DNA of 64,000 nt from an uncultured Verrucomicrobiaceae bacterium (GTDB lineage: Bacteria; Verrucomicrobiota; Verrucomicrobiia; Verrucomicrobiales; Verrucomicrobiaceae): the NCBI GenBank assembly GCA_942493005.1, contig OW818661.1, positions 2,791,060-2,855,059 of the forward strand. The letters run 5' to 3'. Shown here piece after piece: positions 1 through 64,000 of this stretch; position 1 is the first letter of the stretch, and the number at the start of each line of letters is the position of its first letter. The notes beneath the pieces were generated by a model, which was given only the letters and a program-made list of their open reading frames with translations, was not told where the DNA came from and searched no databases. The position numbers were made by a program, and so were the translations under genes.

Positions 1-1
1 C

Positions 2-382
2 GAACACGAGGCTGACCTTCGCCGTTTACTCACTGCGCGCCCTGGATTCCCGCCCATCACCGGAGATCTCCCCGTCCTGGCACAAAGCCCCATTCATTTC
101 GTGAGCGAGTGGCGAACCTTTGTCATTCAGACCAAGGTCATCGGTGCTAGTTTCTACAAAGGTGATCCTCTGTTTTTTCCTAACGGGAAGTTCATTCATG
201 ACACCGTGGCTGCCTTTGAAAATGCACCCGCCGGATACAGCGCCGACTTTGGCGTGACCGATGAAGGCCAGACCGTGCTGATTGAAATCAACGACGGTTA
301 TTCACTGGGTCATGGTGGGCTGACTGCCACCCAGTATGCCGAGCTCTTGCACGCGCGCTGGACGGAAATTTGCGCGGCCTGA
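2..382 (+). CDS. ATP-grasp-like protein, C-terminal fragment (5' end outside window)
   Basis: The frame of ORF 101..382 stays open back to nt 2. The C-terminal TVLIEINDGYSLG resembles the E-x-N metal/ATP strand of ATP-grasp folds. Family call is from memory only. Confidence 0.4.
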   Translation, partial: EHEADLRRLLTARPGFPPITGDLPVLAQSPIHFVSEWRTFVIQTKVIGASFYKGDPLFFPNGKFIHDTVAAFENAPAGYSADFGVTDEGQTVLIEINDGYSLGHGGLTATQYAELLHARWTEICAA

Positions 383-392
383 TGAGCCTGAG

Positions 393-1469
393 TTACTTCA
401 GCCCCGCCTCAGCCAATCGCTCCTGGAGATCACTGGCCAGCAGAGAGTCCAGAATCTGGTCCACGCGGCCTTCCATGAACATGTCGAGGTTATAAACCGT
501 CATTTCGATCCGGTGATCGGTGACGCGGTTTTGCGGGTAATTGTAGGTGCGGATCTTCTCTTCACGGCCACCGCTGCCGATGAGGTTGCGGCGGTGAGCC
601 GAATACTTCGCCGCTTCTTCTTGCTGCTTCTTTTCCAGCAAGCGAGAGCGCAGAATCGTCAGTGCCTTCTCCTTGTTCTTGATCTGGCTACGCCCGTCCT
701 GACAGCGCACGATGGTGCCTGTGGGAATGTGCATCACCTGCACGGCAGAGTCCGTGGTGTTCACGCCCTGGCCACCCGCACCGGAAGAGCGGCAGACTTC
801 GATACGCACTTCATCAGACTTGAGTTCAAAGTCCACCTCCTCAGCCTCGGGCAGCACGGCAACGGTGGCCGCAGAGGTGTGAATGCGGCCTTGGGCCTCC
901 GTAGCAGGCACACGCTGCACACGATGCACACCACTTTCGTATTTGAGGATGCGGAAGACATCTTCGCCCGCCACTTTCATGACGATTTCCTTAAACCCAC
1001 CCACATCAGAGGGGCTGGACTCCAGAGTCTCCACCTTCCAGCCACGGGTTTCAGAGTAGCGCGAATACATGCGCACGAGATCAGCGGCGAAGAGTGAGGC
1101 TTCGTCCCCACCCGTGCCGGCACGGATTTCCACCAATGCGTCACGGCCTTCCAGGGGATCAGGCGGCAAGATGGAGAACTGAACCTTCTTTTCCAGTTCC
1201 TCGATGCGGTTCTGGATGATCGGGATCTCGGCAGCGGCCATGGCGGCAAATTCCTCATCCCCTGCTTTCAGCATCTCTTGGCTATCGGTCAGTTCCGTGA
1301 GCTGCTTTTGATACTCGTCCCAGCTTTCCAGCAGATTGCCCAGCGTGCGGTGCTCGCGCGTGAGTTCTCCAGCCTTTTTAGCATCATCAAAAAAGCCTGG
1401 CTGTCCCATGAGTTCTTCGAGGAGCTCAAAACGGGTGCGTTTGGTGGCGATGATGGGGGCGTAATCCAT
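393..1469 (-). CDS. prfA: peptide chain release factor 1
   Basis: 358-aa ORF with the GGQ motif (SGAGGQGVNTTDSAV) and the RF1-type P-A-T tripeptide (RVPATEAQGRIHTS). Confidence 0.95.
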   Translation of the reverse strand: MDYAPIIATKRTRFELLEELMGQPGFFDDAKKAGELTREHRTLGNLLESWDEYQKQLTELTDSQEMLKAGDEEFAAMAAAEIPIIQNRIEELEKKVQFSILPPDPLEGRDALVEIRAGTGGDEASLFAADLVRMYSRYSETRGWKVETLESSPSDVGGFKEIVMKVAGEDVFRILKYESGVHRVQRVPATEAQGRIHTSAATVAVLPEAEEVDFELKSDEVRIEVCRSSGAGGQGVNTTDSAVQVMHIPTGTIVRCQDGRSQIKNKEKALTILRSRLLEKKQQEEAAKYSAHRRNLIGSGGREEKIRTYNYPQNRVTDHRIEMTVYNLDMFMEGRVDQILDSLLASDLQERLAEAGLK

Positions 1470-1524
1470 GGCGGTAAGGGACGAGAAGAAGAGGCCTCAG
1501 GGCGGCAGCGGGGCAGGAAGCAAC

Positions 1525-1563
1525 AAAAAACGGTGCCGAGCTCGGAGGCACGGGCACCGTTTT
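1525..1563 (-). terminator. rho-independent terminator-like hairpin downstream of rpmE
   Basis: Inverted repeat cggtgcc (1531-1537) / ggcaccg (1553-1559). On the minus strand it is followed by a T-run (A6 at 1525-1530 on +). It sits just after the rpmE stop. Confidence 0.55.
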
Positions 1564-1585
1564 CTGGTCAAAGGAGATGTCGAGG

Positions 1586-1828
1586 CTACGCAGAAACGTC
1601 GCTGAGCTTCGGCGGGGCGCGGCGAGCGCGAGTGCTGCCGTAACGCTGAGCGAATTTGTCCACACGGCCAGCGGTATCAATGAAGCGCTGCTCACCGGTG
1701 AAGTATGGGTGGCAACCAGCGCAGATACCGATCTTCAGGTTCTGCACGGTGGAGATGGTCTGATACACAGCACCACAGGTGCAGGTGATCGTGGTTTCGT
1801 AAACCGTAGGGTGGCCTTGTTCTTTCAT
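1586..1828 (-). CDS. rpmE: 50S ribosomal protein L31 (Cys-containing form)
   Basis: 80-aa ORF MKEQGHPTVYETTITCTCG...GICAGCHPYFTGEQRFIDTAGRVDKF, with L31 length and motifs and two Cys pairs. Confidence 0.93.
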   Translation of the reverse strand: MKEQGHPTVYETTITCTCGAVYQTISTVQNLKIGICAGCHPYFTGEQRFIDTAGRVDKFAQRYGSTRARRAPPKLSDVSA

Positions 1829-2036
1829 GAGGGTAGAGATCTGAAATCACGTAGGACCGACGAGGGACAAGGGGCGTCACTTTCGCCGGAGCGTGAGGGC
1901 TAGCAGTTTGCCACAGCCCGCCCAGGGGTCAACCAGCTTTTTAAAACGCCTGAATCCCCGGCTTCCAGACGGCAAATCTTGACCTTCCAAGGGCAAACAC
2001 TGAATACTGCACGCTAAATCCTGTCAAACCCCTGCC

Positions 2037-4580
2037 GTGACCGCCCCCGTCCGCACAGCCCCTGAGATCCGCGACCATGAGACCCTGCGCCTCATCGGCC
2101 GCGGTGCCTATGGCGAGGTCTGGATGGCGCGCTCCGTCACAGGCGCACTGCGCGCCGTCAAGGTCGTCTGGCGGGAGGACTACGACCAGGCAGATTCCTT
2201 TGAGCGCGAGTTTGAGGCCATCAAACGCTACGAGCCCATCTCCCGCCGCCACGCCGGGCTGGTGCCCATTCTTCAGGTGGGCCGCAGTGATGCCCAGGGC
2301 TTTTATTATTATGTGATGGAGTTGGCAGATGACCTGGACAAAGGCCGGGACATCAGCCCAGAGACCTACAAGGCCCACACCCTGGGCCTGGAAATGCGCA
2401 GAGACAAACGGGTGGTGGCAGAGCGCTGCCTCAAGATCGGCGCAAACGTAGCGGAAGGCCTGCACTACTTGCATGAGAACAAGCTCATCCACCGGGATGT
2501 AAAACCTTCAAATCTCATCTTCATTGATGGGGCCTGCCGTCTCGCAGACATCGGCCTCGTTGCCCTACTAGGGCAGCGCAGCTTTGTGGGGACAGAGGGC
2601 TTCGTGGCCCCGGAAGGCCCAGGGTCACCGGAATCCGATATCTTCTCCCTCGGCATGGTGCTCTATGAAGCCAGCACGGGCAAAGATCGGCTGGATTTCC
2701 CCGATATCCCCTCCTGCTCCGAGAGTGGCGATAAACTGGATGTTTGGCAGCGCCTGCATCGGGTCATCTGCACCGCCTGCGCACCGAAGGCGAAGGACCG
2801 TTATTCCAGCGCTTATGAGATGACGCTGGACCTGCGTGGGCAGCCCCTGCCCTCTCGGCGCCTGGTCTGGTACTGGGCCGCCACCGCAGCCACCACCTTG
2901 GCCCTCGCCGTCGGCTTTGGCATGTGGCTGGCTCAGCGGCAGGATAATCGCGGCCTCTTGGAAGTACAGAAAAGCCTACCCATGCTCACCATCAAGACCG
3001 AGCCCGCCGGGGCCGATGTCTTCGCTGGAGAGGACAAGCTAGGCGTCACCCCCCTGGCGCTCAATCCCGAGGAAGGCGTGCCCGTCATTTACCAGCTGCG
3101 CCTCCCGGGTCACAAGCAATTGGAGATCGAGCACAGTGCCAACCGCAACCGGCCTGCCGAGTATGATTTGAAGCTGGAAGCCACTCGCCTGCCCCAGCCG
3201 GGCGAACGCTGGACCAACAGCCTGGGCATCACCTTTAAGCCCGCGCAAATGGGCCACATCAGCGTTCAGCCCGTGGAGATCAAATTCTTCAAACGATTCC
3301 TTGAAGCCACGGGCCGCTCCTTTGAGGGCAAGGTGGTGCGCGCCTCTCTGGCAGATGCTAGCAAAGATGCCGCCTACTTCGTCGTCGTTCCTGTGGGCGA
3401 TGCCGAGGCCTTTCGCTTCTGGATGACGGATACCGACCGCGCTGCCGGCGCCCTGAGCCAGGAGCACCATTACGAGGTGGAGCCCTTCTACTACGTGGAG
3501 AGCAATGCCGGAGGCAATGAGGACATGCCTGAGGATCGCGATACCGATAACACCAGCAGCGGCGAGGACAAAAACTGGCAGGCCTTTCACCTGCGTGTCG
3601 AACGCCAGACCTACGGCAGCGTCATCATCCGCACCACGCCGGAGAAAGTTCGCATCTTCCAGCACGATGAGTTTCTGGGCTATACCCCACTGGAGTTGCC
3701 CCGCGTGCGCAGCGGCCCCGTGGAGTATGAACTGCGGGAGGAAGGTTTTTCCGATGTGGTCCTTGAGGGCGATGTGAAGTCGGGTGCTCTCCTGGAACTC
3801 TTCTCGGACATGCAGACCCGCCAGGCCGTGACGTTTGGCCGTGAGTGGAAGGCCAATGGTCTAGGCCTACGCTTTGTCCCCCTGGGAGATGTCATGATCG
3901 CCGCCGTGGAAACCCGCCGCCGCGACTATCTGGAATACGTGAAAGCCACCAATGCCCGGCGACCTGGAAATATGGATGCCGACGGCCGTGGTGGCACCCA
4001 ACCTGTGGTGGGAGTGGACCGTGAAGAAGCCCGCGCATTCTGCGCCTGGCTGACGGAGCGTGAGCGCAACGCGGGTCTCATCGGGGCAAAAGACCGTTAC
4101 CGCCTGCCGAGCGATGAAGAGTGGAGCCGGGCCGTGGGCCTGCCCCTGGAACGTGGCAATTCACCAGCGGAAAGAAACGGACGCATCCGGGGCATTTACC
4201 CCTGGGGTTTTGACTGGCCGCCCCCGCCCAATACCGAAAACCTTGCGGACAACAATGCCGCACGGAAAAACCACCTGGAGAGCTTCATCCCCGGCTATGA
4301 AGACCGGTTTGCACAACTAGGTGCGGTGGGTGCCTTTCCACCCAACGAACGCGGCATCATCGCCCTAGGGGGCAATGCTTCCGAATGGGTGGACACGGAC
4401 TTTGAACCCGGTAGCACGCCCAAAAGTGGCAAGGAAAAAAAGGTTCTCGGCACCGTGCGCGGTGGCAACTGGCAGACTTCAGATCCGGATGAACTGCTGT
4501 CCTCCGTCCGCACCCCTCTGCCCGTGGATACCAAGCGGCCCACCGTCAGCTTCCGCATCGTCTTGGAGCGGCGGAAGTAA
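2037..4580 (+). CDS. Ser/Thr protein kinase with TM segment, PEGA-like domains and FGE-sulfatase (SUMF1-like) domain
   Basis: Kinase motifs GRGAYGEVW, HRDVKPSNL, ADIG and GTEGFVAPE. TM segment WYWAATAATTLALAVGFGMWLA. PEGA-like segments (IKTEPAGADVF.., IIRTTPEKVRIF..). C-terminal FGE-like motifs (VVGVDREEARAFCAWL, GNASEWV, RGGNW, SFRIV). GTG start. Confidence 0.85.
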   Translation: MTAPVRTAPEIRDHETLRLIGRGAYGEVWMARSVTGALRAVKVVWREDYDQADSFEREFEAIKRYEPISRRHAGLVPILQVGRSDAQGFYYYVMELADDLDKGRDISPETYKAHTLGLEMRRDKRVVAERCLKIGANVAEGLHYLHENKLIHRDVKPSNLIFIDGACRLADIGLVALLGQRSFVGTEGFVAPEGPGSPESDIFSLGMVLYEASTGKDRLDFPDIPSCSESGDKLDVWQRLHRVICTACAPKAKDRYSSAYEMTLDLRGQPLPSRRLVWYWAATAATTLALAVGFGMWLAQRQDNRGLLEVQKSLPMLTIKTEPAGADVFAGEDKLGVTPLALNPEEGVPVIYQLRLPGHKQLEIEHSANRNRPAEYDLKLEATRLPQPGERWTNSLGITFKPAQMGHISVQPVEIKFFKRFLEATGRSFEGKVVRASLADASKDAAYFVVVPVGDAEAFRFWMTDTDRAAGALSQEHHYEVEPFYYVESNAGGNEDMPEDRDTDNTSSGEDKNWQAFHLRVERQTYGSVIIRTTPEKVRIFQHDEFLGYTPLELPRVRSGPVEYELREEGFSDVVLEGDVKSGALLELFSDMQTRQAVTFGREWKANGLGLRFVPLGDVMIAAVETRRRDYLEYVKATNARRPGNMDADGRGGTQPVVGVDREEARAFCAWLTERERNAGLIGAKDRYRLPSDEEWSRAVGLPLERGNSPAERNGRIRGIYPWGFDWPPPPNTENLADNNAARKNHLESFIPGYEDRFAQLGAVGAFPPNERGIIALGGNASEWVDTDFEPGSTPKSGKEKKVLGTVRGGNWQTSDPDELLSSVRTPLPVDTKRPTVSFRIVLERRK

Positions 4581-4586
4581 CCCTCA

Positions 4587-5546
4587 TCACGCCGGCGCAG
4601 TTACCCAAAGGTAACCGGCCTTTCTCCGAAGATGCCGTCCCTCTGGAAGATTGACCTTGGCCACGCCACCTGGGCGCAAGAGCGCGCTGGCAGCTTCTAA
4701 AAGCTCTGAATCCAGCCCCGGCAGAGTCAGCACTTCACCTAACCAAAAGTGCAACACTCGCGATAACAACGCAGGGTGTTGAGAACGCAGCTTTGCCGTC
4801 ACCCGCAAACGCCCCTCTTCGGTGATCAGCCCTTCATCTTGGATCAATGCCAACGCCTGCTGCTGAAGGCAATCATCATCCCGCTCAGCTTGCTTTCCTA
4901 GCCTCACGATCAGAAGCGAGACCTCGCGAGCATAGACCGCATTCAGCAGCGGCAGCACCTCATGCCGCAGCCGATTCCGCCGATGCTGGGGGCTGGCATT
5001 GCTGGAATCCTCTCTGAAACTTAACCCGTGAGTTTGCACATATTCAGCGATCTCTGCACGGGTCTTATCCAACAAAGGGCGACAGAGCGCGGGCATGGAA
5101 CGGGTCTCCATAACCATGCCTTTAAGCCCCCCGATTCCTGTGCCCCGACAAAGGTTCGCCAGAATGGTTTCCGCCTGATCATCGGCATGATGGGCCAGGT
5201 AAATGCGCGCCGCACCATGCTTCGCCGCCATGCGATAGAGAAAGTCATAACGCAACGTCCTCGCCGCCGTTTCGATCGAGGTTTTATGAGTGGCCGCCCA
5301 GGTGTTCACGGCCGCTTTTTCGATCTCACATGGCAATCCGTAATGAACGGCCAAACGGCGAACAAAGGCCGCGTCTTGCCCAGACTCCCGCCCCCGCAGG
5401 CCATGATTGAGATGGCATAGCACCAACCGCTTCAGACCTGCGCACACCAACATGTGCAGCAGAGCGACAGAATCCCGGCCTCCAGAGATTGCCAGTAAGG
5501 CAGGCCCAGTCGCAGAATCGGGGATGATGGAAACGTGGGGTTTCAA
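4587..5546 (-). CDS. tilS: tRNA(Ile)-lysidine synthetase
   Basis: PP-loop motif LLAISGGRDSVALLHML near the N-terminus. Length of 319 aa and LNHGLRG..S..DA context are typical of TilS. Confidence 0.85.
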   Translation of the reverse strand: MKPHVSIIPDSATGPALLAISGGRDSVALLHMLVCAGLKRLVLCHLNHGLRGRESGQDAAFVRRLAVHYGLPCEIEKAAVNTWAATHKTSIETAARTLRYDFLYRMAAKHGAARIYLAHHADDQAETILANLCRGTGIGGLKGMVMETRSMPALCRPLLDKTRAEIAEYVQTHGLSFREDSSNASPQHRRNRLRHEVLPLLNAVYAREVSLLIVRLGKQAERDDDCLQQQALALIQDEGLITEEGRLRVTAKLRSQHPALLSRVLHFWLGEVLTLPGLDSELLEAASALLRPGGVAKVNLPEGRHLRRKAGYLWVTAPA

Positions 5547-5857
5547 AACAGGCTTCCTTTATTTCATATCCATCCTGGCTCTGCACCTGCCTTTTCACGA
5601 GATTCTACCTGCCCCTTGGAGGAAGACCTTGTTCCCTGCACCGTCGAGAGTCGCTTTCAGCTTGATTCCTTCAAGCGCAGTGGCTGAATGGCGAAGCAAA
5701 TCGTTTGACGTACGATCCACGCTTTCTCTCCCGATCTCCCCATTTCTCATGGATCCGCGACTGCCTCTACCACCCCGCTTCGCCACTCTTGGGTGTCGCG
5801 CACTCGGGTCGCCTCAGCGCAGCCACTTCCCAGTAGGCGCAAGTCCTCGGTTCTGAG

Positions 5858-6796
5858 ATGATGACCACCCCCTCCATTCAATGGCCCGAAGGCAAAAAAT
5901 TCGCCTTCACGATCTTCGATGATACCGATGCGGCCACCGTCGCCAATACAGGTCCGGTTTACGCCCTGCTGCGGGATTTAGGATTCCGCACGACGAAATC
6001 CGTTTGGCCCCTGGAGGCCATCGCCCCGCCTGTCGTAGTCGGCGGCGCAGACTGTGCGGATGAAGGTTACCGTGCCTGGGCTCTCCAGCTTCAAGAAGAA
6101 GGTTTTGAGATCGGCCTGCACAACGTCTGCTGCCACCACTCCACGCGGGATCGCATCCAGACAGGGCTGCAAAGGTTTGAAGAAATCTTCGGCCACCCGC
6201 CACGCAGCATGGCCAACCACACCGGCTGCCGGGAAAATCTCTATTGGGGGCCAGACCGTGTGACGGGACTGCATCGGCTCATCTATCAGGCCGCTACCCT
6301 GGGGCGCAAAGGCGGCTTCAAGGGTCATGTCGAAGGTGACCCGCACTTTTGGGGAGACCTTTGCAAAGAGCGCATCACCTACGCTCGGAACTTTGTCTTT
6401 CCAGACATCAACACCCTTCGCGCCTGCCCATGGATGCCATACCACGACCCACTGCGCCCTTGGGTCAATCAATGGTACGCCTCCTCAGAAGGAGGGGGCC
6501 TGGAGAGTTACCTAGAGACCCTCAAAGAAGAAAACCAAGATCAACTGGAGGCCGAAGGCGGTGCCTGCATCATGTATGCGCACCTGGGAAAATTCTTCCG
6601 CCGTGATGGCGTCATCAGTGATCGTTTTCGTTTCCTTATGGAACGCCTCAGCCAGAAGAACGGCTGGTTTGTCCCCGTCTCCACCCTGCTGGATTACATT
6701 GTCCAGCAGCGTGGCTCATTGACCCTGACGGACAAAGATCGCCGTGAAGTGGAACGCCGCTGGCTGTGGCATAAACTGACCCGGGGGGAAAGCTGA
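5858..6796 (+). CDS. hypothetical protein, polysaccharide-deacetylase-like (tentative)
   Basis: 312-aa ORF. FAFTIFDDTD and GFEIGLHNVCCHH resemble NodB/CE4-type Asp and His motifs. The function call is weak. Confidence 0.45.
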   Translation: MMTTPSIQWPEGKKFAFTIFDDTDAATVANTGPVYALLRDLGFRTTKSVWPLEAIAPPVVVGGADCADEGYRAWALQLQEEGFEIGLHNVCCHHSTRDRIQTGLQRFEEIFGHPPRSMANHTGCRENLYWGPDRVTGLHRLIYQAATLGRKGGFKGHVEGDPHFWGDLCKERITYARNFVFPDINTLRACPWMPYHDPLRPWVNQWYASSEGGGLESYLETLKEENQDQLEAEGGACIMYAHLGKFFRRDGVISDRFRFLMERLSQKNGWFVPVSTLLDYIVQQRGSLTLTDKDRREVERRWLWHKLTRGES

Positions 6797-6806
6797 CACG
6801 ACGACC

Positions 6807-7922
6807 ATGAGTGTGCGAATAGTCCGCTACGAAGATCATCACATCCCGGCCGTCAAGCGCTTCAACCAGCGGCTAGCAGCCGGAGGTTCCATCTGGCATT
6901 TCCCCGAGCAATCCGTTAGCCAGTGGCTACCCGACACACCCGACCAAGAGATCGTCGAACACTACTATGTCGCTGTGGATGGCGATGAAGTACACGGAGG
7001 CTACATTTTAAAATGGCAGCCCTTTCAGGTGGAAGGCCAGATCGAAAGAGTGAGCACGCTTTACCTGCCTCTCTCAGAAGGGGTGGTAAATTCTAAATAC
7101 AACCTTCTCGGCCTCGTTTTGATCCGCGATGCCCTCACCCGCAATCCCCTCACCTTTTCTCTGGGCATGGGGGGCAGCCACCGGGATCTGCCGAAAACCC
7201 TCAAAATGATGGGCTGGCAGGTACATGACATTCCCTTCTTTTTCCTGCCGCTGCGTGCACGCCCCTTTTTGAGGAACCTCCAGCCCATCAAGACTAAACG
7301 CTGGGCGAATACAGCTGCTCAAATCGCCGCTAACACCGGAGTCGCCAGCCTGGGGTTAGCCCTATTCCATCGGTTTCGTCGTGCCCCTCGTCAGGTCCGG
7401 CAAACCACCACCTGGGAGCTCGTCGAATCTTTTGGACCTTGGGCCGATGAACTGTGGGCCAAGGCCCGCAATGACTACGCCCTTTTTGCTAGCCGTGGCC
7501 AGGAGGAGCAGAACCGACTGTATGCCCCCGGTGCCCAGAAGAGCAAACGGGTGCTGGTGCGAGAAGCTGGCCGCGTGGTCGGCTGGTTCATTGCCCGCGC
7601 CAGCCCCATGCGTGATCACAATTACTTCGGGAACATGTGCGTGGGGTCCATCATTGATGCCATCGCTGAGCCTGGCAGGGAGAATCACATCGCCTGGGCA
7701 GCCCGCCAGTTTCTCATTCAGCAAAAGGCAGACATCATCGTGGCTAACATGCAGCATGAAAGCTGGCGCAAAGCCCTGCTCAAAGCTGGTTTTGTCAGTG
7801 GCCCGAGCAATTTCACCCTCGCCACCGCGCCCAAACTCAGCCAACGCCTTGCCCCCTACCCAGACCGAATTGGCAGGGCACAATTCATGCGCGGAGATGG
7901 GGAAGGGCCCAGCCATCTCTAG
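6807..7922 (+). CDS. GNAT/FemAB-like acyltransferase family protein (tentative)
   Basis: 371-aa ORF starting 10 nt after the previous gene. The N-terminus VRIVRYEDHHIPAVKRFNQRL is typical of GNAT-type proteins in EPS loci. Call is from memory. Confidence 0.45.
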   Translation: MSVRIVRYEDHHIPAVKRFNQRLAAGGSIWHFPEQSVSQWLPDTPDQEIVEHYYVAVDGDEVHGGYILKWQPFQVEGQIERVSTLYLPLSEGVVNSKYNLLGLVLIRDALTRNPLTFSLGMGGSHRDLPKTLKMMGWQVHDIPFFFLPLRARPFLRNLQPIKTKRWANTAAQIAANTGVASLGLALFHRFRRAPRQVRQTTTWELVESFGPWADELWAKARNDYALFASRGQEEQNRLYAPGAQKSKRVLVREAGRVVGWFIARASPMRDHNYFGNMCVGSIIDAIAEPGRENHIAWAARQFLIQQKADIIVANMQHESWRKALLKAGFVSGPSNFTLATAPKLSQRLAPYPDRIGRAQFMRGDGEGPSHL

Positions 7923-8022
7923 CCTAGACTTCACCGTAGAACGTGGCGGCCTTTCCACATTTCTGCATTGTCCCTGAACAAGAAAAGAGGCATCCTCGTC
8001 GAAGGTCAGGTCCACCATCGTT

Positions 8023-10524
8023 ATGAAACCGATCACTTCCCTGAGCGCCATGGCGCTCTTCTCACTGGCTCTCGTCAGTTGCGACCCTCCTGCCCCGGCG
8101 AATAACGCCGCTGCCGAAGAAGCTCGCCTCAAACTGGAGCAAAGCCAGGCCGCCTATGAGCAGCAAGCCGCTGACATGCAGGCGCGCAGTGCTGACCTCC
8201 AGCAGCAGCTCGCCGATCTCCAGCGTAGCATTCAAGAAAAGGAAAATGCCGAGCTTCAGGCCAAGCTGGAAGCCATCCAGAGAGAAAACGAAAAACTGAT
8301 GGCCGATGCAGAGGCCGCCCGACTGAAAAGTGAGGAACTCAGGGATCAACTGGCCGCCACGCCTGCACCATCCCCCGCCCCTTATTACCCGCCGGCTCCT
8401 ACTCCTGGTGGACAGGCCTGGGTAGATCCAGAGGCAGACTACTCCATGTTTTATGAGGAGCTGACGCCCCATGGCAACTGGTTGGATGTGGAGGGCTACG
8501 GTTATGCTTGGCAGCCTACGTTGGCCTCCCGCTCCAGCTGGCGCCCCTATGTGGATGGACGCTGGGTCTGGAGTGACCAGGGCTGGGCCTGGGATACACC
8601 GGAGCCGTTTGGCTGGGCCTGTTACCACTATGGTCGCTGGGTGCGCATCGCCCGTCATGGCTGGGTCTGGGTACCCGGACGTGAATGGGCCCCTGCCTGG
8701 GTTTCCTGGCGCTCCGGCGCTGACTGTGTGGGCTGGGCCCCGCTGCCCCCAGAACGCCGGCGTGGATACACCAGCATCGGTTATGATTGTGATGTCAATT
8801 ACGGCCTCTCCCCCAGCAGCTACGTGTTCATCCAGTCGTCCAACTTTGGCCGCAATAGCTATGTCAACGTCTGCCTCTCCATCACCAACATCACCAACAT
8901 CTTCCAGCAGACGGTGAACCTGACCAACATCGTCCGCATCAATCAGCAGCAGACGAATTTCTTTGTGCATCGCGGTGGTCCAGATCGCCGCTGGCTGGAG
9001 GGGCGTTTTGGCGGTCGCGTACCCGTGGCCCCTGTGCGCATCGTGCCCACCTTGGAGCGCCCCGTCATGGATCGTGGAGACCGCGATCGGGATTCTGTTC
9101 GCCCTCTCATCGCCGCTCCCCTGCCATCAGGCCGCCCAGGTCGCCCATCGAAACTGCCTCGCATTGCCGACAAAATCGCCCGCCCAGCCATTGTGGATGC
9201 CTGGACAGATGTGCCAGATGATCGCCGCCAAAAGCTCCGCGACACCATCAGCCGTCAGGCCCGTGAGCCCAAGCCCGTGCTGCCTGCCGTTGTCACCCAG
9301 CCGCCACAGGTTCCAGATCAAGGCCCAGGCCCCCGCCCACTTCCCGGCGAACGCCCTGAAGTGCGCCCAGGCCAGCCCCTGCCTGGAGGAGTCACCACGC
9401 CGCCAGATCGCATGACGGATCGCGGTCGTGACCGTGACCGTGGAGATCGCCCACAGCCGGGCGAACGCCCCGAAGTACGCCCAAGCCTGCCCCTGCCAGG
9501 AGGAGTCACCACGCCGCCAGATCGCATGACGGATCGCGGTCGTGACCGTGGAGATCGCCCACAGCCCGGCGAACGCCCTGAAGTGCGCCCAGGCCTGCCC
9601 CTGCCAGGAGGAGTCACCACGCCGCCAGATCGCATGACGGATCGCGGTCGTGACCGCGAAGATCGTCCCGGCCTGGATTCTGCCGCCGCTAAACAGGCGG
9701 AACTGGCTCGCCGTGCCGCTGAAGCAGCGGGCATGAAACAACGCGAAGACGCCGCTCGACAAAACGAGTTGCTCAAGCAGAAAGAGGCGGCTGAAGAAAA
9801 AATGCGCGATGCAACTAAAGGCCGTGAAAAGGCCGCTGAGGCCATGAAAGAGGCCGAAGCTAATCGCCGCCAGCGGGATGCTTCGATGGCTCAGCAACAG
9901 GAACTGGCACGGCAGCAGGCTGAAAACAACAAGCTCGAAATGCGTAAGCAAGAGCTTCTGAAGCAACAAGCTGAAGCCATGAAAAACCGCGAAAACATGA
10001 CCGCGCAGGAAGCCGCTATGGCCCGACAACAGGAACTGGCCCGCAAACAAGCGGAATCCAGCGCCATGCAGGAGCGCCTGCAAGAACAGCAAAAGCTCCG
10101 CGAAGACCTGCGCCGCCAGCAGGGCGAAGCCATGAAAGCCCGTGAAGCGCAGGCCGCGCAACAGGCGGAAATGGCCCGTCGCCAGCGCGACGTGGAAACC
10201 AGCCGCGCTCGCGAAGCCGCCATGGCTCAACAACAGGAACTCGCCCGCCGCAATGAGGCAGCAGCTGAAATGCAAAAACGCCAGCTAGAAGCCCAGCAAG
10301 CAGAGATGATGAACCGTCAACGCGAAGCCTTGGCCGAAAAAGCCCGCGAGGCCGCCGCTCGTCAGCAACAAGAGATGGCCGAACGTCAACGTGAAGCTTT
10401 GCAAAAACAGCAAGAAGCAGCGCAGCGTGAAGCCATGCGTCAGCAGCAGGAGCAGTCCCAGCGCCGCGCTCAGGAAGAGACTCAACGGCGCACAGACGAT
10501 GGAAATCGTCGTCGTGAACGCTAA
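8023..10524 (+). CDS. lipoprotein with DUF6600-like Trp-rich domain, tandem repeats and long E/Q/R/A coiled-coil tail
   Basis: Lipobox-like LALVSC. W-rich module YGYAWQP..WRPYVDGRWVWSDQGWAWDTPEPFGWACYHYGRWV. Three repeats of PGERPEVRPGxPLPGGVTTPPDRMTDRGRDR. About 330 aa of QQQELAR-type low-complexity helix. Confidence 0.75.
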   Translation: MKPITSLSAMALFSLALVSCDPPAPANNAAAEEARLKLEQSQAAYEQQAADMQARSADLQQQLADLQRSIQEKENAELQAKLEAIQRENEKLMADAEAARLKSEELRDQLAATPAPSPAPYYPPAPTPGGQAWVDPEADYSMFYEELTPHGNWLDVEGYGYAWQPTLASRSSWRPYVDGRWVWSDQGWAWDTPEPFGWACYHYGRWVRIARHGWVWVPGREWAPAWVSWRSGADCVGWAPLPPERRRGYTSIGYDCDVNYGLSPSSYVFIQSSNFGRNSYVNVCLSITNITNIFQQTVNLTNIVRINQQQTNFFVHRGGPDRRWLEGRFGGRVPVAPVRIVPTLERPVMDRGDRDRDSVRPLIAAPLPSGRPGRPSKLPRIADKIARPAIVDAWTDVPDDRRQKLRDTISRQAREPKPVLPAVVTQPPQVPDQGPGPRPLPGERPEVRPGQPLPGGVTTPPDRMTDRGRDRDRGDRPQPGERPEVRPSLPLPGGVTTPPDRMTDRGRDRGDRPQPGERPEVRPGLPLPGGVTTPPDRMTDRGRDREDRPGLDSAAAKQAELARRAAEAAGMKQREDAARQNELLKQKEAAEEKMRDATKGREKAAEAMKEAEANRRQRDASMAQQQELARQQAENNKLEMRKQELLKQQAEAMKNRENMTAQEAAMARQQELARKQAESSAMQERLQEQQKLREDLRRQQGEAMKAREAQAAQQAEMARRQRDVETSRAREAAMAQQQELARRNEAAAEMQKRQLEAQQAEMMNRQREALAEKAREAAARQQQEMAERQREALQKQQEAAQREAMRQQQEQSQRRAQEETQRRTDDGNRRRER
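9343..9672 (+). repeat. three in-frame tandem DNA repeats (114, 108, 108 bp) inside the 8023..10524 CDS
   Basis: Units start at 9343, 9457 and 9565 (c-c-c/g-g-g-cgaacgcc..). They are nearly identical at the nucleotide level. The first unit carries an extra gaccgt (DR) pair. Confidence 0.9.
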
Positions 10525-10608
10525 CCGCAATAGGGAGTTATTGATTCACCCGATTCAGGCTAACGACCTTCATTGACCTCATTTGGCGACCGTGATAGAC
10601 CGGTGTCT

Positions 10609-11079
10609 ATGCACGGTCGCTTCATTTTATTTTGTGTTGGGCTACCTCTGCTGGCACTCCCCAGTTGCAGCACCCCCGAAGAGTCTGAGACCCGGCCCAC
10701 GGGAACCAATGTATTGAGTGCCGCCGCTTTAAGCCAAGCTCAGAGAGGCACGGTGGATTTCACCCGCCATATCAAACCCATCCTTGAGGCAAAATGTGCC
10801 ACCTGCCACAATCAGCAGACGCTTCCAGGGAAAATGAGCCTCGCAAACCGCACAGAAGCCCATCGCACGGGAGGCCTTCGCGGATTCATCATCCCCGGGC
10901 AGCCTGAGGCAAGCCCTTTGATCATGCGACTGGGCGAATCCCACACCGCTGTCCAGGCCATGCCGCCTGTTGGGGAAAGCCTAACCAAGGAGGAAACTAC
11001 CGTCATCAAACGCTGGATTTCTCAAGGTGCTTCCTGGCCATCTGGCCCCGAGGGCCAGCTTCGTATCTCCACCCGGTGA
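10609..11079 (+). CDS. stand-alone PSCyt1 (planctomycete-type cytochrome c) domain lipoprotein
   Basis: Signal/lipobox LLALPSCS. IKPILEAKCATCHN heme motif. IIPGQPEASPL..MPPVGESLTKEETTVIKRWISQGASWP matches the PSCyt1 pattern. ATG at 10609 is preferred over TTG at 10573. Confidence 0.7.
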   Translation: MHGRFILFCVGLPLLALPSCSTPEESETRPTGTNVLSAAALSQAQRGTVDFTRHIKPILEAKCATCHNQQTLPGKMSLANRTEAHRTGGLRGFIIPGQPEASPLIMRLGESHTAVQAMPPVGESLTKEETTVIKRWISQGASWPSGPEGQLRISTR

Positions 11080-11147
11080 AATTCCACCTTGAAGGATGGG
11101 TGTATCGCGTGGCATCTTAGCTGCTGCGGTCTTCCAGGCTCTACCTC

Positions 11148-12659
11148 ATGCGCACCCCTTCTTCTTTGACATTCCACCGCGTCCTCAATCCTTCCAACTC
11201 GGGTGGGGCGATGCCGGTGGTGATTGTCCTCCTCGCGCTGGCCGCCAGCGTGGCCATCTTCTTCATGTTCACCCGACCGTCCATGGAGCAGGCCAAACCG
11301 GAAGATAAGCCTGTAGCTTCCAGTCCCTCCCCAACGAGTGTCAAAGCTCCCGCTCCCGCCAAGGAGACAGCCCCGCCTTCAGCCCCTGTAGCGCCAGCGC
11401 CTGCGGCGAAACCGATCTTCGGTTTCGCCCGGCCACTGGATCTCGGTAAGGAAATGGTGCGTAGCCTCACTGCCGGAGATTTCATGCGCGCAGGGGAACT
11501 GGCAGCTGCGGGAGATCCCGAACAATCCAAAGCCGCAACGGCCGTTTTTGAGCGCATGCTCAAGGGACTGGGAGCCAAAGTGGGAATCGAGGATCAGGTC
11601 GAGCTCATTGGCCTCGTGGAAAATAAAACCCGGGTCGCTATCCCTCTCACTTTGCCTGGAAACCAGGAGCCTGTGCGCCTGCAGCTCGATTTGGAAAGAG
11701 ACGACAAAATGGGCTGGAAGATCGCCCGCCTGCAATTGCCGAAAGAACTCAGCAGCGCCGTGGTAGCCGCCGCACCTCCTGCCACAGCCATGAGCACAGC
11801 CGCCTCTTCAGCAGCGACGTCTCCTTCCAGTCCTACCACCGCTTCCGCACCACTGGCAAAAACGGCCCCTTCGCCAAAATCCGCTCCTAAAAGCCCCCTC
11901 TTCACCGTCGAAGAAACGCCGGATGCACTGACCTTTGGCAGCGACTTCGTGCGGGCGCTGTTGAAGCATGACTTCGTCGCTGCCCGAAAGTTTGTGGATG
12001 AAAAGAAGGTGCCTGCCGAGCGGTTAGCCGGGCTCTGCATCGTCTTTGAAGAAGGGGCGTATGAATTCAAGCCTACAAAGCCCCTCATCATCACCGTGGC
12101 TAATCCCGAAGTCTCCTGGGTCATCGCCCAGGTGCAGTCGCAAAAACTGCAGCAGTCCACGGAATTTGGCCTGGAAATGCAGCGCGCAGGTGTGGACCAA
12201 CCTTGGAAAGTGGTAGGCCTAAACCTTTCCGAAATCCTCAGTTCCTTCGCCTCATCTGCCGCTAAAATGGGTGTGCCCTACACCCCGATCGTGAGCAACC
12301 CCAAAGGAGGGGAATCCCTGGCACTCTACTTTGAGTATGACCAAGCGGAGTTGCATCCACGGGCGCTCAAGCAGTTAGAAATCGTCGCCGGCCTGCTCAA
12401 TTCAGATCCTTCTAAAAAGCTTCAAATCGCCGGCCACACGGATGCTAAGGGCACCGACAACTACAACCTGGCCCTCTCTCAAGCCCGCGCAGAATCCGTC
12501 AAAAAGCAGCTCGCAGGGTTAGGGGTCGCGGCGGCTCAGATCGTCACCACCGGCCTGGGCAAAGCCCAACCCCTGGGACCTAACCAAAAGGCTGACGGCA
12601 CCGATGATCCAGAAGGACGGTCAAAAAACCGTCGCGCAGAGATCTATCTGGATTTTTAG
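11148..12659 (+). CDS. OmpA-family peptidoglycan-binding protein with N-terminal TM anchor and duplicated middle domain
   Basis: C-terminal OmpA-like domain (IAGHTDAKGTDNYNLALSQARAESVKKQL..NRRAEIYL). TM segment MPVVIVLLALAASVAIFFMF. An alternative ATG at 11211 has a GGTGGGG upstream. Confidence 0.85.
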   Translation: MRTPSSLTFHRVLNPSNSGGAMPVVIVLLALAASVAIFFMFTRPSMEQAKPEDKPVASSPSPTSVKAPAPAKETAPPSAPVAPAPAAKPIFGFARPLDLGKEMVRSLTAGDFMRAGELAAAGDPEQSKAATAVFERMLKGLGAKVGIEDQVELIGLVENKTRVAIPLTLPGNQEPVRLQLDLERDDKMGWKIARLQLPKELSSAVVAAAPPATAMSTAASSAATSPSSPTTASAPLAKTAPSPKSAPKSPLFTVEETPDALTFGSDFVRALLKHDFVAARKFVDEKKVPAERLAGLCIVFEEGAYEFKPTKPLIITVANPEVSWVIAQVQSQKLQQSTEFGLEMQRAGVDQPWKVVGLNLSEILSSFASSAAKMGVPYTPIVSNPKGGESLALYFEYDQAELHPRALKQLEIVAGLLNSDPSKKLQIAGHTDAKGTDNYNLALSQARAESVKKQLAGLGVAAAQIVTTGLGKAQPLGPNQKADGTDDPEGRSKNRRAEIYLDF

Positions 12660-12782
12660 TATCGGCCTAGGCCACGTGTGCTTATCGTACTGCGTTTGCC
12701 TCCTCTCCTTTCCCAGCTCAGCTCTCGAGCCCAGTCTTTGCTCTCACGCGGGGCGGGGTCTCGCATCGTCTCAGGCTTCCTC

Positions 12783-14078
12783 ATGGTGGCGCTGCTGACT
12801 GTGGGGTCAAAAGCGGTCTCATTTCTCAAAGATGCAGCCATCGCCCGCCAGTTCGGGACGGGAGATGCGCTGGATGCATTCCTTGTCTCTTTTGGCCTGC
12901 TGACCTTCCTTGCCGCATTGGTCGGAGGTGGCCTGCCGGAATCTTTTCTGCCCGTTTATATCGAGAGTGCTCACCGCGGCATCCGCAGGCGCGCCCTGCG
13001 CCTCGCCGTGCAGAGCAGCTTCATTCATGCCGCCACTTTGGGCCTGCTCGCAGTAGCGGTTTACTTCATCGCCCCTTACTTTGTGAGTTGGGCTACCCGA
13101 GGCTTCAATCCTGAAAAACAAGCCCTGGCGGTCAGCCTACTCCGCCAGTTGCTCCCCTTCATGGTTTGCTTTGGCCTGAGCTATCAGTTTTCCGCCTGGC
13201 TGCGTGCCGACAAGCGATTCATCATCGCCACCAGTGCGCCCACGTTGATCCCCATGACGATCATCGGCCTCCTGATTTATGACGGAGATCGGGCCACTGT
13301 CGCCACTTTGGTTACGGGCACCGTTGCGGGCTCTGCCCTACACCTCACGGTGCTTTTGGGGACCTTGTTGCATGGGCTCCCGAGACAAAAACATTTTTGG
13401 AGAGGCTGCTGGAAACTTTGGGAGCCTAAGCTCGGGCGCATCTGTCGCCACACCGCGCACTTCCTTTTTGCCGGCGGCATTTTCAGCAGCTCGGTGGTGG
13501 TGGATCAAACCATGGCCGCTTGGCTACCTCCCGGCAGTGTCGCCGTGCTCGGTTACACGGAAAAAATCTGCGGTATCATCCTGGCCGTCACCGTAGCTCC
13601 TTCGTGCGACGTCCTTTTCCCCTACTTTGCGGATAAAGTTGCCCGCCGCGATTGGCTTGGCGTGAAACACCAGCTTTTGGTCAGTGCCGGGGCGATTTTG
13701 GCGCTCGCACTGCCGGCCGTTCTCATGCTCTGCTGGCTAGCCCCTTGGGTCGTCAGTCTGTTATTTCAGCGGGGCTCTTTCACTTCAGAAGACACTCAGC
13801 GTGTGGCCGAAGTTCTCCGCTTTGCCGCCTTGCAGATCCCCTTTTACATCGTTGGCAGCCTTGCTTCACGGGTGGTCGTCGCCATGCAGGCAACACACTT
13901 CATCATCTGGATTTCTGTGATCGGGTTGATTGGCAATGCCGGGCTGAATTGGGTTCTCATGCGGAGCATGGGCGCAGCAGGCATCGCCCTTTCCACCGTC
14001 TTGATCCAAATGACCTCTGCGGTGCTAGCCTGCCTCTACGTCCTACGCCAGATCAAGGACCGTCTCAAAAACGGTTAG
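12783..14078 (+). CDS. murJ: MurJ/MviN-family lipid II (or polysaccharide) flippase
   Basis: N-terminus GSKAVSFLKDAAIARQFGTGDALDAF is typical of MurJ. Multi-pass membrane protein. ATG at 12783 is preferred over the GTG-extended ORF at 12678. Confidence 0.8.
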   Translation: MVALLTVGSKAVSFLKDAAIARQFGTGDALDAFLVSFGLLTFLAALVGGGLPESFLPVYIESAHRGIRRRALRLAVQSSFIHAATLGLLAVAVYFIAPYFVSWATRGFNPEKQALAVSLLRQLLPFMVCFGLSYQFSAWLRADKRFIIATSAPTLIPMTIIGLLIYDGDRATVATLVTGTVAGSALHLTVLLGTLLHGLPRQKHFWRGCWKLWEPKLGRICRHTAHFLFAGGIFSSSVVVDQTMAAWLPPGSVAVLGYTEKICGIILAVTVAPSCDVLFPYFADKVARRDWLGVKHQLLVSAGAILALALPAVLMLCWLAPWVVSLLFQRGSFTSEDTQRVAEVLRFAALQIPFYIVGSLASRVVVAMQATHFIIWISVIGLIGNAGLNWVLMRSMGAAGIALSTVLIQMTSAVLACLYVLRQIKDRLKNG

Positions 14079-14124
14079 CCGACAGTTTCCCCAAAATGCT
14101 CATCGTCGGGTGACGTGTATTCCA

Positions 14125-14155
14125 TAAAAAAAAGCGCAGACCTTTCGGTCTGCGC
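14125..14155 (-). terminator. rho-independent terminator of the 14177..14596 gene (possibly bidirectional)
   Basis: Stem gcgcagacc (14134-14142) / ggtctgcgc (14147-14155) with loop tttc. A8 on + (14126-14133) gives T8 after the stem on the minus strand. Confidence 0.75.
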
Positions 14156-14176
14156 TCTCGAATACATTTGAGTGAA

Positions 14177-14596
14177 TTACCAGCCCTGATTGCGGCTGTA
14201 ATCAGTCTGGGACATGAAGCCCATCTGCGGAGAGAACTCCGTGTAGCCCCACCATGGATCGATCTGAGCCTTGCGGTAATAAGGCGGACGATAGGTGAGC
14301 TTCCAAGAAGGCAGCGGGAAAGTGGCCATTTCATACACGCCGTAACCAGCGCGGACGGTGATGCGCTTCACACCTTCAATGAAGAAGTCAGCGAAAGCGG
14401 CATGGGCACCATCGGTCTCGACGGTGCGCTGCCAGACATTGAAGGGCTCTGTCCATCCGTAGAGAACATTGCCAACGCCACGGCTCAGTTTGCGGCTCCA
14501 GTTGTAATGATGTCCTGGAGGCGACTGGATGTCGGCGAAGGCGACGCCGCAGAGCGTCAGGGCGGAAAGAATGGTGAGGGCTATACGATTTTTCAT
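14177..14596 (-). CDS. exosortase system-associated protein, TIGR04073 family
   Basis: Signal peptide, then KLSRGVGNVLYGWTEP and RAGYGVYEMATFPLP. These match the remembered family pattern KLGRGxxNxxxGWxExP ... RxxxGxxExxTFPxP. Confidence 0.65.
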   Translation of the reverse strand: MKNRIALTILSALTLCGVAFADIQSPPGHHYNWSRKLSRGVGNVLYGWTEPFNVWQRTVETDGAHAAFADFFIEGVKRITVRAGYGVYEMATFPLPSWKLTYRPPYYRKAQIDPWWGYTEFSPQMGFMSQTDYSRNQGW

Positions 14597-14724
14597 GCGG
14601 TCAGCACAGAGTTATCAAAAATGGCGGCCATCTGGCAAGAAGGATTCTCACTTTTTTTTCGAATCTATTCTGGTGACAAAAGCATGCACATCGCCAGATC
14701 GGCTACTGTATCGTCTCCTTTATC

Positions 14725-15753
14725 ATGAAACCCCTGCTGACCCATGCCGAACTCGAAGACCAGCTCAGCCTGCCCACCGCAGGCGTCCTGGACACGTTGC
14801 AGAGTTTGCAGGGAGACTTCATGGTGCTAGGAGCCGGGGGTAAAATGGGCCCTTCTCTGGCCCGAATGATCCGACGCGGGCTGGATAGCCTAGGTCAGCA
14901 TGAACGCCGTGTGTTCGCCGTTTCCCGCTTCTCCTCCACTGCCGCTGCGGCTGAACTCCAGCAACACGGGGTGCAGACGCTCGCCTGTGATCTTTTAGAC
15001 CGTGCTGCCGTCCAGGCTCTGCCGGATGTGCCGAATATCATCTTCATGGCCGGGCAAAAATTTGGCACTCAGGATGCCCCTGAGCTCACCTGGGTGATGA
15101 ATACCCTCGTTCCCGCCATTGTGGCAGAGCGTTACCCACTGGCCCGCATCGTGGTTTTTTCCACCGCCTGTGTGTATCCACTCACTTCCACCGCAGGCCT
15201 AGGTTCAACCGAAGAAGATCCGCTGGCCCCACCCGGAGACTATGCAAACTCCTGCGTGGGGCGTGAACGCATCTTCACCCATTTCTCCAAACAAAATGGC
15301 ACCCTCGCACTGATGTTCCGCCTCAGTTACGCGATTGATCTGCGCTATGGGGTGCTGCACGACGTGGCCCAAAAAGTCGCTCAGGGCCTACCTGTGGATG
15401 TGACCATGGGCTACGCCAATGTCATTTGGCAAGGGGATGCCAATGCGCGTGCCATCCAGTGCCTCGCCCACACCACCCAACCGCCCTGTGCGCTGAATGT
15501 CACCGGGCTGGAGCGCGTCTCCATCCGCCACTTGGCCGAGGGGTTTGGCCGTCTTTTGGGTCGAGCACCCTTCATCATGGGTGAGGAAGGCCCCGCCGCC
15601 TGGCTCTTTGACGCTAGTCGTTCTTATGAATGGTTCGGCCCGCCTACTGTCACCTTGGAAGAAATGATCGCAGCCACGGCCCAGTGGGTGCGCCAGGGGG
15701 GCCAGTCCTTGGGCAAACCCACCCATTTTGAAACACGCGATGGAAATTTCTGA
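14725..15753 (+). CDS. NAD-dependent epimerase/dehydratase family protein
   Basis: Rossmann motif VLGAGGKMGPSLARMI. 342 aa. SDR-extended-like layout. Confidence 0.8.
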   Translation: MKPLLTHAELEDQLSLPTAGVLDTLQSLQGDFMVLGAGGKMGPSLARMIRRGLDSLGQHERRVFAVSRFSSTAAAAELQQHGVQTLACDLLDRAAVQALPDVPNIIFMAGQKFGTQDAPELTWVMNTLVPAIVAERYPLARIVVFSTACVYPLTSTAGLGSTEEDPLAPPGDYANSCVGRERIFTHFSKQNGTLALMFRLSYAIDLRYGVLHDVAQKVAQGLPVDVTMGYANVIWQGDANARAIQCLAHTTQPPCALNVTGLERVSIRHLAEGFGRLLGRAPFIMGEEGPAAWLFDASRSYEWFGPPTVTLEEMIAATAQWVRQGGQSLGKPTHFETRDGNF

Positions 15754-16762
15754 CCTCCGCCAGCGGCTGCATCAAGGCCTAGCCATCCCAGCACACCCCT
15801 TGGCACTCAATGCCCAACGTCATCTGGATGAACGCCGCCAGCGTGCCCTCACCCGTTATTATTTAGCGGCTGGCGTCGGCGGGCTAGCGGTAGGCGTTCA
15901 TACCACGCAGTTTGCCATTCGCTCCCCAGAGATCAATTTGCTGAAGCCCGTTCTGGAGTTGGCCGCCGAAGAGATGGACCGCTGCCCACGCGCCGTGGTC
16001 AAGATTGCCGGGATCTGTGGGCGGACCTCTCAGGCCCTCGCCGAAGCCGAACTGCTGCGCTTGCTCGGTTATCAGGCCGGACTCTTGAGTCTGGGGGCGC
16101 TGAGGGATGAACCCGAGGCAGCGCTGATCTCCCATTGTCGTGCTGTTGCGGAGGTGGTGCCCATCATCGGTTTTTATCTTCAGCCCAGCGTCGGTGGCCG
16201 TGTGCTCCCGCATTCTTTTTGGAGAAAGTTCGCCGAGATCGAAAACGTCGTGGCCATCAAAATGGCCCCTTTCAATCGGTATCAGACCCTGGACGTGATC
16301 CGTGCCGTCATGGAAGCGGGGCGGGACGACATCGCTCTCTACACAGGCAATGATGACAACATCGTGGCAGATCTCGTCACCCCTTTCCAATATCAAGGGA
16401 AGCAGCGGCGGATCGTGGGTGGGCTCTTGGGCCACTGGTCCGTGTGGACTCAAAAAGCCGTGACGCTCCTCCAGCGCTGCCAGAATGAGCCTGCTTCTCC
16501 AGAACTGCTCCGGCTCGGTCAAGAGATCACCGACTGCAATGCCGCCTTTTTTGATGCGGCCCATGGGTTCAGCGGCTGCATCGCCGGGTTGCATGAAGTG
16601 CTGCGCCGCCAGGGCCTTCTAGAGGGCTTATGGTGCCTAGACCCTCAGGAAACGCTCAGCCCAGGCCAGCTCGAAGAAATAGACCGAGTGTATGCGGCCT
16701 ATCCGCATTTGAGCGATGATGCCTTTGTCACTGCACACCGGGACGAATGGTTGAAGGATTGA
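15740..16762 (+). CDS. dihydrodipicolinate synthase (DapA-like) family protein
   Basis: About 340 aa. Overlaps the epimerase stop by 14 nt (ATG 15740; the TTG at 15728 is less likely). TIM-barrel-like pattern. Family call from memory of PVC homologs. Confidence 0.55.
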   Translation: MEISDLRQRLHQGLAIPAHPLALNAQRHLDERRQRALTRYYLAAGVGGLAVGVHTTQFAIRSPEINLLKPVLELAAEEMDRCPRAVVKIAGICGRTSQALAEAELLRLLGYQAGLLSLGALRDEPEAALISHCRAVAEVVPIIGFYLQPSVGGRVLPHSFWRKFAEIENVVAIKMAPFNRYQTLDVIRAVMEAGRDDIALYTGNDDNIVADLVTPFQYQGKQRRIVGGLLGHWSVWTQKAVTLLQRCQNEPASPELLRLGQEITDCNAAFFDAAHGFSGCIAGLHEVLRRQGLLEGLWCLDPQETLSPGQLEEIDRVYAAYPHLSDDAFVTAHRDEWLKD

Positions 16763-16918
16763 CCTAGGCCACAGGGGTCGCAGCCCGGTGACAGACCCAA
16801 ATAGGGCGTAAATGAAGCGCATTCACGCTTTACTCAGGAAACGAATCCAGATTTAATTCACAAATTCGGCGGGGATTTCCCGCCCTACACTTCATACCCC
16901 ACTTCCCACCTCTGAGCC

Positions 16919-18406
16919 ATGAAATCTAGCCGATCCCGCATCGCCATGCTGGCGTTCCTTTGCGGTACGTCCCTCCTCCAAGCTGACATCTTGATCCTGA
17001 AAAACGGCACCAAGGTCGAAGGCAACATTCTGAACGAAAGCCCCACGGCGATCCGGATGAAATACCGCCTGACCCCCAAGATTTGGGATGAAAAGGATTT
17101 CCAAATGACTGAAATCCAGCAGGTCATCAAGCAGTCTCCCCAGGAAGTGGAGCTCATTGAACTTAAAAAGCTGGTTCCTAGCCCAGACCTTCTGCCTGCT
17201 GATAAATACGAGCAGCTGATCCAGGATCGTGTGCGTCCCTTCATCAACAAGTATCAGGGCACACCTGAAGCCAAAGAAGCCGAAGGCATCGCCGCTACCC
17301 TCCAGGAAGAAAAGAAACGCGTCTCCAATGGCGAGCTGAAAATGGAAGGTCGCTGGCTGAGCGTGGGTGAAGCGAAGGGTGAACAATACAACATCCAGGC
17401 CTACAAAATCCATGAAGAGATGAAGGAGCTGATGGCCAAGTACAATTACTTGGAAGCGCTGCGTGTCTTTGACCAGCTCATTAAAAATCGCCCCCCGCTC
17501 ACCGCTTCCACTTATTACCCCGCTGCGGTGGCAGACGCGAAGATCTGCATGGAAAAGCTGCAGGCTAGCCTTTCCAAAATGGCCCAGGAGCAGCCCACCC
17601 TGCAAAAGCAGCGCGATGACGGCCTGAAGAAACTGAACGATGCTGATAAAGCCCGCACACGCGCCGCTATTGACGATGAAAAAGGCAAATGGCGTGCGCA
17701 GTCCGAAGCCCAGCGCCGCACTAGCGTTCGCTGGATCGAGCCCTACAAATACGACATGCCGAGCATCCTCGCTTCGCAGAAAGTCGTCGTGGGTGAGCTC
17801 ACCAAATTAGAGGCAGTGGACCTCAACGAAATGAAGACTCGCAATGAGGCCTTCGTGACCGTTTACCGCAAGATCGGTGAAGGCGACTATCAAGCAGGAG
17901 CAGCCGCTTTCGAGCGCATCCAAGGTTTCGCCAACGTGCCTGAGTATCGGGACGTGGTGGCCGATCTGAAGAATCAGCTTCTTAAGCTCTACGGAGAACT
18001 CGTGCGCAAGAGCGCCGCAGGCCAAACCGCTGTCAGTGGTTCCTCCGCAACGACAGGCCAGACCTCATCCTCTGTGGATGACCGTGTGGCACGCATCTTG
18101 GCTGAAGCCAATGGTGGCCAACCCGCTGCTGGCGCCCCGGCCGCAGGCACCGCAGCTCCAGGCATGGCCGCACCAGCGGCAGCAGGCACGGCCCCAGCAG
18201 CCGGCACAGCGCCAGCCGTGAATCCAGCCGTCCAGCAGCGCCCTGTGGCACCAGCACCTCAAGCCCAGGCCCCAGCGCCAATGGCTCAGCCTGTGTATGC
18301 GCCACCCGTGGAAGAGTCGAACACCCAGACCTTCATCATCGCAGGTATGGCCGCACTCTTGGTCCTATTTGGTATTCTCGCCTTCAAGAAAAAGAAGGCT
18401 GAGTAA
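16919..18406 (+). CDS. secreted hypothetical protein with A/P-rich linker and C-terminal TM-KKKK anchor
   Basis: Signal peptide MKSSRSRIAMLAFLCGTSLLQA. Helical middle region. AAPAAGTAPA low-complexity stretch. C-terminal FIIAGMAALLVLFGILAFKKKKAE. Confidence 0.6.
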   Translation: MKSSRSRIAMLAFLCGTSLLQADILILKNGTKVEGNILNESPTAIRMKYRLTPKIWDEKDFQMTEIQQVIKQSPQEVELIELKKLVPSPDLLPADKYEQLIQDRVRPFINKYQGTPEAKEAEGIAATLQEEKKRVSNGELKMEGRWLSVGEAKGEQYNIQAYKIHEEMKELMAKYNYLEALRVFDQLIKNRPPLTASTYYPAAVADAKICMEKLQASLSKMAQEQPTLQKQRDDGLKKLNDADKARTRAAIDDEKGKWRAQSEAQRRTSVRWIEPYKYDMPSILASQKVVVGELTKLEAVDLNEMKTRNEAFVTVYRKIGEGDYQAGAAAFERIQGFANVPEYRDVVADLKNQLLKLYGELVRKSAAGQTAVSGSSATTGQTSSSVDDRVARILAEANGGQPAAGAPAAGTAAPGMAAPAAAGTAPAAGTAPAVNPAVQQRPVAPAPQAQAPAPMAQPVYAPPVEESNTQTFIIAGMAALLVLFGILAFKKKKAE

Positions 18407-18428
18407 TCTCAACGTCCCTTGATCTTCG

Positions 18429-18465
18429 AGGCCGGATCTCTTCCCCAGAGATCCGGCCTTTTTTG
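18429..18465 (+). terminator. rho-independent terminator
   Basis: Stem aggccggatctct (18429-18441) / agagatccggcct (18447-18459) with loop tcccc, followed by a T-run. Confidence 0.88.
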
Positions 18466-18510
18466 TCTTGAAGATCAGCCTCTGAAAGCCCGTAAAATCT
18501 CTTTACCCAC

Positions 18511-19848
18511 ATGACACCTCCACCCTCAGCCAGCCTCACCCGCCGCCGCTTCCTCACCCAGGCCACCGGCTCCCTCTTCGCCGCCCCCTTCATCACCACC
18601 GGTATGCGTGCTGCCTCGCCTAACGGCAAGTTACGTCACGCAGCCTTCGGCGCCGCTGGCATGTCCATGGCAGACATGACCGCCATGTCAAATCACCCTC
18701 TGTGGGAACTGGCCGCCGTGTGCGATGTGGACACGCGCAAGTTCGACCAGATCAAGAAAAAATGGCCTAACGCCAAATGCTACCAAGACTGGCAGGAAAT
18801 GCTGGAAAAGGAAGCGGGCAACATTGATTCCGTCAACGTCTCCACCCCGGACCACATGCATGGCCCTATGGGCCTCAAGGCCATGGAACTGGGCAAGCAC
18901 GTGTACGGCCAAAAACCTCTGGCGCAGAATTTGCATGAATGCCGCAAGCTCATGCTCAAGGCGCGTGAGACGGGTGTGATGACGCAGATGGGCATCCAGG
19001 TTTCATCCTCGTTTACCGAGCGTCTGGCCGTCGCCATCATCCAGCAGGGCACCATCGGCAAAGTCAAAGAAGTGCACACCTTCTCCAACAAGTTCTGGGG
19101 CGACATGGATCCCGTGCCGCAGAAGTCCGACCCCGTGCCAGCCCAGCTCGACTGGCAAAAGTGGCTGGGTACCGCCACCGACCGACCATACATCGAGGGT
19201 TATTACCACCCCGGCCAGTGGCGGAAGCGCCGCGACTTTGGCACAGGCACCCTTGGTGACATGGGCTGCCACATGTTCAGCGGCTGGTTCCGCGCCCTGG
19301 ATCTCGCCGCGCCGATTGGCGTGAAATCCAAAGGCCCCGCTCCGCTGAATGCCACCAACTGGGCCATTGATGCCGTGGTCGAATACACCTTCAAAGGCAC
19401 CGCGCATACCGCTGCCGATACCGTCAAGGTCACCTGGTACGATGGCAATGCCCGTCCGCCAGCCGAAGTGATGGCCCTGGCAGATCCCGCCAAATTCCCG
19501 GGCCAAGGCAGCATCTACATTGGCACTGAGGGCGTCCTCCTTTCCCCCCACACCAGCACTCCCCTGCTCTACCCACGAGATAAATTCACCGGCTTCAAAT
19601 ACCCTAAACTGGAGCCTCGCGACCACTGGGCCGACTTCATTGACTGCTGCCTCAAAGGTGGCAGCCAGAAACCTACTGCCAACTTCGACTACGCAGGCCC
19701 ACTCACCGAAGCGGTGCTCCTGGGATGCCTAGCCAGCGCCTTCCCCAATGAAGACCTCAAGTGGGACGCCCCAGCCCTCAAGATCACCAATAGCGAGGCA
19801 GCCAATGCCTTGGTGAAACGCCAGTACCGCCCCGGCACCGAGATCTGA
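18511..19848 (+). CDS. Gfo/Idh/MocA-family oxidoreductase with twin-arginine signal
   Basis: TAT motif TRRRFLTQATG. Rossmann-type N-domain, with VSTPDHMHGPMGLKAMELGKHVYGQKPL typical of the family. Confidence 0.85.
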   Translation: MTPPPSASLTRRRFLTQATGSLFAAPFITTGMRAASPNGKLRHAAFGAAGMSMADMTAMSNHPLWELAAVCDVDTRKFDQIKKKWPNAKCYQDWQEMLEKEAGNIDSVNVSTPDHMHGPMGLKAMELGKHVYGQKPLAQNLHECRKLMLKARETGVMTQMGIQVSSSFTERLAVAIIQQGTIGKVKEVHTFSNKFWGDMDPVPQKSDPVPAQLDWQKWLGTATDRPYIEGYYHPGQWRKRRDFGTGTLGDMGCHMFSGWFRALDLAAPIGVKSKGPAPLNATNWAIDAVVEYTFKGTAHTAADTVKVTWYDGNARPPAEVMALADPAKFPGQGSIYIGTEGVLLSPHTSTPLLYPRDKFTGFKYPKLEPRDHWADFIDCCLKGGSQKPTANFDYAGPLTEAVLLGCLASAFPNEDLKWDAPALKITNSEAANALVKRQYRPGTEI

Positions 19849-19855
19849 CCGTGCT

Positions 19856-20515
19856 CTAGAGAAACCTTTCCGCCAGAGTCAAATCTGCCGGAAAGGTGAT
19901 CTTGGGATTCGGTGAGGTGTTTTCTACCACAGAGACCACCTCGCCCACATGCTGCACTGCGGAGACTTCATCCGTCACCAAAGCAGCATCGCGGATCACC
20001 GCTTCATAAGCCCGCACCAGCAGATCCCGCTGAAAAACCTGCGGTGTCTCCATCACCCACACGCCCGTGCGGTCCAGGGATTCGGTGATTTGACCTGCTG
20101 CATCTACTCGTTTGATCGTCTCAGTCATCGGCCGCGCACAGGCCACCGCAGCGAGACGGCGCGCCGCCTCAATGCAGCGGCTGATTTGCTCCGGATGAAT
20201 CAAAGGCCGCGCCCCATCATGCACCGCCACCACATCGCTCCCGGCGGTGCAGGCCTGTAACCCTGCCCATACGGAAAGATGCCGCTCAGCGCCTCCAGGC
20301 AGAATAGCCACTAACTTGGGAAACTGCGCCCGCCAGCTTTCCACGACGGCCCTCACTTCATCACCTGCCACGACGAGGATCTCTCCCACCTCCGCACATG
20401 CCTGAAACTGGCCTAACGTACGATGCAACACCGGCACACCCGCCAGCGGAGCTAGCAATTTGTTAAACCCCATCCGGCGGCTGCTACCGGCGGCAACGAT
20501 AATGGCAGAAGTCAT
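19856..20515 (-). CDS. ispD: 2-C-methyl-D-erythritol 4-phosphate cytidylyltransferase
   Basis: AIIVAAGSSRRMG nucleotide-binding loop. VAVHDGARP and ETPQVF motifs. ATG at 20515 is preferred over GTG at 20548. Confidence 0.85.
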   Translation of the reverse strand: MTSAIIVAAGSSRRMGFNKLLAPLAGVPVLHRTLGQFQACAEVGEILVVAGDEVRAVVESWRAQFPKLVAILPGGAERHLSVWAGLQACTAGSDVVAVHDGARPLIHPEQISRCIEAARRLAAVACARPMTETIKRVDAAGQITESLDRTGVWVMETPQVFQRDLLVRAYEAVIRDAALVTDEVSAVQHVGEVVSVVENTSPNPKITFPADLTLAERFL

Positions 20516-20569
20516 AGATGCCGCCCAACATGCCGAGCCCTCCCACACCTCGCAAGCCTGCGCTCCATT

Positions 20570-21400
20570 TCAGGGTTCCCCCACAGTCGGTTCTGTCACC
20601 GTTGCTGCGCGGGTGAGGATGGCGCGTGTCAGCACCTCTTTGCCTGAAGTGCTCGACTCATAGGCCATGCCGCGATAGCGTAGAGGCTGGTATCCCAGAG
20701 CCAGCATGGCCGCTAGAGGGGCCTCCTTCAGCCCAGGTTTCCAGTAGTCGGGACTGCCGCCGGTTTCATAATAGTAGATCCAACTCTTGTCTGGCCGCGC
20801 CCATCCAGCGCAAAGCACGACATGTTTTCGGGGAATGTTCAGCAGATCCCCTGGACGCAGATTTTCTGCCTCCAAAGGGTAACAGACAGAAGGCAATTGA
20901 GAGGTGTCATGCACCGACGGCAGTTTCAGGCAGCGGGAGACAAACCCTGAACAATCCACCCCTGCTGCCATGGTGCTCACAGCCGCATTGTCTGCCCGAC
21001 GTTTCGCCGGTGAAGAGACATCTCCACCTGCCGCCCCCTGAGCGATGGCACGGTCAAAGCTGAGCGGATCATCAAAGCCGCCCCACTTATAAGGAATGCC
21101 CCGATTCACCTCCCCAGGTAGCCACCAACCTGGTCGCTCTGGGGGATCGTTCAGACTGGCATCTGGAGTGTGGACCAGAACTCCTGCCCCATCTTTTCCA
21201 TGCAAGATGTTTCGGGCAAAGGGACGCCACGGATGAGTCGTGTAACGCTCCGCAAGTGCCAGCGATTCAGTGGGCGTGATCTGGGAGGGGGCATCCGCAG
21301 CCCCCGGCACCAGCTCTGGGGCCGCAGATTTGGGGACCGCTGTTTGGCAGGAAGCCAGACTCAAAACCAACATGGGAAACAGGAGGGTCGCGGGATGCAT
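20570..21400 (-). CDS. secreted NlpC/P60 (C40)-like peptidase
   Basis: Signal/lipobox-like LVLSLASC. Catalytic-type GVDCSGFVSRC, and PGDLLNIPRKHVVLCAG (His). Confidence 0.55.
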   Translation of the reverse strand: MHPATLLFPMLVLSLASCQTAVPKSAAPELVPGAADAPSQITPTESLALAERYTTHPWRPFARNILHGKDGAGVLVHTPDASLNDPPERPGWWLPGEVNRGIPYKWGGFDDPLSFDRAIAQGAAGGDVSSPAKRRADNAAVSTMAAGVDCSGFVSRCLKLPSVHDTSQLPSVCYPLEAENLRPGDLLNIPRKHVVLCAGWARPDKSWIYYYETGGSPDYWKPGLKEAPLAAMLALGYQPLRYRGMAYESSTSGKEVLTRAILTRAATVTEPTVGEP

Positions 21401-21495
21401 GGAATGGAAAAACGTTGGGGCTTGCCGCCGTGCGCGGCTGTCTCATACTGTGCCACACTCTGGCTTGCAATGGCAGCCCTGCCACGCCCCTTCGT

Positions 21496-22848
21496 ATGAA
21501 CCTCTGGATTCACCTTTTTTTGGGCCTGTGCCTATTATCTCTGCCTCTGAGGGCGGCGACCGAAGCTAAAACCCGCACGGCTTTGGTCATCGGCAACGCT
21601 CGTTATGAACCGCTCGTCGGCCCCCTACGCAACACCACGAACGACGCCAAGGCCGTGGCTAAAACCCTTCGCGGCCTCGGTTTTGCGGTCATCGAAAAAC
21701 ACAATGTCACCCGCGACCAACTGCTGAAAGCGGTTCTCGAATTTCGCAGCACCTTAGCGGGGGCAGAGGTGGCCTTGTTTTACTTTGCAGGGCATGGCAT
21801 CGCCGTAGGGGGTTCCAATTACCTCATCCCGTTGAAGTCCGGTTACAGCCCAGAAGGTGCCGATGACATCAGCCTGCGACTGCTGGCAGAAACCCGTCTG
21901 TTCAATGTGGAGCAGGCCGTGGCCGACATGAGCACGGCAGGAGCGCGCTGCAATCTCGTCATCCTGGATGCCTGCCGCACCACGGCCCTCAGCCGCACCG
22001 GGCGCACCCGTGATGCAGTGGCTCCACGAGGGCTGAATGAAATGAAACCGCCTGCAGGGTCGCTCATCGCCTTCGCCACAGATGCTGGACAAACAGCCCT
22101 CGATGGTGATGGAGCCAACGGTCTATACACCGAGGAGTGGCTGAAGCACCTAAGCACACCCGGCCTAACCATTGAGCAAGTCTTTAAACGCACCCGTGCA
22201 GGCGTGCTTGAGCGGTCTCAGGGTGGACAGATTCCTGCGGAATACTCCCGCTTGGTCGGCGATGACATTTACATCGCTGGCCCATCGGCGGCTCCCGTCG
22301 CAGTGATGACAGCCACGACTCCCACCATTCCCAGCCAAACCCAGATCCTCAATCTAGCGAAGGCTGGCCTGGCTGAAGAATGTGCCGACGCCCTGCTTTC
22401 AGTTGCCACAGCTCAAGGCCCCGGAGTCTATGCCGCCGAACCTTTTGGCATCCTGCTGGAGCAGGCCAAAGAAGCGCTCAAAGAAGCCACTCCAGGAGGC
22501 CCAAAAGTGGAAGCAGCGGCAACCACCTGCCAACAGGTGCTGCGAGCACTGCCACAGTGCCTGCCTGCCACCCACGAAAGCTACCAGCCCTTTCAGGCCA
22601 AAGCGCACAATCGCCACGGCGATGCCCTCCTTCTCCTGGACCGTGCAGCCGAAGCCATCGCTGCTTTTGATACCGCACAGGCGTTGGATCCCTCAGACGC
22701 CTACATTCTCTACAATCGTGGCCGCGCCCATGTGGCAATCGGAGATTTAGAGAAAGCGCGGAGCGATTTCACTGCCGCCACCAGCCCGAAGTTCAATCAA
22801 CCCAAAGCCCGCAAGCTAGCAGAAGAAGCCCTGGCAAACCTGAAGTGA
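21496..22848 (+). CDS. secreted caspase-family (peptidase C14) protein with C-terminal TPR region
   Basis: Signal peptide MNLWIHLFLGLCLLSLPLRA. ALVIGNARYE. His in FYFAGHGIAVGG. Cys in LVILDACRT. The C-terminus carries TPR-like repeats (ILYNRGRAHVAIGDLEKARSDF). Confidence 0.8.
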   Translation: MNLWIHLFLGLCLLSLPLRAATEAKTRTALVIGNARYEPLVGPLRNTTNDAKAVAKTLRGLGFAVIEKHNVTRDQLLKAVLEFRSTLAGAEVALFYFAGHGIAVGGSNYLIPLKSGYSPEGADDISLRLLAETRLFNVEQAVADMSTAGARCNLVILDACRTTALSRTGRTRDAVAPRGLNEMKPPAGSLIAFATDAGQTALDGDGANGLYTEEWLKHLSTPGLTIEQVFKRTRAGVLERSQGGQIPAEYSRLVGDDIYIAGPSAAPVAVMTATTPTIPSQTQILNLAKAGLAEECADALLSVATAQGPGVYAAEPFGILLEQAKEALKEATPGGPKVEAAATTCQQVLRALPQCLPATHESYQPFQAKAHNRHGDALLLLDRAAEAIAAFDTAQALDPSDAYILYNRGRAHVAIGDLEKARSDFTAATSPKFNQPKARKLAEEALANLK

Positions 22849-22851
22849 ATG

Positions 22852-24159
22852 CTACTGCGTATTCACCACCGCCCCCAGCCGATGCAGCAGGCTGAATAGG
22901 CCAAAGAAAGCCCGGTTCACATACACGGACTCCGCCCGCCCACGCGCACCACGCAGGGACCGCAGTTCCTGGTCCTGACGATTTGCCTCGCCCATGGCAT
23001 ACAGCGTTTGCATGAAGGCTGGATCGGCAAAGTCAAACCGGCCTGCTCGGAAGGGTCGAGTCAGCACTTCGATGGATTCACGCGCTAGATCCATGATTTT
23101 CTTCTGCTGCGCAGCCCCATCTCCCGGCAGCAACACATCCATGTCTCGCAAGGATTGCTCCAGCTTGGCGTCAGACTCCAGCAACTCGGGGTTCAAAAAG
23201 GCAAACTGCTGGGCATGAAACTCGGGCGTGATGGCGCGGGTGCAGCCGAAATCCAGCACGTATAAAAAACCATCCGCCACCAGAAAGTTCCCAGGATGCG
23301 GGTCAGCATGGAAGAGGTGCAGGACATGGATCTGATGCTGATAAAAATCCCACAAAGCCTGGCCGATCTGGTTCCGACTTTCCTGGCTAGCATTGCTGGC
23401 AGCAAACCGATCCAAAGTCAGGCCTTCTATCCAGTCCATCGTCAGCACCCGACTGGAACAGCGTTCTGGGTAAAAAGCAGGGAACCGCAGCCGCTCTAGC
23501 GGAGCACAAGCGGCAGCAATCTCCTGAGAACGACGCAATTCCGTAACGTAGTCCGTTTCCTCCAAAAGCCTTGCCTCCACCTCCGTGAAATAGTGGGCAA
23601 TGTCCTCCTCCCGCAGTCCGAACATTTGGAGTGCAACCGGTTTCACCACCCGCAAGTCACTGCGCATGGATTCTGCCACGCCCGGATATTGCACCTTCAC
23701 GGCCAATTTTTTCCCAGCCCGTGTGGCCACATGAACCTGACCGATGGAGGCCCCATGAGCAGCCTCACGGGAAAAGGTATCGTACAACGCCTCCACCGGC
23801 TGGCCAAACTCGCGCTCCAGGGTCCGCCGCACGAGGGGCCAGGATAGAGGCGGGGCCGAATACTGGGCCTGAGCAAACTGACTGGCATACGCCGGTGGCA
23901 GCAAATTTTGGTCAATGCTGAGCATCTGCGCCAGCTTCAGGGGACCACCTTTGAGACGGCTGAAGGAGTCATAAACGGCCTTCGCATTCACCGCATCCAG
24001 TTCCTCTCGCAAGGCTGGTTGCGCGGTCTGCGGCGTCACAGCACGCTGGCCGTAATACTTGAGGTAATTCATCCCCACGCGCGCACCTGTGCCCGCCAGA
24101 TCAGCCATGCGGGTGAGGGGCGTGCTGCGGATGCTATCCTGAGAAGGGGTAGCAGCCAT
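22852..24159 (-). CDS. ABC1/UbiB/AarF atypical kinase family protein
   Basis: LKGGPLKLAQMLS, ASIGQVHVA..GKKLAVKVQYPGV and HADPHPGNF motifs. Confidence 0.85.
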   Translation of the reverse strand: MAATPSQDSIRSTPLTRMADLAGTGARVGMNYLKYYGQRAVTPQTAQPALREELDAVNAKAVYDSFSRLKGGPLKLAQMLSIDQNLLPPAYASQFAQAQYSAPPLSWPLVRRTLEREFGQPVEALYDTFSREAAHGASIGQVHVATRAGKKLAVKVQYPGVAESMRSDLRVVKPVALQMFGLREEDIAHYFTEVEARLLEETDYVTELRRSQEIAAACAPLERLRFPAFYPERCSSRVLTMDWIEGLTLDRFAASNASQESRNQIGQALWDFYQHQIHVLHLFHADPHPGNFLVADGFLYVLDFGCTRAITPEFHAQQFAFLNPELLESDAKLEQSLRDMDVLLPGDGAAQQKKIMDLARESIEVLTRPFRAGRFDFADPAFMQTLYAMGEANRQDQELRSLRGARGRAESVYVNRAFFGLFSLLHRLGAVVNTQ

Positions 24160-24160
24160 A

Positions 24161-24835
24161 TCAGGCTCGATTCATCGCCCCCGGCAAAAGAAAACGCATG
24201 AGGTCAAACCCTGAGTCCAAAGCCTGGCGACCAATAAGGTCGAACAACACCGCCACGGATTTTTCGACAAAAGCGTCCGTCCGCTCAAATTTCGGGCTGT
24301 CATCTTTGAGATAAAAAGCGACCACACTCCGCAGCAGTAGCCGAAGGGCCTTAGGATAAGCCGCCGTCAGCGGACCGCGATTGACGATCTCCCCGTGGGC
24401 TTTCCCATGATGTAGAACCGACCGCGCAAACACATCGAAACGATCTTCCAAAGCCGACCACTCCGGCACGGGTTTCACCGGCGAGGTCAATCCATGACGC
24501 AGAAGAAACAGGCTACGGTGATCTAAAGAGGCTTCTAAGAAAGCGAAAAGGAAAGCTAGGGTACGCTGCCGGGCTGTGAATCCAGACCACTCAGGTCCGT
24601 TCTCCACGGAATGAATCACATGCTCGAGCATGCCTTTCCACCAGTGCCGCTCGACAGCCTCCAGAGATGGATATTCAGAGAAAAACTCTCGCTCCGTGAT
24701 GCCCAGATTTTGGCAAAAACGAAAAACTGAAAGCGGAGCACGACCCTCTGAGCGCAGCTCGTGCAAATAAGCTTCCTCGATACGGTGACGGAGAGGCGGT
24801 GATTCAGGCGGCGAGTCATCCATGATATAGGGCAT
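24161..24835 (-). CDS. TetR-family-like transcriptional regulator
   Basis: HTH-like SVFRFCQNLGITEREFFSEYPSLEAV. The stop is 1 nt from the ABC1 kinase start. Start set to ATG 24835 because the longer ORF would run through the greA terminator hairpin. Confidence 0.6.
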   Translation of the reverse strand: MPYIMDDSPPESPPLRHRIEEAYLHELRSEGRAPLSVFRFCQNLGITEREFFSEYPSLEAVERHWWKGMLEHVIHSVENGPEWSGFTARQRTLAFLFAFLEASLDHRSLFLLRHGLTSPVKPVPEWSALEDRFDVFARSVLHHGKAHGEIVNRGPLTAAYPKALRLLLRSVVAFYLKDDSPKFERTDAFVEKSVAVLFDLIGRQALDSGFDLMRFLLPGAMNRA

Positions 24836-24845
24836 ACGCCTGACG

Positions 24846-24874
24846 CAAAAGAGGCGATGCTTTCGCATCGCCTC
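24846..24874 (-). terminator. rho-independent terminator of greA
   Basis: Perfect 10-bp stem gaggcgatgc (24851-24860) / gcatcgcctc (24865-24874) with loop tttc. T4 follows on the minus strand (aaaa 24847-24850 on +). Confidence 0.75.
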
Positions 24875-24906
24875 TCTCATGAATCTAAGTCAGAACTCGC
24901 AGAGCC

Positions 24907-26754
24907 TTACGCCCCAGGATTGAACGGACGAATGGCCAGGACCTTGATCTTGCGACCGGTACCTTCTTCAGTCGGGATGTCAGCCTCATCACCAGGAGCC
25001 ATGCCGATCAGCACCTTGGCAATGTCAGACAGATAAGAGACGATGTTGTGATCCAGATCGCCGTCCCAGGCACCCAGGATGGTATAGGTTTCATTTTCAC
25101 CCGTCGCGACATCCTGGAAATCCACCACCGTGCCGATGCCCACTTTATCAGCATTCACGTTGGCAAAGTCGGTACCACGGGAAAGGCTGATTTCGCGCTC
25201 CAGCTGGTCCTTCATGCGATTCAGCACCGCCTGCTGCTCACGAGCAGCCTTGTAACCACCATTTTCACGAAGGTCACCTTCGTCACGAGCGATCTGAATC
25301 TCGTTCTTGTTGTGCGGGATCTTGACGTTGGCCAGCTCATCCAGCTCGGCTTTTTTCTTCTCCAGGCTGTCCCAGGAGACGATAAGACGGTTGTCCTCAC
25401 GGGACTCGGCGTTTTCGTTCATCAGGGCTTCCATTTCTGGGCGGGCCTTGATCACACGCGCCAACAAGGAGCGGCGGGTCAGCTCATCCAGCACAGAGCT
25501 ATTGATGAGACGCTTGGCAAAGTTACGCAGGGACTCGTCATCCGTGTCCACCACCAGTTCATGGATCAGCGTCTTGTCATCGGAAAGCTGGTCGCTGAGG
25601 CGGCCAGTGCGCTTCGGCCCGCCCTGCACATGGTCATCTTCCACGGCGTCCAGGATGGCGTTACCCAGGTCGATGCTGAACACAGACTGGGCCAGGCCCT
25701 TACGCTCTTTGCAGATCCAGATCAGCAGATCCGCGCTCAGGGTGCGGTTACGGACGGATTTTTTGAGGAATTCAGACAGCACTTCCAATTCACCATTGGT
25801 ATCCAAAACCACGGCGATTTCAGCCACGGCACGACCACCGGTGCGAGTGAGGTGATTGAGGATTTCCGGCACCCAAACGCGCTCTGGGAACGCCTCAGGG
25901 AATGCACGATACATGCGGCCCAGCTGGCTGACGGGCAATCCACCGATGTTTTCGGCCAAAAGAGGACGTGCCTCACAAACAAGGTCCGCCACCTTCATCG
26001 AGCCCATCGGCGCCGAAGCACCTTCGATGGCATCAATCAGTTCATCGCGGGCCAAAAGCAGTTGCAGGCTGTCCTTGAGGTGCAGTTTCCAAGCCTTGCG
26101 CACGGTGTCAGAGATGTCCTGGAACACTGGCACCAGTTCCGTGCCGGGTTGCTCAAACAGGTCCAAATCTTTCTGGATCAGTGCCAGCACACCCAGCTTG
26201 CCCTTGAGATCGCGCTTGGCCAGAAAGTTCTGCACCATCACGCCACCGGGTTTTTCAGCACTGTCACGTAGCACCAGAGGTTCGGTGCGCTTAGAGGGCA
26301 CCACGATGTGACGCGCTGTTTTGAGGGTCTTTTTAGCCGATTCCCACCACTTCTTATACTCAGCCTCAGAGACGATGCGCGGCTTCAGCAGACGCTCCAG
26401 ATCATCCAGAGACATGGAACTGCCAGAGGATTTCAGCGCCAGCTCGATGAGTTCCGTCACCTTGCCCTTGGCCAGAGATTTCAAGCCATCGAGGTCCGAA
26501 TGACGGCGGGAAAGCAAATGCTCAGCAGGCAGGATTTCTAGGGATGTGATGGCGAAGGAAAGCTTCAGCCCGTGACCTGGTTTGCTTTCAAAATCCAGAA
26601 TGATGCGATCTCCGAGCAGATCCCATTCAGCGACCTTTCCCACACCCCAGCTTTTATGCAGGCAGAAGGTACCGGGTTCGAGTTTCGATAATTTTTCGCC
26701 GTCTGCGGCGGCGAGTTTGCCAGCCGCGACCAAGTTTTGGACCTCAGAATTCAT
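24907..26754 (-). CDS. greA: transcription elongation factor GreA, long form with ~450-aa N-terminal extension
   Basis: The C-terminal ~155 aa match GreA (ARDEGDLRENGGYKAAREQQ.., GIGTVVDF..TYTILGAWD). The N-terminus has a CarD/TRCF-like KSWGVGKV segment. Confidence 0.85.
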   Translation of the reverse strand: MNSEVQNLVAAGKLAAADGEKLSKLEPGTFCLHKSWGVGKVAEWDLLGDRIILDFESKPGHGLKLSFAITSLEILPAEHLLSRRHSDLDGLKSLAKGKVTELIELALKSSGSSMSLDDLERLLKPRIVSEAEYKKWWESAKKTLKTARHIVVPSKRTEPLVLRDSAEKPGGVMVQNFLAKRDLKGKLGVLALIQKDLDLFEQPGTELVPVFQDISDTVRKAWKLHLKDSLQLLLARDELIDAIEGASAPMGSMKVADLVCEARPLLAENIGGLPVSQLGRMYRAFPEAFPERVWVPEILNHLTRTGGRAVAEIAVVLDTNGELEVLSEFLKKSVRNRTLSADLLIWICKERKGLAQSVFSIDLGNAILDAVEDDHVQGGPKRTGRLSDQLSDDKTLIHELVVDTDDESLRNFAKRLINSSVLDELTRRSLLARVIKARPEMEALMNENAESREDNRLIVSWDSLEKKKAELDELANVKIPHNKNEIQIARDEGDLRENGGYKAAREQQAVLNRMKDQLEREISLSRGTDFANVNADKVGIGTVVDFQDVATGENETYTILGAWDGDLDHNIVSYLSDIAKVLIGMAPGDEADIPTEEGTGRKIKVLAIRPFNPGA

Positions 26755-27008
26755 GGGAGGGCGATGCTAGCGCGCTGAGGCTGTGTAGCAAAGGAAACCT
26801 TTGACGTTTGCTGTTAGGTAGCCTGGGAAAAGGGCCTCAGGTGGCTATAAATCTTCCTTTTTGGGGCCAAATGTTGGACTTCGCTGCCTCTTGTGCCGTT
26901 TTTTTCACGTTTTGCCCTTCCCTCAACGAGGCTGAATCTGTAGCCCGCAGCTTCTCCTACCCGAAGCCATCATCTTGCACAGCCAGCCTTCCCAGACGTA
27001 AATCAGGC

Positions 27009-28175
27009 ATGTCCCTTTTCCCCTCCGAAGACGCCCGCCTCGCTGAATTCCCCCTTGCTCGCGACAGCATCTTCCTGGCTCATGCAGGCGTCACCATCCT
27101 GCCCCGCCGAGTGACCAAGGTGATGCAGGATTACCTGGAGGAAAGCTGCCTGCGCATGCAGGAATTCCCCGAGGCCTGGCGCGCTGTGAATGAGACCCGG
27201 GTGGTAGCCGCCCAAATGATCGGGGCCAAGGCCAACGAAATATCCCTCCTCGGTCCCACCTCCCTGGGCCTCAGCCTCGTCGCCAATGGCCTGGACTGGC
27301 AGCCGGGGGATGAGGTGGTGTGTTACCAGGACGACTACCCTGCCAATGTGTATCCCTGGACGGACCTCGTCCGTCACGGCGTGGTGGTGCGGCTTCTAAA
27401 GCCTGAAACTCCCGGAGCGATCACTCCGGAATTGGTCGAGGCCATGCTCACCCCCAAGACCAAACTCGTGGCCCTCGCCTCTTGCCATTTCCTTAGTGGT
27501 TACCGCATCCAGATTGATGCTATTGGCCAGATGCTGCGGGCGCGCGGGGTGCTTTTTTGCCTGGATGCCATCCAGACCCTGGGGGCCTTTGAAACCCTGG
27601 TGGACTATGTGGATTTTCTCTCTGCCGATTCTCACAAATGGATGCTGGGTCCCATGGCAGCGGGGATCGTCTATGTGCGGGAAGAGGTACAGGAGCGACT
27701 GCGCCCCACTTTGCTAGGCTCTTGGAATGTGCAAAGCCCCAACTTCATCGCCCAGGACACCATCGCTTTTGAAAAAGGTGGCCGCCGTTACGAACCGGGC
27801 GTCCTCAATGTCGTGGGCATTCTCGGCATGAAAGCCGGGCTAGAACTGCTGCTGGAACACGGCATCCCTGCCGTCAGCGCCCAGCTCCTGCGCCTGAAAA
27901 CCCGGCTCGTGCAGCGCCTGGAGCCTCTCGGCTTCCGCTTTCTCGGCCCCGTCTCCGGGCCAAATGCCTCAGGAATCACCACAGCCTGGCGTCCCGAAGG
28001 CAGCGGCCCCAGCGCCGCGAAGATCTACGATCACCTCACCCGCCAAAAAATCAGCCCCTCGCTGCGTTTTGACCGCGCTGGCCAGCCTTACCTGCGCTTC
28101 AGCCCCCATTTTTACAACACGGAGGCAGAAATGGACCGCGTGGTGGATGCCATCGCCGACACACCTATGGACTAA
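27009..28175 (+). CDS. class V aminotransferase-fold PLP enzyme (cysteine desulfurase/IscS-like family)
   Basis: PLP-lysine context LSADSHKWMLGP. About 388 aa from ATG 27009. The longer TTG-type extension was rejected. Confidence 0.8.
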   Translation: MSLFPSEDARLAEFPLARDSIFLAHAGVTILPRRVTKVMQDYLEESCLRMQEFPEAWRAVNETRVVAAQMIGAKANEISLLGPTSLGLSLVANGLDWQPGDEVVCYQDDYPANVYPWTDLVRHGVVVRLLKPETPGAITPELVEAMLTPKTKLVALASCHFLSGYRIQIDAIGQMLRARGVLFCLDAIQTLGAFETLVDYVDFLSADSHKWMLGPMAAGIVYVREEVQERLRPTLLGSWNVQSPNFIAQDTIAFEKGGRRYEPGVLNVVGILGMKAGLELLLEHGIPAVSAQLLRLKTRLVQRLEPLGFRFLGPVSGPNASGITTAWRPEGSGPSAAKIYDHLTRQKISPSLRFDRAGQPYLRFSPHFYNTEAEMDRVVDAIADTPMD

Positions 28176-28275
28176 ACCAGCGCGCCTAGTTCCCGCTGAA
28201 AGGACCACCAACACGAAGCTCGACAGGGCAGCCACTCCTCGCATAGCCTAACCGGAAATTTAGAAATTCCGCGAT

Positions 28276-28869
28276 ATGGCCAAAAAAGCGCTGCTTAAAA
28301 AAAACGTGGTCGCAAAACCTACCGCCCGGAGCAAAAAGCCCGTTCCAGTCGCAAAAAAGAAATCTGCTGCCGCCAAGCCCACAGGGAAACCAGCCCCCAA
28401 GGCAGCTAAACCACCCGCTAAAGCCGCCCCAGAGCCCCTCCTCATGCCACCGACGCCCCCTGTGGCACCTCCCACCCCAGTCCCAGAACCGACTCTGGAA
28501 ATTGCAGCCTCTGGATTACCCAAAACCGTGCCGCTGACTGTCAGTGTCCAGACTTCTCAAGGCCTGGCAGCAAATGGCAATACCCATCCGGCCAATCTCT
28601 TGGTCATCGTCACCTGCGCAGGCTGGCCTGTGACGGAACTGGATAAAAACCACTTTACCCTCATGGAGCACTTTGAAGTGCCCGGACAAGTGGCTTCCTT
28701 CAGCAACAGCATCAGTTCCTTCCGCAATGCTGGCACGGGAGCTTACCTTTTGCAGACCAAACCCATCAACGGGGCCCCCTGGAAAACAGGTCATCACCTG
28801 GGCCAGCTCCTGGTCTCAAATTCCGAAGACCAGCAGGGACAGGCCGCTTTCAAGCTCATTGTGCGGTAA
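28276..28869 (+). CDS. hypothetical protein with histone-H1-like K/A/P-rich N-terminal tail and beta-rich C-terminal domain
   Basis: MAKKALLKKNVVAKPTARSKKPVPVAKKKSAAAKPTGKPAPKAAKPPAKAAPEP, followed by a Pro-rich linker and a ~115-aa globular region. Confidence 0.55.
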   Translation: MAKKALLKKNVVAKPTARSKKPVPVAKKKSAAAKPTGKPAPKAAKPPAKAAPEPLLMPPTPPVAPPTPVPEPTLEIAASGLPKTVPLTVSVQTSQGLAANGNTHPANLLVIVTCAGWPVTELDKNHFTLMEHFEVPGQVASFSNSISSFRNAGTGAYLLQTKPINGAPWKTGHHLGQLLVSNSEDQQGQAAFKLIVR

Positions 28870-28942
28870 AACTGCCCGAACCTTTGATTTTCAGCCCTGA
28901 GAAAATCGAAATCGTCCTTGCAATGTCACCGTGAGTTTTTAA

Positions 28943-28964
28943 TCTTCGTATGCTTGTGAAATTT
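28943..28964. promoter_or_regulatory. candidate CRP/FNR-family operator (TGTGA-N6-TCACA)
   Basis: Inverted repeat gcttgtgaaa-tt-tttcacaagc (two perfect 10-nt arms). The core tgtga (28946-28950) aatttt tcaca (28957-28961) is centred ~50 nt upstream of the actE ATG (29005). Confidence 0.5.
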
Positions 28965-29004
28965 TTCACAAGCTCAGATCAGGCGTCCCTCGCCAGCTCG
29001 TTCC

Positions 29005-29670
29005 ATGAAATATTTCTTCCTCAGCTACCTCTTTGTTGCCGCGATCGTCGTCGCTGCCTTTGGCACACGTGGCAGCAAGTCTGAATTGCCGCCCCTGGAA
29101 ATCTTCCAAGACATGGATCACCAGGCCAAAGTGAAGTACCAAGCCAAGAGTGACTTCTTTGCCGATGGCCTCGGTGCACGTCGCCCAGTCAAAGGCACGG
29201 TGCCTGTGGGTTTCGAGCTTCCAGCCAAGGCAGCCTCCTCCCCGGACTTCAAGCCACCTCACTACGGCTTCACCAACGGTCTCGACTATTACAACACGGG
29301 CAAAATCGGTGACTATTATGGCGACGGTCTCCCCCAGGAAGTGATGCTCAACAAGGCCCTCCTGGAGCGCGGCGAACGCCAGTACAACATTTATTGCGCC
29401 GTTTGTCATGGTGCTTCCGGAAACGGCAAAGGCATCACCTCGAAGTACGGCATCATGACCGCCTTTAACCTTCAGCAGAATGGCAGCACCGACCCCGCCA
29501 ATGCAGGCGCTTACCGCGCTGATGGAGCCATTTACGATGTGATCACGAACGGCAAAGGACTGATGGGCCCCTACGGCGGCAACATCACCGTTCAAGATCG
29601 CTGGGCCATTGTGGCCTACATCCGCGCCATGCAGGTGGCGGTGAAGGAAAACAACGTGTCCGTCCAGTAA
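29005..29670 (+). CDS. actE: alternative complex III monoheme cytochrome c subunit ActE-like
   Basis: N-terminal TM. FQDMDHQAKVKYQAKSDFFADG..RPVKGTVPVG pattern. Single CAVCHG heme site. C-terminal DRWAIVAYIRAMQ. Confidence 0.72.
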   Translation: MKYFFLSYLFVAAIVVAAFGTRGSKSELPPLEIFQDMDHQAKVKYQAKSDFFADGLGARRPVKGTVPVGFELPAKAASSPDFKPPHYGFTNGLDYYNTGKIGDYYGDGLPQEVMLNKALLERGERQYNIYCAVCHGASGNGKGITSKYGIMTAFNLQQNGSTDPANAGAYRADGAIYDVITNGKGLMGPYGGNITVQDRWAIVAYIRAMQVAVKENNVSVQ

Positions 29671-29688
29671 CAGCAGGCATTTTAAGGC

Positions 29689-31065
29689 ATGAGTCACCAC
29701 GTCACATTCAACGACCTGCCCCCGGGCGGTGAGAAATTCGAACCCGCCAAAGGCGGCAAGCTCATCAGCGCCTTCGGTGCTGCAGGCGCGCTGGGCATCG
29801 CAGGCTCTGCCTACATGTTCTACGCAAAGCCAGATGTTTTTGCATATAGCTGGCTGTTCGCCTTCTTCTTTGCATTCACCTTCGTTTGCGGGGGCTGCTT
29901 CTGGATTCTTCTTCACAGTGCTTCCAACTCGGGTTGGGGTGTGGCCGTGCGTCGTCTCTGGGAGCAAATGGCCAACATGGTCCTGCCGCTTGTTTTCCTG
30001 GGCATTCCCCTCCTCTTCCCTCAGGTGCAGACGCATCTCTATGAGTGGATGAATCACCACCGCGAGGCCAAGACACAGTTGGTCGCTTCCGAGCACGCTG
30101 GCGCTGACAAACACGCTGAAACTGCTGCGGCACCTGCCCATGATGAAGGCGAAGAGCATCACGCTCCGCATACGATCAAAGAGCAGCTTCATCACAACTC
30201 CCTCAGCAATCCGCACCTCCACATCCTGGTCGAGAAGTATGGCTATCTGAACGTGGACGCTTGGTATTTCCGCTTCGCTTTCTACTTCTTCATCCTCTGG
30301 CACATCGCCCGGACGCTTCGCAAAAAGTCGGTCAAGCAGGATGAAGATGGTGACATCACTCACACCATCAAATCCCGCACCTTCTCCTGCCGCTGGCTCC
30401 TATTCTACGCCCTGACCGTCACCTTCGCGGCCGTGGATTGGCTGATGACCCTCGACTATTCTTGGTTCTCGACCATGTGGGGCGTTTATATCTTCGCCGG
30501 TTGCGCCTGGGCCTCCATGGCCCTCACAATCCTCCTCGTTACCTGGCTCAAGGGCCTCGGGTACATGAAGCAGGTCGTTACTGAGGAGCATTACCACCTC
30601 ATGGGTAAGCTGCTCTTCGCTTTCACGGTGTTCTGGGCTTACATCGCCTTCAGCCAGTATTTCCTGATCTGGTACGCCAACATCACGGAGGAAACTCGTT
30701 TCTACCTGACCCGTAACACCGAAGGCTGGCGCTGGGTGTCCATGTTCATCGTCGTGGGCCACTTCATCGGCCCGTTTGTCCTTCTCCTCTCCCAATCCCG
30801 CAAGAAGAACCCTGTCGCTGTCTGCTTGATCTGCCTTTGGATTCTCTTCATGCATCTGGTGGACATCTACTGGAACGTCATCCCTGAGCGCGGCCCTTCC
30901 CTCGGCCTCGGCTGGTGGGTGGACGGTGCTTGGGTCGGTGATGTGATCGCCTTGTTTGCCGTTGTCGGCACCATGGGCTTCATCTTCCTCCGCAGCCTTT
31001 CCCGTTACAGCCTCTATCCCTGCCGCGACCCGCGCCTTCTCGAGTCCGCCAACGTCATCAACTGA
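29689..31065 (+). CDS. actF: alternative complex III membrane subunit ActF-like (NrfD/PsrC-like)
   Basis: Polytopic protein. SGWGVAVRRLWE, VDWLMTLDYSWFSTMWGVYIF and FSQYFLIWYANITEE match the remembered ActF motifs (SIDPHWFSTLFGWY / FSQFMLIWYANIPEE). Confidence 0.72.
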   Translation: MSHHVTFNDLPPGGEKFEPAKGGKLISAFGAAGALGIAGSAYMFYAKPDVFAYSWLFAFFFAFTFVCGGCFWILLHSASNSGWGVAVRRLWEQMANMVLPLVFLGIPLLFPQVQTHLYEWMNHHREAKTQLVASEHAGADKHAETAAAPAHDEGEEHHAPHTIKEQLHHNSLSNPHLHILVEKYGYLNVDAWYFRFAFYFFILWHIARTLRKKSVKQDEDGDITHTIKSRTFSCRWLLFYALTVTFAAVDWLMTLDYSWFSTMWGVYIFAGCAWASMALTILLVTWLKGLGYMKQVVTEEHYHLMGKLLFAFTVFWAYIAFSQYFLIWYANITEETRFYLTRNTEGWRWVSMFIVVGHFIGPFVLLLSQSRKKNPVAVCLICLWILFMHLVDIYWNVIPERGPSLGLGWWVDGAWVGDVIALFAVVGTMGFIFLRSLSRYSLYPCRDPRLLESANVIN

Positions 31066-31073
31066 TTCTTTTC

Positions 31074-31457
31074 ATGTCTTCGACTGCTACCAATTCGAAA
31101 GCCGGAGCCACCTTTCTTTGGGTGCTTGGCGCATTCGCCAGCTTCGCCGTGCTGTTTTACGTAATTCAGGCCTCCTTTGCCACTCAGGGCGCTGAAGATC
31201 CACGTGCCCCAGAGCGTTTGGCCAACAAGGAAGAAATCCTCAAGGCTCAAAACGAACTCATCACCAAGATGGGCCTGAAAGACTCTGAGAAAAAAGCCGC
31301 CATCTTCGCTAAGACCCTTGAAACCCTGAAGGCCAAACCAGCCGGTGCCAGCACTCAGGTCGTCCCTGGTTCTCCTACTCAACTGAAACAGGCGGCCGCA
31401 CCGGCCCCAGCTGCTCCGGCTCCCGCCGCCCCTGCAGCGACTCCTCCTGCGAACTGA
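31074..31457 (+). CDS. small single-pass membrane protein with A/P-rich tail
   Basis: 127 aa. TM segment FLWVLGAFASFAVLFYVI. Tightly packed between actF and the CcoN-like gene. No family recognised. Confidence 0.5.
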   Translation: MSSTATNSKAGATFLWVLGAFASFAVLFYVIQASFATQGAEDPRAPERLANKEEILKAQNELITKMGLKDSEKKAAIFAKTLETLKAKPAGASTQVVPGSPTQLKQAAAPAPAAPAPAAPAATPPAN

Positions 31458-31478
31458 TCTTTTTTGCCCCTGGTACCT

Positions 31479-32957
31479 ATGCAGACCTCCCCAGCATCCA
31501 CGGACACCCTCACTGACAACATTCGCCGTGCGGCGATTGATAAGTCAGTGAAAGGCCCGGTGCTCTTCCTCTTCCTCAACGGCGCTTTCTGGCTGATGGC
31601 TTCCACCATCCTGGGCGTCCTTGCCGCCATCAAGCAGTTCGCTCCCGACTTCCTCGGCGCATGCAGCGTGCTCCAATACGGTCGCCTTCAGCCGACTCAC
31701 CTTAACGCACTCGTTTATGGATGGGGTGTTCAGGCAGGCCTGGGCGCCATGCTCTGGATCATGGCTCGTCGTTCCGGTCAGGAACTTCGCACAGGTAAAA
31801 GCGTCCTCTACGTGGCCGCCATCTTCTGGAACATCGCCGTCACCATCGGTCTGGTTGCCATCCTGCTGGGTAAAAGCACCTCCATGCAGTGGCTGGAAAT
31901 GCCCTCCTTCATCTGGCCAGTGCTGTTGATTAGCTTCCTCGCGTTCGCTTGGCCCATGGTGTTCATGTTTGGCCGCGCTTTCCGCCCTGAAGGTTTCATG
32001 GTCAGCACCTGGTATATCATCGGTGCCTGCTTCTGGTTCCCTTGGATTTTCGTGACCGCCAACGTCGCCCTTCATTGCCTTCCCGGCCTGGGTGCCCTGG
32101 GTGCTGGTATCAATGCTTGGTACGTTCACACGATGATCCTTCTGTTCTTCGCTCCTGTGGCGATCGGTGCAGCTTATTACTTCATCCCTAAAATCACCGG
32201 CCAACCCATCGCCAGCTCCCAGCTTTCTCAGATTGGTTTCTGGCTTCTGGCAGTTCTCGGAGGTTGGACGGGTATGCAGCATTACATGGGCGGTCCTCTT
32301 CCGGCCTGGATGCCAGCCATCGGCGCTGCTACGGGTGTTCTTCTTTTGATCCCTGTCGGTGTTGTCGGTCTGAATCATCACCTCACCACGCTGGGCAAGC
32401 ACAGCATGGTCGCCTCCAGCCCAACCCTGCGTTTCGTATTCTTTGGAGCTCTCTTTTACCCAGTGAGCGGAGCCATCCTGGCCCTGATCTCCAACTTCTC
32501 CACGGGTGCTGCCCTGCAGTTCACCCAGGCTTGGTATGGTTTCCAGATCGTTGCTGTCTATGGTTTCTTCAGCATGACCATCTTCGGGGCAATCTATTAC
32601 ATCGTTCCTCGCCTCACAGGTTGTGAATGGCTCTCGGTTCGCCTCATCCGCAATCACTTCTGGTTCTCGGTCTATGGTATCGGTGCCATCGTTGTGACCA
32701 GCTTCGTCGCGGGTGCCCAGCAAGGCGGCGACCTGAACTCCCCAGAAATGTGGGACCAGGATTTCATGCAGCTCACGCTGAACCTTCGCCCTTACATCAT
32801 CGCCCGCGCTATCGCTTGGGGCCTGATCACTTGGTCCAATGTTTGGTTCCTGATCCATCTCATGCTCATGGTTGCCGGTCTTGGCCGCCGCAGCTCTGCC
32901 CCGACGCTGCTTGAGCATGATCACGAAGAAGCCCTTCCCCACGCCGCCCACGCATGA
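31479..32957 (+). CDS. cbb3-type oxidase subunit I (CcoN)-like protein lacking several canonical metal-ligand histidines
   Basis: Collinear with FixN/CcoN (YGRLQPTHLNAL, NAWYVHT, AAYYFIPK, GLNHHLTTL, AIYYIVPR). However, the HH pair reads QH, and the helix-X HxH region reads AWYGFQIVAVYGF. ATG at 31479 (TTG at 31464 is possible). Confidence 0.8.
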   Translation: MQTSPASTDTLTDNIRRAAIDKSVKGPVLFLFLNGAFWLMASTILGVLAAIKQFAPDFLGACSVLQYGRLQPTHLNALVYGWGVQAGLGAMLWIMARRSGQELRTGKSVLYVAAIFWNIAVTIGLVAILLGKSTSMQWLEMPSFIWPVLLISFLAFAWPMVFMFGRAFRPEGFMVSTWYIIGACFWFPWIFVTANVALHCLPGLGALGAGINAWYVHTMILLFFAPVAIGAAYYFIPKITGQPIASSQLSQIGFWLLAVLGGWTGMQHYMGGPLPAWMPAIGAATGVLLLIPVGVVGLNHHLTTLGKHSMVASSPTLRFVFFGALFYPVSGAILALISNFSTGAALQFTQAWYGFQIVAVYGFFSMTIFGAIYYIVPRLTGCEWLSVRLIRNHFWFSVYGIGAIVVTSFVAGAQQGGDLNSPEMWDQDFMQLTLNLRPYIIARAIAWGLITWSNVWFLIHLMLMVAGLGRRSSAPTLLEHDHEEALPHAAHA

Positions 32958-33643
32958 GCCAGTTCCGCACCTTTATTCTCGCCCTCATCGCCAGCTTTGG
33001 TCTTCCTTGGCTGTGCCTGATCGTCGTCCCGGCCCTCAAGTATCAGGCCCTCACCCAAATCGCTTACGACAAGGATCGTGACGGTGTGGAAGGTCTGTAC
33101 CCGCCTGCCCCAATCAATCGCCAAGGCCAGTTGGTCTATGCTCGTGAAGGTTGCGTCCAGTGCCACACGCAGATGATCCGGCCAACGCAGCTTGCCCTCG
33201 ATGGCTGGCGCAAGGGCTGGGGCCAGGACCAGGAAGCCCGCCCGGCTGCCGCTATCCGCTCGAATAACCTTCGTGACTATCTGGGTGAGCCCTTCGCTTT
33301 CCTCGGTGTTCAGCGCAACGGTCCAGATCTCGCTAACTACGGTTGGCGTGCTCCAGAGCGCAGCAAGATCCACCAGATGCTGTTCGCTCCCCGGTCCCTT
33401 CACGACTGGTCCAACATGCCTTCCTTTGCTCACCTTTACACGGAACGCCTCGCCCAGGGTCAGCCTGCTGACAAAGCGCTGAAGCTGCCGAAGAAATTTG
33501 CCGTCAAAGAAGGTTATGAAGTGATCCCAACGCCTGAAGCTGAAGCCCTGGTGGATTACCTCCTCTCCCTCAAGAAAGATTACCCTGTTCCTGGCGAATC
33601 CGCCGCTGTCGCTGCAGCCCCTGCTGCTGCCGCCAAGAAATAA
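32954..33643 (+). CDS. ccoO: cbb3-type oxidase monoheme subunit II (CcoO/FixO)-like
   Basis: ATGA overlap with the preceding gene. N-terminal TM. VYAREGCVQCHTQMIRP heme site. GVQRNGPDLANYG and SNMPSFAHLY motifs. Confidence 0.8.
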   Translation: MSQFRTFILALIASFGLPWLCLIVVPALKYQALTQIAYDKDRDGVEGLYPPAPINRQGQLVYAREGCVQCHTQMIRPTQLALDGWRKGWGQDQEARPAAAIRSNNLRDYLGEPFAFLGVQRNGPDLANYGWRAPERSKIHQMLFAPRSLHDWSNMPSFAHLYTERLAQGQPADKALKLPKKFAVKEGYEVIPTPEAEALVDYLLSLKKDYPVPGESAAVAAAPAAAAKK

Positions 33644-33670
33644 TTTTCGGAACACTCGCGACCCCCGCCC

Positions 33671-34390
33671 ATGAGCGCTCCTTCCTCCTTCCCAAATCCC
33701 GACAGCAACGATCTGGACCGTCTTCACGCCGCTGTGAAGCGCGAAAAAGCCGATCTGGCCCCAGGCACCGAACCCGCACCAATGTGGGTCATCTTCCTGT
33801 TCATGATCGTCGCCATCATCGCCGGCGGCCAGCTTGGCCCGATGACCGGGGGTTACAGTTTTGATGTCAGCAACCCTTTCACGGCCTCCAAATCTGCGGA
33901 CCCTCGCGGTGATGACGGTGGTGGTGTGGCAGCTGCTGACCCTTTCCAGACCGCCATGAAAAAAGGTGCCAATGCTTACGCTGTATGCGGTGGTTGCCAT
34001 CAGGGCAACGGGGCAGGTCTCGCTGGACAGTATCCGCCACTTGCAGGTTCTGAGTGGGTTCTGGGAGGCACCGAGCGTCTGATCCGCGTGGTTCAACACG
34101 GTTTGATCGGTCAGGTCACGGTCAAAGGACAGAACTACAACTTCCCCGGCGGTATGCAGGCCTTCGGTGCTGGCATGTCCGCGACGGACCTCGCAAATGT
34201 GTTGACTTACATCCGCAATACTTGGGGTAACGAAGCTCCGATGATCACCAAAGAAATGGTCGAAAAAGTCCGTGCTGATGAAAAGCGCGCCACTCAGTGG
34301 ACTATGGCCGATCTGGAAGCTTTCAAAGATAAAAACGTCCCTGGAGACATCCCAGCAGGCCCGGGCGCCACAGCCCCTGCCGCTAAGTAA
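33671..34390 (+). CDS. membrane-anchored monoheme c-type cytochrome
   Basis: TM segment MWVIFLFMIVAIIAGG. Single CGGCHQGNGAG site. GGMQAFG..LANVLTYIRNTWGN, typical of class I cytochrome c. Confidence 0.8.
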   Translation: MSAPSSFPNPDSNDLDRLHAAVKREKADLAPGTEPAPMWVIFLFMIVAIIAGGQLGPMTGGYSFDVSNPFTASKSADPRGDDGGGVAAADPFQTAMKKGANAYAVCGGCHQGNGAGLAGQYPPLAGSEWVLGGTERLIRVVQHGLIGQVTVKGQNYNFPGGMQAFGAGMSATDLANVLTYIRNTWGNEAPMITKEMVEKVRADEKRATQWTMADLEAFKDKNVPGDIPAGPGATAPAAK

Positions 34391-34659
34391 TCGAGAGATC
34401 TATTTTCATGTTCCGCAAATGGCAATCCGTTGACGGCAAGGCTCCCCAGGAAGCCTCAGTCGCGGTGTGGCCAGTCGAACAAAATGTTATGTTACCGACG
34501 ATGGTCCGGCTTGCGCTGAGCCATCGTTGCTTGTCGCTAAAAACCAGGGGTTCCAGGTCCTCTTTTTCAGCCACTTTTATCCCTCACTTTTTTGCCATCT
34601 AGGCCACGTCTTTTCACTCTTTCGCCACGTAGCTTTCGGGTTCCTTTTTCAATCATCTT

Positions 34660-36612
34660 ATGAGCGCCGCCGCCACCACCCACGATCACTCCCACGGAGC
34701 AGATCATGCGCATGACCACCACGAGCCGGGATTCTTCGGCAAGTATATCTTCTCCTGTGACCATAAGGTCATCGGTATCCAGTACGCACTCAGCGGTTTG
34801 CTTTTCCTGCTTCTGGGCTTCTTCCTCATGTTGCTCATGCGCTGGAGCATCGCCTTCCCTGGCCAGCCTGTCCCAGGATTGCTGTTTGTTGAGAGCCTCC
34901 CGATCCTAGGTCCGCTTTTCCATGAAACCATCGGTCGCTGGGCACCGGGCGGTATCGTCAATGGTGAACTCTACAACATGCTTGGTGCCATGCACGGCAC
35001 CATCATGGTGTTCCTCGGCATCGTGCCTCTCGGTTTCGCTGGTTTCGTCAATTTCGTCATGCCTCTTCAGATCGGCACGATTGATATGGCCTTCCCGAAA
35101 CTGAACATGTGGAGCTTCTGGCTTTTCTTCGTCAGCGGCGTCCTGATGATTTACAGCTTCTTCGTTGGCACGGGCCCTGTGCAGACGGGTTGGACAATGT
35201 ATTCCCCGCTCGCTTCCACCACTACTCTGGCCGTCACCAACGTCTGGGCTCACGGCCACACCTGGTGGCTCACCGCCATGGTGTTTAACATCTCCGCTTC
35301 CCTTCTGGGTTCGGTGAACGTGATCACCACCGTGATCAACCTCCGCGCCAAAGGCATGAGCTGGATGCGGATGCCGTTCTTCTGCTGGGCCATGTTCGTC
35401 ACCAGCTTCCTTCTCCTCTTGGCCTTCCCTCCACTGGAAGTGGCTGCTCTGCTTCAGCTTGTGGACCGTGTCTTCGGTTCCAGCTTTTTCCTTCCGACTG
35501 GCTTGATGGAAGGTGGTCAGCACCTCGACATCTCGGGTGGTGGTAGTCCGCTGCTTTACCAGCACCTGTTCTGGTTCCTCGCTCACCCTGAAGTGTACGT
35601 TTTGATTCTGCCTGCCTTCGCCATCCTTTCTGAAGTCATCCCGGCCAATACCCGCCGCCCGCTTTGGGGCTACAAGTCCATGGTCTATGCAGCCATGACC
35701 CTCGGCTTCCTCAGCTTCCTGGTTTGGGCTCACCACATGTATCTGACGGGCATGGGCACCATGATGTCCACCTACTTCCAGATCACCACGGTGCTGATCT
35801 CCGTGCCTTCTGTGATTCTTTTGACTGGTCTGATGATCTCTCTCTGGGGCGGCTCCATTCGTTTCACCCCACAGATGCTTTTCGCATCTGCCTTCCTGCC
35901 GATGTTTGGTATCGGTGGTCTGACGGGCCTGCCTTTGGCTTTCACCTTCATTGACCTTGCTCTTCACGATACCTACTACGTGATCGGTCACTTCCACTAC
36001 GTCGTGGCTCCGGGCACCATCTTCGCCCTCTTCGCCGGTGTCTATCATTGGTATCCGAAGATCACAGGCCGCATCATGAGCGACTTCTTGGGCAAGTTGC
36101 ACTTCTGGCCTTCCCTCGTCGGTATGAACCTCATCTTTGCTCCGATGTTCATTCAGGGCATGGGCGGCTTCCACCGCCGCTGGTATGACGGTGGCAAATA
36201 CTTCGAGCAGACCAGCAGTGCCTCCAACTGGGTGACCAAGCTGACTTCGGACTTCTTCGGCATCTTCGGCATGGACGTCCCCAACAACCTCCTCGGCCTG
36301 AACGTGCTGATGACCGTTGGCGCGACCATCCTCGCCCTGGGTCAGGTTCCATTCATCCTGAATGTCTTCCTCAGCATCAAAGGCGGTAAGAAGGCCAATA
36401 GCGATAACCCATGGCATTGCACCACCCTTGAGTGGGCGACTCCAACGCCACCTCCCCATGGCAACTTCACGTTTGAGCCGATCGTTACCCGTGGCCCTTA
36501 CGAATACAGCGTTCCTGGCTGCACCCAGGATTATCTCCCGCAGTGGGAAAGCGAGCCCGGCAAAGCTGCCACTGCTCCTGCTTCCACACCCGCCCCGGTT
36601 GCTCATCATTGA
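34660..36612 (+). CDS. ctaD: aa3-type cytochrome c oxidase subunit I
   Basis: FSCDHKVIGIQY, WFLAHPEVYVLILPAF, WAHHMYLTGMG and VIGHFHYVVAPG, so all six canonical His positions are present. His-rich N-terminus THDHSHGADHAHDHH. Confidence 0.95.
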   Translation: MSAAATTHDHSHGADHAHDHHEPGFFGKYIFSCDHKVIGIQYALSGLLFLLLGFFLMLLMRWSIAFPGQPVPGLLFVESLPILGPLFHETIGRWAPGGIVNGELYNMLGAMHGTIMVFLGIVPLGFAGFVNFVMPLQIGTIDMAFPKLNMWSFWLFFVSGVLMIYSFFVGTGPVQTGWTMYSPLASTTTLAVTNVWAHGHTWWLTAMVFNISASLLGSVNVITTVINLRAKGMSWMRMPFFCWAMFVTSFLLLLAFPPLEVAALLQLVDRVFGSSFFLPTGLMEGGQHLDISGGGSPLLYQHLFWFLAHPEVYVLILPAFAILSEVIPANTRRPLWGYKSMVYAAMTLGFLSFLVWAHHMYLTGMGTMMSTYFQITTVLISVPSVILLTGLMISLWGGSIRFTPQMLFASAFLPMFGIGGLTGLPLAFTFIDLALHDTYYVIGHFHYVVAPGTIFALFAGVYHWYPKITGRIMSDFLGKLHFWPSLVGMNLIFAPMFIQGMGGFHRRWYDGGKYFEQTSSASNWVTKLTSDFFGIFGMDVPNNLLGLNVLMTVGATILALGQVPFILNVFLSIKGGKKANSDNPWHCTTLEWATPTPPPHGNFTFEPIVTRGPYEYSVPGCTQDYLPQWESEPGKAATAPASTPAPVAHH

Positions 36613-36658
36613 TCCGAGCCCAGACCTGAGAACTGAACCCTGAGCAATTCCTTTCGCA

Positions 36659-38071
36659 ATGGACATCCCCTATACCGTAACCGCCCGTCCTGACACGGGC
36701 CTCTACAATGCCAAAGTCGGCATTTGGCTCTTCCTCGCTTCTGAGGTGATGCTTTTCGGCGGCCTTTTCTCCTCCTACATCTTCCTGCGGGTAGGAGCAG
36801 ACTATCACTGGCCTGTTCACGAACTGAACGTTATGATGGGATTCATCAACACCTTGGTGCTGATCTTTTCCTCTGTGACAGTTTTGCTCGCCTGGGCTAA
36901 CTTGAAGCTGCGCAACATTGGCAAGTTCAAGATGTATCTGGCCATCACGATCCTTTGCGCCATGGCCTTCATGGTCATTAAGGGTTTTGAATACAACTCC
37001 AAATTCAATCACTACGCTGTCAAACTGACGGATGGCACCTTCCTCACCGGTCATTTGGACGAAGGTTATGAGATCAAGTTTGGCGAGGCCAAAGAATTTA
37101 CCCTTACCATCACGGGTGAGAACAAAGCCATTGATGCAGATCCTGCAGGTTACGTGGTTCCGTTTGTGGATGGTGACCTTCCAGCCTTCAAGTTGGATTC
37201 CGGTGAAGAATTTTCCTTGGAAGCCTCAGCTTTCAAAGCCTTCCGCAAAAAGACCGTCGCTGCCGCCAAGGAAACCCTGGAAAAGCGCCGCCAGGAACTG
37301 CGTGATCAAGGTAAAACTGATAAAGCTCGCGAACTGAACATCATTCCTGACACGACGATCAAGATCGTCGCTAGCCAGCCTGTGAAGTTCAAGGTCAAGC
37401 CTTCCAAGCTTCTCGGTTATTCGGGAGAGACCATCACCTTCGCCGACGGCACGACTGCCAAAGGCAAGCTGCTTGACGACAAGATGACTCTCACTGTGGA
37501 TGGCGTGGATACTCGCTCCGTTCCCGACGCTGAGAAGTCCCTCGCCTGGAGCAGCCAGTATCTCGGAGAAGGTTGGAAAAAGACCTTCATTGCCAAACGC
37601 GACGACGCCCAGGCTGAGTTCAAGAAAGACTATCCGAACCGTGATCCTCAGAAGAGCGCCACTCACCAGAAAGAAGCTTTTTATCTGCACATCCATTCTG
37701 CCACACCACCCGCTGAAAGTGCCCATGGCGACGGTCATGCAGCCGAAGCCGCGGCTGAACACGGTGAATCTCATGACGCTCATGCGGCCCACGGTCCAAA
37801 AGTGGTCCTGGAAAAGAAAGACATCGCTTTCTACTCCAACTACACGCCGAAACTGAACACTTACTACGCCATCTACTTCACCCTCACAGGTCTTCACGGT
37901 CTGCACGTGGTGGCAGGTGCCCTGGTGCTGACTTACTTCCTTTTGTTCGACGGCAAAATGCTTCGTAACGACCCTGAGCGCCTTGCGAACCGCGTGGAAG
38001 TCGGCGGCCTGTTCTGGCACTTTGTGGACTTGGTGTGGATCTTCCTGTTCCCACTGCTTTATCTCCTGTAA
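36659..38071 (+). CDS. ctaE: cytochrome c oxidase subunit III with ~285-aa hydrophilic insertion
   Basis: N-terminal helices (GIWLFLASEVMLFGGLFSSY, ..VIKGFEY) and C-terminal LTGLHGLHVVAG..GLFWHFVDLVWIFLFPLLY. These are separated by a long soluble segment covering residues ~113-400. Confidence 0.9.
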   Translation: MDIPYTVTARPDTGLYNAKVGIWLFLASEVMLFGGLFSSYIFLRVGADYHWPVHELNVMMGFINTLVLIFSSVTVLLAWANLKLRNIGKFKMYLAITILCAMAFMVIKGFEYNSKFNHYAVKLTDGTFLTGHLDEGYEIKFGEAKEFTLTITGENKAIDADPAGYVVPFVDGDLPAFKLDSGEEFSLEASAFKAFRKKTVAAAKETLEKRRQELRDQGKTDKARELNIIPDTTIKIVASQPVKFKVKPSKLLGYSGETITFADGTTAKGKLLDDKMTLTVDGVDTRSVPDAEKSLAWSSQYLGEGWKKTFIAKRDDAQAEFKKDYPNRDPQKSATHQKEAFYLHIHSATPPAESAHGDGHAAEAAAEHGESHDAHAAHGPKVVLEKKDIAFYSNYTPKLNTYYAIYFTLTGLHGLHVVAGALVLTYFLLFDGKMLRNDPERLANRVEVGGLFWHFVDLVWIFLFPLLYLL

Positions 38072-38110
38072 TCGCCAGTTCTTCCTTTCACCTTTTCCCT
38101 TTCAAGTTTT

Positions 38111-38437
38111 ATGGCCGACAGTCCTGAAGAAATCCACAAGTCGATCAAGAAGATCCTCATCGTCGGGGGTCTCCTCGCGGCGCTCACTGCCGCTACCGTG
38201 GGTCTTTCCTATGTGGAATTGCCCACCCACAGCATGAACATTCTGGCGGGTATGATCTTGGCAGCTTTCAAGGCAGGCCTTGTCGCCCTGATCTTCATGC
38301 ACTTGAATCATGAAAGCCCGCTGATTTATAAAATCTTGGCTTTCACAGGAGCCTTCGCCATCGCGTTGTTCTTTTTGTTCGTATTCTCTGCCAGCGATCC
38401 GTTGGTCTTCCACGGCTTTTACGACAGCAACAATTGA
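38111..38437 (+). CDS. ctaF: cytochrome c oxidase subunit IV (prokaryotic COX4 family)
   Basis: 108 aa with three TM segments. KKILIVGGLLAALTAATVG..AFKAGLVALIFMHL pattern. Confidence 0.72.
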   Translation: MADSPEEIHKSIKKILIVGGLLAALTAATVGLSYVELPTHSMNILAGMILAAFKAGLVALIFMHLNHESPLIYKILAFTGAFAIALFFLFVFSASDPLVFHGFYDSNN

Positions 38438-38452
38438 TCCCCCTCACTGGTC

Positions 38453-38659
38453 ATGTCACTCAAGCACTTCCACATTGTCTTTCTCTTTTTCGCCATTCTC
38501 GGTGACCTGGGTTTTTGGCTGTGGACACGTATGCTCCCTGAGCAGGCGGCTTCTTTGGGTGTGACTGGTCTGGGTGCTTTTGCTGGCTGGCTCAGTCTTG
38601 TGATGACGGCCTATGGCATCTGGTATGTGGTGAAAAAGAGCCGCACCATCATTGTCTGA
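38453..38659 (+). CDS. small two-TM membrane protein
   Basis: 68 aa. HIVFLFFAILGDLGFWLW and LGAFAGWLSLVMTAYGIWYVV. ATG start, sited between oxidase genes. Confidence 0.45.
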   Translation: MSLKHFHIVFLFFAILGDLGFWLWTRMLPEQAASLGVTGLGAFAGWLSLVMTAYGIWYVVKKSRTIIV

Positions 38660-38680
38660 CCCCTTTTCCTAGCTGCCTCC

Positions 38681-38872
38681 ATGAACGCTTTTCTTTTCCA
38701 GCTTGCCTGCGCCACCTGCCGCCCGGATCCGGGCAGCGTTATGGCTCAGGCCCAGGACTTAGCCGTTTTGGTGATGCTAGGTTTCCTCGCCCTCGGCATG
38801 GGTGCCGTGGGTTTGATTTTCTTTAACTTTGTCCGCAAACAAAACCGTCTCCCCGCTGACGCGCAGTTTTAA
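38681..38872 (+). CDS. small single-TM protein with N-terminal CxxC
   Basis: 63 aa. LACATCRPDPG, then TM LAVLVMLGFLALGMGAVGLIFFNF. Located directly upstream of the subunit II gene. Confidence 0.45.
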   Translation: MNAFLFQLACATCRPDPGSVMAQAQDLAVLVMLGFLALGMGAVGLIFFNFVRKQNRLPADAQF

Positions 38873-38893
38873 ATTTCCCTCCCGTAATCTCTC

Positions 38894-39691
38894 ATGAGCG
38901 TCTCTGACATCAATACCTGGATTGGCATCACCCAAAACGCCTCTGAGCATGGCGGTCTTGTGGATCACATGCTCGGCTTCGTCCACTGGTTCATGCTGGC
39001 CCTGTTCATCGGCTGGTCCATCTTCCTCACGATCGCCTTCACGCGTTTCCGCAAGTCGAAAAATCCCTCGGCGGATTACCATGGTGTTCGCGGCCATGCC
39101 TCCACCCATATCGAAATCGGCGTGGTCGTGGTAGAAGCTATTCTTCTCTTGGGTTTCGCCTTCCCTCTCTGGTCCCGCCAGGCTGATGACTTCCCAACCA
39201 GCCCCGACACCATCAAGATCCGCGCCCTGGGCGAGAAGTTCCTCTGGAACTTCCAGTATCCAGGCAATGACATGATGCTGAGCACCTGGAGCATGAAGGG
39301 CATCACCCCATCAAACGTCACCGGTCGCGACCTCATGGACCCTAACGGCAAGGATGACTTTGTCAGCCCTAGCACCATGAAACTCCCTGTCGGCCGCCCT
39401 GTCATCGTGGACGTCAGTAGCAAGGATGTGATCCATAACCTGGCCCTTGTGCCCATGCGTTCCGCCCAGGATGCCATTCCAGGTGTCAAAGCCCACATGT
39501 GGTTCAAGCCTGTAAAGGAAGGAACCTGGGACATCATCTGCGGTCAGCTTTGCGGCCCGGGTCATGCTCAGATGCGTGCCGTTTTGGAAGTCATGGATGG
39601 CAAAGAATATGACGAATGGGCCAAGGAGCAGTCCGCGAGCGCTGCCGCCAAGTCTGCTGCCTCCACTGCGCCCGTGACCGCGGCTAAGTAA
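38894..39691 (+). CDS. ctaC: cytochrome c oxidase subunit II (CuA, no fused cytochrome c domain)
   Basis: Two N-terminal TM segments. Cupredoxin motifs SKDVIHNLALVPMR and ICGQLCGPGHAQM. Confidence 0.9.
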   Translation: MSVSDINTWIGITQNASEHGGLVDHMLGFVHWFMLALFIGWSIFLTIAFTRFRKSKNPSADYHGVRGHASTHIEIGVVVVEAILLLGFAFPLWSRQADDFPTSPDTIKIRALGEKFLWNFQYPGNDMMLSTWSMKGITPSNVTGRDLMDPNGKDDFVSPSTMKLPVGRPVIVDVSSKDVIHNLALVPMRSAQDAIPGVKAHMWFKPVKEGTWDIICGQLCGPGHAQMRAVLEVMDGKEYDEWAKEQSASAAAKSAASTAPVTAAK

Positions 39692-39722
39692 TCCGACTTT
39701 TCCCTGTTCAGCTTTTTTCGGG

Positions 39723-39760
39723 AATGTCCCGCTTCTGATCAGGGAGCGGGACATTTTTTT
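39723..39760 (+). terminator. rho-independent terminator after ctaC
   Basis: Stem atgtcccgct (39724-39733) / agcgggacat (39744-39753), followed by T7. Confidence 0.88.
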
Positions 39761-39777
39761 GACAACCCACCCCGACC

Positions 39778-40806
39778 ATGATCTGGACCCGCTTTCAAAA
39801 ACTCGCGCTCATCGCTTTCATCACTGTCGAAGTGTTGATCTTTGTCGGCGCAGTGGTGCGGGCCACGGGTTCTGGCCTGGGCTGTCCGGATTGGCCCAAA
39901 TGCTACGGCTGCTGGGTCCCACCAACCAGCGCGGAGGACATTGATTTCAGCCAACTGAAGATCGAAAAATTCCGCGCCAAGGCCGCCGCCCATGGACGTG
40001 ATCCAGCGACGATCACGCCTGAAACGATCAAAGCGGAGTTCGACGCTACGGCGACCTGGATCGAATACTTTAACCGCCTCACCAGCATCCCTGTCGGCAT
40101 TGCCACCATCGCTCTGTTCATCGCCGCGTTTGGTGAATACCGTAAAGGGCGGACTCGTGTTTTCCTTGCTGCGATAGCTTCAGTTTTGTTGGTGGGGATC
40201 AATGCCTGGCTTGGGGCCAAAGTAGTCTTCAGTGCACTGAAACCTGGAACCATCACAGTGCACATGGCTTTAGCTATCCTATTGCAATGTGTCCTGGTCT
40301 ACACCGCCTGGAGTGCTAATGATCAGCCGTGGAAACTTTCTTGGAAACAACACGTCCACAACGGTTTACGCTGGATCGCCTGGATTCTGTTCGGTCTCAT
40401 CGCCATTGAAGGCGTTCTGGGCTCCCAAGTTCGCCAATTAACGGATATGCTGGCTCAGACCCACGCCGGGCATCCGCGTAGCGAATGGGTAACAGAGCTG
40501 GAGCAGAGCTGGGTTTACCTCCTTCACCGCAGTTTCTCTTGGCTCATCCTCTTCGCCGGAGCCGCTTTTTTACACCTTAGCCGCCGTCACCTCACCCGCG
40601 CTGGTTGGCTGGAATGGAGCGTCTTTGGCCTGATCTTTAGCCAAATGATCCTGGGTGTGGTCTTGGCCCATGTCGGGATTGTGGGCATCGCTCAAGTGTT
40701 GCACATCGGTCTGTCCTCTTTGCTAGTCAGCGCCCTGTTCCTTTGGCTGCTGGGCTCCACTGGAAAGGTCATCAGTGTTTCTGGCGAAACGTCACCAGCG
40801 CGTTAA
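39778..40806 (+). CDS. ctaA: heme A synthase (COX15/CtaA)
   Basis: VRATGSGLGCPDWPKCYGCW motif, a multi-TM layout, and conserved His residues in the helices. Confidence 0.85.
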   Translation: MIWTRFQKLALIAFITVEVLIFVGAVVRATGSGLGCPDWPKCYGCWVPPTSAEDIDFSQLKIEKFRAKAAAHGRDPATITPETIKAEFDATATWIEYFNRLTSIPVGIATIALFIAAFGEYRKGRTRVFLAAIASVLLVGINAWLGAKVVFSALKPGTITVHMALAILLQCVLVYTAWSANDQPWKLSWKQHVHNGLRWIAWILFGLIAIEGVLGSQVRQLTDMLAQTHAGHPRSEWVTELEQSWVYLLHRSFSWLILFAGAAFLHLSRRHLTRAGWLEWSVFGLIFSQMILGVVLAHVGIVGIAQVLHIGLSSLLVSALFLWLLGSTGKVISVSGETSPAR

Positions 40807-40818
40807 GTTGTCACCCCC

Positions 40819-41763
40819 ATGTCTGAAAGCGCTAGCCCCTCCCCCGAGACTGCCTCCAAAACCTGGAGCATGAATGACTTGCTCGTGCTCACCAAGTTCC
40901 GGCTGAGTGCGTTGGTCATCGTCACCACCTTCGTTGGCTTCTGGCTGCGGGTGGGGACAAACCTAGATGGCTGGTTACTTTTCCACACCATTTTAGGCAG
41001 CAGTCTGGCCGCATTCGGTGCAGCAGTATTTAACCAGCTCATGGAGATCGAGCCCGATTCACGCATGCTGCGCACGGCGGATCGTCCCCTGCCCTCGGGC
41101 CGCATCAGTCCGAGTGCTGCTTTTGGCATCGGCTGGCTGCTGAGTTCCTTTGCGCTCATCCACCTCGTCGCCAAGGTCAACTTTGAAGCAGCGGCCCTTA
41201 CGGCGCTCACGCTCTTCACCTACCTATTCATTTACACCCCCCTGAAAAAACAATCGCCCACGAACACTCTTGTGGGTGCGGTCTCAGGGGCGCTACCTCC
41301 ACTGATCGGCTGGGCGGGTGCAGCGGGTCAATTGCCCCATGAGGCTGCCTATGTGCGCTGGGAGCTTTTGTGGGAACCGGGGGCCATTTACCTTTTTGCC
41401 CTGCTCTTTCTCTGGCAGCTGCCTCACTTCCTAGCCATCAACTGGATGTATCGTGATGAATACCGTCGGGGTGGTTTTGTCATGCTGGCCAACGATGATG
41501 AAGAAGGGGTGCGCACCTCCAAACACGCCTTGGCTTACTCCATCGCCACCTTTCTGCTGATGTTCTATCCCGTGCAGCAGGGACTGGTGGTGACCTGGAT
41601 TTTCCTACCGCTGGCTCTGGCCCTCGCAGGCTGGCTGTGCAAACTGGCCATGGATTTCCAAAAGAATCCCGAACGAGCCTCCGCCCGTAAGCTTTTCTTC
41701 TGCACACTGATGTATCTACCCGGCATCCTGTTCATCTCTGCCATCGCCTGGAAGCGAGCTTGA
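40819..41763 (+). CDS. ctaB: protoheme IX farnesyltransferase (heme O synthase)
   Basis: UbiA-family motifs NQLMEIEPDSRMLRTADRPLPSGRIS and a second Asp-rich region YRDEYRRGG. Confidence 0.9.
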   Translation: MSESASPSPETASKTWSMNDLLVLTKFRLSALVIVTTFVGFWLRVGTNLDGWLLFHTILGSSLAAFGAAVFNQLMEIEPDSRMLRTADRPLPSGRISPSAAFGIGWLLSSFALIHLVAKVNFEAAALTALTLFTYLFIYTPLKKQSPTNTLVGAVSGALPPLIGWAGAAGQLPHEAAYVRWELLWEPGAIYLFALLFLWQLPHFLAINWMYRDEYRRGGFVMLANDDEEGVRTSKHALAYSIATFLLMFYPVQQGLVVTWIFLPLALALAGWLCKLAMDFQKNPERASARKLFFCTLMYLPGILFISAIAWKRA

Positions 41764-41806
41764 TGAAACCAGCTGCCACAAAACCCAACCCGCCTAATTT
41801 TTGACT

Positions 41807-42511
41807 ATGTCCCAGCCCCTTTCGGATCCCAAACCTTCCCTCACCCCCTGGGCCATCTGGATTCCTGTCATCATCGCCGTACTCGGTGTGGTTGTGTTTT
41901 ACAATTACCTCATCGCTATGCAGCAGCAGGCCAAGAGTGAAGATAAAAACCGCCCCGCCATCCTGGGCCGTTTAGAGCGAGATCTGGTGCTGACTGAGCG
42001 CGATGGCCGCAAGGTTCACCTGGACGAATTACGCGGTAAGGTGCTGTTGACCTCTTGGGTTTACACCCGCTGCCCACGTGGTTGCGCGGGAGTCATCGCC
42101 AAGCTGAAGAAGCTTCAGGAAGAGTACAAGAATAACCCGAACGTTCACTTCATCTCCTTCACTCTGGACCCTGAAGACACCCCGGAAATGATGCAGAAAT
42201 TTGCCAGGGGTATCAATGTGCAGGATACTGACCCGTGGTGGTTTGTGAACGGGGCGAAAGATGAAGTGCGCAACTACATGACCCAGTTCATGAAATTCCG
42301 TCCGGTGCAGGATCTGCCGGAAGCGGATCGCCTGTCTCCGGATGACAAATACATCCACGACCTGCGTGTGGCCTTGGTGGATCACAAAGGTCACGTGCGT
42401 GGCACTCAATACGATCTCATGAATGCCGATCCTCAGTTTGGCGATTACTTTGAAGCTCAACTTCGCAAAGATCTGGACTTCGTGCTCAAAGAAAAGGAAC
42501 AGGGCAAATAA
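41807..42511 (+). CDS. SCO1/SenC-family copper chaperone
   Basis: TM anchor. Thioredoxin-like LLTSWVYTRCPRGCAG (CxxxC) and a downstream His (LVDHKGHVRG). ATG at 41807. Confidence 0.8.
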   Translation: MSQPLSDPKPSLTPWAIWIPVIIAVLGVVVFYNYLIAMQQQAKSEDKNRPAILGRLERDLVLTERDGRKVHLDELRGKVLLTSWVYTRCPRGCAGVIAKLKKLQEEYKNNPNVHFISFTLDPEDTPEMMQKFARGINVQDTDPWWFVNGAKDEVRNYMTQFMKFRPVQDLPEADRLSPDDKYIHDLRVALVDHKGHVRGTQYDLMNADPQFGDYFEAQLRKDLDFVLKEKEQGK

Positions 42512-42549
42512 ACAGCCTCCTCTTTAAACTCCTCACATTACCCGCCCGA

Positions 42550-42981
42550 ATGACTGTTTACGACCTGCCCCCGATCAATGCGACCCTGAACGCCTGTGCG
42601 ACGGTGTTTATCATCCTCGGCCTCATCTTCATCAAGCTCGGCAACAAGAAAGCGCACATCGCCTGCATGGCCACGGCGCTGACGTTTTCGGCGGCATTCC
42701 TGGGCTGCTATTTGTATTATCACTTCCATGTGCTGCATGTGAAATTCGCCGGCACAGGGGGCATCAAGACTTTCTACTATGGGCTGCTCATCACCCATGT
42801 TTTCCTCGCTATCGTGAACCTGCCCATGATTATCATGACGGTGATCCCGGCACTCCGGCAGCGCTTTGATAAGCACAAGCGTCTCGCCAAATGGACTGCG
42901 CCCATCTGGCTGTATGTCTCCATCACTGGAGTGATCGTTTACATGATGTGCTATCAATGGTACGGCCCGCCGATCCGCTGA
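42550..42981 (+). CDS. DUF420 membrane protein (oxidase-cluster associated)
   Basis: 143 aa with four TM segments. INATLNACATVFIILGLIFI..KKAHIACM pattern. Confidence 0.72.
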   Translation: MTVYDLPPINATLNACATVFIILGLIFIKLGNKKAHIACMATALTFSAAFLGCYLYYHFHVLHVKFAGTGGIKTFYYGLLITHVFLAIVNLPMIIMTVIPALRQRFDKHKRLAKWTAPIWLYVSITGVIVYMMCYQWYGPPIR

Positions 42982-43001
42982 GTAGGCCATCGTTAAATCC
43001 G

Positions 43002-44099
43002 TTACTTCAGCGATTCCAGCTCCACTCGGCGGATGCGCAAGCGATTGAGCCCGCCGATTTTGGAATCACCCGCACAGTAGGCCAGCAGTACCGCGTCCGG
43101 CATCCAGTGAATGGCGGTGTAGCAATACCAGCCGTCGGGATCGGACTCGATGAGCTTCTTGCGGTTCCAGCTTTGGCCACCGTCTGAAGATAGGCCGATC
43201 ACCAGCGGCGTGCGCTTTTTCTCCACCATGGGGTGTTCGCCACTGTGGTCATTCCAGACGGCCAGCAGATCCTGAGAGCCAGGGATACGCTCAATGCTGG
43301 CGGGGGAGGTGGGAGACTTCAATGAGCTCGGTGCAACGGGAGTCCAAGTCTGGCCGCGATCGGTCGAACGGCACTCATATTGCACCCCCTGATCCGTGCG
43401 GTAAAAGGTGAGCAAGGAGGCATCCGCCAGTTCCACGATGCCGGGCTCTTGCAGGCCGGATTGGGTGGAGGGAACGGGCAGCGCCTGCCACTGCGGCGCT
43501 TCTTTCCAGGTCTTTCCTTCATCATCGGAGATCACCCACAGGCCGATGGCGCGAGCATCGAAGGACTTGCTGCTGTCTGGATTTGAATTCCGGGACCGAT
43601 GGGAAGCCAGGGGAGCGATGAGCCTGCCGCTGCTGTGCTGGATGACGCGGTCGTTATTCATCACAAAGTACCCTGGAGCCTCCAGCATGAGCACGGGGTC
43701 GCTCCAGGTCTGGCCTTCATCATCGCTGAAACGCACGTGTGGGCGGCAATCCAGCCAGGTGTTTTTCAGCAGGTAAAAGAAAGCGATACGCCCGCTTTGC
43801 AGTCGCAGGAGGGAGACACTCATCACATTCGCGCCACCTTTGTTTTCCAAGATGATGCGTGGGGCATCCCAAGTTCGGCCTTGATCCTCCGACTGAATGG
43901 AGACAATGCGGGCCGCACTGTGATCTGAGGCCCCGCCAAAAAACTGAGTGTAGTAATAGAGCAATCGGCCCGACTTCAGGGTGATGAAGGAGCCTTCTGA
44001 GTTGCGCGGGAACTCGGGCGTCGGTTCCAGATTTAAGACCACGGTGTCAGCGGCGGCCTGGAGTTGCAGAGCCAAGAGCAGAGCGAGGAAAAAGCGCAT
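43002..44099 (-). CDS. BNR/Asp-box repeat glycoside hydrolase (sialidase-like)
   Basis: Signal peptide plus five Asp-boxes (SEDQGRTW, SDDEGQTW, SDDEGKTW, STDRGQTW, SSDGGQSW). Confidence 0.8.
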   Translation of the reverse strand: MRFFLALLLALQLQAAADTVVLNLEPTPEFPRNSEGSFITLKSGRLLYYYTQFFGGASDHSAARIVSIQSEDQGRTWDAPRIILENKGGANVMSVSLLRLQSGRIAFFYLLKNTWLDCRPHVRFSDDEGQTWSDPVLMLEAPGYFVMNNDRVIQHSSGRLIAPLASHRSRNSNPDSSKSFDARAIGLWVISDDEGKTWKEAPQWQALPVPSTQSGLQEPGIVELADASLLTFYRTDQGVQYECRSTDRGQTWTPVAPSSLKSPTSPASIERIPGSQDLLAVWNDHSGEHPMVEKKRTPLVIGLSSDGGQSWNRKKLIESDPDGWYCYTAIHWMPDAVLLAYCAGDSKIGGLNRLRIRRVELESLK

Positions 44100-44195
44100 G
44101 GGCTACCTACGTGCCTCATCGCACATGCCCTTCATGCGAATATGACACGATAATATCTCTTGCACGTCCCTAGGTCGCACGCTGGACTTAGGGTC

Positions 44196-45605
44196 ATGGC
44201 TCAAAACCTCGATGCCCTCCGCTTGGCCCTGCAACATTCACCGGATAATGTGCCCCTGCTGCTGCTCTATGCAGCGGGCTGCATGGAAGAAATGATGCAT
44301 GATGAGGCCGATGCCGCCTACATCAGCGCCCTGAAATACGACTCTGAAAATGCCGAAGCCCGCACGGGACTGGCCCAGGTGGCCTTGCTGCAAGGACGGC
44401 TCTCGGAAGCAGCGGTGCGCGCTGAACAATTGATTGCCCATAAGCCTGACTACGCGCCGGGTTACCTCCTGCTGGCCCGCATCCTGGTCACCGAAGGTGA
44501 GCTAGGCCGTGCGCGCAGTCTTTATGACAAAGCCTTGGTCCTGAACCCTGCCCTGTCCGATCCTGGCCTGGAGAAAGACCTTCGCAACATCAAGCCCAAC
44601 GAAGATGAAACAGGGGGCCGCAAGCGCGCGGGCCTGGCTTCCAATGGCGACTATGTCGAGGCCGATGACGAGGATGACGACGACGATGAGGATGCCCTGC
44701 CCCGAGGTGGCTCCGCGTTTGATCTGGGTCTAGCCGACTTCGAAAAACCGAAGCTCAACTTCAGCAGCGTGGGCGGAATGGAGGCGCTGAAGGAGGAGAT
44801 TCGCATGAAGATCATGTATCCGCTTCAGCATGCGGAATTGTTTAAAGCCTATGACAAAAAGGTAGGCGGTGGGGTGCTCCTCTACGGCCCTCCTGGTTGC
44901 GGAAAGACGCTCATCAGCAAAGCCACCGCTGGGGAGATCAAGGCCAACTTCATTGCTCTGGGGCTGCATCAAATCCTCGACATGTGGATCGGCAACTCCG
45001 AGAAAAACATGCATGAGGTCTTCGAGCTAGCGCGCAAGAATGCACCCTGCGTGCTCTTCTTTGATGAAGTGGATGCACTGGCGGCTGACCGCCGGGATCT
45101 GCGCCAGAGCGCGGGGCGAAATCTCATCAACCAGTTCCTCTCCGAAATGGATGGCGCCGACTCCCAAAACGATGGCGTTCTGATCCTGGGCGCGACCAAC
45201 GCCCCCTGGCATATTGACCCCGCCTTTCGCCGTCCGGGTCGCTTTGACCGCACGCTGTTTGTGCCGCCGCCGGATGAACCGGGCCGCGCATCCATCATTG
45301 AAGTGATGGCCGAGAAAAAGCCCATCGGCGAACTGGATCCACGTGCTCTGGCGAAGAAAACGCCCGACTTTTCTGGGGCGGATCTCAAGGCGGTCTTTGA
45401 CCTCGCCACCGAAGAGGTTTTGACCGAAGTGATGCGCACAGGCAAGATCGTGCCTCTAACCACGAAAGAACTCATCAAGGCTGCGGGCCGCCATAAACCG
45501 ACGACCAAGGCCTGGTTTGAGAGTGCCAAAAACTACGCCATGTACTCGAATCAAAGCGGGTTTTATGACGACGTGCTCAAGTATCTCGGCCTCCTCAAAC
45601 GCTAG
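44196..45605 (+). CDS. TPR-domain AAA+ ATPase (classical CDC48/FtsH-type AAA module)
   Basis: N-terminal TPR repeats, acidic linker DDEDDDDDEDA, Walker A GPPGCGKTL, Walker B VLFFDEVDAL, and second region of homology GATNAPWHIDPAFRRPGRFD. Confidence 0.85.
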   Translation: MAQNLDALRLALQHSPDNVPLLLLYAAGCMEEMMHDEADAAYISALKYDSENAEARTGLAQVALLQGRLSEAAVRAEQLIAHKPDYAPGYLLLARILVTEGELGRARSLYDKALVLNPALSDPGLEKDLRNIKPNEDETGGRKRAGLASNGDYVEADDEDDDDDEDALPRGGSAFDLGLADFEKPKLNFSSVGGMEALKEEIRMKIMYPLQHAELFKAYDKKVGGGVLLYGPPGCGKTLISKATAGEIKANFIALGLHQILDMWIGNSEKNMHEVFELARKNAPCVLFFDEVDALAADRRDLRQSAGRNLINQFLSEMDGADSQNDGVLILGATNAPWHIDPAFRRPGRFDRTLFVPPPDEPGRASIIEVMAEKKPIGELDPRALAKKTPDFSGADLKAVFDLATEEVLTEVMRTGKIVPLTTKELIKAAGRHKPTTKAWFESAKNYAMYSNQSGFYDDVLKYLGLLKR

Positions 45606-45611
45606 CACCTC

Positions 45612-46904
45612 ATGTCTGATTACGAAGCCACCAACGCCAGCACACACTTTGCCCGCGGCCGCCTTTTGCAGACGCAGCATCGGTTCGCGGATGCAGTGAA
45701 GTCTTACAAACAGGCGCTGGAGCTGGACGCCAATCACACACCTAGTTATGTCATGCTGGCGCTGTGCTGGCTGAATGATGATAGTACTGTGGCTAACGCG
45801 GTGGATGCTGCCCAGCGGGCTGTAGGACTGGAGCCGGAAGATCCCTTCGCCCATGGGGTCTTAGCCCTGACCTTGAATGCCAAGGCCAAGGATGGCCAGA
45901 CGAGCGCTATTCAAGACGCACTCAAGCATGCTGAAGCAGCCATCTCGATTGATCCCGACAGTGACTTTGCCCACGCAGTCACCGCTCGCATCCATCTACG
46001 ACTGCGGGATTACCCTCAAGCGGAAGCCTCGGCTCGCAAAGCCCTGCAACTAGATACGGAAAACACGATGGCAGGCGAGGTTCTATCGGCTGCCTTGCTC
46101 ATGCAAAAGAAGGATCAGGACCATCAAAGCCTGATTGATTACCAGCTCCAGCGAGATCCCGATGATGACAGCGCGCACACCAGTGCTGGCTGGCATGCGC
46201 TGATGCAGGGAGACCATAAACGTGCCAACCAGCACTTCATGGAAGCTCTGCGCCTCAGCCCCATGAGCGAAAGCGCGCGCATGGGACTGGTGGAATCTTT
46301 TCGTGCACGTTCAGCCATCTATCGGCTGCAGCTTCGTTTTGCCCACTTCATGAATCAGTTCACCGAAGGCCGGCAGAACATGATCATGATCGGTGGTTTC
46401 GTGGCTTACAAAGTGGTCAGCACCCTGCTCAAAGGGGTGTCCCCGGTTCTCAGTTCGCTCGTGATTGGTGCTTGGTTGCTGTTCGCTCTTTGGTCGCATC
46501 TCGCCCGTGGATTCAGCTCCTTCTTCCTCGTCATGGATCGTTTTGCCCGCCAGGCTCTGCGTCCTCGGGAATACTGGGAAGGTGTTGTCGTCGGAGGATT
46601 GATCTTCGCCTCCCTGGGCACGCTGGTGATGGGTTACATCTGGCAGATTCAGGCGGGCAGTTACTCCGCCCTGGTCTTCCTCTTGGCCGCGGTGGCAAAT
46701 GCGGCCGCCTTCACCAATGACCACCATCTAGGCCGCTACCTTTACGCCGTCGCGGGTGGCATCTCTGGCTTTGGGGCCATCTATCTCGCCACAGCTATCT
46801 TTGGTAGAATCGCCCTGCCCTCGGCTGAACTGTTTGGCGTCACGGCCCTGCTCATCGGCGTGGTGGTAAGCTGGCTGAGGCCCTTCCGGGTGCTGTATGC
46901 CTGA
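45612..46904 (+). CDS. TPR-repeat protein with C-terminal polytopic membrane domain
   Basis: Starts 6 nt after the AAA+ stop. About 230 aa of TPR-like repeats, then about 5-6 hydrophobic helices. Confidence 0.65.
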   Translation: MSDYEATNASTHFARGRLLQTQHRFADAVKSYKQALELDANHTPSYVMLALCWLNDDSTVANAVDAAQRAVGLEPEDPFAHGVLALTLNAKAKDGQTSAIQDALKHAEAAISIDPDSDFAHAVTARIHLRLRDYPQAEASARKALQLDTENTMAGEVLSAALLMQKKDQDHQSLIDYQLQRDPDDDSAHTSAGWHALMQGDHKRANQHFMEALRLSPMSESARMGLVESFRARSAIYRLQLRFAHFMNQFTEGRQNMIMIGGFVAYKVVSTLLKGVSPVLSSLVIGAWLLFALWSHLARGFSSFFLVMDRFARQALRPREYWEGVVVGGLIFASLGTLVMGYIWQIQAGSYSALVFLLAAVANAAAFTNDHHLGRYLYAVAGGISGFGAIYLATAIFGRIALPSAELFGVTALLIGVVVSWLRPFRVLYA

Positions 46905-46934
46905 ACAGCCTAACCATTAATTTAGCAAAAACAC

Positions 46935-49900
46935 TCAGGGTAGCTTCATCAGGTAGGCGAAGAAGTCCTTCAGGTCGGCATCGCTCATGCCGATGGTGAG
47001 GGATTCGGGCATGAGGGAAATGGGGGAGGCTTCCAGTTTCTCGATCTCCGGCTGCTTCACGGGAGTCTTGTTACCCGCGATGTCCTTGAGCACGATGCCG
47101 CTGGCATCCTGGGCATCCATGATGCCGGTGAGCATCTGGCCGTTCTTCAGCTTGACGATGTAGTTGCCGAAACCTTCGCGGATCTCCAGGCTCGGGTTGA
47201 AGATGTTGTCGAGCCAGAAGTCGGGGTTAGCACGATCATAACCGGTGAGTTCTGGGCCGATGATGTTGCCTTCACCGAAGAGCTTGTGGCAGATGGCACA
47301 GCGGGCCATGAACTGGAGCTTGCCCTTGTCGGCATCGCCCAGGCCGGTTTTGATGACGGCCTTGATGCGGGCCATCTCCTTTTCCTTGGCTTCAGTCGGC
47401 CCGGTCATGAGTAGGCCTTTCCAATGCTTTTCGATGGCCGCATCCATCTCTGGATCTTTGTAGAGGCTGAGCTGCCGAGCAGTATCAATGGTGATGTGTT
47501 TGGGCTGCACCTTGCCCTCGTTGACAAAGTTGATCAGTAGGAGTGCCCATTCCTTGCGGCCCGCCAGGGTGCGCAGAGCATCTTCACGCAAGGCTTTATC
47601 GCCGGCGATCTGGGCTTCATAACCAGTAAGCAGAGCCTCGGGAATGCGGCGGTCGTCAAACTTCGCCGCCGCCTGCAGGATGCCGCGCTTTAAACTTGGA
47701 GCATTGGTCCCACCTTTTAAGAGAGCCACCATCGGGGCGACGGATTCTTGTTTGCCGAGTTCCGCAAGAGTCTTAGCGATCGAGATGCGCTGAGCATTCG
47801 AGGCTTTGGAGTCCGAGAGGAGCTTGAGCGCGTCCTTGAGGGCAGCGGCATTGCCCGTGCGCAGGGCCAGGGCAAGATTGCCGCCGGACTGCTTGGCCAT
47901 GTAATCGTTCAGGGCCTTGGACAGGCTGTCCGGCAGCGGAGGCATTTCAGCGCCTTCAAAAGCCGCCGCGATGCCAGCGATGATCTTGCCACGCAATACT
48001 TCATCTTCAGACAAGGCCAGCAGATCGGCACAGGTCTGTAAATTCTCCTCACCACCGGCAAGGGCATAACGTTTGGCCAGCTTCTCCGCGAGATGCTCTC
48101 TGAAAGGTCCTTTGGCAAAATCCGGGCTGTCTTTCAAAAAGCTCAATATCACGTCCCTGTTCTTCTCTGCTTTGGATTCCAGAGCCCACCAGGCCAGAAA
48201 AGGTAGATGACCGCTTGCGTCATCAAGATTGACATCACGGATCACAGAGAGCGCCAAACCGGCTTGAAGGCGTTTCGCAGAAGCCAATAATTGCGCCCGA
48301 ACTTCAATGTTCTGACTCTTGGACAAATGGTTCAATGTTTGTAGCGCGTTCCAAGACATTGGGCGCTCCCCGACAATCTTGGCAGCCCACCGTTGCACGT
48401 ATGGGTCCTTGTGGCTTGTAATCTCAGGGGACATCAACACCTTATGGATAAACTCGTTAGCCATGGGATCCTCATAAGCCATTAACATGTCCAGCGTCCA
48501 GAGTGCATCCAGCGCATGCGGATCGTTGCTGCGGGCCAATTTTGCGAGTGGCTCGGTCAGCTCTTTCAAACCACGCCAGGCAATCTCCAGTGCGGCCTGT
48601 TTTCTAAACCATTCGTTAGGCTGCTGCAATTGGGCGAGCAGCTCCTCAGCGGGCGCTTTCGACAGGTTGAACGGTTTCAGCTTAGGAGCACCGGCAGCCG
48701 GACGCACGCGATAGATACGGCCGCTGGTCTTGTGCCAGTCATCTACTGGGCTGACGTGGCTGAGGCGTGTGTCATACCAGTCGGCCATGTAAAAACCGCC
48801 ATCGGGGCCGACGCCTGCCCAGACCGGGCGGAACCAGCGGTCGGGGGAGCTCATTAGATTATCCTCGTCTTTGGTGCGGAAGGTGGAGCCATGCGGGAAA
48901 CGTTCGCTGACATAAACCACATTCGCTAGGGAGTTTGGCGCGATGATCTTGCCCTCGTAGGCACTGCCGAGCAGACCGCCTTCATAGATTGCGAAGGCCT
49001 GAGGGAAACGTTTGTTGTCTCCTTCGTGCTTCATGTGCTCGAACCAGCCGAACGCGTAGGGGTTGGTCAGCGGACCGTGCTTGCCCCAACCTTTGATGCC
49101 GTAGCTGCCCTGCTCATAGTGCATGCCACGGGTGCTACCGTTGTTGGTGCCAGAGAAAACTCGACCCTTGCTGTCAATGTCCAGGCTGAAGGTATTGCCA
49201 CCGCCCTCAGCGTAGATCTCGAAGAGCTTTTTGTTAGGATGATAACGCCAGATGCACTGGCCTTCCCACTTCACATTTTTGGTATTGGCGCTGCTGACAT
49301 TGCCAGTGGTGGTGCTGCCATTGGCCCCATAAAGCCAGCCATCCAGGCCCCACTGAAGATTGGTGGCCACGGCGTGGGTATCTTCCAAGCCAAAACCGGT
49401 GAGTTCCACCTCAGGGTCTCCATCGGGTAGGCCATCCTGGTTGGCATCGGGATAACTGAGCAGGTAAGGCGGGTTCAGCACCCAGATGCGGCTCATGCCG
49501 GGCAGGGCGGCGCTGGCGATATTCAGGCCGGTGATCACATCCGTGTGCTTGTCGAAAGCGCCGTCGCCATCGGTGTCTTCAAAGACGGTGATCTTGTCCG
49601 CGCCCTTTTCGCCACGCGGAGGCGGCAGAGGCACCTTGTCAAACTTGGCGCGCAGGTGCTGGTCGTAACTGACGATCTTCAGCCCCGCCGGAAACTGATA
49701 CTGGCGATACTGAGTGACCCACATGCGGCCTTTGGAATCCCAACTGGCGTAAAGAGGCTGCTCCACAGCAGGTTCCGAGGCCATGAGATCCACCGCCACA
49801 TCGCTGCGGGTGGCGAATTTTTTCACGGCCTCCAGAGGAGGCGTCGGTGGGGTGTCGTCAGCCATCACTCCACGGCCTTTGCGTGTCTCCATGATCTTTT

Positions 49901-49997
49901 TGACCTCCTCATTGCCAGCCACGGCTCCAGGCTGCTGCGCAGAGATGGGCAGGCTGAGGCCAAGCAAGGCGGGGAGAAGCGTGCGCGAAAAAGTCAT
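46935..49997 (-). CDS. PVC-type heme-binding protein with membrane-bound-dehydrogenase-like and HEAT-repeat domains
   Basis: Signal peptide MTFSRTLLPALLGLSLPISA. N-terminal WDSKGRMWVTQYRQYQFP module, HEAT-like middle region, C-terminal CAICHKLFGEG heme motif. Start set at ATG 49997. Confidence 0.8.
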   Translation of the reverse strand: MTFSRTLLPALLGLSLPISAQQPGAVAGNEEVKKIMETRKGRGVMADDTPPTPPLEAVKKFATRSDVAVDLMASEPAVEQPLYASWDSKGRMWVTQYRQYQFPAGLKIVSYDQHLRAKFDKVPLPPPRGEKGADKITVFEDTDGDGAFDKHTDVITGLNIASAALPGMSRIWVLNPPYLLSYPDANQDGLPDGDPEVELTGFGLEDTHAVATNLQWGLDGWLYGANGSTTTGNVSSANTKNVKWEGQCIWRYHPNKKLFEIYAEGGGNTFSLDIDSKGRVFSGTNNGSTRGMHYEQGSYGIKGWGKHGPLTNPYAFGWFEHMKHEGDNKRFPQAFAIYEGGLLGSAYEGKIIAPNSLANVVYVSERFPHGSTFRTKDEDNLMSSPDRWFRPVWAGVGPDGGFYMADWYDTRLSHVSPVDDWHKTSGRIYRVRPAAGAPKLKPFNLSKAPAEELLAQLQQPNEWFRKQAALEIAWRGLKELTEPLAKLARSNDPHALDALWTLDMLMAYEDPMANEFIHKVLMSPEITSHKDPYVQRWAAKIVGERPMSWNALQTLNHLSKSQNIEVRAQLLASAKRLQAGLALSVIRDVNLDDASGHLPFLAWWALESKAEKNRDVILSFLKDSPDFAKGPFREHLAEKLAKRYALAGGEENLQTCADLLALSEDEVLRGKIIAGIAAAFEGAEMPPLPDSLSKALNDYMAKQSGGNLALALRTGNAAALKDALKLLSDSKASNAQRISIAKTLAELGKQESVAPMVALLKGGTNAPSLKRGILQAAAKFDDRRIPEALLTGYEAQIAGDKALREDALRTLAGRKEWALLLINFVNEGKVQPKHITIDTARQLSLYKDPEMDAAIEKHWKGLLMTGPTEAKEKEMARIKAVIKTGLGDADKGKLQFMARCAICHKLFGEGNIIGPELTGYDRANPDFWLDNIFNPSLEIREGFGNYIVKLKNGQMLTGIMDAQDASGIVLKDIAGNKTPVKQPEIEKLEASPISLMPESLTIGMSDADLKDFFAYLMKLP

Positions 49998-50188
49998 GGA
50001 AGATAGAACAGAGAAGCAGTGGGGGTTTCCTGCGGGCTTGTTATGAGAGGTGGTATTCCTGTGACTTTGGGCGTTGGCGTAAAGCGGAACGAAGCAAGCG
50101 AGATCCTGCAACCGGAGAGTGCAGGATACTTAGAGCAAGGGGGCTTCGAGGTTCAAGATGCCGCACTCGGAGAGTGCAGGGTACTGTA

Positions 50189-53119
50189 CTATTCACGTGA
50201 GCCAGGTGTGATCTTCAGTTCGACCTCCTTGCCTTCGCGGATGACGGTGATGGAGGTTTCTTTGCCAATCTTTAACTCACCCATGAGGGAGGTGTAATCA
50301 TAGATGTTGAGGACATCTTTCCCGGCGAGTTTGACGATGATGTCGCCGCCTTTGACACCGGCTTTGCCCGCAGGACCGATGGGAGAGACGCCGCTGAGTT
50401 TCACGCCTTTGACGTCGCCCTGAGCATAGTCCGGGATGGTGCCGAGGTAGGCGCGCAGACCGCCGCGGCTGTCTTTGTTTTTCGGGGCCTCCATGGCCAC
50501 GAAATCGGGATTGGTATCCGCCGTGGCCACACCGCGTGCAATGAGGCCCATGAGTTTGGTGATCCTGGCGGCGTTGACGTAGTCAATCTTGTCCGCTGTA
50601 TCGCTGGGTTTGTGATAGTCCTCATGGCTCCCGGTGAAGGCGTTCAGCGTGGGGATGCCGCGCTGGTAGAAGATGGTGCTATCGGTCGGCAGGTAGGCAT
50701 CGGTCTGCGTTGTGATGGGCAGGCCGATGGGGGCGTTGCGTTTCTCGATCTCCTTCGGCCACCAAGTGCTGGAGCCGACCCCTTGAAGCACGAGCGTTTT
50801 CTGGAAACGGCCGATCATGTCCATGTTCAGACAGGCGGCGAACATGCCCGTGAGCTTACCATTCGGATCGCCCTTAAACATCTTGGCCAGGGCCTCGACG
50901 TAATGGCTACTGCCTAACAAACCAAGTTCTTCACCGGACCAGGTAGCGAAGATGACATCGCGGGTGAGCTTCACCTTGCCCTGCTTCTTTTGCTCGGCCA
51001 GCCACTGGGCGATTTCGATCACGCCGGCCACGCCGCTGGCATTGTCATCGGCACCATGATGGATCTTGTTGGACTCATCGCCTTTGGCGCGTGAATTGCT
51101 GCCGCCTTTGCTACCCAGGTGGTCAATGTGAGCACAAACAATAAGCGGGGCGACATGCGGATCGGGTTTATCACGGGCGGGCAACACCCCGATGACATTG
51201 CGGCCGGTTTTCTTCTCCTGGCGGATGTCAATCTGGGCGCTGAACTTCAGGCCTTTGCAGTCAATGCCGCCCATGAGATCGCCCGTATCCAGCTTGTCCT
51301 GGAGTTCCTTGAGGGTCTTGCCAGCCGGTTTCAGGAGGTCATTAGCCAAAGCATCGGTGATGCTGATGGCGGCGAGGCCGGAGCTGGCCAGAGAGGCATC
51401 GAAGGACATAGGAACGAGCTGCTCCACCACTTTGCTGTTCGGCCCACTGACGATGATGAGACCGCGAGCACCTTTCTGACGTGCAACTAGGGCTTTGTGG
51501 CGCAGGCTGGCGTAGCGAGTGAGTTCATTGCGCCGTTCCTGGGTGATGCCTTCCGGCAGGTAACGCAGCACGAGCACCCATTTGTCCTTCACCTCCAGGT
51601 GAGCATAGCTGCTGTAAGTCTCCATCTTTTTCCCGTTCTCGCTGGTGGCTTCATCTGGGGTCTCGATGCCGTAACCTGCAAAGACAATGTCGCTGGCTGC
51701 CACTTCGCCTAACTGAGAGAATGACAAAGGTCGCCAGTCTTTATCGGTGACGAGACTTTTGCCTTCGGGCTGGAGGGTCAAGCGATTGCCATCGCCCAAG
51801 GCGACACCGGCGGTGAATTCAAAGAGCTCGAACCATTCCTCGTCTCCATAGGGCACAAGGCCGATGCCTTTAAACACATCCGCCACATACTGAGTGGCCA
51901 GCTTTTCGCCAGGAGTTCCGGTGAGGCGGCCATCCATGACATCGCTGGCGAGGTAGGTCACATGCTGGCGCAAGTCGGCCTCGGTCACCTCGCCCTGTGT
52001 GATGGCGAAATCGGGCTGTTCAGCCGGTTTGGCGGTGTTGACCGTTGGCTCATCGTTGGCCAATCCCAAGGCTTTCCGTGCAGCTTCGTGGTTCCAGTCG
52101 GCCAGGAAAATCTGGCTCTGGCCATTGCTGGTGCGTCCGGTGGTCCAGGAGAGTTTTTTGCCATCGGGCGTGAAGACTGGCAGGCCATCAAAACCATCCG
52201 TAGTGGTCACGCGCACGGGGTCGTGCTTGCCTGCGGCATCCACGATGTAGAGCTCGAAATTGGCAAAGCCATTGAGGTTGGTGGTGAAGATGAGGTAATC
52301 ACCGCTGGGGTGAAAATATGGAGCCCAGCTCATGGCACCCAGCTTGGTGATAGGGCGTGCGTCGCTGCCATCGGTGTTCATTGTCCACACTTCTGCCACA
52401 TCGCCCTTCGGGGTGAACCGGCGCCAGCAGATTCGTTTGCCATCGGCACTGAAAAAGGGGCCGCCATCATAACCTGGCACGTCGGTCAACCGCTTCACGT
52501 TCTGGCCATCGGCATCACTCACGTAGATGTCCATGAAGTACTGCTTGTCCACCTTCAGGCGCTCCGCGTCTTCTTTGGACAACTCTTTTTCATAAGCCGA
52601 GCGATTGCTGGCAAAGACGAGTTGTTTGCCATCCGGGGACCAGCCGCCTTCGGCATCGTAACCGCGTGTCTTTGTCAGGTTTTTCAGGCTTTTGTCCGCT
52701 AGGGTATATTCCCAGAGGTCGTAGTTTTCATCGTAGTCCCAGGAGTATTTGCGCACACGGCTGGTGGCGCGGTCCTTGATTTCAGCCTCCTGCAGTTCCT
52801 TGGATTTAGGGTCGGTGTGCGTGCTGGCAAAGAGCACGCGTTTGCCATCGGGATGGATCCAGGCGCAGGTGGTCTTGCCCATACCAGGGGAGATGCGCTC
52901 CTGGTCGCCGGTCTCCAGATCCATGAGGTAGATCTGGTAAAAGGGGTTCCCTTCTTCGCGCTCTGACTGGAAGACCATCTTGGTGCCATCGGCACTGAAA
53001 TACCCTTCCCCGGCCCGGCGACCTTCAAAGGTGAGCTGGCGGATGTTCGTGAGGTAATCGGCCTCCGTCTGGGCAAAGGCCGAGGTGAGAATCAAGCAAA
53101 GGGGGACGAGCAAGCGCAT
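50189..53119 (-). CDS. secreted multidomain protease: TolB-like beta-propeller + PA + M28 aminopeptidase + PDZ
   Basis: PD40-type repeats (FSADGTKMVF, WSPDGKQLVF, FTPDGKKLSW). M28 Zn ligands (AHIDHLG, GADDNASG, SGEELGLLGS). C-terminal PDZ (GVSPIGPAGKAGVKGGDIIVKLAG). Confidence 0.8.
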   Translation of the reverse strand: MRLLVPLCLILTSAFAQTEADYLTNIRQLTFEGRRAGEGYFSADGTKMVFQSEREEGNPFYQIYLMDLETGDQERISPGMGKTTCAWIHPDGKRVLFASTHTDPKSKELQEAEIKDRATSRVRKYSWDYDENYDLWEYTLADKSLKNLTKTRGYDAEGGWSPDGKQLVFASNRSAYEKELSKEDAERLKVDKQYFMDIYVSDADGQNVKRLTDVPGYDGGPFFSADGKRICWRRFTPKGDVAEVWTMNTDGSDARPITKLGAMSWAPYFHPSGDYLIFTTNLNGFANFELYIVDAAGKHDPVRVTTTDGFDGLPVFTPDGKKLSWTTGRTSNGQSQIFLADWNHEAARKALGLANDEPTVNTAKPAEQPDFAITQGEVTEADLRQHVTYLASDVMDGRLTGTPGEKLATQYVADVFKGIGLVPYGDEEWFELFEFTAGVALGDGNRLTLQPEGKSLVTDKDWRPLSFSQLGEVAASDIVFAGYGIETPDEATSENGKKMETYSSYAHLEVKDKWVLVLRYLPEGITQERRNELTRYASLRHKALVARQKGARGLIIVSGPNSKVVEQLVPMSFDASLASSGLAAISITDALANDLLKPAGKTLKELQDKLDTGDLMGGIDCKGLKFSAQIDIRQEKKTGRNVIGVLPARDKPDPHVAPLIVCAHIDHLGSKGGSNSRAKGDESNKIHHGADDNASGVAGVIEIAQWLAEQKKQGKVKLTRDVIFATWSGEELGLLGSSHYVEALAKMFKGDPNGKLTGMFAACLNMDMIGRFQKTLVLQGVGSSTWWPKEIEKRNAPIGLPITTQTDAYLPTDSTIFYQRGIPTLNAFTGSHEDYHKPSDTADKIDYVNAARITKLMGLIARGVATADTNPDFVAMEAPKNKDSRGGLRAYLGTIPDYAQGDVKGVKLSGVSPIGPAGKAGVKGGDIIVKLAGKDVLNIYDYTSLMGELKIGKETSITVIREGKEVELKITPGSRE

Positions 53120-53257
53120 GATGAGAAAGGGAAGAACATACGCACCCAGACGCGTCTTGCAGTCAAGGGAACGATGAAGAATGCCCTCCGGCAGTTTCTT
53201 ACGAGTGATTTGTTTTCAAACTTGATCCCTCGCCAGCGAATCCGTCATGCTAGAAAA

Positions 53258-54469
53258 ATGCGTCATCGGCTGTTATCCCCCCGCGCCATTGCCATCACTT
53301 TCATCGCTCTAACGACGCCCTTGGGGCTTGGGCAGACGGGAGTCAGTCACACTGTTCCGCCCGTAGCTCTGACGCTGGATCCAAATGAAAAGATCGTTCA
53401 GGGAACGAGCTTGCTCTGGAGTCCTAGTGGGCAGGCGGCGTGGGATGCCATGCGAAAATACCATGGGGTTAAAAAACTGGAACTCACGCCACATCCGCAG
53501 ATCGCCACGGTGCTGAACAACTTCCAATGGGATGCGGCGAGTGTGCTGCCCGCCCATACCTTTATCTACGGGGGAGATGACTCCGAAGCACGGCGTGAAG
53601 AGATTCGCCAGAAACTGCGGCACGTGGCGGGGGCGCAAGCGGCGGCGATGATCGGTCCTTACCTGCCACCCGGCCCGGTAGGGCCCCTGTTAGACCGTAT
53701 CAAGTCTGCGCTGTTTGTGAGCTGCATTTCCCACGCACCCAAATTCCCCAGCAGCTTCATTGGGGATACCGAGAAGCAGTTTTTCACGAGTTCCCAAGGA
53801 ACCAAACTATTGACCTGGGGCTTTGGCGTCGATGGCGCGCAAGCGGCCATGATGGGGAGTGCCTTTGTGGTGCAGGCAGATGATCTGGAAGGCTCCTTTG
53901 TGCTCAGATTGCCCTTTATGAAAACGGATCGAGAACTGCCAGATGCTCTCATCCTAGCGCAAAAGCCGGGGATGAAGAGCTTGGCGGAGGGCATTGAATG
54001 GATGCGCCAGTCGCTCAAAAAGCCCGTGGATGAAATCCGCGTGGTGGAGCATCAAGGAAAGCACTGGAGTTACATCTCTGAACTGACCTCCGAGGACCGA
54101 TTTTGGATGCCTAAACTCAAAGCCACCGTTGCCTGTGATTATGGAGATCTCATCGAAAAGACCTATCTTCACGATCCTAACACCCTCACTTTCTGGAAGA
54201 TCCGCGAGGCCCAGCAGATGCTGAACTTCAGGCTCGATGAAACGGGGGCCATGACCCAGGCGGTCTTTAAAGTAACGGCAGATTTCCTGAGTTTGGGTGG
54301 AGCGGGGTCAGGAGGGCTGCCTGCGGGTATGAAGATGGAAGACCTGCCCGTGTGGCCGAAGAAATTTATCCTCAATGGGCCATTCCTAGCCGCCCTGTGG
54401 CGCAAGGATGCGGAGTGGCCTTACCTGGTGTGCTGGGTGGACAGCGGAGAGGTGATGGCAACGAAGTAG
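53258..54469 (+). CDS. divergent serpin-like protein (tentative)
   Basis: Signal peptide. WMPKLKATVACDYGDL (like the serpin LPKFK strand). Hinge-like LDETGAMTQAVFKV. Near-signature KFILNGPFLAALW (cf. F-x-a-D-R-P-F-l-F). Confidence 0.5.
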   Translation: MRHRLLSPRAIAITFIALTTPLGLGQTGVSHTVPPVALTLDPNEKIVQGTSLLWSPSGQAAWDAMRKYHGVKKLELTPHPQIATVLNNFQWDAASVLPAHTFIYGGDDSEARREEIRQKLRHVAGAQAAAMIGPYLPPGPVGPLLDRIKSALFVSCISHAPKFPSSFIGDTEKQFFTSSQGTKLLTWGFGVDGAQAAMMGSAFVVQADDLEGSFVLRLPFMKTDRELPDALILAQKPGMKSLAEGIEWMRQSLKKPVDEIRVVEHQGKHWSYISELTSEDRFWMPKLKATVACDYGDLIEKTYLHDPNTLTFWKIREAQQMLNFRLDETGAMTQAVFKVTADFLSLGGAGSGGLPAGMKMEDLPVWPKKFILNGPFLAALWRKDAEWPYLVCWVDSGEVMATK

Positions 54470-54567
54470 CTCGGAGACTGAGATGCATCAAAGTCTTGCC
54501 TTTCGCGGGTGCCAGAGGATGGAATACTCAGCGCACTTTAACGACCAAAAAGCACAAAAGAACCTTT

Positions 54568-54687
54568 ATGATCGAAGGCTGGCATAACGACGACTATCTC
54601 GTTCTTTTTGATGTTCCTAGCGAGGCTCAACACATGAACTGCATCTATGGAATTCGTGAGTATCTGCCCGCTTTCACTCTCGTATGA
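54568..54687 (+). pseudogene. possible remnant of an SMI1/KNR4-type immunity gene
   Basis: 39-codon ORF MIEGWHNDDYLVLFDVPSEAQHMNCIYGIREYLPAFTLV. It resembles the W-x-x-D-Y-L-I-L-F ... Y-L-P-G-Y start of small SUKH-type proteins and ends abruptly. The next 227 nt have stops in all forward frames. Confidence 0.3.
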
Positions 54688-54914
54688 AGGCATTGACGGG
54701 TAGGGGAAGGCAAATTCTCCCATCTCACGATATTCACGGCAGGTCAGAGGCCCTATCGAATGTAGAATCCCAGCAGGCTTGAGACCGTCGTTTGGGCGAT
54801 GGCAAAGTTTCGCTTTGCGTCGCCCCTCATTCAGCCCACTTTTTCTCCAACCTCCGGTCGTCACGGCAACACCCTCGATAAGCTTACCCAAGATTCAAAG
54901 TTCTGAACTACCCT

Positions 54915-55349
54915 ATGACGCCGGAACAGCAACACCACATTGAAAAGGCCCATCTAGCATTGCCCCTAGATTGTCGGCATGCAGCAGCCAGCGAAGAAGA
55001 AATCCAGGCATTTGAGAAGCAATGGGGTCCCATTCCTTTGGATTATCGATGGTACCTTCTCACTTGTGGCGGAGGAGTCATCGGGTGTGAGTGGATTGAC
55101 GGAATCAAGCAACTACCTGAAACCCATCTTAAGTTCTCCACAGAGAAGGCTGCAGGTTATTTCTCTTTGCAAGACTTCTTCCCCATCGGCTGGGATGGTG
55201 CCGGCAATCCTTATGGATTTGATCTCAAATCCGGCACCATGATTGCCGAAGATCATCAAGGCTCTGGCATCTTCCATGAGGCAAACAATTTCTTCGACCT
55301 CTTGTGCGTTAAAGGACTTATTGAACCGGACGCAGACGAGCTCAAATGA
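54915..55349 (+). CDS. SMI1/KNR4 (SUKH-1) family immunity-type protein
   Basis: EEEIQAFEKQWGPIPLDYRWYLLTCGGG and FFPIGWDGAGNPYGFDL, as in SMI1_KNR4. 144 aa. Local GC is about 50%. Confidence 0.78.
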   Translation: MTPEQQHHIEKAHLALPLDCRHAAASEEEIQAFEKQWGPIPLDYRWYLLTCGGGVIGCEWIDGIKQLPETHLKFSTEKAAGYFSLQDFFPIGWDGAGNPYGFDLKSGTMIAEDHQGSGIFHEANNFFDLLCVKGLIEPDADELK

Positions 55350-55391
55350 TGCTGCCGTGTGCAAATTTGGAGCTTTGGCCTGTCTTCCGAA

Positions 55392-56156
55392 TCAAAAATC
55401 CGTGTCTGGAGTCGTGAGGTCGAGTTCCTTGATCCAGGCGTTGCGGTAGCGGACGTCGTGGCCTTCGCACTGGAGCTTTAAACCTTGGGGGGTATCGGTG
55501 ATGCCTTTGCCGCCGTCGTTGCCGCCATCCACACCGGAGTTGGGGCCGCCCCAGACTTGTTGGATCTCGACGTTGGTGTGTACTTTCTGGCCGTTGAAGT
55601 ACATGGAGACACGTGGTTTTTCGACCATAACGCCGTCTTTGAACCGGGCGGCACGGAAGGTGATGTCGTAGGCGTTCCATTTGCCGAGGCCCGCGAAGGC
55701 GTGATAAGGCGAGTCGGTCTCATTGATCACGGCGCCCATGCCGTGCTTGGTGCGGTCACCTTCCTGGATCTGGATTTCGTAGCGGTTTTGCAGATAGACG
55801 CCGCTGTTGCCGCGCGGATTCATGACGAGGAACTCGATGTGCAGACGGAAGTCGCGATAGGCCTTGTTCGTGACGATGTCTGCTGCGCCGTATTTGCCAC
55901 CATCGGCCGCGCGGTCGTCCGTCATGATGCAGGTACCGCCATTGATGGGATCTTCGACGACCTTCCACTTGATGGGCAGGGCGGAGGCAAAACGGGGGCC
56001 TTTCCAGTAGGTCCATTTGCTGTCCAAAGTTTCGCGGGTGCCGTCGAGGATGACCTCGGCCCCTTCGATGGGTTTGGCCCCGAGGCCGATGGGCTTGTCT
56101 TCAGCATGGAGGGCTGTGACGAGGAGGAGACAGGCTGAGAAGGTGCTTTTGAACAT
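55392..56156 (-). CDS. DUF1080 (3-keto-disaccharide hydrolase-like) secreted protein
   Basis: Signal peptide. FRLHIEFLV..NSGVYLQNRYEIQI and WNAYDITF motifs. ATG at 56156. Confidence 0.85.
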   Translation of the reverse strand: MFKSTFSACLLLVTALHAEDKPIGLGAKPIEGAEVILDGTRETLDSKWTYWKGPRFASALPIKWKVVEDPINGGTCIMTDDRAADGGKYGAADIVTNKAYRDFRLHIEFLVMNPRGNSGVYLQNRYEIQIQEGDRTKHGMGAVINETDSPYHAFAGLGKWNAYDITFRAARFKDGVMVEKPRVSMYFNGQKVHTNVEIQQVWGGPNSGVDGGNDGGKGITDTPQGLKLQCEGHDVRYRNAWIKELDLTTPDTDF

Positions 56157-56202
56157 GGTTGTCTCTACCAACGCTGTTCAGAGGCCTGAAATTCAGGGGA
56201 AC

Positions 56203-56811
56203 TTAGGCGCAGCGAAAGCGCTCCTGAATGGCGCGGACAGCCCACACCGTGCTGAGCCCCACCAACACGCCCAAGGCCATGGAGGGAGGGATGTCGCTGG
56301 GCCAATGAGCCGCGACGTAAAGGCGGGAGTAGGCGACTAAAGCGGCGACGCCATACAGTACCATGCCCCAGCGGCGATGGAAAAGTGCGACCACGGTGGC
56401 GAGGGCGAACATGTTCACCGTGTGGCTGCTGGGGAAGGACTTGCCATGGGTTTCCTTGCGCGGCTTGCTGGGGTGTTGCTGAGGCGCTTTGAACAGCCGC
56501 AGGATGTCGGGTTTGCCAGGTGCGAGATCCCGCACGACGAGGCCTTCGATGGCATCGCGAGGGCGGACGCGTCCGATGGTTTTCTTCAGTGTGTTGGAGA
56601 CGATGCCGTCGCCGAAGCCAACGGCCAAAGCGATGCAGAGGAGCAGCCAGCGGCCCTTTTTACCCCCGCGCCAGAGAACCAGCAAGGCGACGATGACGAA
56701 GAGGGGAATCCACGCATTGATGGCGGAAACCGCAGGCATCAGCCAATCCAGCGCTGGGTGAGTCCAGTCGAGATTGATGCGCTTCAGAAGCTGGAGATCC
56801 CAGGCGAACAT
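56203..56811 (-). CDS. PAP2-family lipid phosphatase
   Basis: Motifs KKTIGRVRPRD, PSSHTV and AAHWPSD. The start ATG shares its A with the upstream TGA (TGATG at 56813-56809). Confidence 0.85.
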   Translation of the reverse strand: MFAWDLQLLKRINLDWTHPALDWLMPAVSAINAWIPLFVIVALLVLWRGGKKGRWLLLCIALAVGFGDGIVSNTLKKTIGRVRPRDAIEGLVVRDLAPGKPDILRLFKAPQQHPSKPRKETHGKSFPSSHTVNMFALATVVALFHRRWGMVLYGVAALVAYSRLYVAAHWPSDIPPSMALGVLVGLSTVWAVRAIQERFRCA

Positions 56812-58385
56812 CAGGGGGCAGGAGTGGCTGGAAAGGGAGCTTTGCCGGGCTTCACCCACTTGTGAAGCTTATGACCGAGGAAGACATCGAGGATGCGAGG
56901 ATCGCTCTTGCCAAAGGAAACATTTACTTGGCCAAGAAACTCCACTTTCTCAAAGCAGGTGGAGATGGCGGGGAAGACATTGCCGGGCGTTTCGCGGCCA
57001 TTTTGGAAAATGAGCGCATCGTCTCCCAGGCGTTCCTCGGGTCCGGGCCAAACTTCGTATTGTGAAAGCACCTGACCAGAGCGCTCCCAGCGATACACGC
57101 GCGGGTGCTGAGGCATGGTAAAGGCAAGTTGGGCGGCATCGGTCCGCAGATTGCTGGTGAGAACGAAGGTGTTTTGGGGACGTGGCACACGATCTAGGAA
57201 AGCTCCCGCCTGACGGCCCGTTTCCGTCCAGCCGCACATCTCGTGGAACTTTTTCAGCTTCTTGTGCCCTTTCAGATCGGTGAGGAGGACCACGCCGACA
57301 GCGAGGTGGGCAAGGACAAAAAAGGCGATGCCAAGACGCAGGGGCCAAGTCTTCCAAAAAGGGTGCGCTGTGAAGGGCAGCTTCCCGGTCACCCACGCAG
57401 CCAGAAGAATGAAGGCGGGCACGTAGAAGACGGCAGGCCAGTTGGGGTTGATCTCCTGTCGCAGGGATAGGCCCAAGATGGCCAGTAGGGCCGGCACAGA
57501 GCAGAGCAGGAGGTAATGCGAGCGGCGATCCAGCGAACGGTAAGATTTGACCGCGAGGAATAGGACCGTCATCAGGCCCGCGAAGGTGAAGGGAGAATAG
57601 ACGAGCGTTTGTAGGGCGGGATATTGGATGGTGCGCCCTAGCCAGCCGATGAAGTCGAGTTTATCCCCCTGAAAGTGGTGCTTGGTATGCTCCAGAGTGA
57701 TCCAGTCATGCTGGGTATTCCACCACAGCACGGGGGTAATAAAACCGGTGCCGATGATGACGGTGAGCCAGAGGCGCGGGTTCCGCAAAAGGGAGCGATC
57801 CTGCTTCGACACGACGGCAAAGACGACCATGAGCAAAGGAAAAACGAGCATCATCTGCTTGCTCAAGGTGCCCAGGCCAATGGTCAGTGTGAGGGCCGCC
57901 CAGCGCCAGAGACAAGCCGGTTTTTCCATGGCCAACCAGAAGAGCAGAAGGGCCAGCGACCAAAAAAACAGCAGCGGTGCATCAATGGTGAAGAAGAGAT
58001 TGAGCCCGATGTTCCCGGGAGTGAAGAGGATGAGGAGCGCGGCGAGGAACGCGGTAGCGGCACCAAAAAGGCGGCGGCTGAGCGTGAAAAGGGTGGCCAG
58101 AGTGGCCGTGCCGAAAAGCAGCGGTGCCAGGCGGATGCCCCATTCCGCATCGCCTGTGAGGCGACCGATGAGGCCCATGAGCCAGCCGATCATCGGCGGC
58201 TTGCTAAAATAACCCCAGTCTAGGCGGCGGCCCCAGTCCCAGTAGTAGGCTTCATCGCCAGCTAGGTCGGCCTGAGAAGTGAAAAACAGCATGAAACCCA
58301 GGCGAAACACCAAAACGCCCGTCAGCAGCCAGGCAAAACGGCGGGTCCAGAGAGCGTCGGGGGAAGAGTCGGTCAAAGAGGTCAA
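56811..58385 (-). CDS. GT39/ArnT-like glycosyltransferase (undecaprenyl-phosphate sugar to lipid/protein)
   Basis: DEAYYWDWGRRLDWGYFSKPPMIGW N-terminal loop motif. About 11 TM segments plus a C-terminal soluble domain. TTG start. Confidence 0.82.
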   Translation of the reverse strand: MTSLTDSSPDALWTRRFAWLLTGVLVFRLGFMLFFTSQADLAGDEAYYWDWGRRLDWGYFSKPPMIGWLMGLIGRLTGDAEWGIRLAPLLFGTATLATLFTLSRRLFGAATAFLAALLILFTPGNIGLNLFFTIDAPLLFFWSLALLLFWLAMEKPACLWRWAALTLTIGLGTLSKQMMLVFPLLMVVFAVVSKQDRSLLRNPRLWLTVIIGTGFITPVLWWNTQHDWITLEHTKHHFQGDKLDFIGWLGRTIQYPALQTLVYSPFTFAGLMTVLFLAVKSYRSLDRRSHYLLLCSVPALLAILGLSLRQEINPNWPAVFYVPAFILLAAWVTGKLPFTAHPFWKTWPLRLGIAFFVLAHLAVGVVLLTDLKGHKKLKKFHEMCGWTETGRQAGAFLDRVPRPQNTFVLTSNLRTDAAQLAFTMPQHPRVYRWERSGQVLSQYEVWPGPEERLGDDALIFQNGRETPGNVFPAISTCFEKVEFLGQVNVSFGKSDPRILDVFLGHKLHKWVKPGKAPFPATPAP

Positions 58386-58499
58386 GAGGGTAGGCTAGGC
58401 GGGGATTGGGCGCTGGCAAGATGTGGCATGTTTCGTTGCCGATGAATTTCCATGCAAAAGTGCAACGTTGGCCCTACCTGTGCGGTCAGAATCCACATC

Positions 58500-59054
58500 A
58501 TGCCGACCACCCCCGACGCGCCGCCCCTCACCGGGAATCTGCTGCTGGCTGTGCCCTCCATGCAGGACCCCAATTTTAAACGCACGGTCATTTTTGTGGC
58601 CGCGCACAACCAAGAAGACGGGGCCTTTGGCTACGTGCTGAATCGTCCGCTGGACCAACGGGTCGCCGACCTGCTGCCCGACCAAAACCTAGGTGCACTC
58701 GGCCAAGTGCCTGTGTACATCGGCGGCCCAGTGGCCACAGACAAGTTGGCCTTTGCCTCTCTGCAGTGGAACCGGAAAAAGAGTATCCTCCGCTGCCAGA
58801 CGCATCTTTCTGTGGCAGATGCCATCCACGAACTGAGTATGGGGCATGAGGTGCGTGGGTTTGTCGGTTACTCCGGCTGGTCGAGCGGCCAGATCGAGGG
58901 TGAAATCGAACGCAAATCTTGGATTATCTCCCCGGCGAAAAAAGTCATCCTCACCGTGGATCAACCCTCTGCCATGTGGGGAGCTGTGCTGGATGAAATG
59001 GGCCCTATTTATCAACTCATGGCCAACACGCCGGAACGAGTGGATCTGAATTGA
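58500..59054 (+). CDS. YqgE/AlgH-family (UPF0301) protein
   Basis: GNLLLAVPSMQDPNFKRTVIFVAAHNQEDGAFGYVLNRP and VYIGGPV motifs. ATG at 58500. Confidence 0.85.
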   Translation: MPTTPDAPPLTGNLLLAVPSMQDPNFKRTVIFVAAHNQEDGAFGYVLNRPLDQRVADLLPDQNLGALGQVPVYIGGPVATDKLAFASLQWNRKKSILRCQTHLSVADAIHELSMGHEVRGFVGYSGWSSGQIEGEIERKSWIISPAKKVILTVDQPSAMWGAVLDEMGPIYQLMANTPERVDLN

Positions 59055-59062
59055 AGTCTCTA

Positions 59063-59090
59063 GTGATGCGGGCAGGAGTGCCCGCATCAC
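59063..59090. repeat. REP-like palindromic element (copy 1)
   Basis: gtgatgcgggca-ggag-tgcccgcatcac: perfect 12-bp arms with a 4-nt loop, followed by ttattttt. It may also terminate the upstream gene. Confidence 0.75.
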
Positions 59091-59105
59091 TTATTTTTCG
59101 CCTGA

Positions 59106-59753
59106 ATGAAGAGCATTACGCGAGCGGACTTCACGCCTTTTGACTGGGAGGCCGTCATGATTCCCCGACGCAGAAGGCTCCCACATGTCACTTTACCGGG
59201 AGCCATTTATTTTGTGACATTTCGACTGGGCGATGCCGTGCCATTGGAAGTGGCGCAGCAGTGGAAACAGGCACGAGTGACATGGCTAGAACAAAATCCG
59301 CCACCGTGGTCCGAAAAGACCGAAAAGGAATATCACCGCCGTTTCACGATGCGGATGGAACAGTATCTGGACGCTGGGTATGGGGCCTGCGATTTACGCA
59401 CGGAAAACCTACGCGAAGAGGTGCTGGCGAGCTTGCTTCACGACGATGGTCATCACTACGATCTCGGCGATGTAGTAATCATGCCTAACCATGTGCATAT
59501 TTTATTAAAACCGCTTTCGCCAACACCAGTCTCCAAGTTGATCGGTCCCGCCAAAGGTGCGAGTGCGAGGAGGATCAACCAGATGACTGGCAGGTCTGGG
59601 ATGCTATGGATGGACGAGTCTTTCGACCACATTGTGCGAAGCTTGGAGTCACTGAAGAAATTCTAGCGCTATGTGGCAGATAATCCCACCAAAGCAGGTC
59701 TGCCGGAAGGAACTTATTTCTATGAACAAAGATGGGAGATTCGAGACGAGTGA
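59106..59753 (+). pseudogene. REP-associated tyrosine transposase (RAYT, IS200/Y1-like) interrupted by an in-frame TAG
   Basis: IYFVTFRL and the HUH motif IMPNHVHILLKP. The ORF stops at TAG 59664-59666. The same frame continues RYVADNPTKAGLPEG.. to TGA 59751-59753, which is the conserved Y-x-x-x-N-P tail. Confidence 0.72.
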
Positions 59754-59785
59754 GGTTCACTTTTCCTGGCACCAGATTCTGGAAA

Positions 59786-59882
59786 GTGATGCGGGCACTC
59801 CTGCCTGCAATGCTTTGACGATGCTCCTTTCCCAAAGGACCTCTCTCGGCCTTCGTTTTGCAGGCAGGAGTGCCCGCATCAC
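59786..59882. repeat. inverted REP doublet (REPIN-like)
   Basis: gtgatgcgggcactcctgcctgc (59786-59808) is the exact reverse complement of gcaggcaggagtgcccgcatcac (59860-59882), with a 51-nt spacer. The 59860-59882 copy differs from copy 1 at 1 of 23 nt. Confidence 0.75.
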
Positions 59883-59894
59883 GACTCTGTGAAC

Positions 59895-62132
59895 CTAACG
59901 TTCTTTAACGAAGAGTAGTCTCAGGCTATTCAGACATACAACGACGGTGCTGCCCTCATGCGTCAGTACGCCCAGAGTCAAAGGCACCAGACCAAACAAG
60001 GAAGCCACAGCCATGATGATGACGGAACCCAGGGAGATGGCCAAATTTTGCCGGATGATGCGGCGGGCCTGCTGGCTGATGTGGCGGGCTGAAAGAAGTT
60101 TTTCAATCTTGTCCTGCATCAATACCACATCCGCCTGCTCCAAGGCGGCATCGCTGCCACGTGCGCCCATGGCGATGCTGACATAGGCTGCGGCGAGGCT
60201 GGGGGCATCGTTCACGCCATCGCCCACCATGGCCACCTTTTTCCCTTCCAGGGTCAACTCGCGGATGGCTTTCACTTTATCTTCGGGGTGAAGCCCAGCG
60301 CGTACATCCGCCACGCCCAGTTCCTCAGCCACCTGCACCGCAGCAGCCCGGCGATCTCCAGTGAGCATGATGGTGCGTACGTTTTCAGCAGCTAAGGCAG
60401 CGAGCACGGCTTTGCTACCGCTGCGAATTTCATCTTTCAGCAGCACCCGGCCCATGGTCTGGGCATTCAGCACCCAAACTTCGGAAAAGCCCAGAGGGGC
60501 ATCCGGCACATCCTTTAACCAGCGGGCAAAGTCGCCCTGATTCATCAGCTCACGCCGCCCTACATAGGTGACGCCATCTTTGGTTAGGCCACGCAGGCCC
60601 TGGCCGGGGATGGACTGAAACTCCAGTAACTCACCGGGTTCGATCCCCTGCTCTTTGGCATGGCGTGTGATGGCGTGGGCAATGGGATGATTCGAATTGG
60701 CATCCAGCGTCACGCACAGACGCAGCACCTCAGTTTCACGCCCTGGGGGAAAACTTTCCACCAGTGCCACCTTCAAATTGCCTTCCGTCAGTGTGCCGGT
60801 TTTATCCATGGCAATCACATCCACCTCGGCCAGTTTTTCGATGGCGGCACCGCCACGAAAAAGAATGCCACGCCGGGCCCCCCAAGCAATGGCCGCCAGG
60901 ATGGCGGAGGGAATGGAGAGCACCAGGGCGCAGGGGCTCATGACCACCAGGAGCGTCATCGCGCGGTAAAAGGCTGACTTTGAAACCTCCGTATTCTCAA
61001 AAGGGAGGATGCCTAGAGCGAGCCACCAGACGAAAAACATGGTCGCAACAGTCGCGAGCGTCAGCAGCGTGTAGTTGGTGCCAAAACGATCCGTGAAACG
61101 CTGGCTCGGAGCCCGCAGATGCTGGGCGGTCTGGATCATGGTGATGATCTTCGCCAACGCACTCTGGGTGGCGAGACGGTCCACCCGCATTTGCACAAGA
61201 CCCCAGAGATTCAGCGTACCGCCAAAGACTTCAGCCCCGATACCTTTGTCAATCGGCACGGCCTCTCCAGTCAGGGTTGATTCATCGGCAGCAGACTCTC
61301 CTAAAGTGATGGTGCCATCCACTGGGAAAAGCTCTGCCGGACGCACTTGCAGGACATCGCCGATACGCAGAGCTGAAACGGCACGTTCTTCGGTTTTGCC
61401 ATCTGGCTGCATCACACGAGCATGCTTGGGAGCTGCCTTGGTCAAGGCATTGATCTCGCGATGGGTACGGTGCAGAACGTAATGCTCTAATGCACCGGAG
61501 GTGGAGAAAAGAAACAGGAGCAAAGCCCCTTCCTCCCAGGCACCGATGGCAACGGTACCCGCCGCCACAGCCAGCATGAGGAAGTGTACGTCCAGGCGCT
61601 TTTCCTTGAGGTTTTCCCACGCATCCTTGGCCGCATCCCAGCCCCCGCTGACAAGAGCGATGCCGAACAAACTTTGCACCAACCACGCTGGCGAAGAAAA
61701 AACCTTTTCGGCCAGTAAGCCACTCATGAGCGCCACTCCGCAAATGGCAGCCTGAACGGCCATTTCCTTCCATTCCTCCGCGCTTTGACGCTCGATCTCC
61801 TCGGCCTCAGGCCATTCAAAATCACGCCATTTCCAAAAACGTGGGGCCGTGATGCAGCTCGGTTTTTGCAGGGTGAGCTCACCTTCTTTACGGGTCAGTG
61901 TGAGGCCACTCACCGTTGCGTTGGAGGTCACGGCTAGCATTTCCGCGTCCAGGGCCCGCAGCACTTCGTTGAGCTGTGCCTGGAGTAATGTGATATCCAC
62001 CTGCCCCAGTGTCGCTATTTGAACACTGCGCTCTTCAGGGTTCAGACGAATAGCCTCCACGCCTTGCTGCTCCAGAAGAAAATCGGCTAAAGCATCGGTC
62101 CATCGGGAGTCTTGCGCGGTCAAATCAGCCAT
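59895..62132 (-). CDS. heavy-metal P1B-type ATPase, P1B-4-like (SPC / HEGST signature)
   Basis: DKTGTLTEG, MLTGD and VGDGVNDAPSL. TM motif VVMSPCALV and LTHEGSTVVV. The N-terminal domain lacks CxxC. Confidence 0.9.
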   Translation of the reverse strand: MADLTAQDSRWTDALADFLLEQQGVEAIRLNPEERSVQIATLGQVDITLLQAQLNEVLRALDAEMLAVTSNATVSGLTLTRKEGELTLQKPSCITAPRFWKWRDFEWPEAEEIERQSAEEWKEMAVQAAICGVALMSGLLAEKVFSSPAWLVQSLFGIALVSGGWDAAKDAWENLKEKRLDVHFLMLAVAAGTVAIGAWEEGALLLFLFSTSGALEHYVLHRTHREINALTKAAPKHARVMQPDGKTEERAVSALRIGDVLQVRPAELFPVDGTITLGESAADESTLTGEAVPIDKGIGAEVFGGTLNLWGLVQMRVDRLATQSALAKIITMIQTAQHLRAPSQRFTDRFGTNYTLLTLATVATMFFVWWLALGILPFENTEVSKSAFYRAMTLLVVMSPCALVLSIPSAILAAIAWGARRGILFRGGAAIEKLAEVDVIAMDKTGTLTEGNLKVALVESFPPGRETEVLRLCVTLDANSNHPIAHAITRHAKEQGIEPGELLEFQSIPGQGLRGLTKDGVTYVGRRELMNQGDFARWLKDVPDAPLGFSEVWVLNAQTMGRVLLKDEIRSGSKAVLAALAAENVRTIMLTGDRRAAAVQVAEELGVADVRAGLHPEDKVKAIRELTLEGKKVAMVGDGVNDAPSLAAAYVSIAMGARGSDAALEQADVVLMQDKIEKLLSARHISQQARRIIRQNLAISLGSVIIMAVASLFGLVPLTLGVLTHEGSTVVVCLNSLRLLFVKER

Positions 62133-62225
62133 CTACTAGAAAATACGCGAGATCGGGCGTATTGCTACACCGCTTATTGGCCGAAAACTTGCGCCCTTTT
62201 GCGACGTAGTATCTGTATCCCCCCA

Positions 62226-63563
62226 ATGAAAAGTTCTTCTCAGTTCTCCCGTCGCCAGTTTCTACGTGGTGCCGGCATCATGCTTGGCCTCCCGTGGTTT
62301 GAATCGGTGTCGTCCTTTGGCGCTCCGGTGGTCAAAGGCACGCCACAGGCCCCTCGGCGTCTGGGCATCTGCTTTTTCGGCAATGGGGTGAACCCACATC
62401 ATTGGGGTGCTTCGAACACTCCTGGCGGCCTGGAGTTTTTACAGACGCTGAAACCTCTGGAGCCCGTGAAGAACAAGGTGATGGTCTTCAAAGGCCTGTG
62501 GAATCCCTCCACCGTCACGGGTCCTGGAGGTCACTACCCGAAGATGAATATCCTTTCCGGGCTGAAGGTGAAGCAAACCACCACGGATGTGGAAGTGGGC
62601 CTGACCATGGACCAAATCATCGCCAATAAGATCGGCCAGCAGACCCCTGTGGCCAGCCTCGCCATCGGCACGGAAGGGCCCAAGTACAGCACCGACAGCG
62701 GCTACACGTCTCTTTACTCCGCCTACCTTTCCTGGAGCAGCCCGACGACGCCCGCCCCCAAGGAGATCTACCCACAACAGGCCTTTGACCAACTCTTTGA
62801 TGACGGCAGCAAACGCGCCCGTGACAAGAGTGTGCTGGACCTCGTGATGCAGGACGCCAGCAGTCTGCGTGGCAAGCTGAGCCGTCGCGATGGCCAGAAG
62901 CTGGATGAATACCTCACCTCAGTCCGGGATCTGGAGCAGCGCATCGCGCGCTCTGAAAAACTTAGCACCGCTGAGGCCACGACCCGTGGCTGGCAGCCCA
63001 GCGTGAAGACTTCCTGGTTGGCCCGCCCCGCCTCCGGCATTCCCGCGCAGCAGGAAGAGCATGTAAAACTCATGCTCGACATCATGGTCCTAGCTTTTCA
63101 GATGGATCGCACCCGCGTGGTGACGAACATGCTGACGAATGACCTTTCCAACATGAACTTCGGCTTCCTGGGCGTGAAAGGGGGGCAGCATGAGCTGTCT
63201 CACCATGCCAATGATGCCGACCGTTTAGCCTCCTACCAAAAGGGCAACGAATACATGGTGAAGGTGTGGTCCGAAGCCCTGCAGAAGATGGAAGCGACCA
63301 ATGAAGGTGAACGCACCCTGCTGGATAACAGCATGATCATGCTGACCTCGAGCCTCTACGATGGCAATGCCCATGACTCCACCCAACTTCCCCTCCTCCT
63401 CGCTGGTGGTGGGGGCGGCACCCTGCGTGGAGGCCGTTACTTCGACTACAGCAAGGACCCGAACCGCAAGCTTTGCCGCCTGCATTTGGCCATGATGGAA
63501 CGCATGGGCGTGAAGACAGACCACTTTGGCGATGCCGACAACCCGCTGCCTGATCTGGTGTGA
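62226..63563 (+). CDS. DUF1552 domain protein with twin-arginine signal
   Basis: SRRQFLRGAGIMLGLPWFES N-terminus, and HELSHH motif (GGQHELSHHAND), typical of DUF1552/HXXSHH. ATG at 62226. Confidence 0.85.
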   Translation: MKSSSQFSRRQFLRGAGIMLGLPWFESVSSFGAPVVKGTPQAPRRLGICFFGNGVNPHHWGASNTPGGLEFLQTLKPLEPVKNKVMVFKGLWNPSTVTGPGGHYPKMNILSGLKVKQTTTDVEVGLTMDQIIANKIGQQTPVASLAIGTEGPKYSTDSGYTSLYSAYLSWSSPTTPAPKEIYPQQAFDQLFDDGSKRARDKSVLDLVMQDASSLRGKLSRRDGQKLDEYLTSVRDLEQRIARSEKLSTAEATTRGWQPSVKTSWLARPASGIPAQQEEHVKLMLDIMVLAFQMDRTRVVTNMLTNDLSNMNFGFLGVKGGQHELSHHANDADRLASYQKGNEYMVKVWSEALQKMEATNEGERTLLDNSMIMLTSSLYDGNAHDSTQLPLLLAGGGGGTLRGGRYFDYSKDPNRKLCRLHLAMMERMGVKTDHFGDADNPLPDLV

Positions 63564-63590
63564 TCTAGCAGCTATTTCCGGTAGGGTGAT

Positions 63591-64000
63591 TTATCCCCTC
63601 TGCCCCAGGCTAGTGAGCTTCGCTTCGGCCTCTTTCCATGCCACCTCATGGGGCAGGCGCTTGGAGGTGGCGGCAAGCGCAGCTGTAACGCCTGCGGCTT
63701 CGCCCATCGCGACGGCATTGCCCGTCACCCGGTAGCTGGCGTGGGCCACGAAGTCGCCACTGATGCAGCGGCCTGCCATCATGAGACCGTCCACATCCTT
63801 GGCAATGAGTGCGCGCAGAGGGATGTCATAGGGGGTGAATTTCTTGACGCCCCCACGCTCAATCGTGAGCTGGTCATTGTCCTTCTTGGACTTCGCATGA
63901 ATATCCACGCCGAAAGTCACCCGGGCCACACCATCTTCGTGGCGGGCTCCATTGACGAGGTCGTCCTTCACCACGGTGTAGCGGCCATGGATGCGTTTGC
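63591..64000 (-). CDS. FAD-dependent oxidoreductase family protein, C-terminal part (5' end outside window)
   Basis: The ORF is open to the window edge. GLMMAGRCISGDFVAHASYRVTGNAVAMGEAAG is the C-terminal FAD-binding segment of the PVC-abundant FAD_oxidored family. Confidence 0.6.
   Translation of the reverse strand, partial: KRIHGRYTVVKDDLVNGARHEDGVARVTFGVDIHAKSKKDNDQLTIERGGVKKFTPYDIPLRALIAKDVDGLMMAGRCISGDFVAHASYRVTGNAVAMGEAAGVTAALAATSKRLPHEVAWKEAEAKLTSLGQRG

Follow-up and report, generated by a model that had tools for sequence, protein, structure and literature searches.

A CcoN-like protein that has lost heme and copper ligands is encoded beside ACIII genes in Verrucomicrobiota

The window analysed here, a 64,000-nucleotide stretch from an uncultured Verrucomicrobiaceae bacterium, encodes on its forward strand a CcoN-like subunit I without a full set of heme and CuB ligands (31479..32957), as judged from its ORF, homology, alignments, fold and selection. 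Proteins of this kind apparently form a large, undescribed Verrucomicrobiota family, and their genes are obligately linked to those of ACIII. The reading we favour, with a probability of roughly 60%, is that of a redox-dead, ACIII-coupled subunit derived from a cbb3 oxidase, a non-catalytic scaffold that would hold two c-hemes in place and act as a module for electron output from ACIII.

The gene starts with an ATG at position 31479, and its reading frame runs uninterrupted to 32957, giving a protein of 492 amino acids; the 497-aa version described in an earlier note on this DNA begins at an in-frame TTG at 31464. That note had called the product collinear with FixN/CcoN, and every motif it quoted is present in the ORF. 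The profile and structure comparisons it proposed point the same way. The protein matched the Pfam COX1 model (3.8e-46) over nearly its whole length (model positions 3-432 of 436), and phmmer aligned it to Pseudomonas stutzeri CcoN (3mk7_A) with E=2e-26. Its score against the TIGR00780 ccoN model was 122.2 bits, below the curated equivalog cut-off of 583.15 bits. The AlphaFold2 model was confident (pLDDT 91.8, pTM 0.92), and its top Foldseek matches were all CcoN chains (TM 0.85-0.91), with lower similarity to NorB (TM 0.74-0.84). The ligand set of NorB (three His and a Glu for FeB, two heme sets) is incomplete in the protein, the same columns being missing, and no PDB match was found beyond true cbb3, NOR or oxidase subunits. 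These results confirm a full-length CcoN homolog with an intact 12-helix subunit-I fold.

Ligand positions were transferred from P. stutzeri CcoN (3mk7_A) to the 492-aa protein. Three of the six ligand histidines are absent, together with the cross-linked active-site tyrosine. The equivalents of H60 (a ligand of low-spin heme b) and of the CuB ligands H207 and H258 are kept as H74, H217 and H268, respectively. Lost are the third CuB ligand, H257, which maps to Q267; the proximal histidine of high-spin heme b3, H345, which maps to F355; the low-spin heme b ligand H347, replaced by I357; and the helix VII tyrosine Y251, replaced by G261. The readings of the helix VII HH pair as QH and of the helix X heme ligands as lost, both made earlier by eye, were thus correct, as was the observation that no histidine occurs at residues 314-397 in the 497-aa numbering (histidines are found at 79, 204, 222, 273, 305, 306 and 313, and from 398 onward). 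The bis-His pair of heme b (H60 and H347) is reduced to H74, with I357 in the other column, and the three-His CuB set reads H217, Q267 and H268. Phmmer, MAFFT and hhalign gave an identical ligand mapping, with which the fold match is consistent; the hhalign profile-profile comparison with 39 ligand-complete relatives reached a probability of 100% over 473 aligned columns at 38% identity. Since these three independent methods agree, the manual alignment of the earlier note was not shifted, and a shifted alignment is ruled out. Because the high-spin heme ligand and the tyrosine are gone, O2 reduction by the protein would be excluded. Judged from its residues, the protein cannot hold a heme b3-CuB centre, and it probably contains neither hemes b and b3 nor copper.

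The same columns were compared across 119 close orthologs (55-99% identity). The H60 column is His in all 119, the H257 column Q in 115, the H345 column Y or F in 115 and the H347 column I, L or V in 113, while the Y251 column is G, A or S throughout. The H258 column holds R, K or H. The ligand loss first noticed in the window is therefore real, but it goes further than the window alone had indicated: the helix VI CuB histidine (H207 column), still present there, is H, S or N in the orthologs. Changes also affect R57, H337, H243, S240 and E323, which we take to be Ca/propionate-site and proton-channel positions of cbb3. R57Q, H337Q and H243G (P. stutzeri numbering) occur in 114-118 of the 119 orthologs; the S240 column is Ala in 100 of them and still Ser in the window, and the E323 column is aliphatic, mostly I or V.

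Beyond the close orthologs, about 120 of 126 cluster representatives (30-46% identity) lack most or all of the six ligands. Every ligand column is variable across this wider family, and no substitute ligand is conserved. Some subclades pair a His in the H60 column with a Met in the H347 column (patterns HGGQxYM and HSAQKYM). Across the family as a whole we found no residue conserved in the ligand-less clade alone, the conserved columns being common to true CcoN. The distant representatives carry the source label Verrucomicrobiota, along with one Armatimonadetes-labelled MAG and one taxon-less soil-metagenome entry; the metagenome scan for further loci used a 10-sequence alignment.

The gene is under purifying selection, with a dN/dS of 0.12, compared with 0.11 for CoxA, 0.16 for ActF and 0.13 for the CcoO-like gene, all approximate values because dS exceeds 1. 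It is exceedingly improbable that the finding is an artefact of gene decay, of a frameshift, of misassembly or of misalignment. The ORF is uninterrupted, more than 100 orthologs share its length and substitutions and align with it end to end, its dN/dS is at the level of CoxA, the alignment methods agree and the fold is confidently predicted. Strain-specific decay and frameshift are ruled out by the orthologs and the dN/dS, and the affected columns are non-His or variable across the 119 orthologs, in keeping with the earlier view that this is not decay.

Directly upstream, and in one co-directional string with the CcoN-like gene, the window carries actE and actF. ActE (29005..29670, forward strand) matched PDB 6f0k_E (7.6e-26) and the Pfam families Cytochrome_CBB3 and Cytochrom_C, and more than 40 loci have its gene at this place directly upstream. 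ActF, the NrfD-like membrane subunit (29689..31065, forward strand), matched 6f0k_F (1.1e-57) as well as 8k9e_F, 6lod_F and 6btm_F. All loci with enough flanking sequence share one order: actABCDEF (or actEF), a small membrane protein, the CcoN-like gene, the CcoO-like gene and a c552-like cytochrome. The full actABCDEF set lies upstream in L030-L076, L082, L085, L086, L088 and L089, and in metagenomic loci. No actABCD, ccoS, ccoG or ccoP was found in the window. Since actABCD is not adjacent in the window's own subclade, we infer its linkage to a complete ACIII from these relatives. The solved ACIII structures (6f0k, 6btm, 6lod and 8k9e) contain no CcoN-like subunit and come from organisms without the CcoN-like module, which would be physically attached to ACIII. 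A generic P-type ATPase at 59895-62132, 23% identical to CcoI, is the sole related match in the window.

The small membrane protein (31074..31457, forward strand) has 127 aa, an N-terminal helix and a Pro/Ala-rich tail, and gave no Pfam, NCBIfam or PDB match. Its position is conserved, a gene of 97-158 aa sitting between actF and the CcoN or CcoN-like gene in both ligand-less and ligand-complete loci. On the other side, the CcoN-like gene shares an ATGA at 32954-32957 with the gene for a CcoO-like monoheme cytochrome c (32954..33643, forward strand; Pfam FixO 1.4e-17; PDB 3mk7_B 1.2e-12), which keeps its CxxCH (CVQCH) and Met-ligand region; both the overlap and the intact FixO/CcoO partner had been described in the earlier note. 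Residues 95-210 of the third subunit (33671..34390, forward strand) form a monoheme cytochrome c domain of the c552 type (Pfam Cytochrom_C), matched in the PDB by the cytochrome c domain of Cu nitrite reductase and by Thermus c552 (1e-19 to 1e-18). The extension of about 95 residues ahead of this domain probably anchors it in the membrane. An orthologous third-subunit gene also lies 3' of CcoO in ligand-complete loci. The heme-binding motif has been retained throughout: CxxCH is intact in 100/100 CcoO-like partners of ligand-less N subunits and in 93/93 third subunits beside them, and naturally occurring fusions of a ligand-less N with O (P0227, P0259 and P0266) contain one CxxCH each.

A complete aa3 oxidase follows on the same strand, and its six CoxA histidines and CuA site served as an internal control for ligand loss. 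CoxA, an A-family (aa3-type) subunit I (34660..36612; Pfam COX1 1.6e-125), showed the HG..., HPEVY, HHMY and HFHY motifs when aligned to 1m56_A. It is followed by CoxC, an enlarged subunit III of 470 aa with COX3 homology at both ends (36659..38071), and by CoxIV, the prokaryotic subunit IV (38111..38437; Pfam COX4_pro 5e-13). Between coxIV and coxB lie two small hydrophobic ORFs of 68 aa (38453-38659) and 63 aa (38681-38872); in locus L081, genes of 65 and 74 aa occupy the same place. CoxB, subunit II (38894..39691; PDB 1ar1_B 9e-24), has a complete CuA site, with the His and the CGQLCGPGHAQM motif present in the alignment to 1ar1_B. No cytochrome c domain is fused to it, hence the need for an electron donor. 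An oxidase biogenesis block (39778..42511), also on the forward strand, comprises CtaA (39778-40806; Pfam COX15-CtaA), CtaB (40819-41763; Pfam UbiA) and SCO1 (41801-42511; Pfam SCO1-SenC). The placement of the module between ACIII and an aa3 oxidase, as first described, holds in the window, but only ACIII is a constant partner: aa3 genes lie downstream in the window, L081 and 40+ loci, a true cbb3 operon takes their place in L088, and L089 and L092 have no oxidase near the module. That the module belongs to the aa3 oxidase is thus ruled out, since the downstream oxidase varies or is absent.

The ligand-less family is most closely related to cbb3 oxidases that keep all ligands and are likewise encoded beside ACIII genes. 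For example, the locus of the ligand-complete relative P0125 reads actA-F, small TM, fixS, ccoN, ccoO, cytochrome c and P-type ATPase, and ligand-complete copies also occur in a Methylacidiphilales MAG (P0364) and a Puniceicoccaceae MAG (P0289). The cofactor-insertion gene ccoS was found upstream of 27 of 35 ligand-complete subunits versus none of 15 incomplete ones (Fisher p=2e-7). In a neighbour-joining tree of the ACIII-linked C-family clade, computed without support values, the ligand-complete clades are basal, and P0128, which has kept the heme ligands and lost CuB, is sister to one ligand-less crown. The proposed single origin, and the proposed loss of CuB ahead of the hemes, so far rest on this tree.

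The history that best accounts for these observations would begin with an ancestor, surviving in other Verrucomicrobiota, that carried actABCDEF followed by ccoS, ccoN, ccoO and a c552-like third subunit. One lineage would then have lost first the CuB/Tyr site and next the heme ligands, with ccoS lost alongside. The 12-helix CcoN-like protein would have been retained as a membrane scaffold, with its two partner subunits each still binding one c-type heme. The trio and the small membrane protein would most likely stay attached to ACIII as an output module, extending its heme wire by two c-hemes and passing electrons on to any terminal oxidase present in the cell, in the window the downstream aa3. 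Electrons would presumably pass in this direction and between these partners. The earlier note had suggested a retained, probably non-catalytic scaffold carrying a c-type cytochrome, and a scaffold remains the probable function of the CcoN-like module: family-wide ligand loss, selection and fold support it, as do the CxxCH kept in both partners and the absence of ccoS from ligand-less loci. Some findings count against this reading, among them the non-adjacent actABCD of the window's subclade. The invariance of H74 is not required of a pure scaffold, and this residue may carry a five-coordinate heme b; in addition, the constraint matches that of a catalytic subunit, beyond the expected need of a passive anchor.

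An unlikely alternative is that the protein is still redox-active, binding a heme through H74 or a metal through H217, H268, H301 or a conserved Gln, and serving an unidentified reaction or an electron relay. Besides the invariant H74, the strong purifying selection fits this idea, the window keeps H217 and H268, and the His/Met pairs of some subclades recall the His/Met ligation of the low-spin heme proposed for nNOR (PMC11214002). However, the H347 column is Ile in the window and I, L or V in orthologs, H217 and H268 give way to S/N and R/K in orthologs, and the wider family offers no conserved substitute ligand. New ligands at the conserved NHH (H300/H301) are ruled out, since ligand-complete relatives have the same motif; the absence of ccoS and the predicted exclusion of O2 reduction also argue against activity. 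Less likely again is that a cofactor-free HCO subunit I has been recruited as a permanent membrane subunit of ACIII that does more than anchor passively: it would physically link an obligate supercomplex of ACIII, pseudo-cbb3 and terminal oxidase, and might also provide a conformationally driven proton path. If true, respiratory chains would have their first 'pseudo-oxidase' subunit, and the passage from enzyme to structural module could be traced, with CuB lost first, the hemes later and ccoS alongside; a proton path would raise the H+/e- yield of ACIII.

Conduction could also be the main role of a cofactor-less 12-helix protein: by analogy with the NrfD-like ActF and the antiporter-like subunits of complex I, it might conduct ions or protons, driven by conformational changes in ACIII. 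We regard this as quite improbable. The permanent linkage to ACIII, whose membrane subunits are cofactor-free (PMC5928083), and the high constraint on a membrane protein would fit, but the positions taken to line the proton path are mostly apolar or small in orthologs (Ala at S240 outside the window's Ser, Gly at H243, I/V at E323), and the ligand-less clade has no conserved polar residue of its own inside the membrane. It is very improbable that the protein helps to assemble or mature the neighbouring oxidase, for instance by handing over heme or copper, instead of being a permanent part of the respiratory chain. In the window the gene does share a co-directional string with ctaA, ctaB, sco1 and the structural genes of aa3; L089 and L092, however, lack a nearby oxidase, the cbb3 operon of L088 brings its own ccoG and ccoI, and what stays constant in the neighbourhood is ACIII and the two c-type cytochromes.

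A tree of the C family by Muntyan et al. 2015 (PNAS) is said to contain an 'unknown group'. In a full-text literature search whose scope lay outside that paper and Refojo et al. 2010, we found no description of a ligand-less CcoN, in line with the earlier remark that no such class had been described. Among the database names seen for family members, all that assign a function read 'cbb3-type cytochrome c oxidase subunit I'; the remainder read 'hypothetical protein' or carry just a generic domain label. Claims of high-affinity oxidases for microaerobic life drawn from genomes are consequently probably wrong for Verrucomicrobiota that carry only the ligand-less form, and the six ligand columns, or the presence of ccoS, would separate real from dead copies. 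The family runs counter to the working assumption that, gNOR excepted, every HCO family conserves its active-site histidines (PMC11214002). The HCO superfamily would gain a large redox-dead branch, and ACIII is predicted to occur in an undescribed architecture, enlarged by up to four subunits. The loci would also offer a stepwise natural case in which a catalytic membrane subunit became a scaffold while its electron-carrying partners were retained.

Among known systems, the closest in structure is the cbb3 oxidase of P. stutzeri (3MK7), whose CcoN/FixN shares whole-length homology and the 12-helix fold with the CcoN-like protein and whose partner CcoO, with one c-heme, is likewise encoded directly downstream. 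In contrast to cbb3 CcoN, the window protein replaces H257, H345, H347 and Tyr251, all six ligand columns are unconserved family-wide, the TIGR00780 score is far below the cut-off (122 vs 583 bits) and ccoS is not present. Closest in sequence are the ACIII-cbb3 clusters of verrucomicrobial methanotrophs and Opitutaceae, reported by Refojo et al. 2010 according to Schmitz et al. 2021 (PMC8498564). They share the order actABCDEF, small TM, ccoN, ccoO and c552-like gene, but their CcoN has all ligands and is accompanied by ccoS, whereas the ligand-less family lacks both and is followed by aa3 in Verrucomicrobiaceae. In gNOR, one CuB histidine is replaced by Asp (Murali et al. 2024, PMC11214002); like other divergent HCO families, it resembles the CcoN-like family in its altered active site without the cross-linked Tyr, but the CcoN-like family also lacks heme ligands, which would leave no catalytic site. 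The likeness to ActF and ActC would be one of function only, as they are unrelated to the CcoN-like protein in sequence and fold. ACIII is already made of recruited modules, and its membrane subunits hold no cofactors, the hemes and FeS clusters residing in peripheral subunits (PMC5928083); the same design would recur in a cofactor-free HCO subunit holding c-type cytochromes. Finally, ACIII delivers electrons directly to an A-family oxidase by way of a built-in c-heme in two known cases: in the ACIII-aa3 supercomplex of Flavobacterium johnsoniae, ActA carries an additional cytochrome c domain for this, and in the ACIII-caa3 of Rhodothermus marinus the c domain of subunit II is used (PMC5928083). 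The built-in c-heme relay proposed for the CcoN-like module would be of the same kind, with its hemes carried instead by former cbb3 subunits on a dead catalytic subunit.

The CcoN-like ORF (31479-32957, + strand) is uninterrupted and encodes 492 aa when read from its ATG; starting at an upstream TTG (31464) gives 497 aa. The Pfam COX1 model covers it nearly end to end (E=3.8e-46), and the closest solved structures in a phmmer search were cbb3 CcoN subunits (3mk7_A, E=2e-26); the curated ccoN model TIGR00780, however, scored it at only 122 bits against a cut-off of 583. We read the ligand positions residue by residue from the phmmer alignment to P. stutzeri CcoN, numbering the 492-aa protein. 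Histidine is kept at the positions of the heme b ligand H60 (H74 in the window) and the CuB ligands H207 (H217) and H258 (H268). The cross-linked Y251 is replaced by G261, the CuB ligand H257 by Q267, the heme b3 ligand H345 by F355 and the heme b ligand H347 by I357. MAFFT gave an identical mapping, as did a profile-profile hhalign comparison with 39 ligand-complete relatives (probability 100%, 473 columns, 38% identity). CoxA, the A-family subunit I encoded 1.7 kb downstream, served as an internal control and has all six histidines. The ligand loss had been proposed in an earlier note, and the agreement of the three mappings bore it out in every detail; all motifs quoted there were found in the translation, and both the absence of histidine from residues 314-397 (497-aa numbering) and the ATGA overlap with the CcoO-like gene were confirmed.

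The loss is confined to the cofactor ligands, and the fold is intact and constrained. An AlphaFold2 model built from a 114-sequence alignment reached a pLDDT of 91.8 and a pTM of 0.92, and Foldseek ranked CcoN chains first (TM-scores 0.85-0.91), above NorB and A- and B-family oxidases. A protein search returned hundreds of homologs, from which we took 119 full-length orthologs with 55-99% identity. In P. stutzeri numbering, their H60 column is invariantly His, H207 is H/S/N, H257 is Q in 115 of 119, H258 is R/K/H, H345 is Y/F and H347 is I/L/V. The substitutions R57Q, H337Q and H243G occur in 114-118 of the 119; the S240 column is Ala in 100 of 119, with Ser still present in the window, and the E323 column is aliphatic, mostly I/V. 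We take these five to be residues of the Ca/propionate site and proton path of cbb3 oxidases. Pairwise comparison with about 70 orthologs gave a dN/dS of 0.12; for CoxA, ActF and the CcoO-like gene the values were 0.11, 0.16 and 0.13. All are approximate, since dS exceeds 1. Read as a scaffold, the protein is constrained as strongly as a catalytic subunit. An artefact of decay, sequence error or shifted alignment is refuted by the uninterrupted ORF, the ortholog columns, the dN/dS and the concordant hhalign result.

Scanning all 1.84 billion cluster representatives with HMMER yielded 1774 matches, 312 of them at E<=1e-30. Among the best 150 matches (30-46% identity), only 4 of 126 full-length proteins had the complete HHYHHHH set of six His and the Tyr, and the remaining proteins are without most or all six ligands and show no conserved replacement. 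Named sources were Verrucomicrobiota (Prosthecobacter, Brevifollis, Luteolibacter, Verrucomicrobiales, Verrucomicrobiae), with the exception of one MAG labelled Armatimonadetes and one soil-metagenome entry without a taxon. The window itself shares 99% identity with a contig of a Verrucomicrobiota MAG, and its nearest relatives are labelled Prosthecobacter. Wherever a function was assigned, the database name was "cbb3-type cytochrome c oxidase subunit I"; the few remaining entries were named "hypothetical protein" or by a generic domain label.

The nearest ligand-complete proteins share the alternative complex III (ACIII) context and have fixS/ccoS just upstream (locus L085 and metagenomic loci). 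A P-type ATPase gene comes after the cytochrome c gene in L085 and in a small number of metagenomic loci (L103, L149). Ligand-complete copies in a Methylacidiphilales MAG and a Puniceicoccaceae MAG are consistent with the ACIII-cbb3 linkage known in verrucomicrobial methanotrophs and Opitutaceae (PMC8498564). Where a metagenomic locus extended 700 bp or more upstream, ccoS was detected ahead of 27 of the 35 ligand-complete genes and 0 of the 15 ligand-incomplete ones (Fisher p=2e-7). A neighbour-joining tree of 242 sequences, computed without support values, places the ligand-complete clades in a basal grade and P0128 (L086, 5791-7251) as the sister of one crown that comprises about 200 ligand-less sequences, with one long-branch exception. 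P0128, in the same ACIII context, keeps H207 and both heme ligand sets (H60, H345, H347), while its CuB His pair has become Q-Y and its Tyr has become Ala; P0312 is complete except for H257Q. Both are apparent evolutionary intermediates. The tree, with P0128 at the base of the crown, suggests a single origin of the ligand-less proteins, with CuB lost before the hemes.

On the + strand of the window, ActE, ActF, a 127-aa membrane protein, the CcoN-like and CcoO-like proteins and a c552-type cytochrome c are followed by CoxA, CoxC, CoxIV, two small ORFs, CoxB, CtaA, CtaB and SCO1, an order kept in over 40 genome loci. At 78% identity or below, relatives have actABCD immediately upstream. In the window's subclade actABCD is absent from this place, and none was found in the rest of the 64 kb. 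This subclade therefore has a split ACIII operon (compare 26808-29005 of the window with L031, 1278-7499), and the genes ahead of actE/actF instead encode an aminotransferase and a protein of 197 aa rich in Lys, Pro and Ala (28276-28869), which matches no family. Distant members share a core of actABCDEF, a small TM protein, the N-like subunit, FixO and cytochrome c. Since the genes 3' of this core differ, being an aa3 operon in the window and L081, a genuine cbb3 operon (fused ccoNO, ccoP, ccoG, P-type ATPase) in L088 and unrelated genes in L089 and L092, ACIII rather than any particular oxidase is the constant partner. In L088, from one metagenomic genome, the complete cbb3 operon (13234-21096) directly follows the ligand-less module, placing live and dead copies side by side behind ACIII.

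Several other features of the region were observed. A 267-aa cupredoxin gene of the plastocyanin/azurin family lies between the c552-like gene and coxA in L031 (12921-13724) and 50 other loci; it is missing from the window, where this gap is only 270 bp. In the 470-aa CoxC (36659-38071), homology to COX3 is limited to residues 18-118 and about 393-470; the stretch between them represents either about 270 inserted residues or a fusion, and the enlarged size is kept in relatives. The small hydrophobic ORFs between coxIV and coxB (38453-38659, 68 aa; 38681-38872, 63 aa), matched by genes of similar size at the same place in L081, may be unannotated oxidase subunits. Elsewhere in the window, one protein joins a caspase domain (Peptidase_C14/CHAT) to TPR repeats (21415-22848, +). 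In another, of 615 aa (24907-26754, -), the GreA/GreB domains are limited to roughly the final 160 residues, behind a long N-terminal extension. A third, of 1058 aa (46935-50111, -), combines DUF7133 and HEAT repeats with a cytochrome c domain at its C terminus.

The partner cytochromes retain their hemes' binding motifs: exactly one CxxCH was present in 100 of 100 complete CcoO-like genes and in 93 of 93 third-subunit genes beside ligand-incomplete N subunits. Natural fusions of a ligand-less N domain to a FixO domain with CxxCH (P0227, P0259, P0266) argue for a continued association of N and O proteins in one complex. Most likely, the CcoN-like protein is a cofactor-free membrane scaffold that, with the small membrane protein, would hold the CcoO-like and c552-like cytochromes on ACIII. 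Their two c-hemes could lengthen the ACIII heme wire and pass electrons to a terminal oxidase, in the window presumably the adjacent aa3, which needs a donor because its CoxB, with a full CuA site, lacks a cytochrome c domain. The sequence evidence directly shows the loss of ligands and ccoS, the retained fold and c-heme motifs, the selection and the gene linkage to ACIII; a state free of heme b, attachment to ACIII and the route of the electrons are inferred from it.

A residual heme may be bound at H74, which is invariant among close orthologs and whose column in some subclades pairs its His with Met at the H347 column; yet the latter is Ile in the window, and the wider family does not conserve H74. 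Two observations speak against proton conduction: most of the positions presumed to line the channel carry apolar or small residues in orthologs, and the ligand-less clade has no polar residues specific to it. Columns conserved in this clade are almost all common to true CcoN, and no new polar or metal-binding signature was found among them. A role as an aa3 assembly factor is disfavoured, as L089 and L092 have no oxidase nearby.

We rate the family as a probable redox-dead C-family branch recruited to ACIII. A full-text literature search, with Refojo et al. 2010 and Muntyan et al. 2015 ("unknown group") outside its scope, returned no description of a ligand-less CcoN, and in a paper on PVC signatures the verrucomicrobial protein is just called cbb3 subunit 1 (PMC3444138). 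The proposed module would be a relay of the same type as the additional cytochrome c domain on ActA in the Flavobacterium ACIII-aa3 supercomplex and the c domain on subunit II of Rhodothermus caa3 (PMC5928083); unlike those relays, it would be built from the remains of a cbb3 oxidase.
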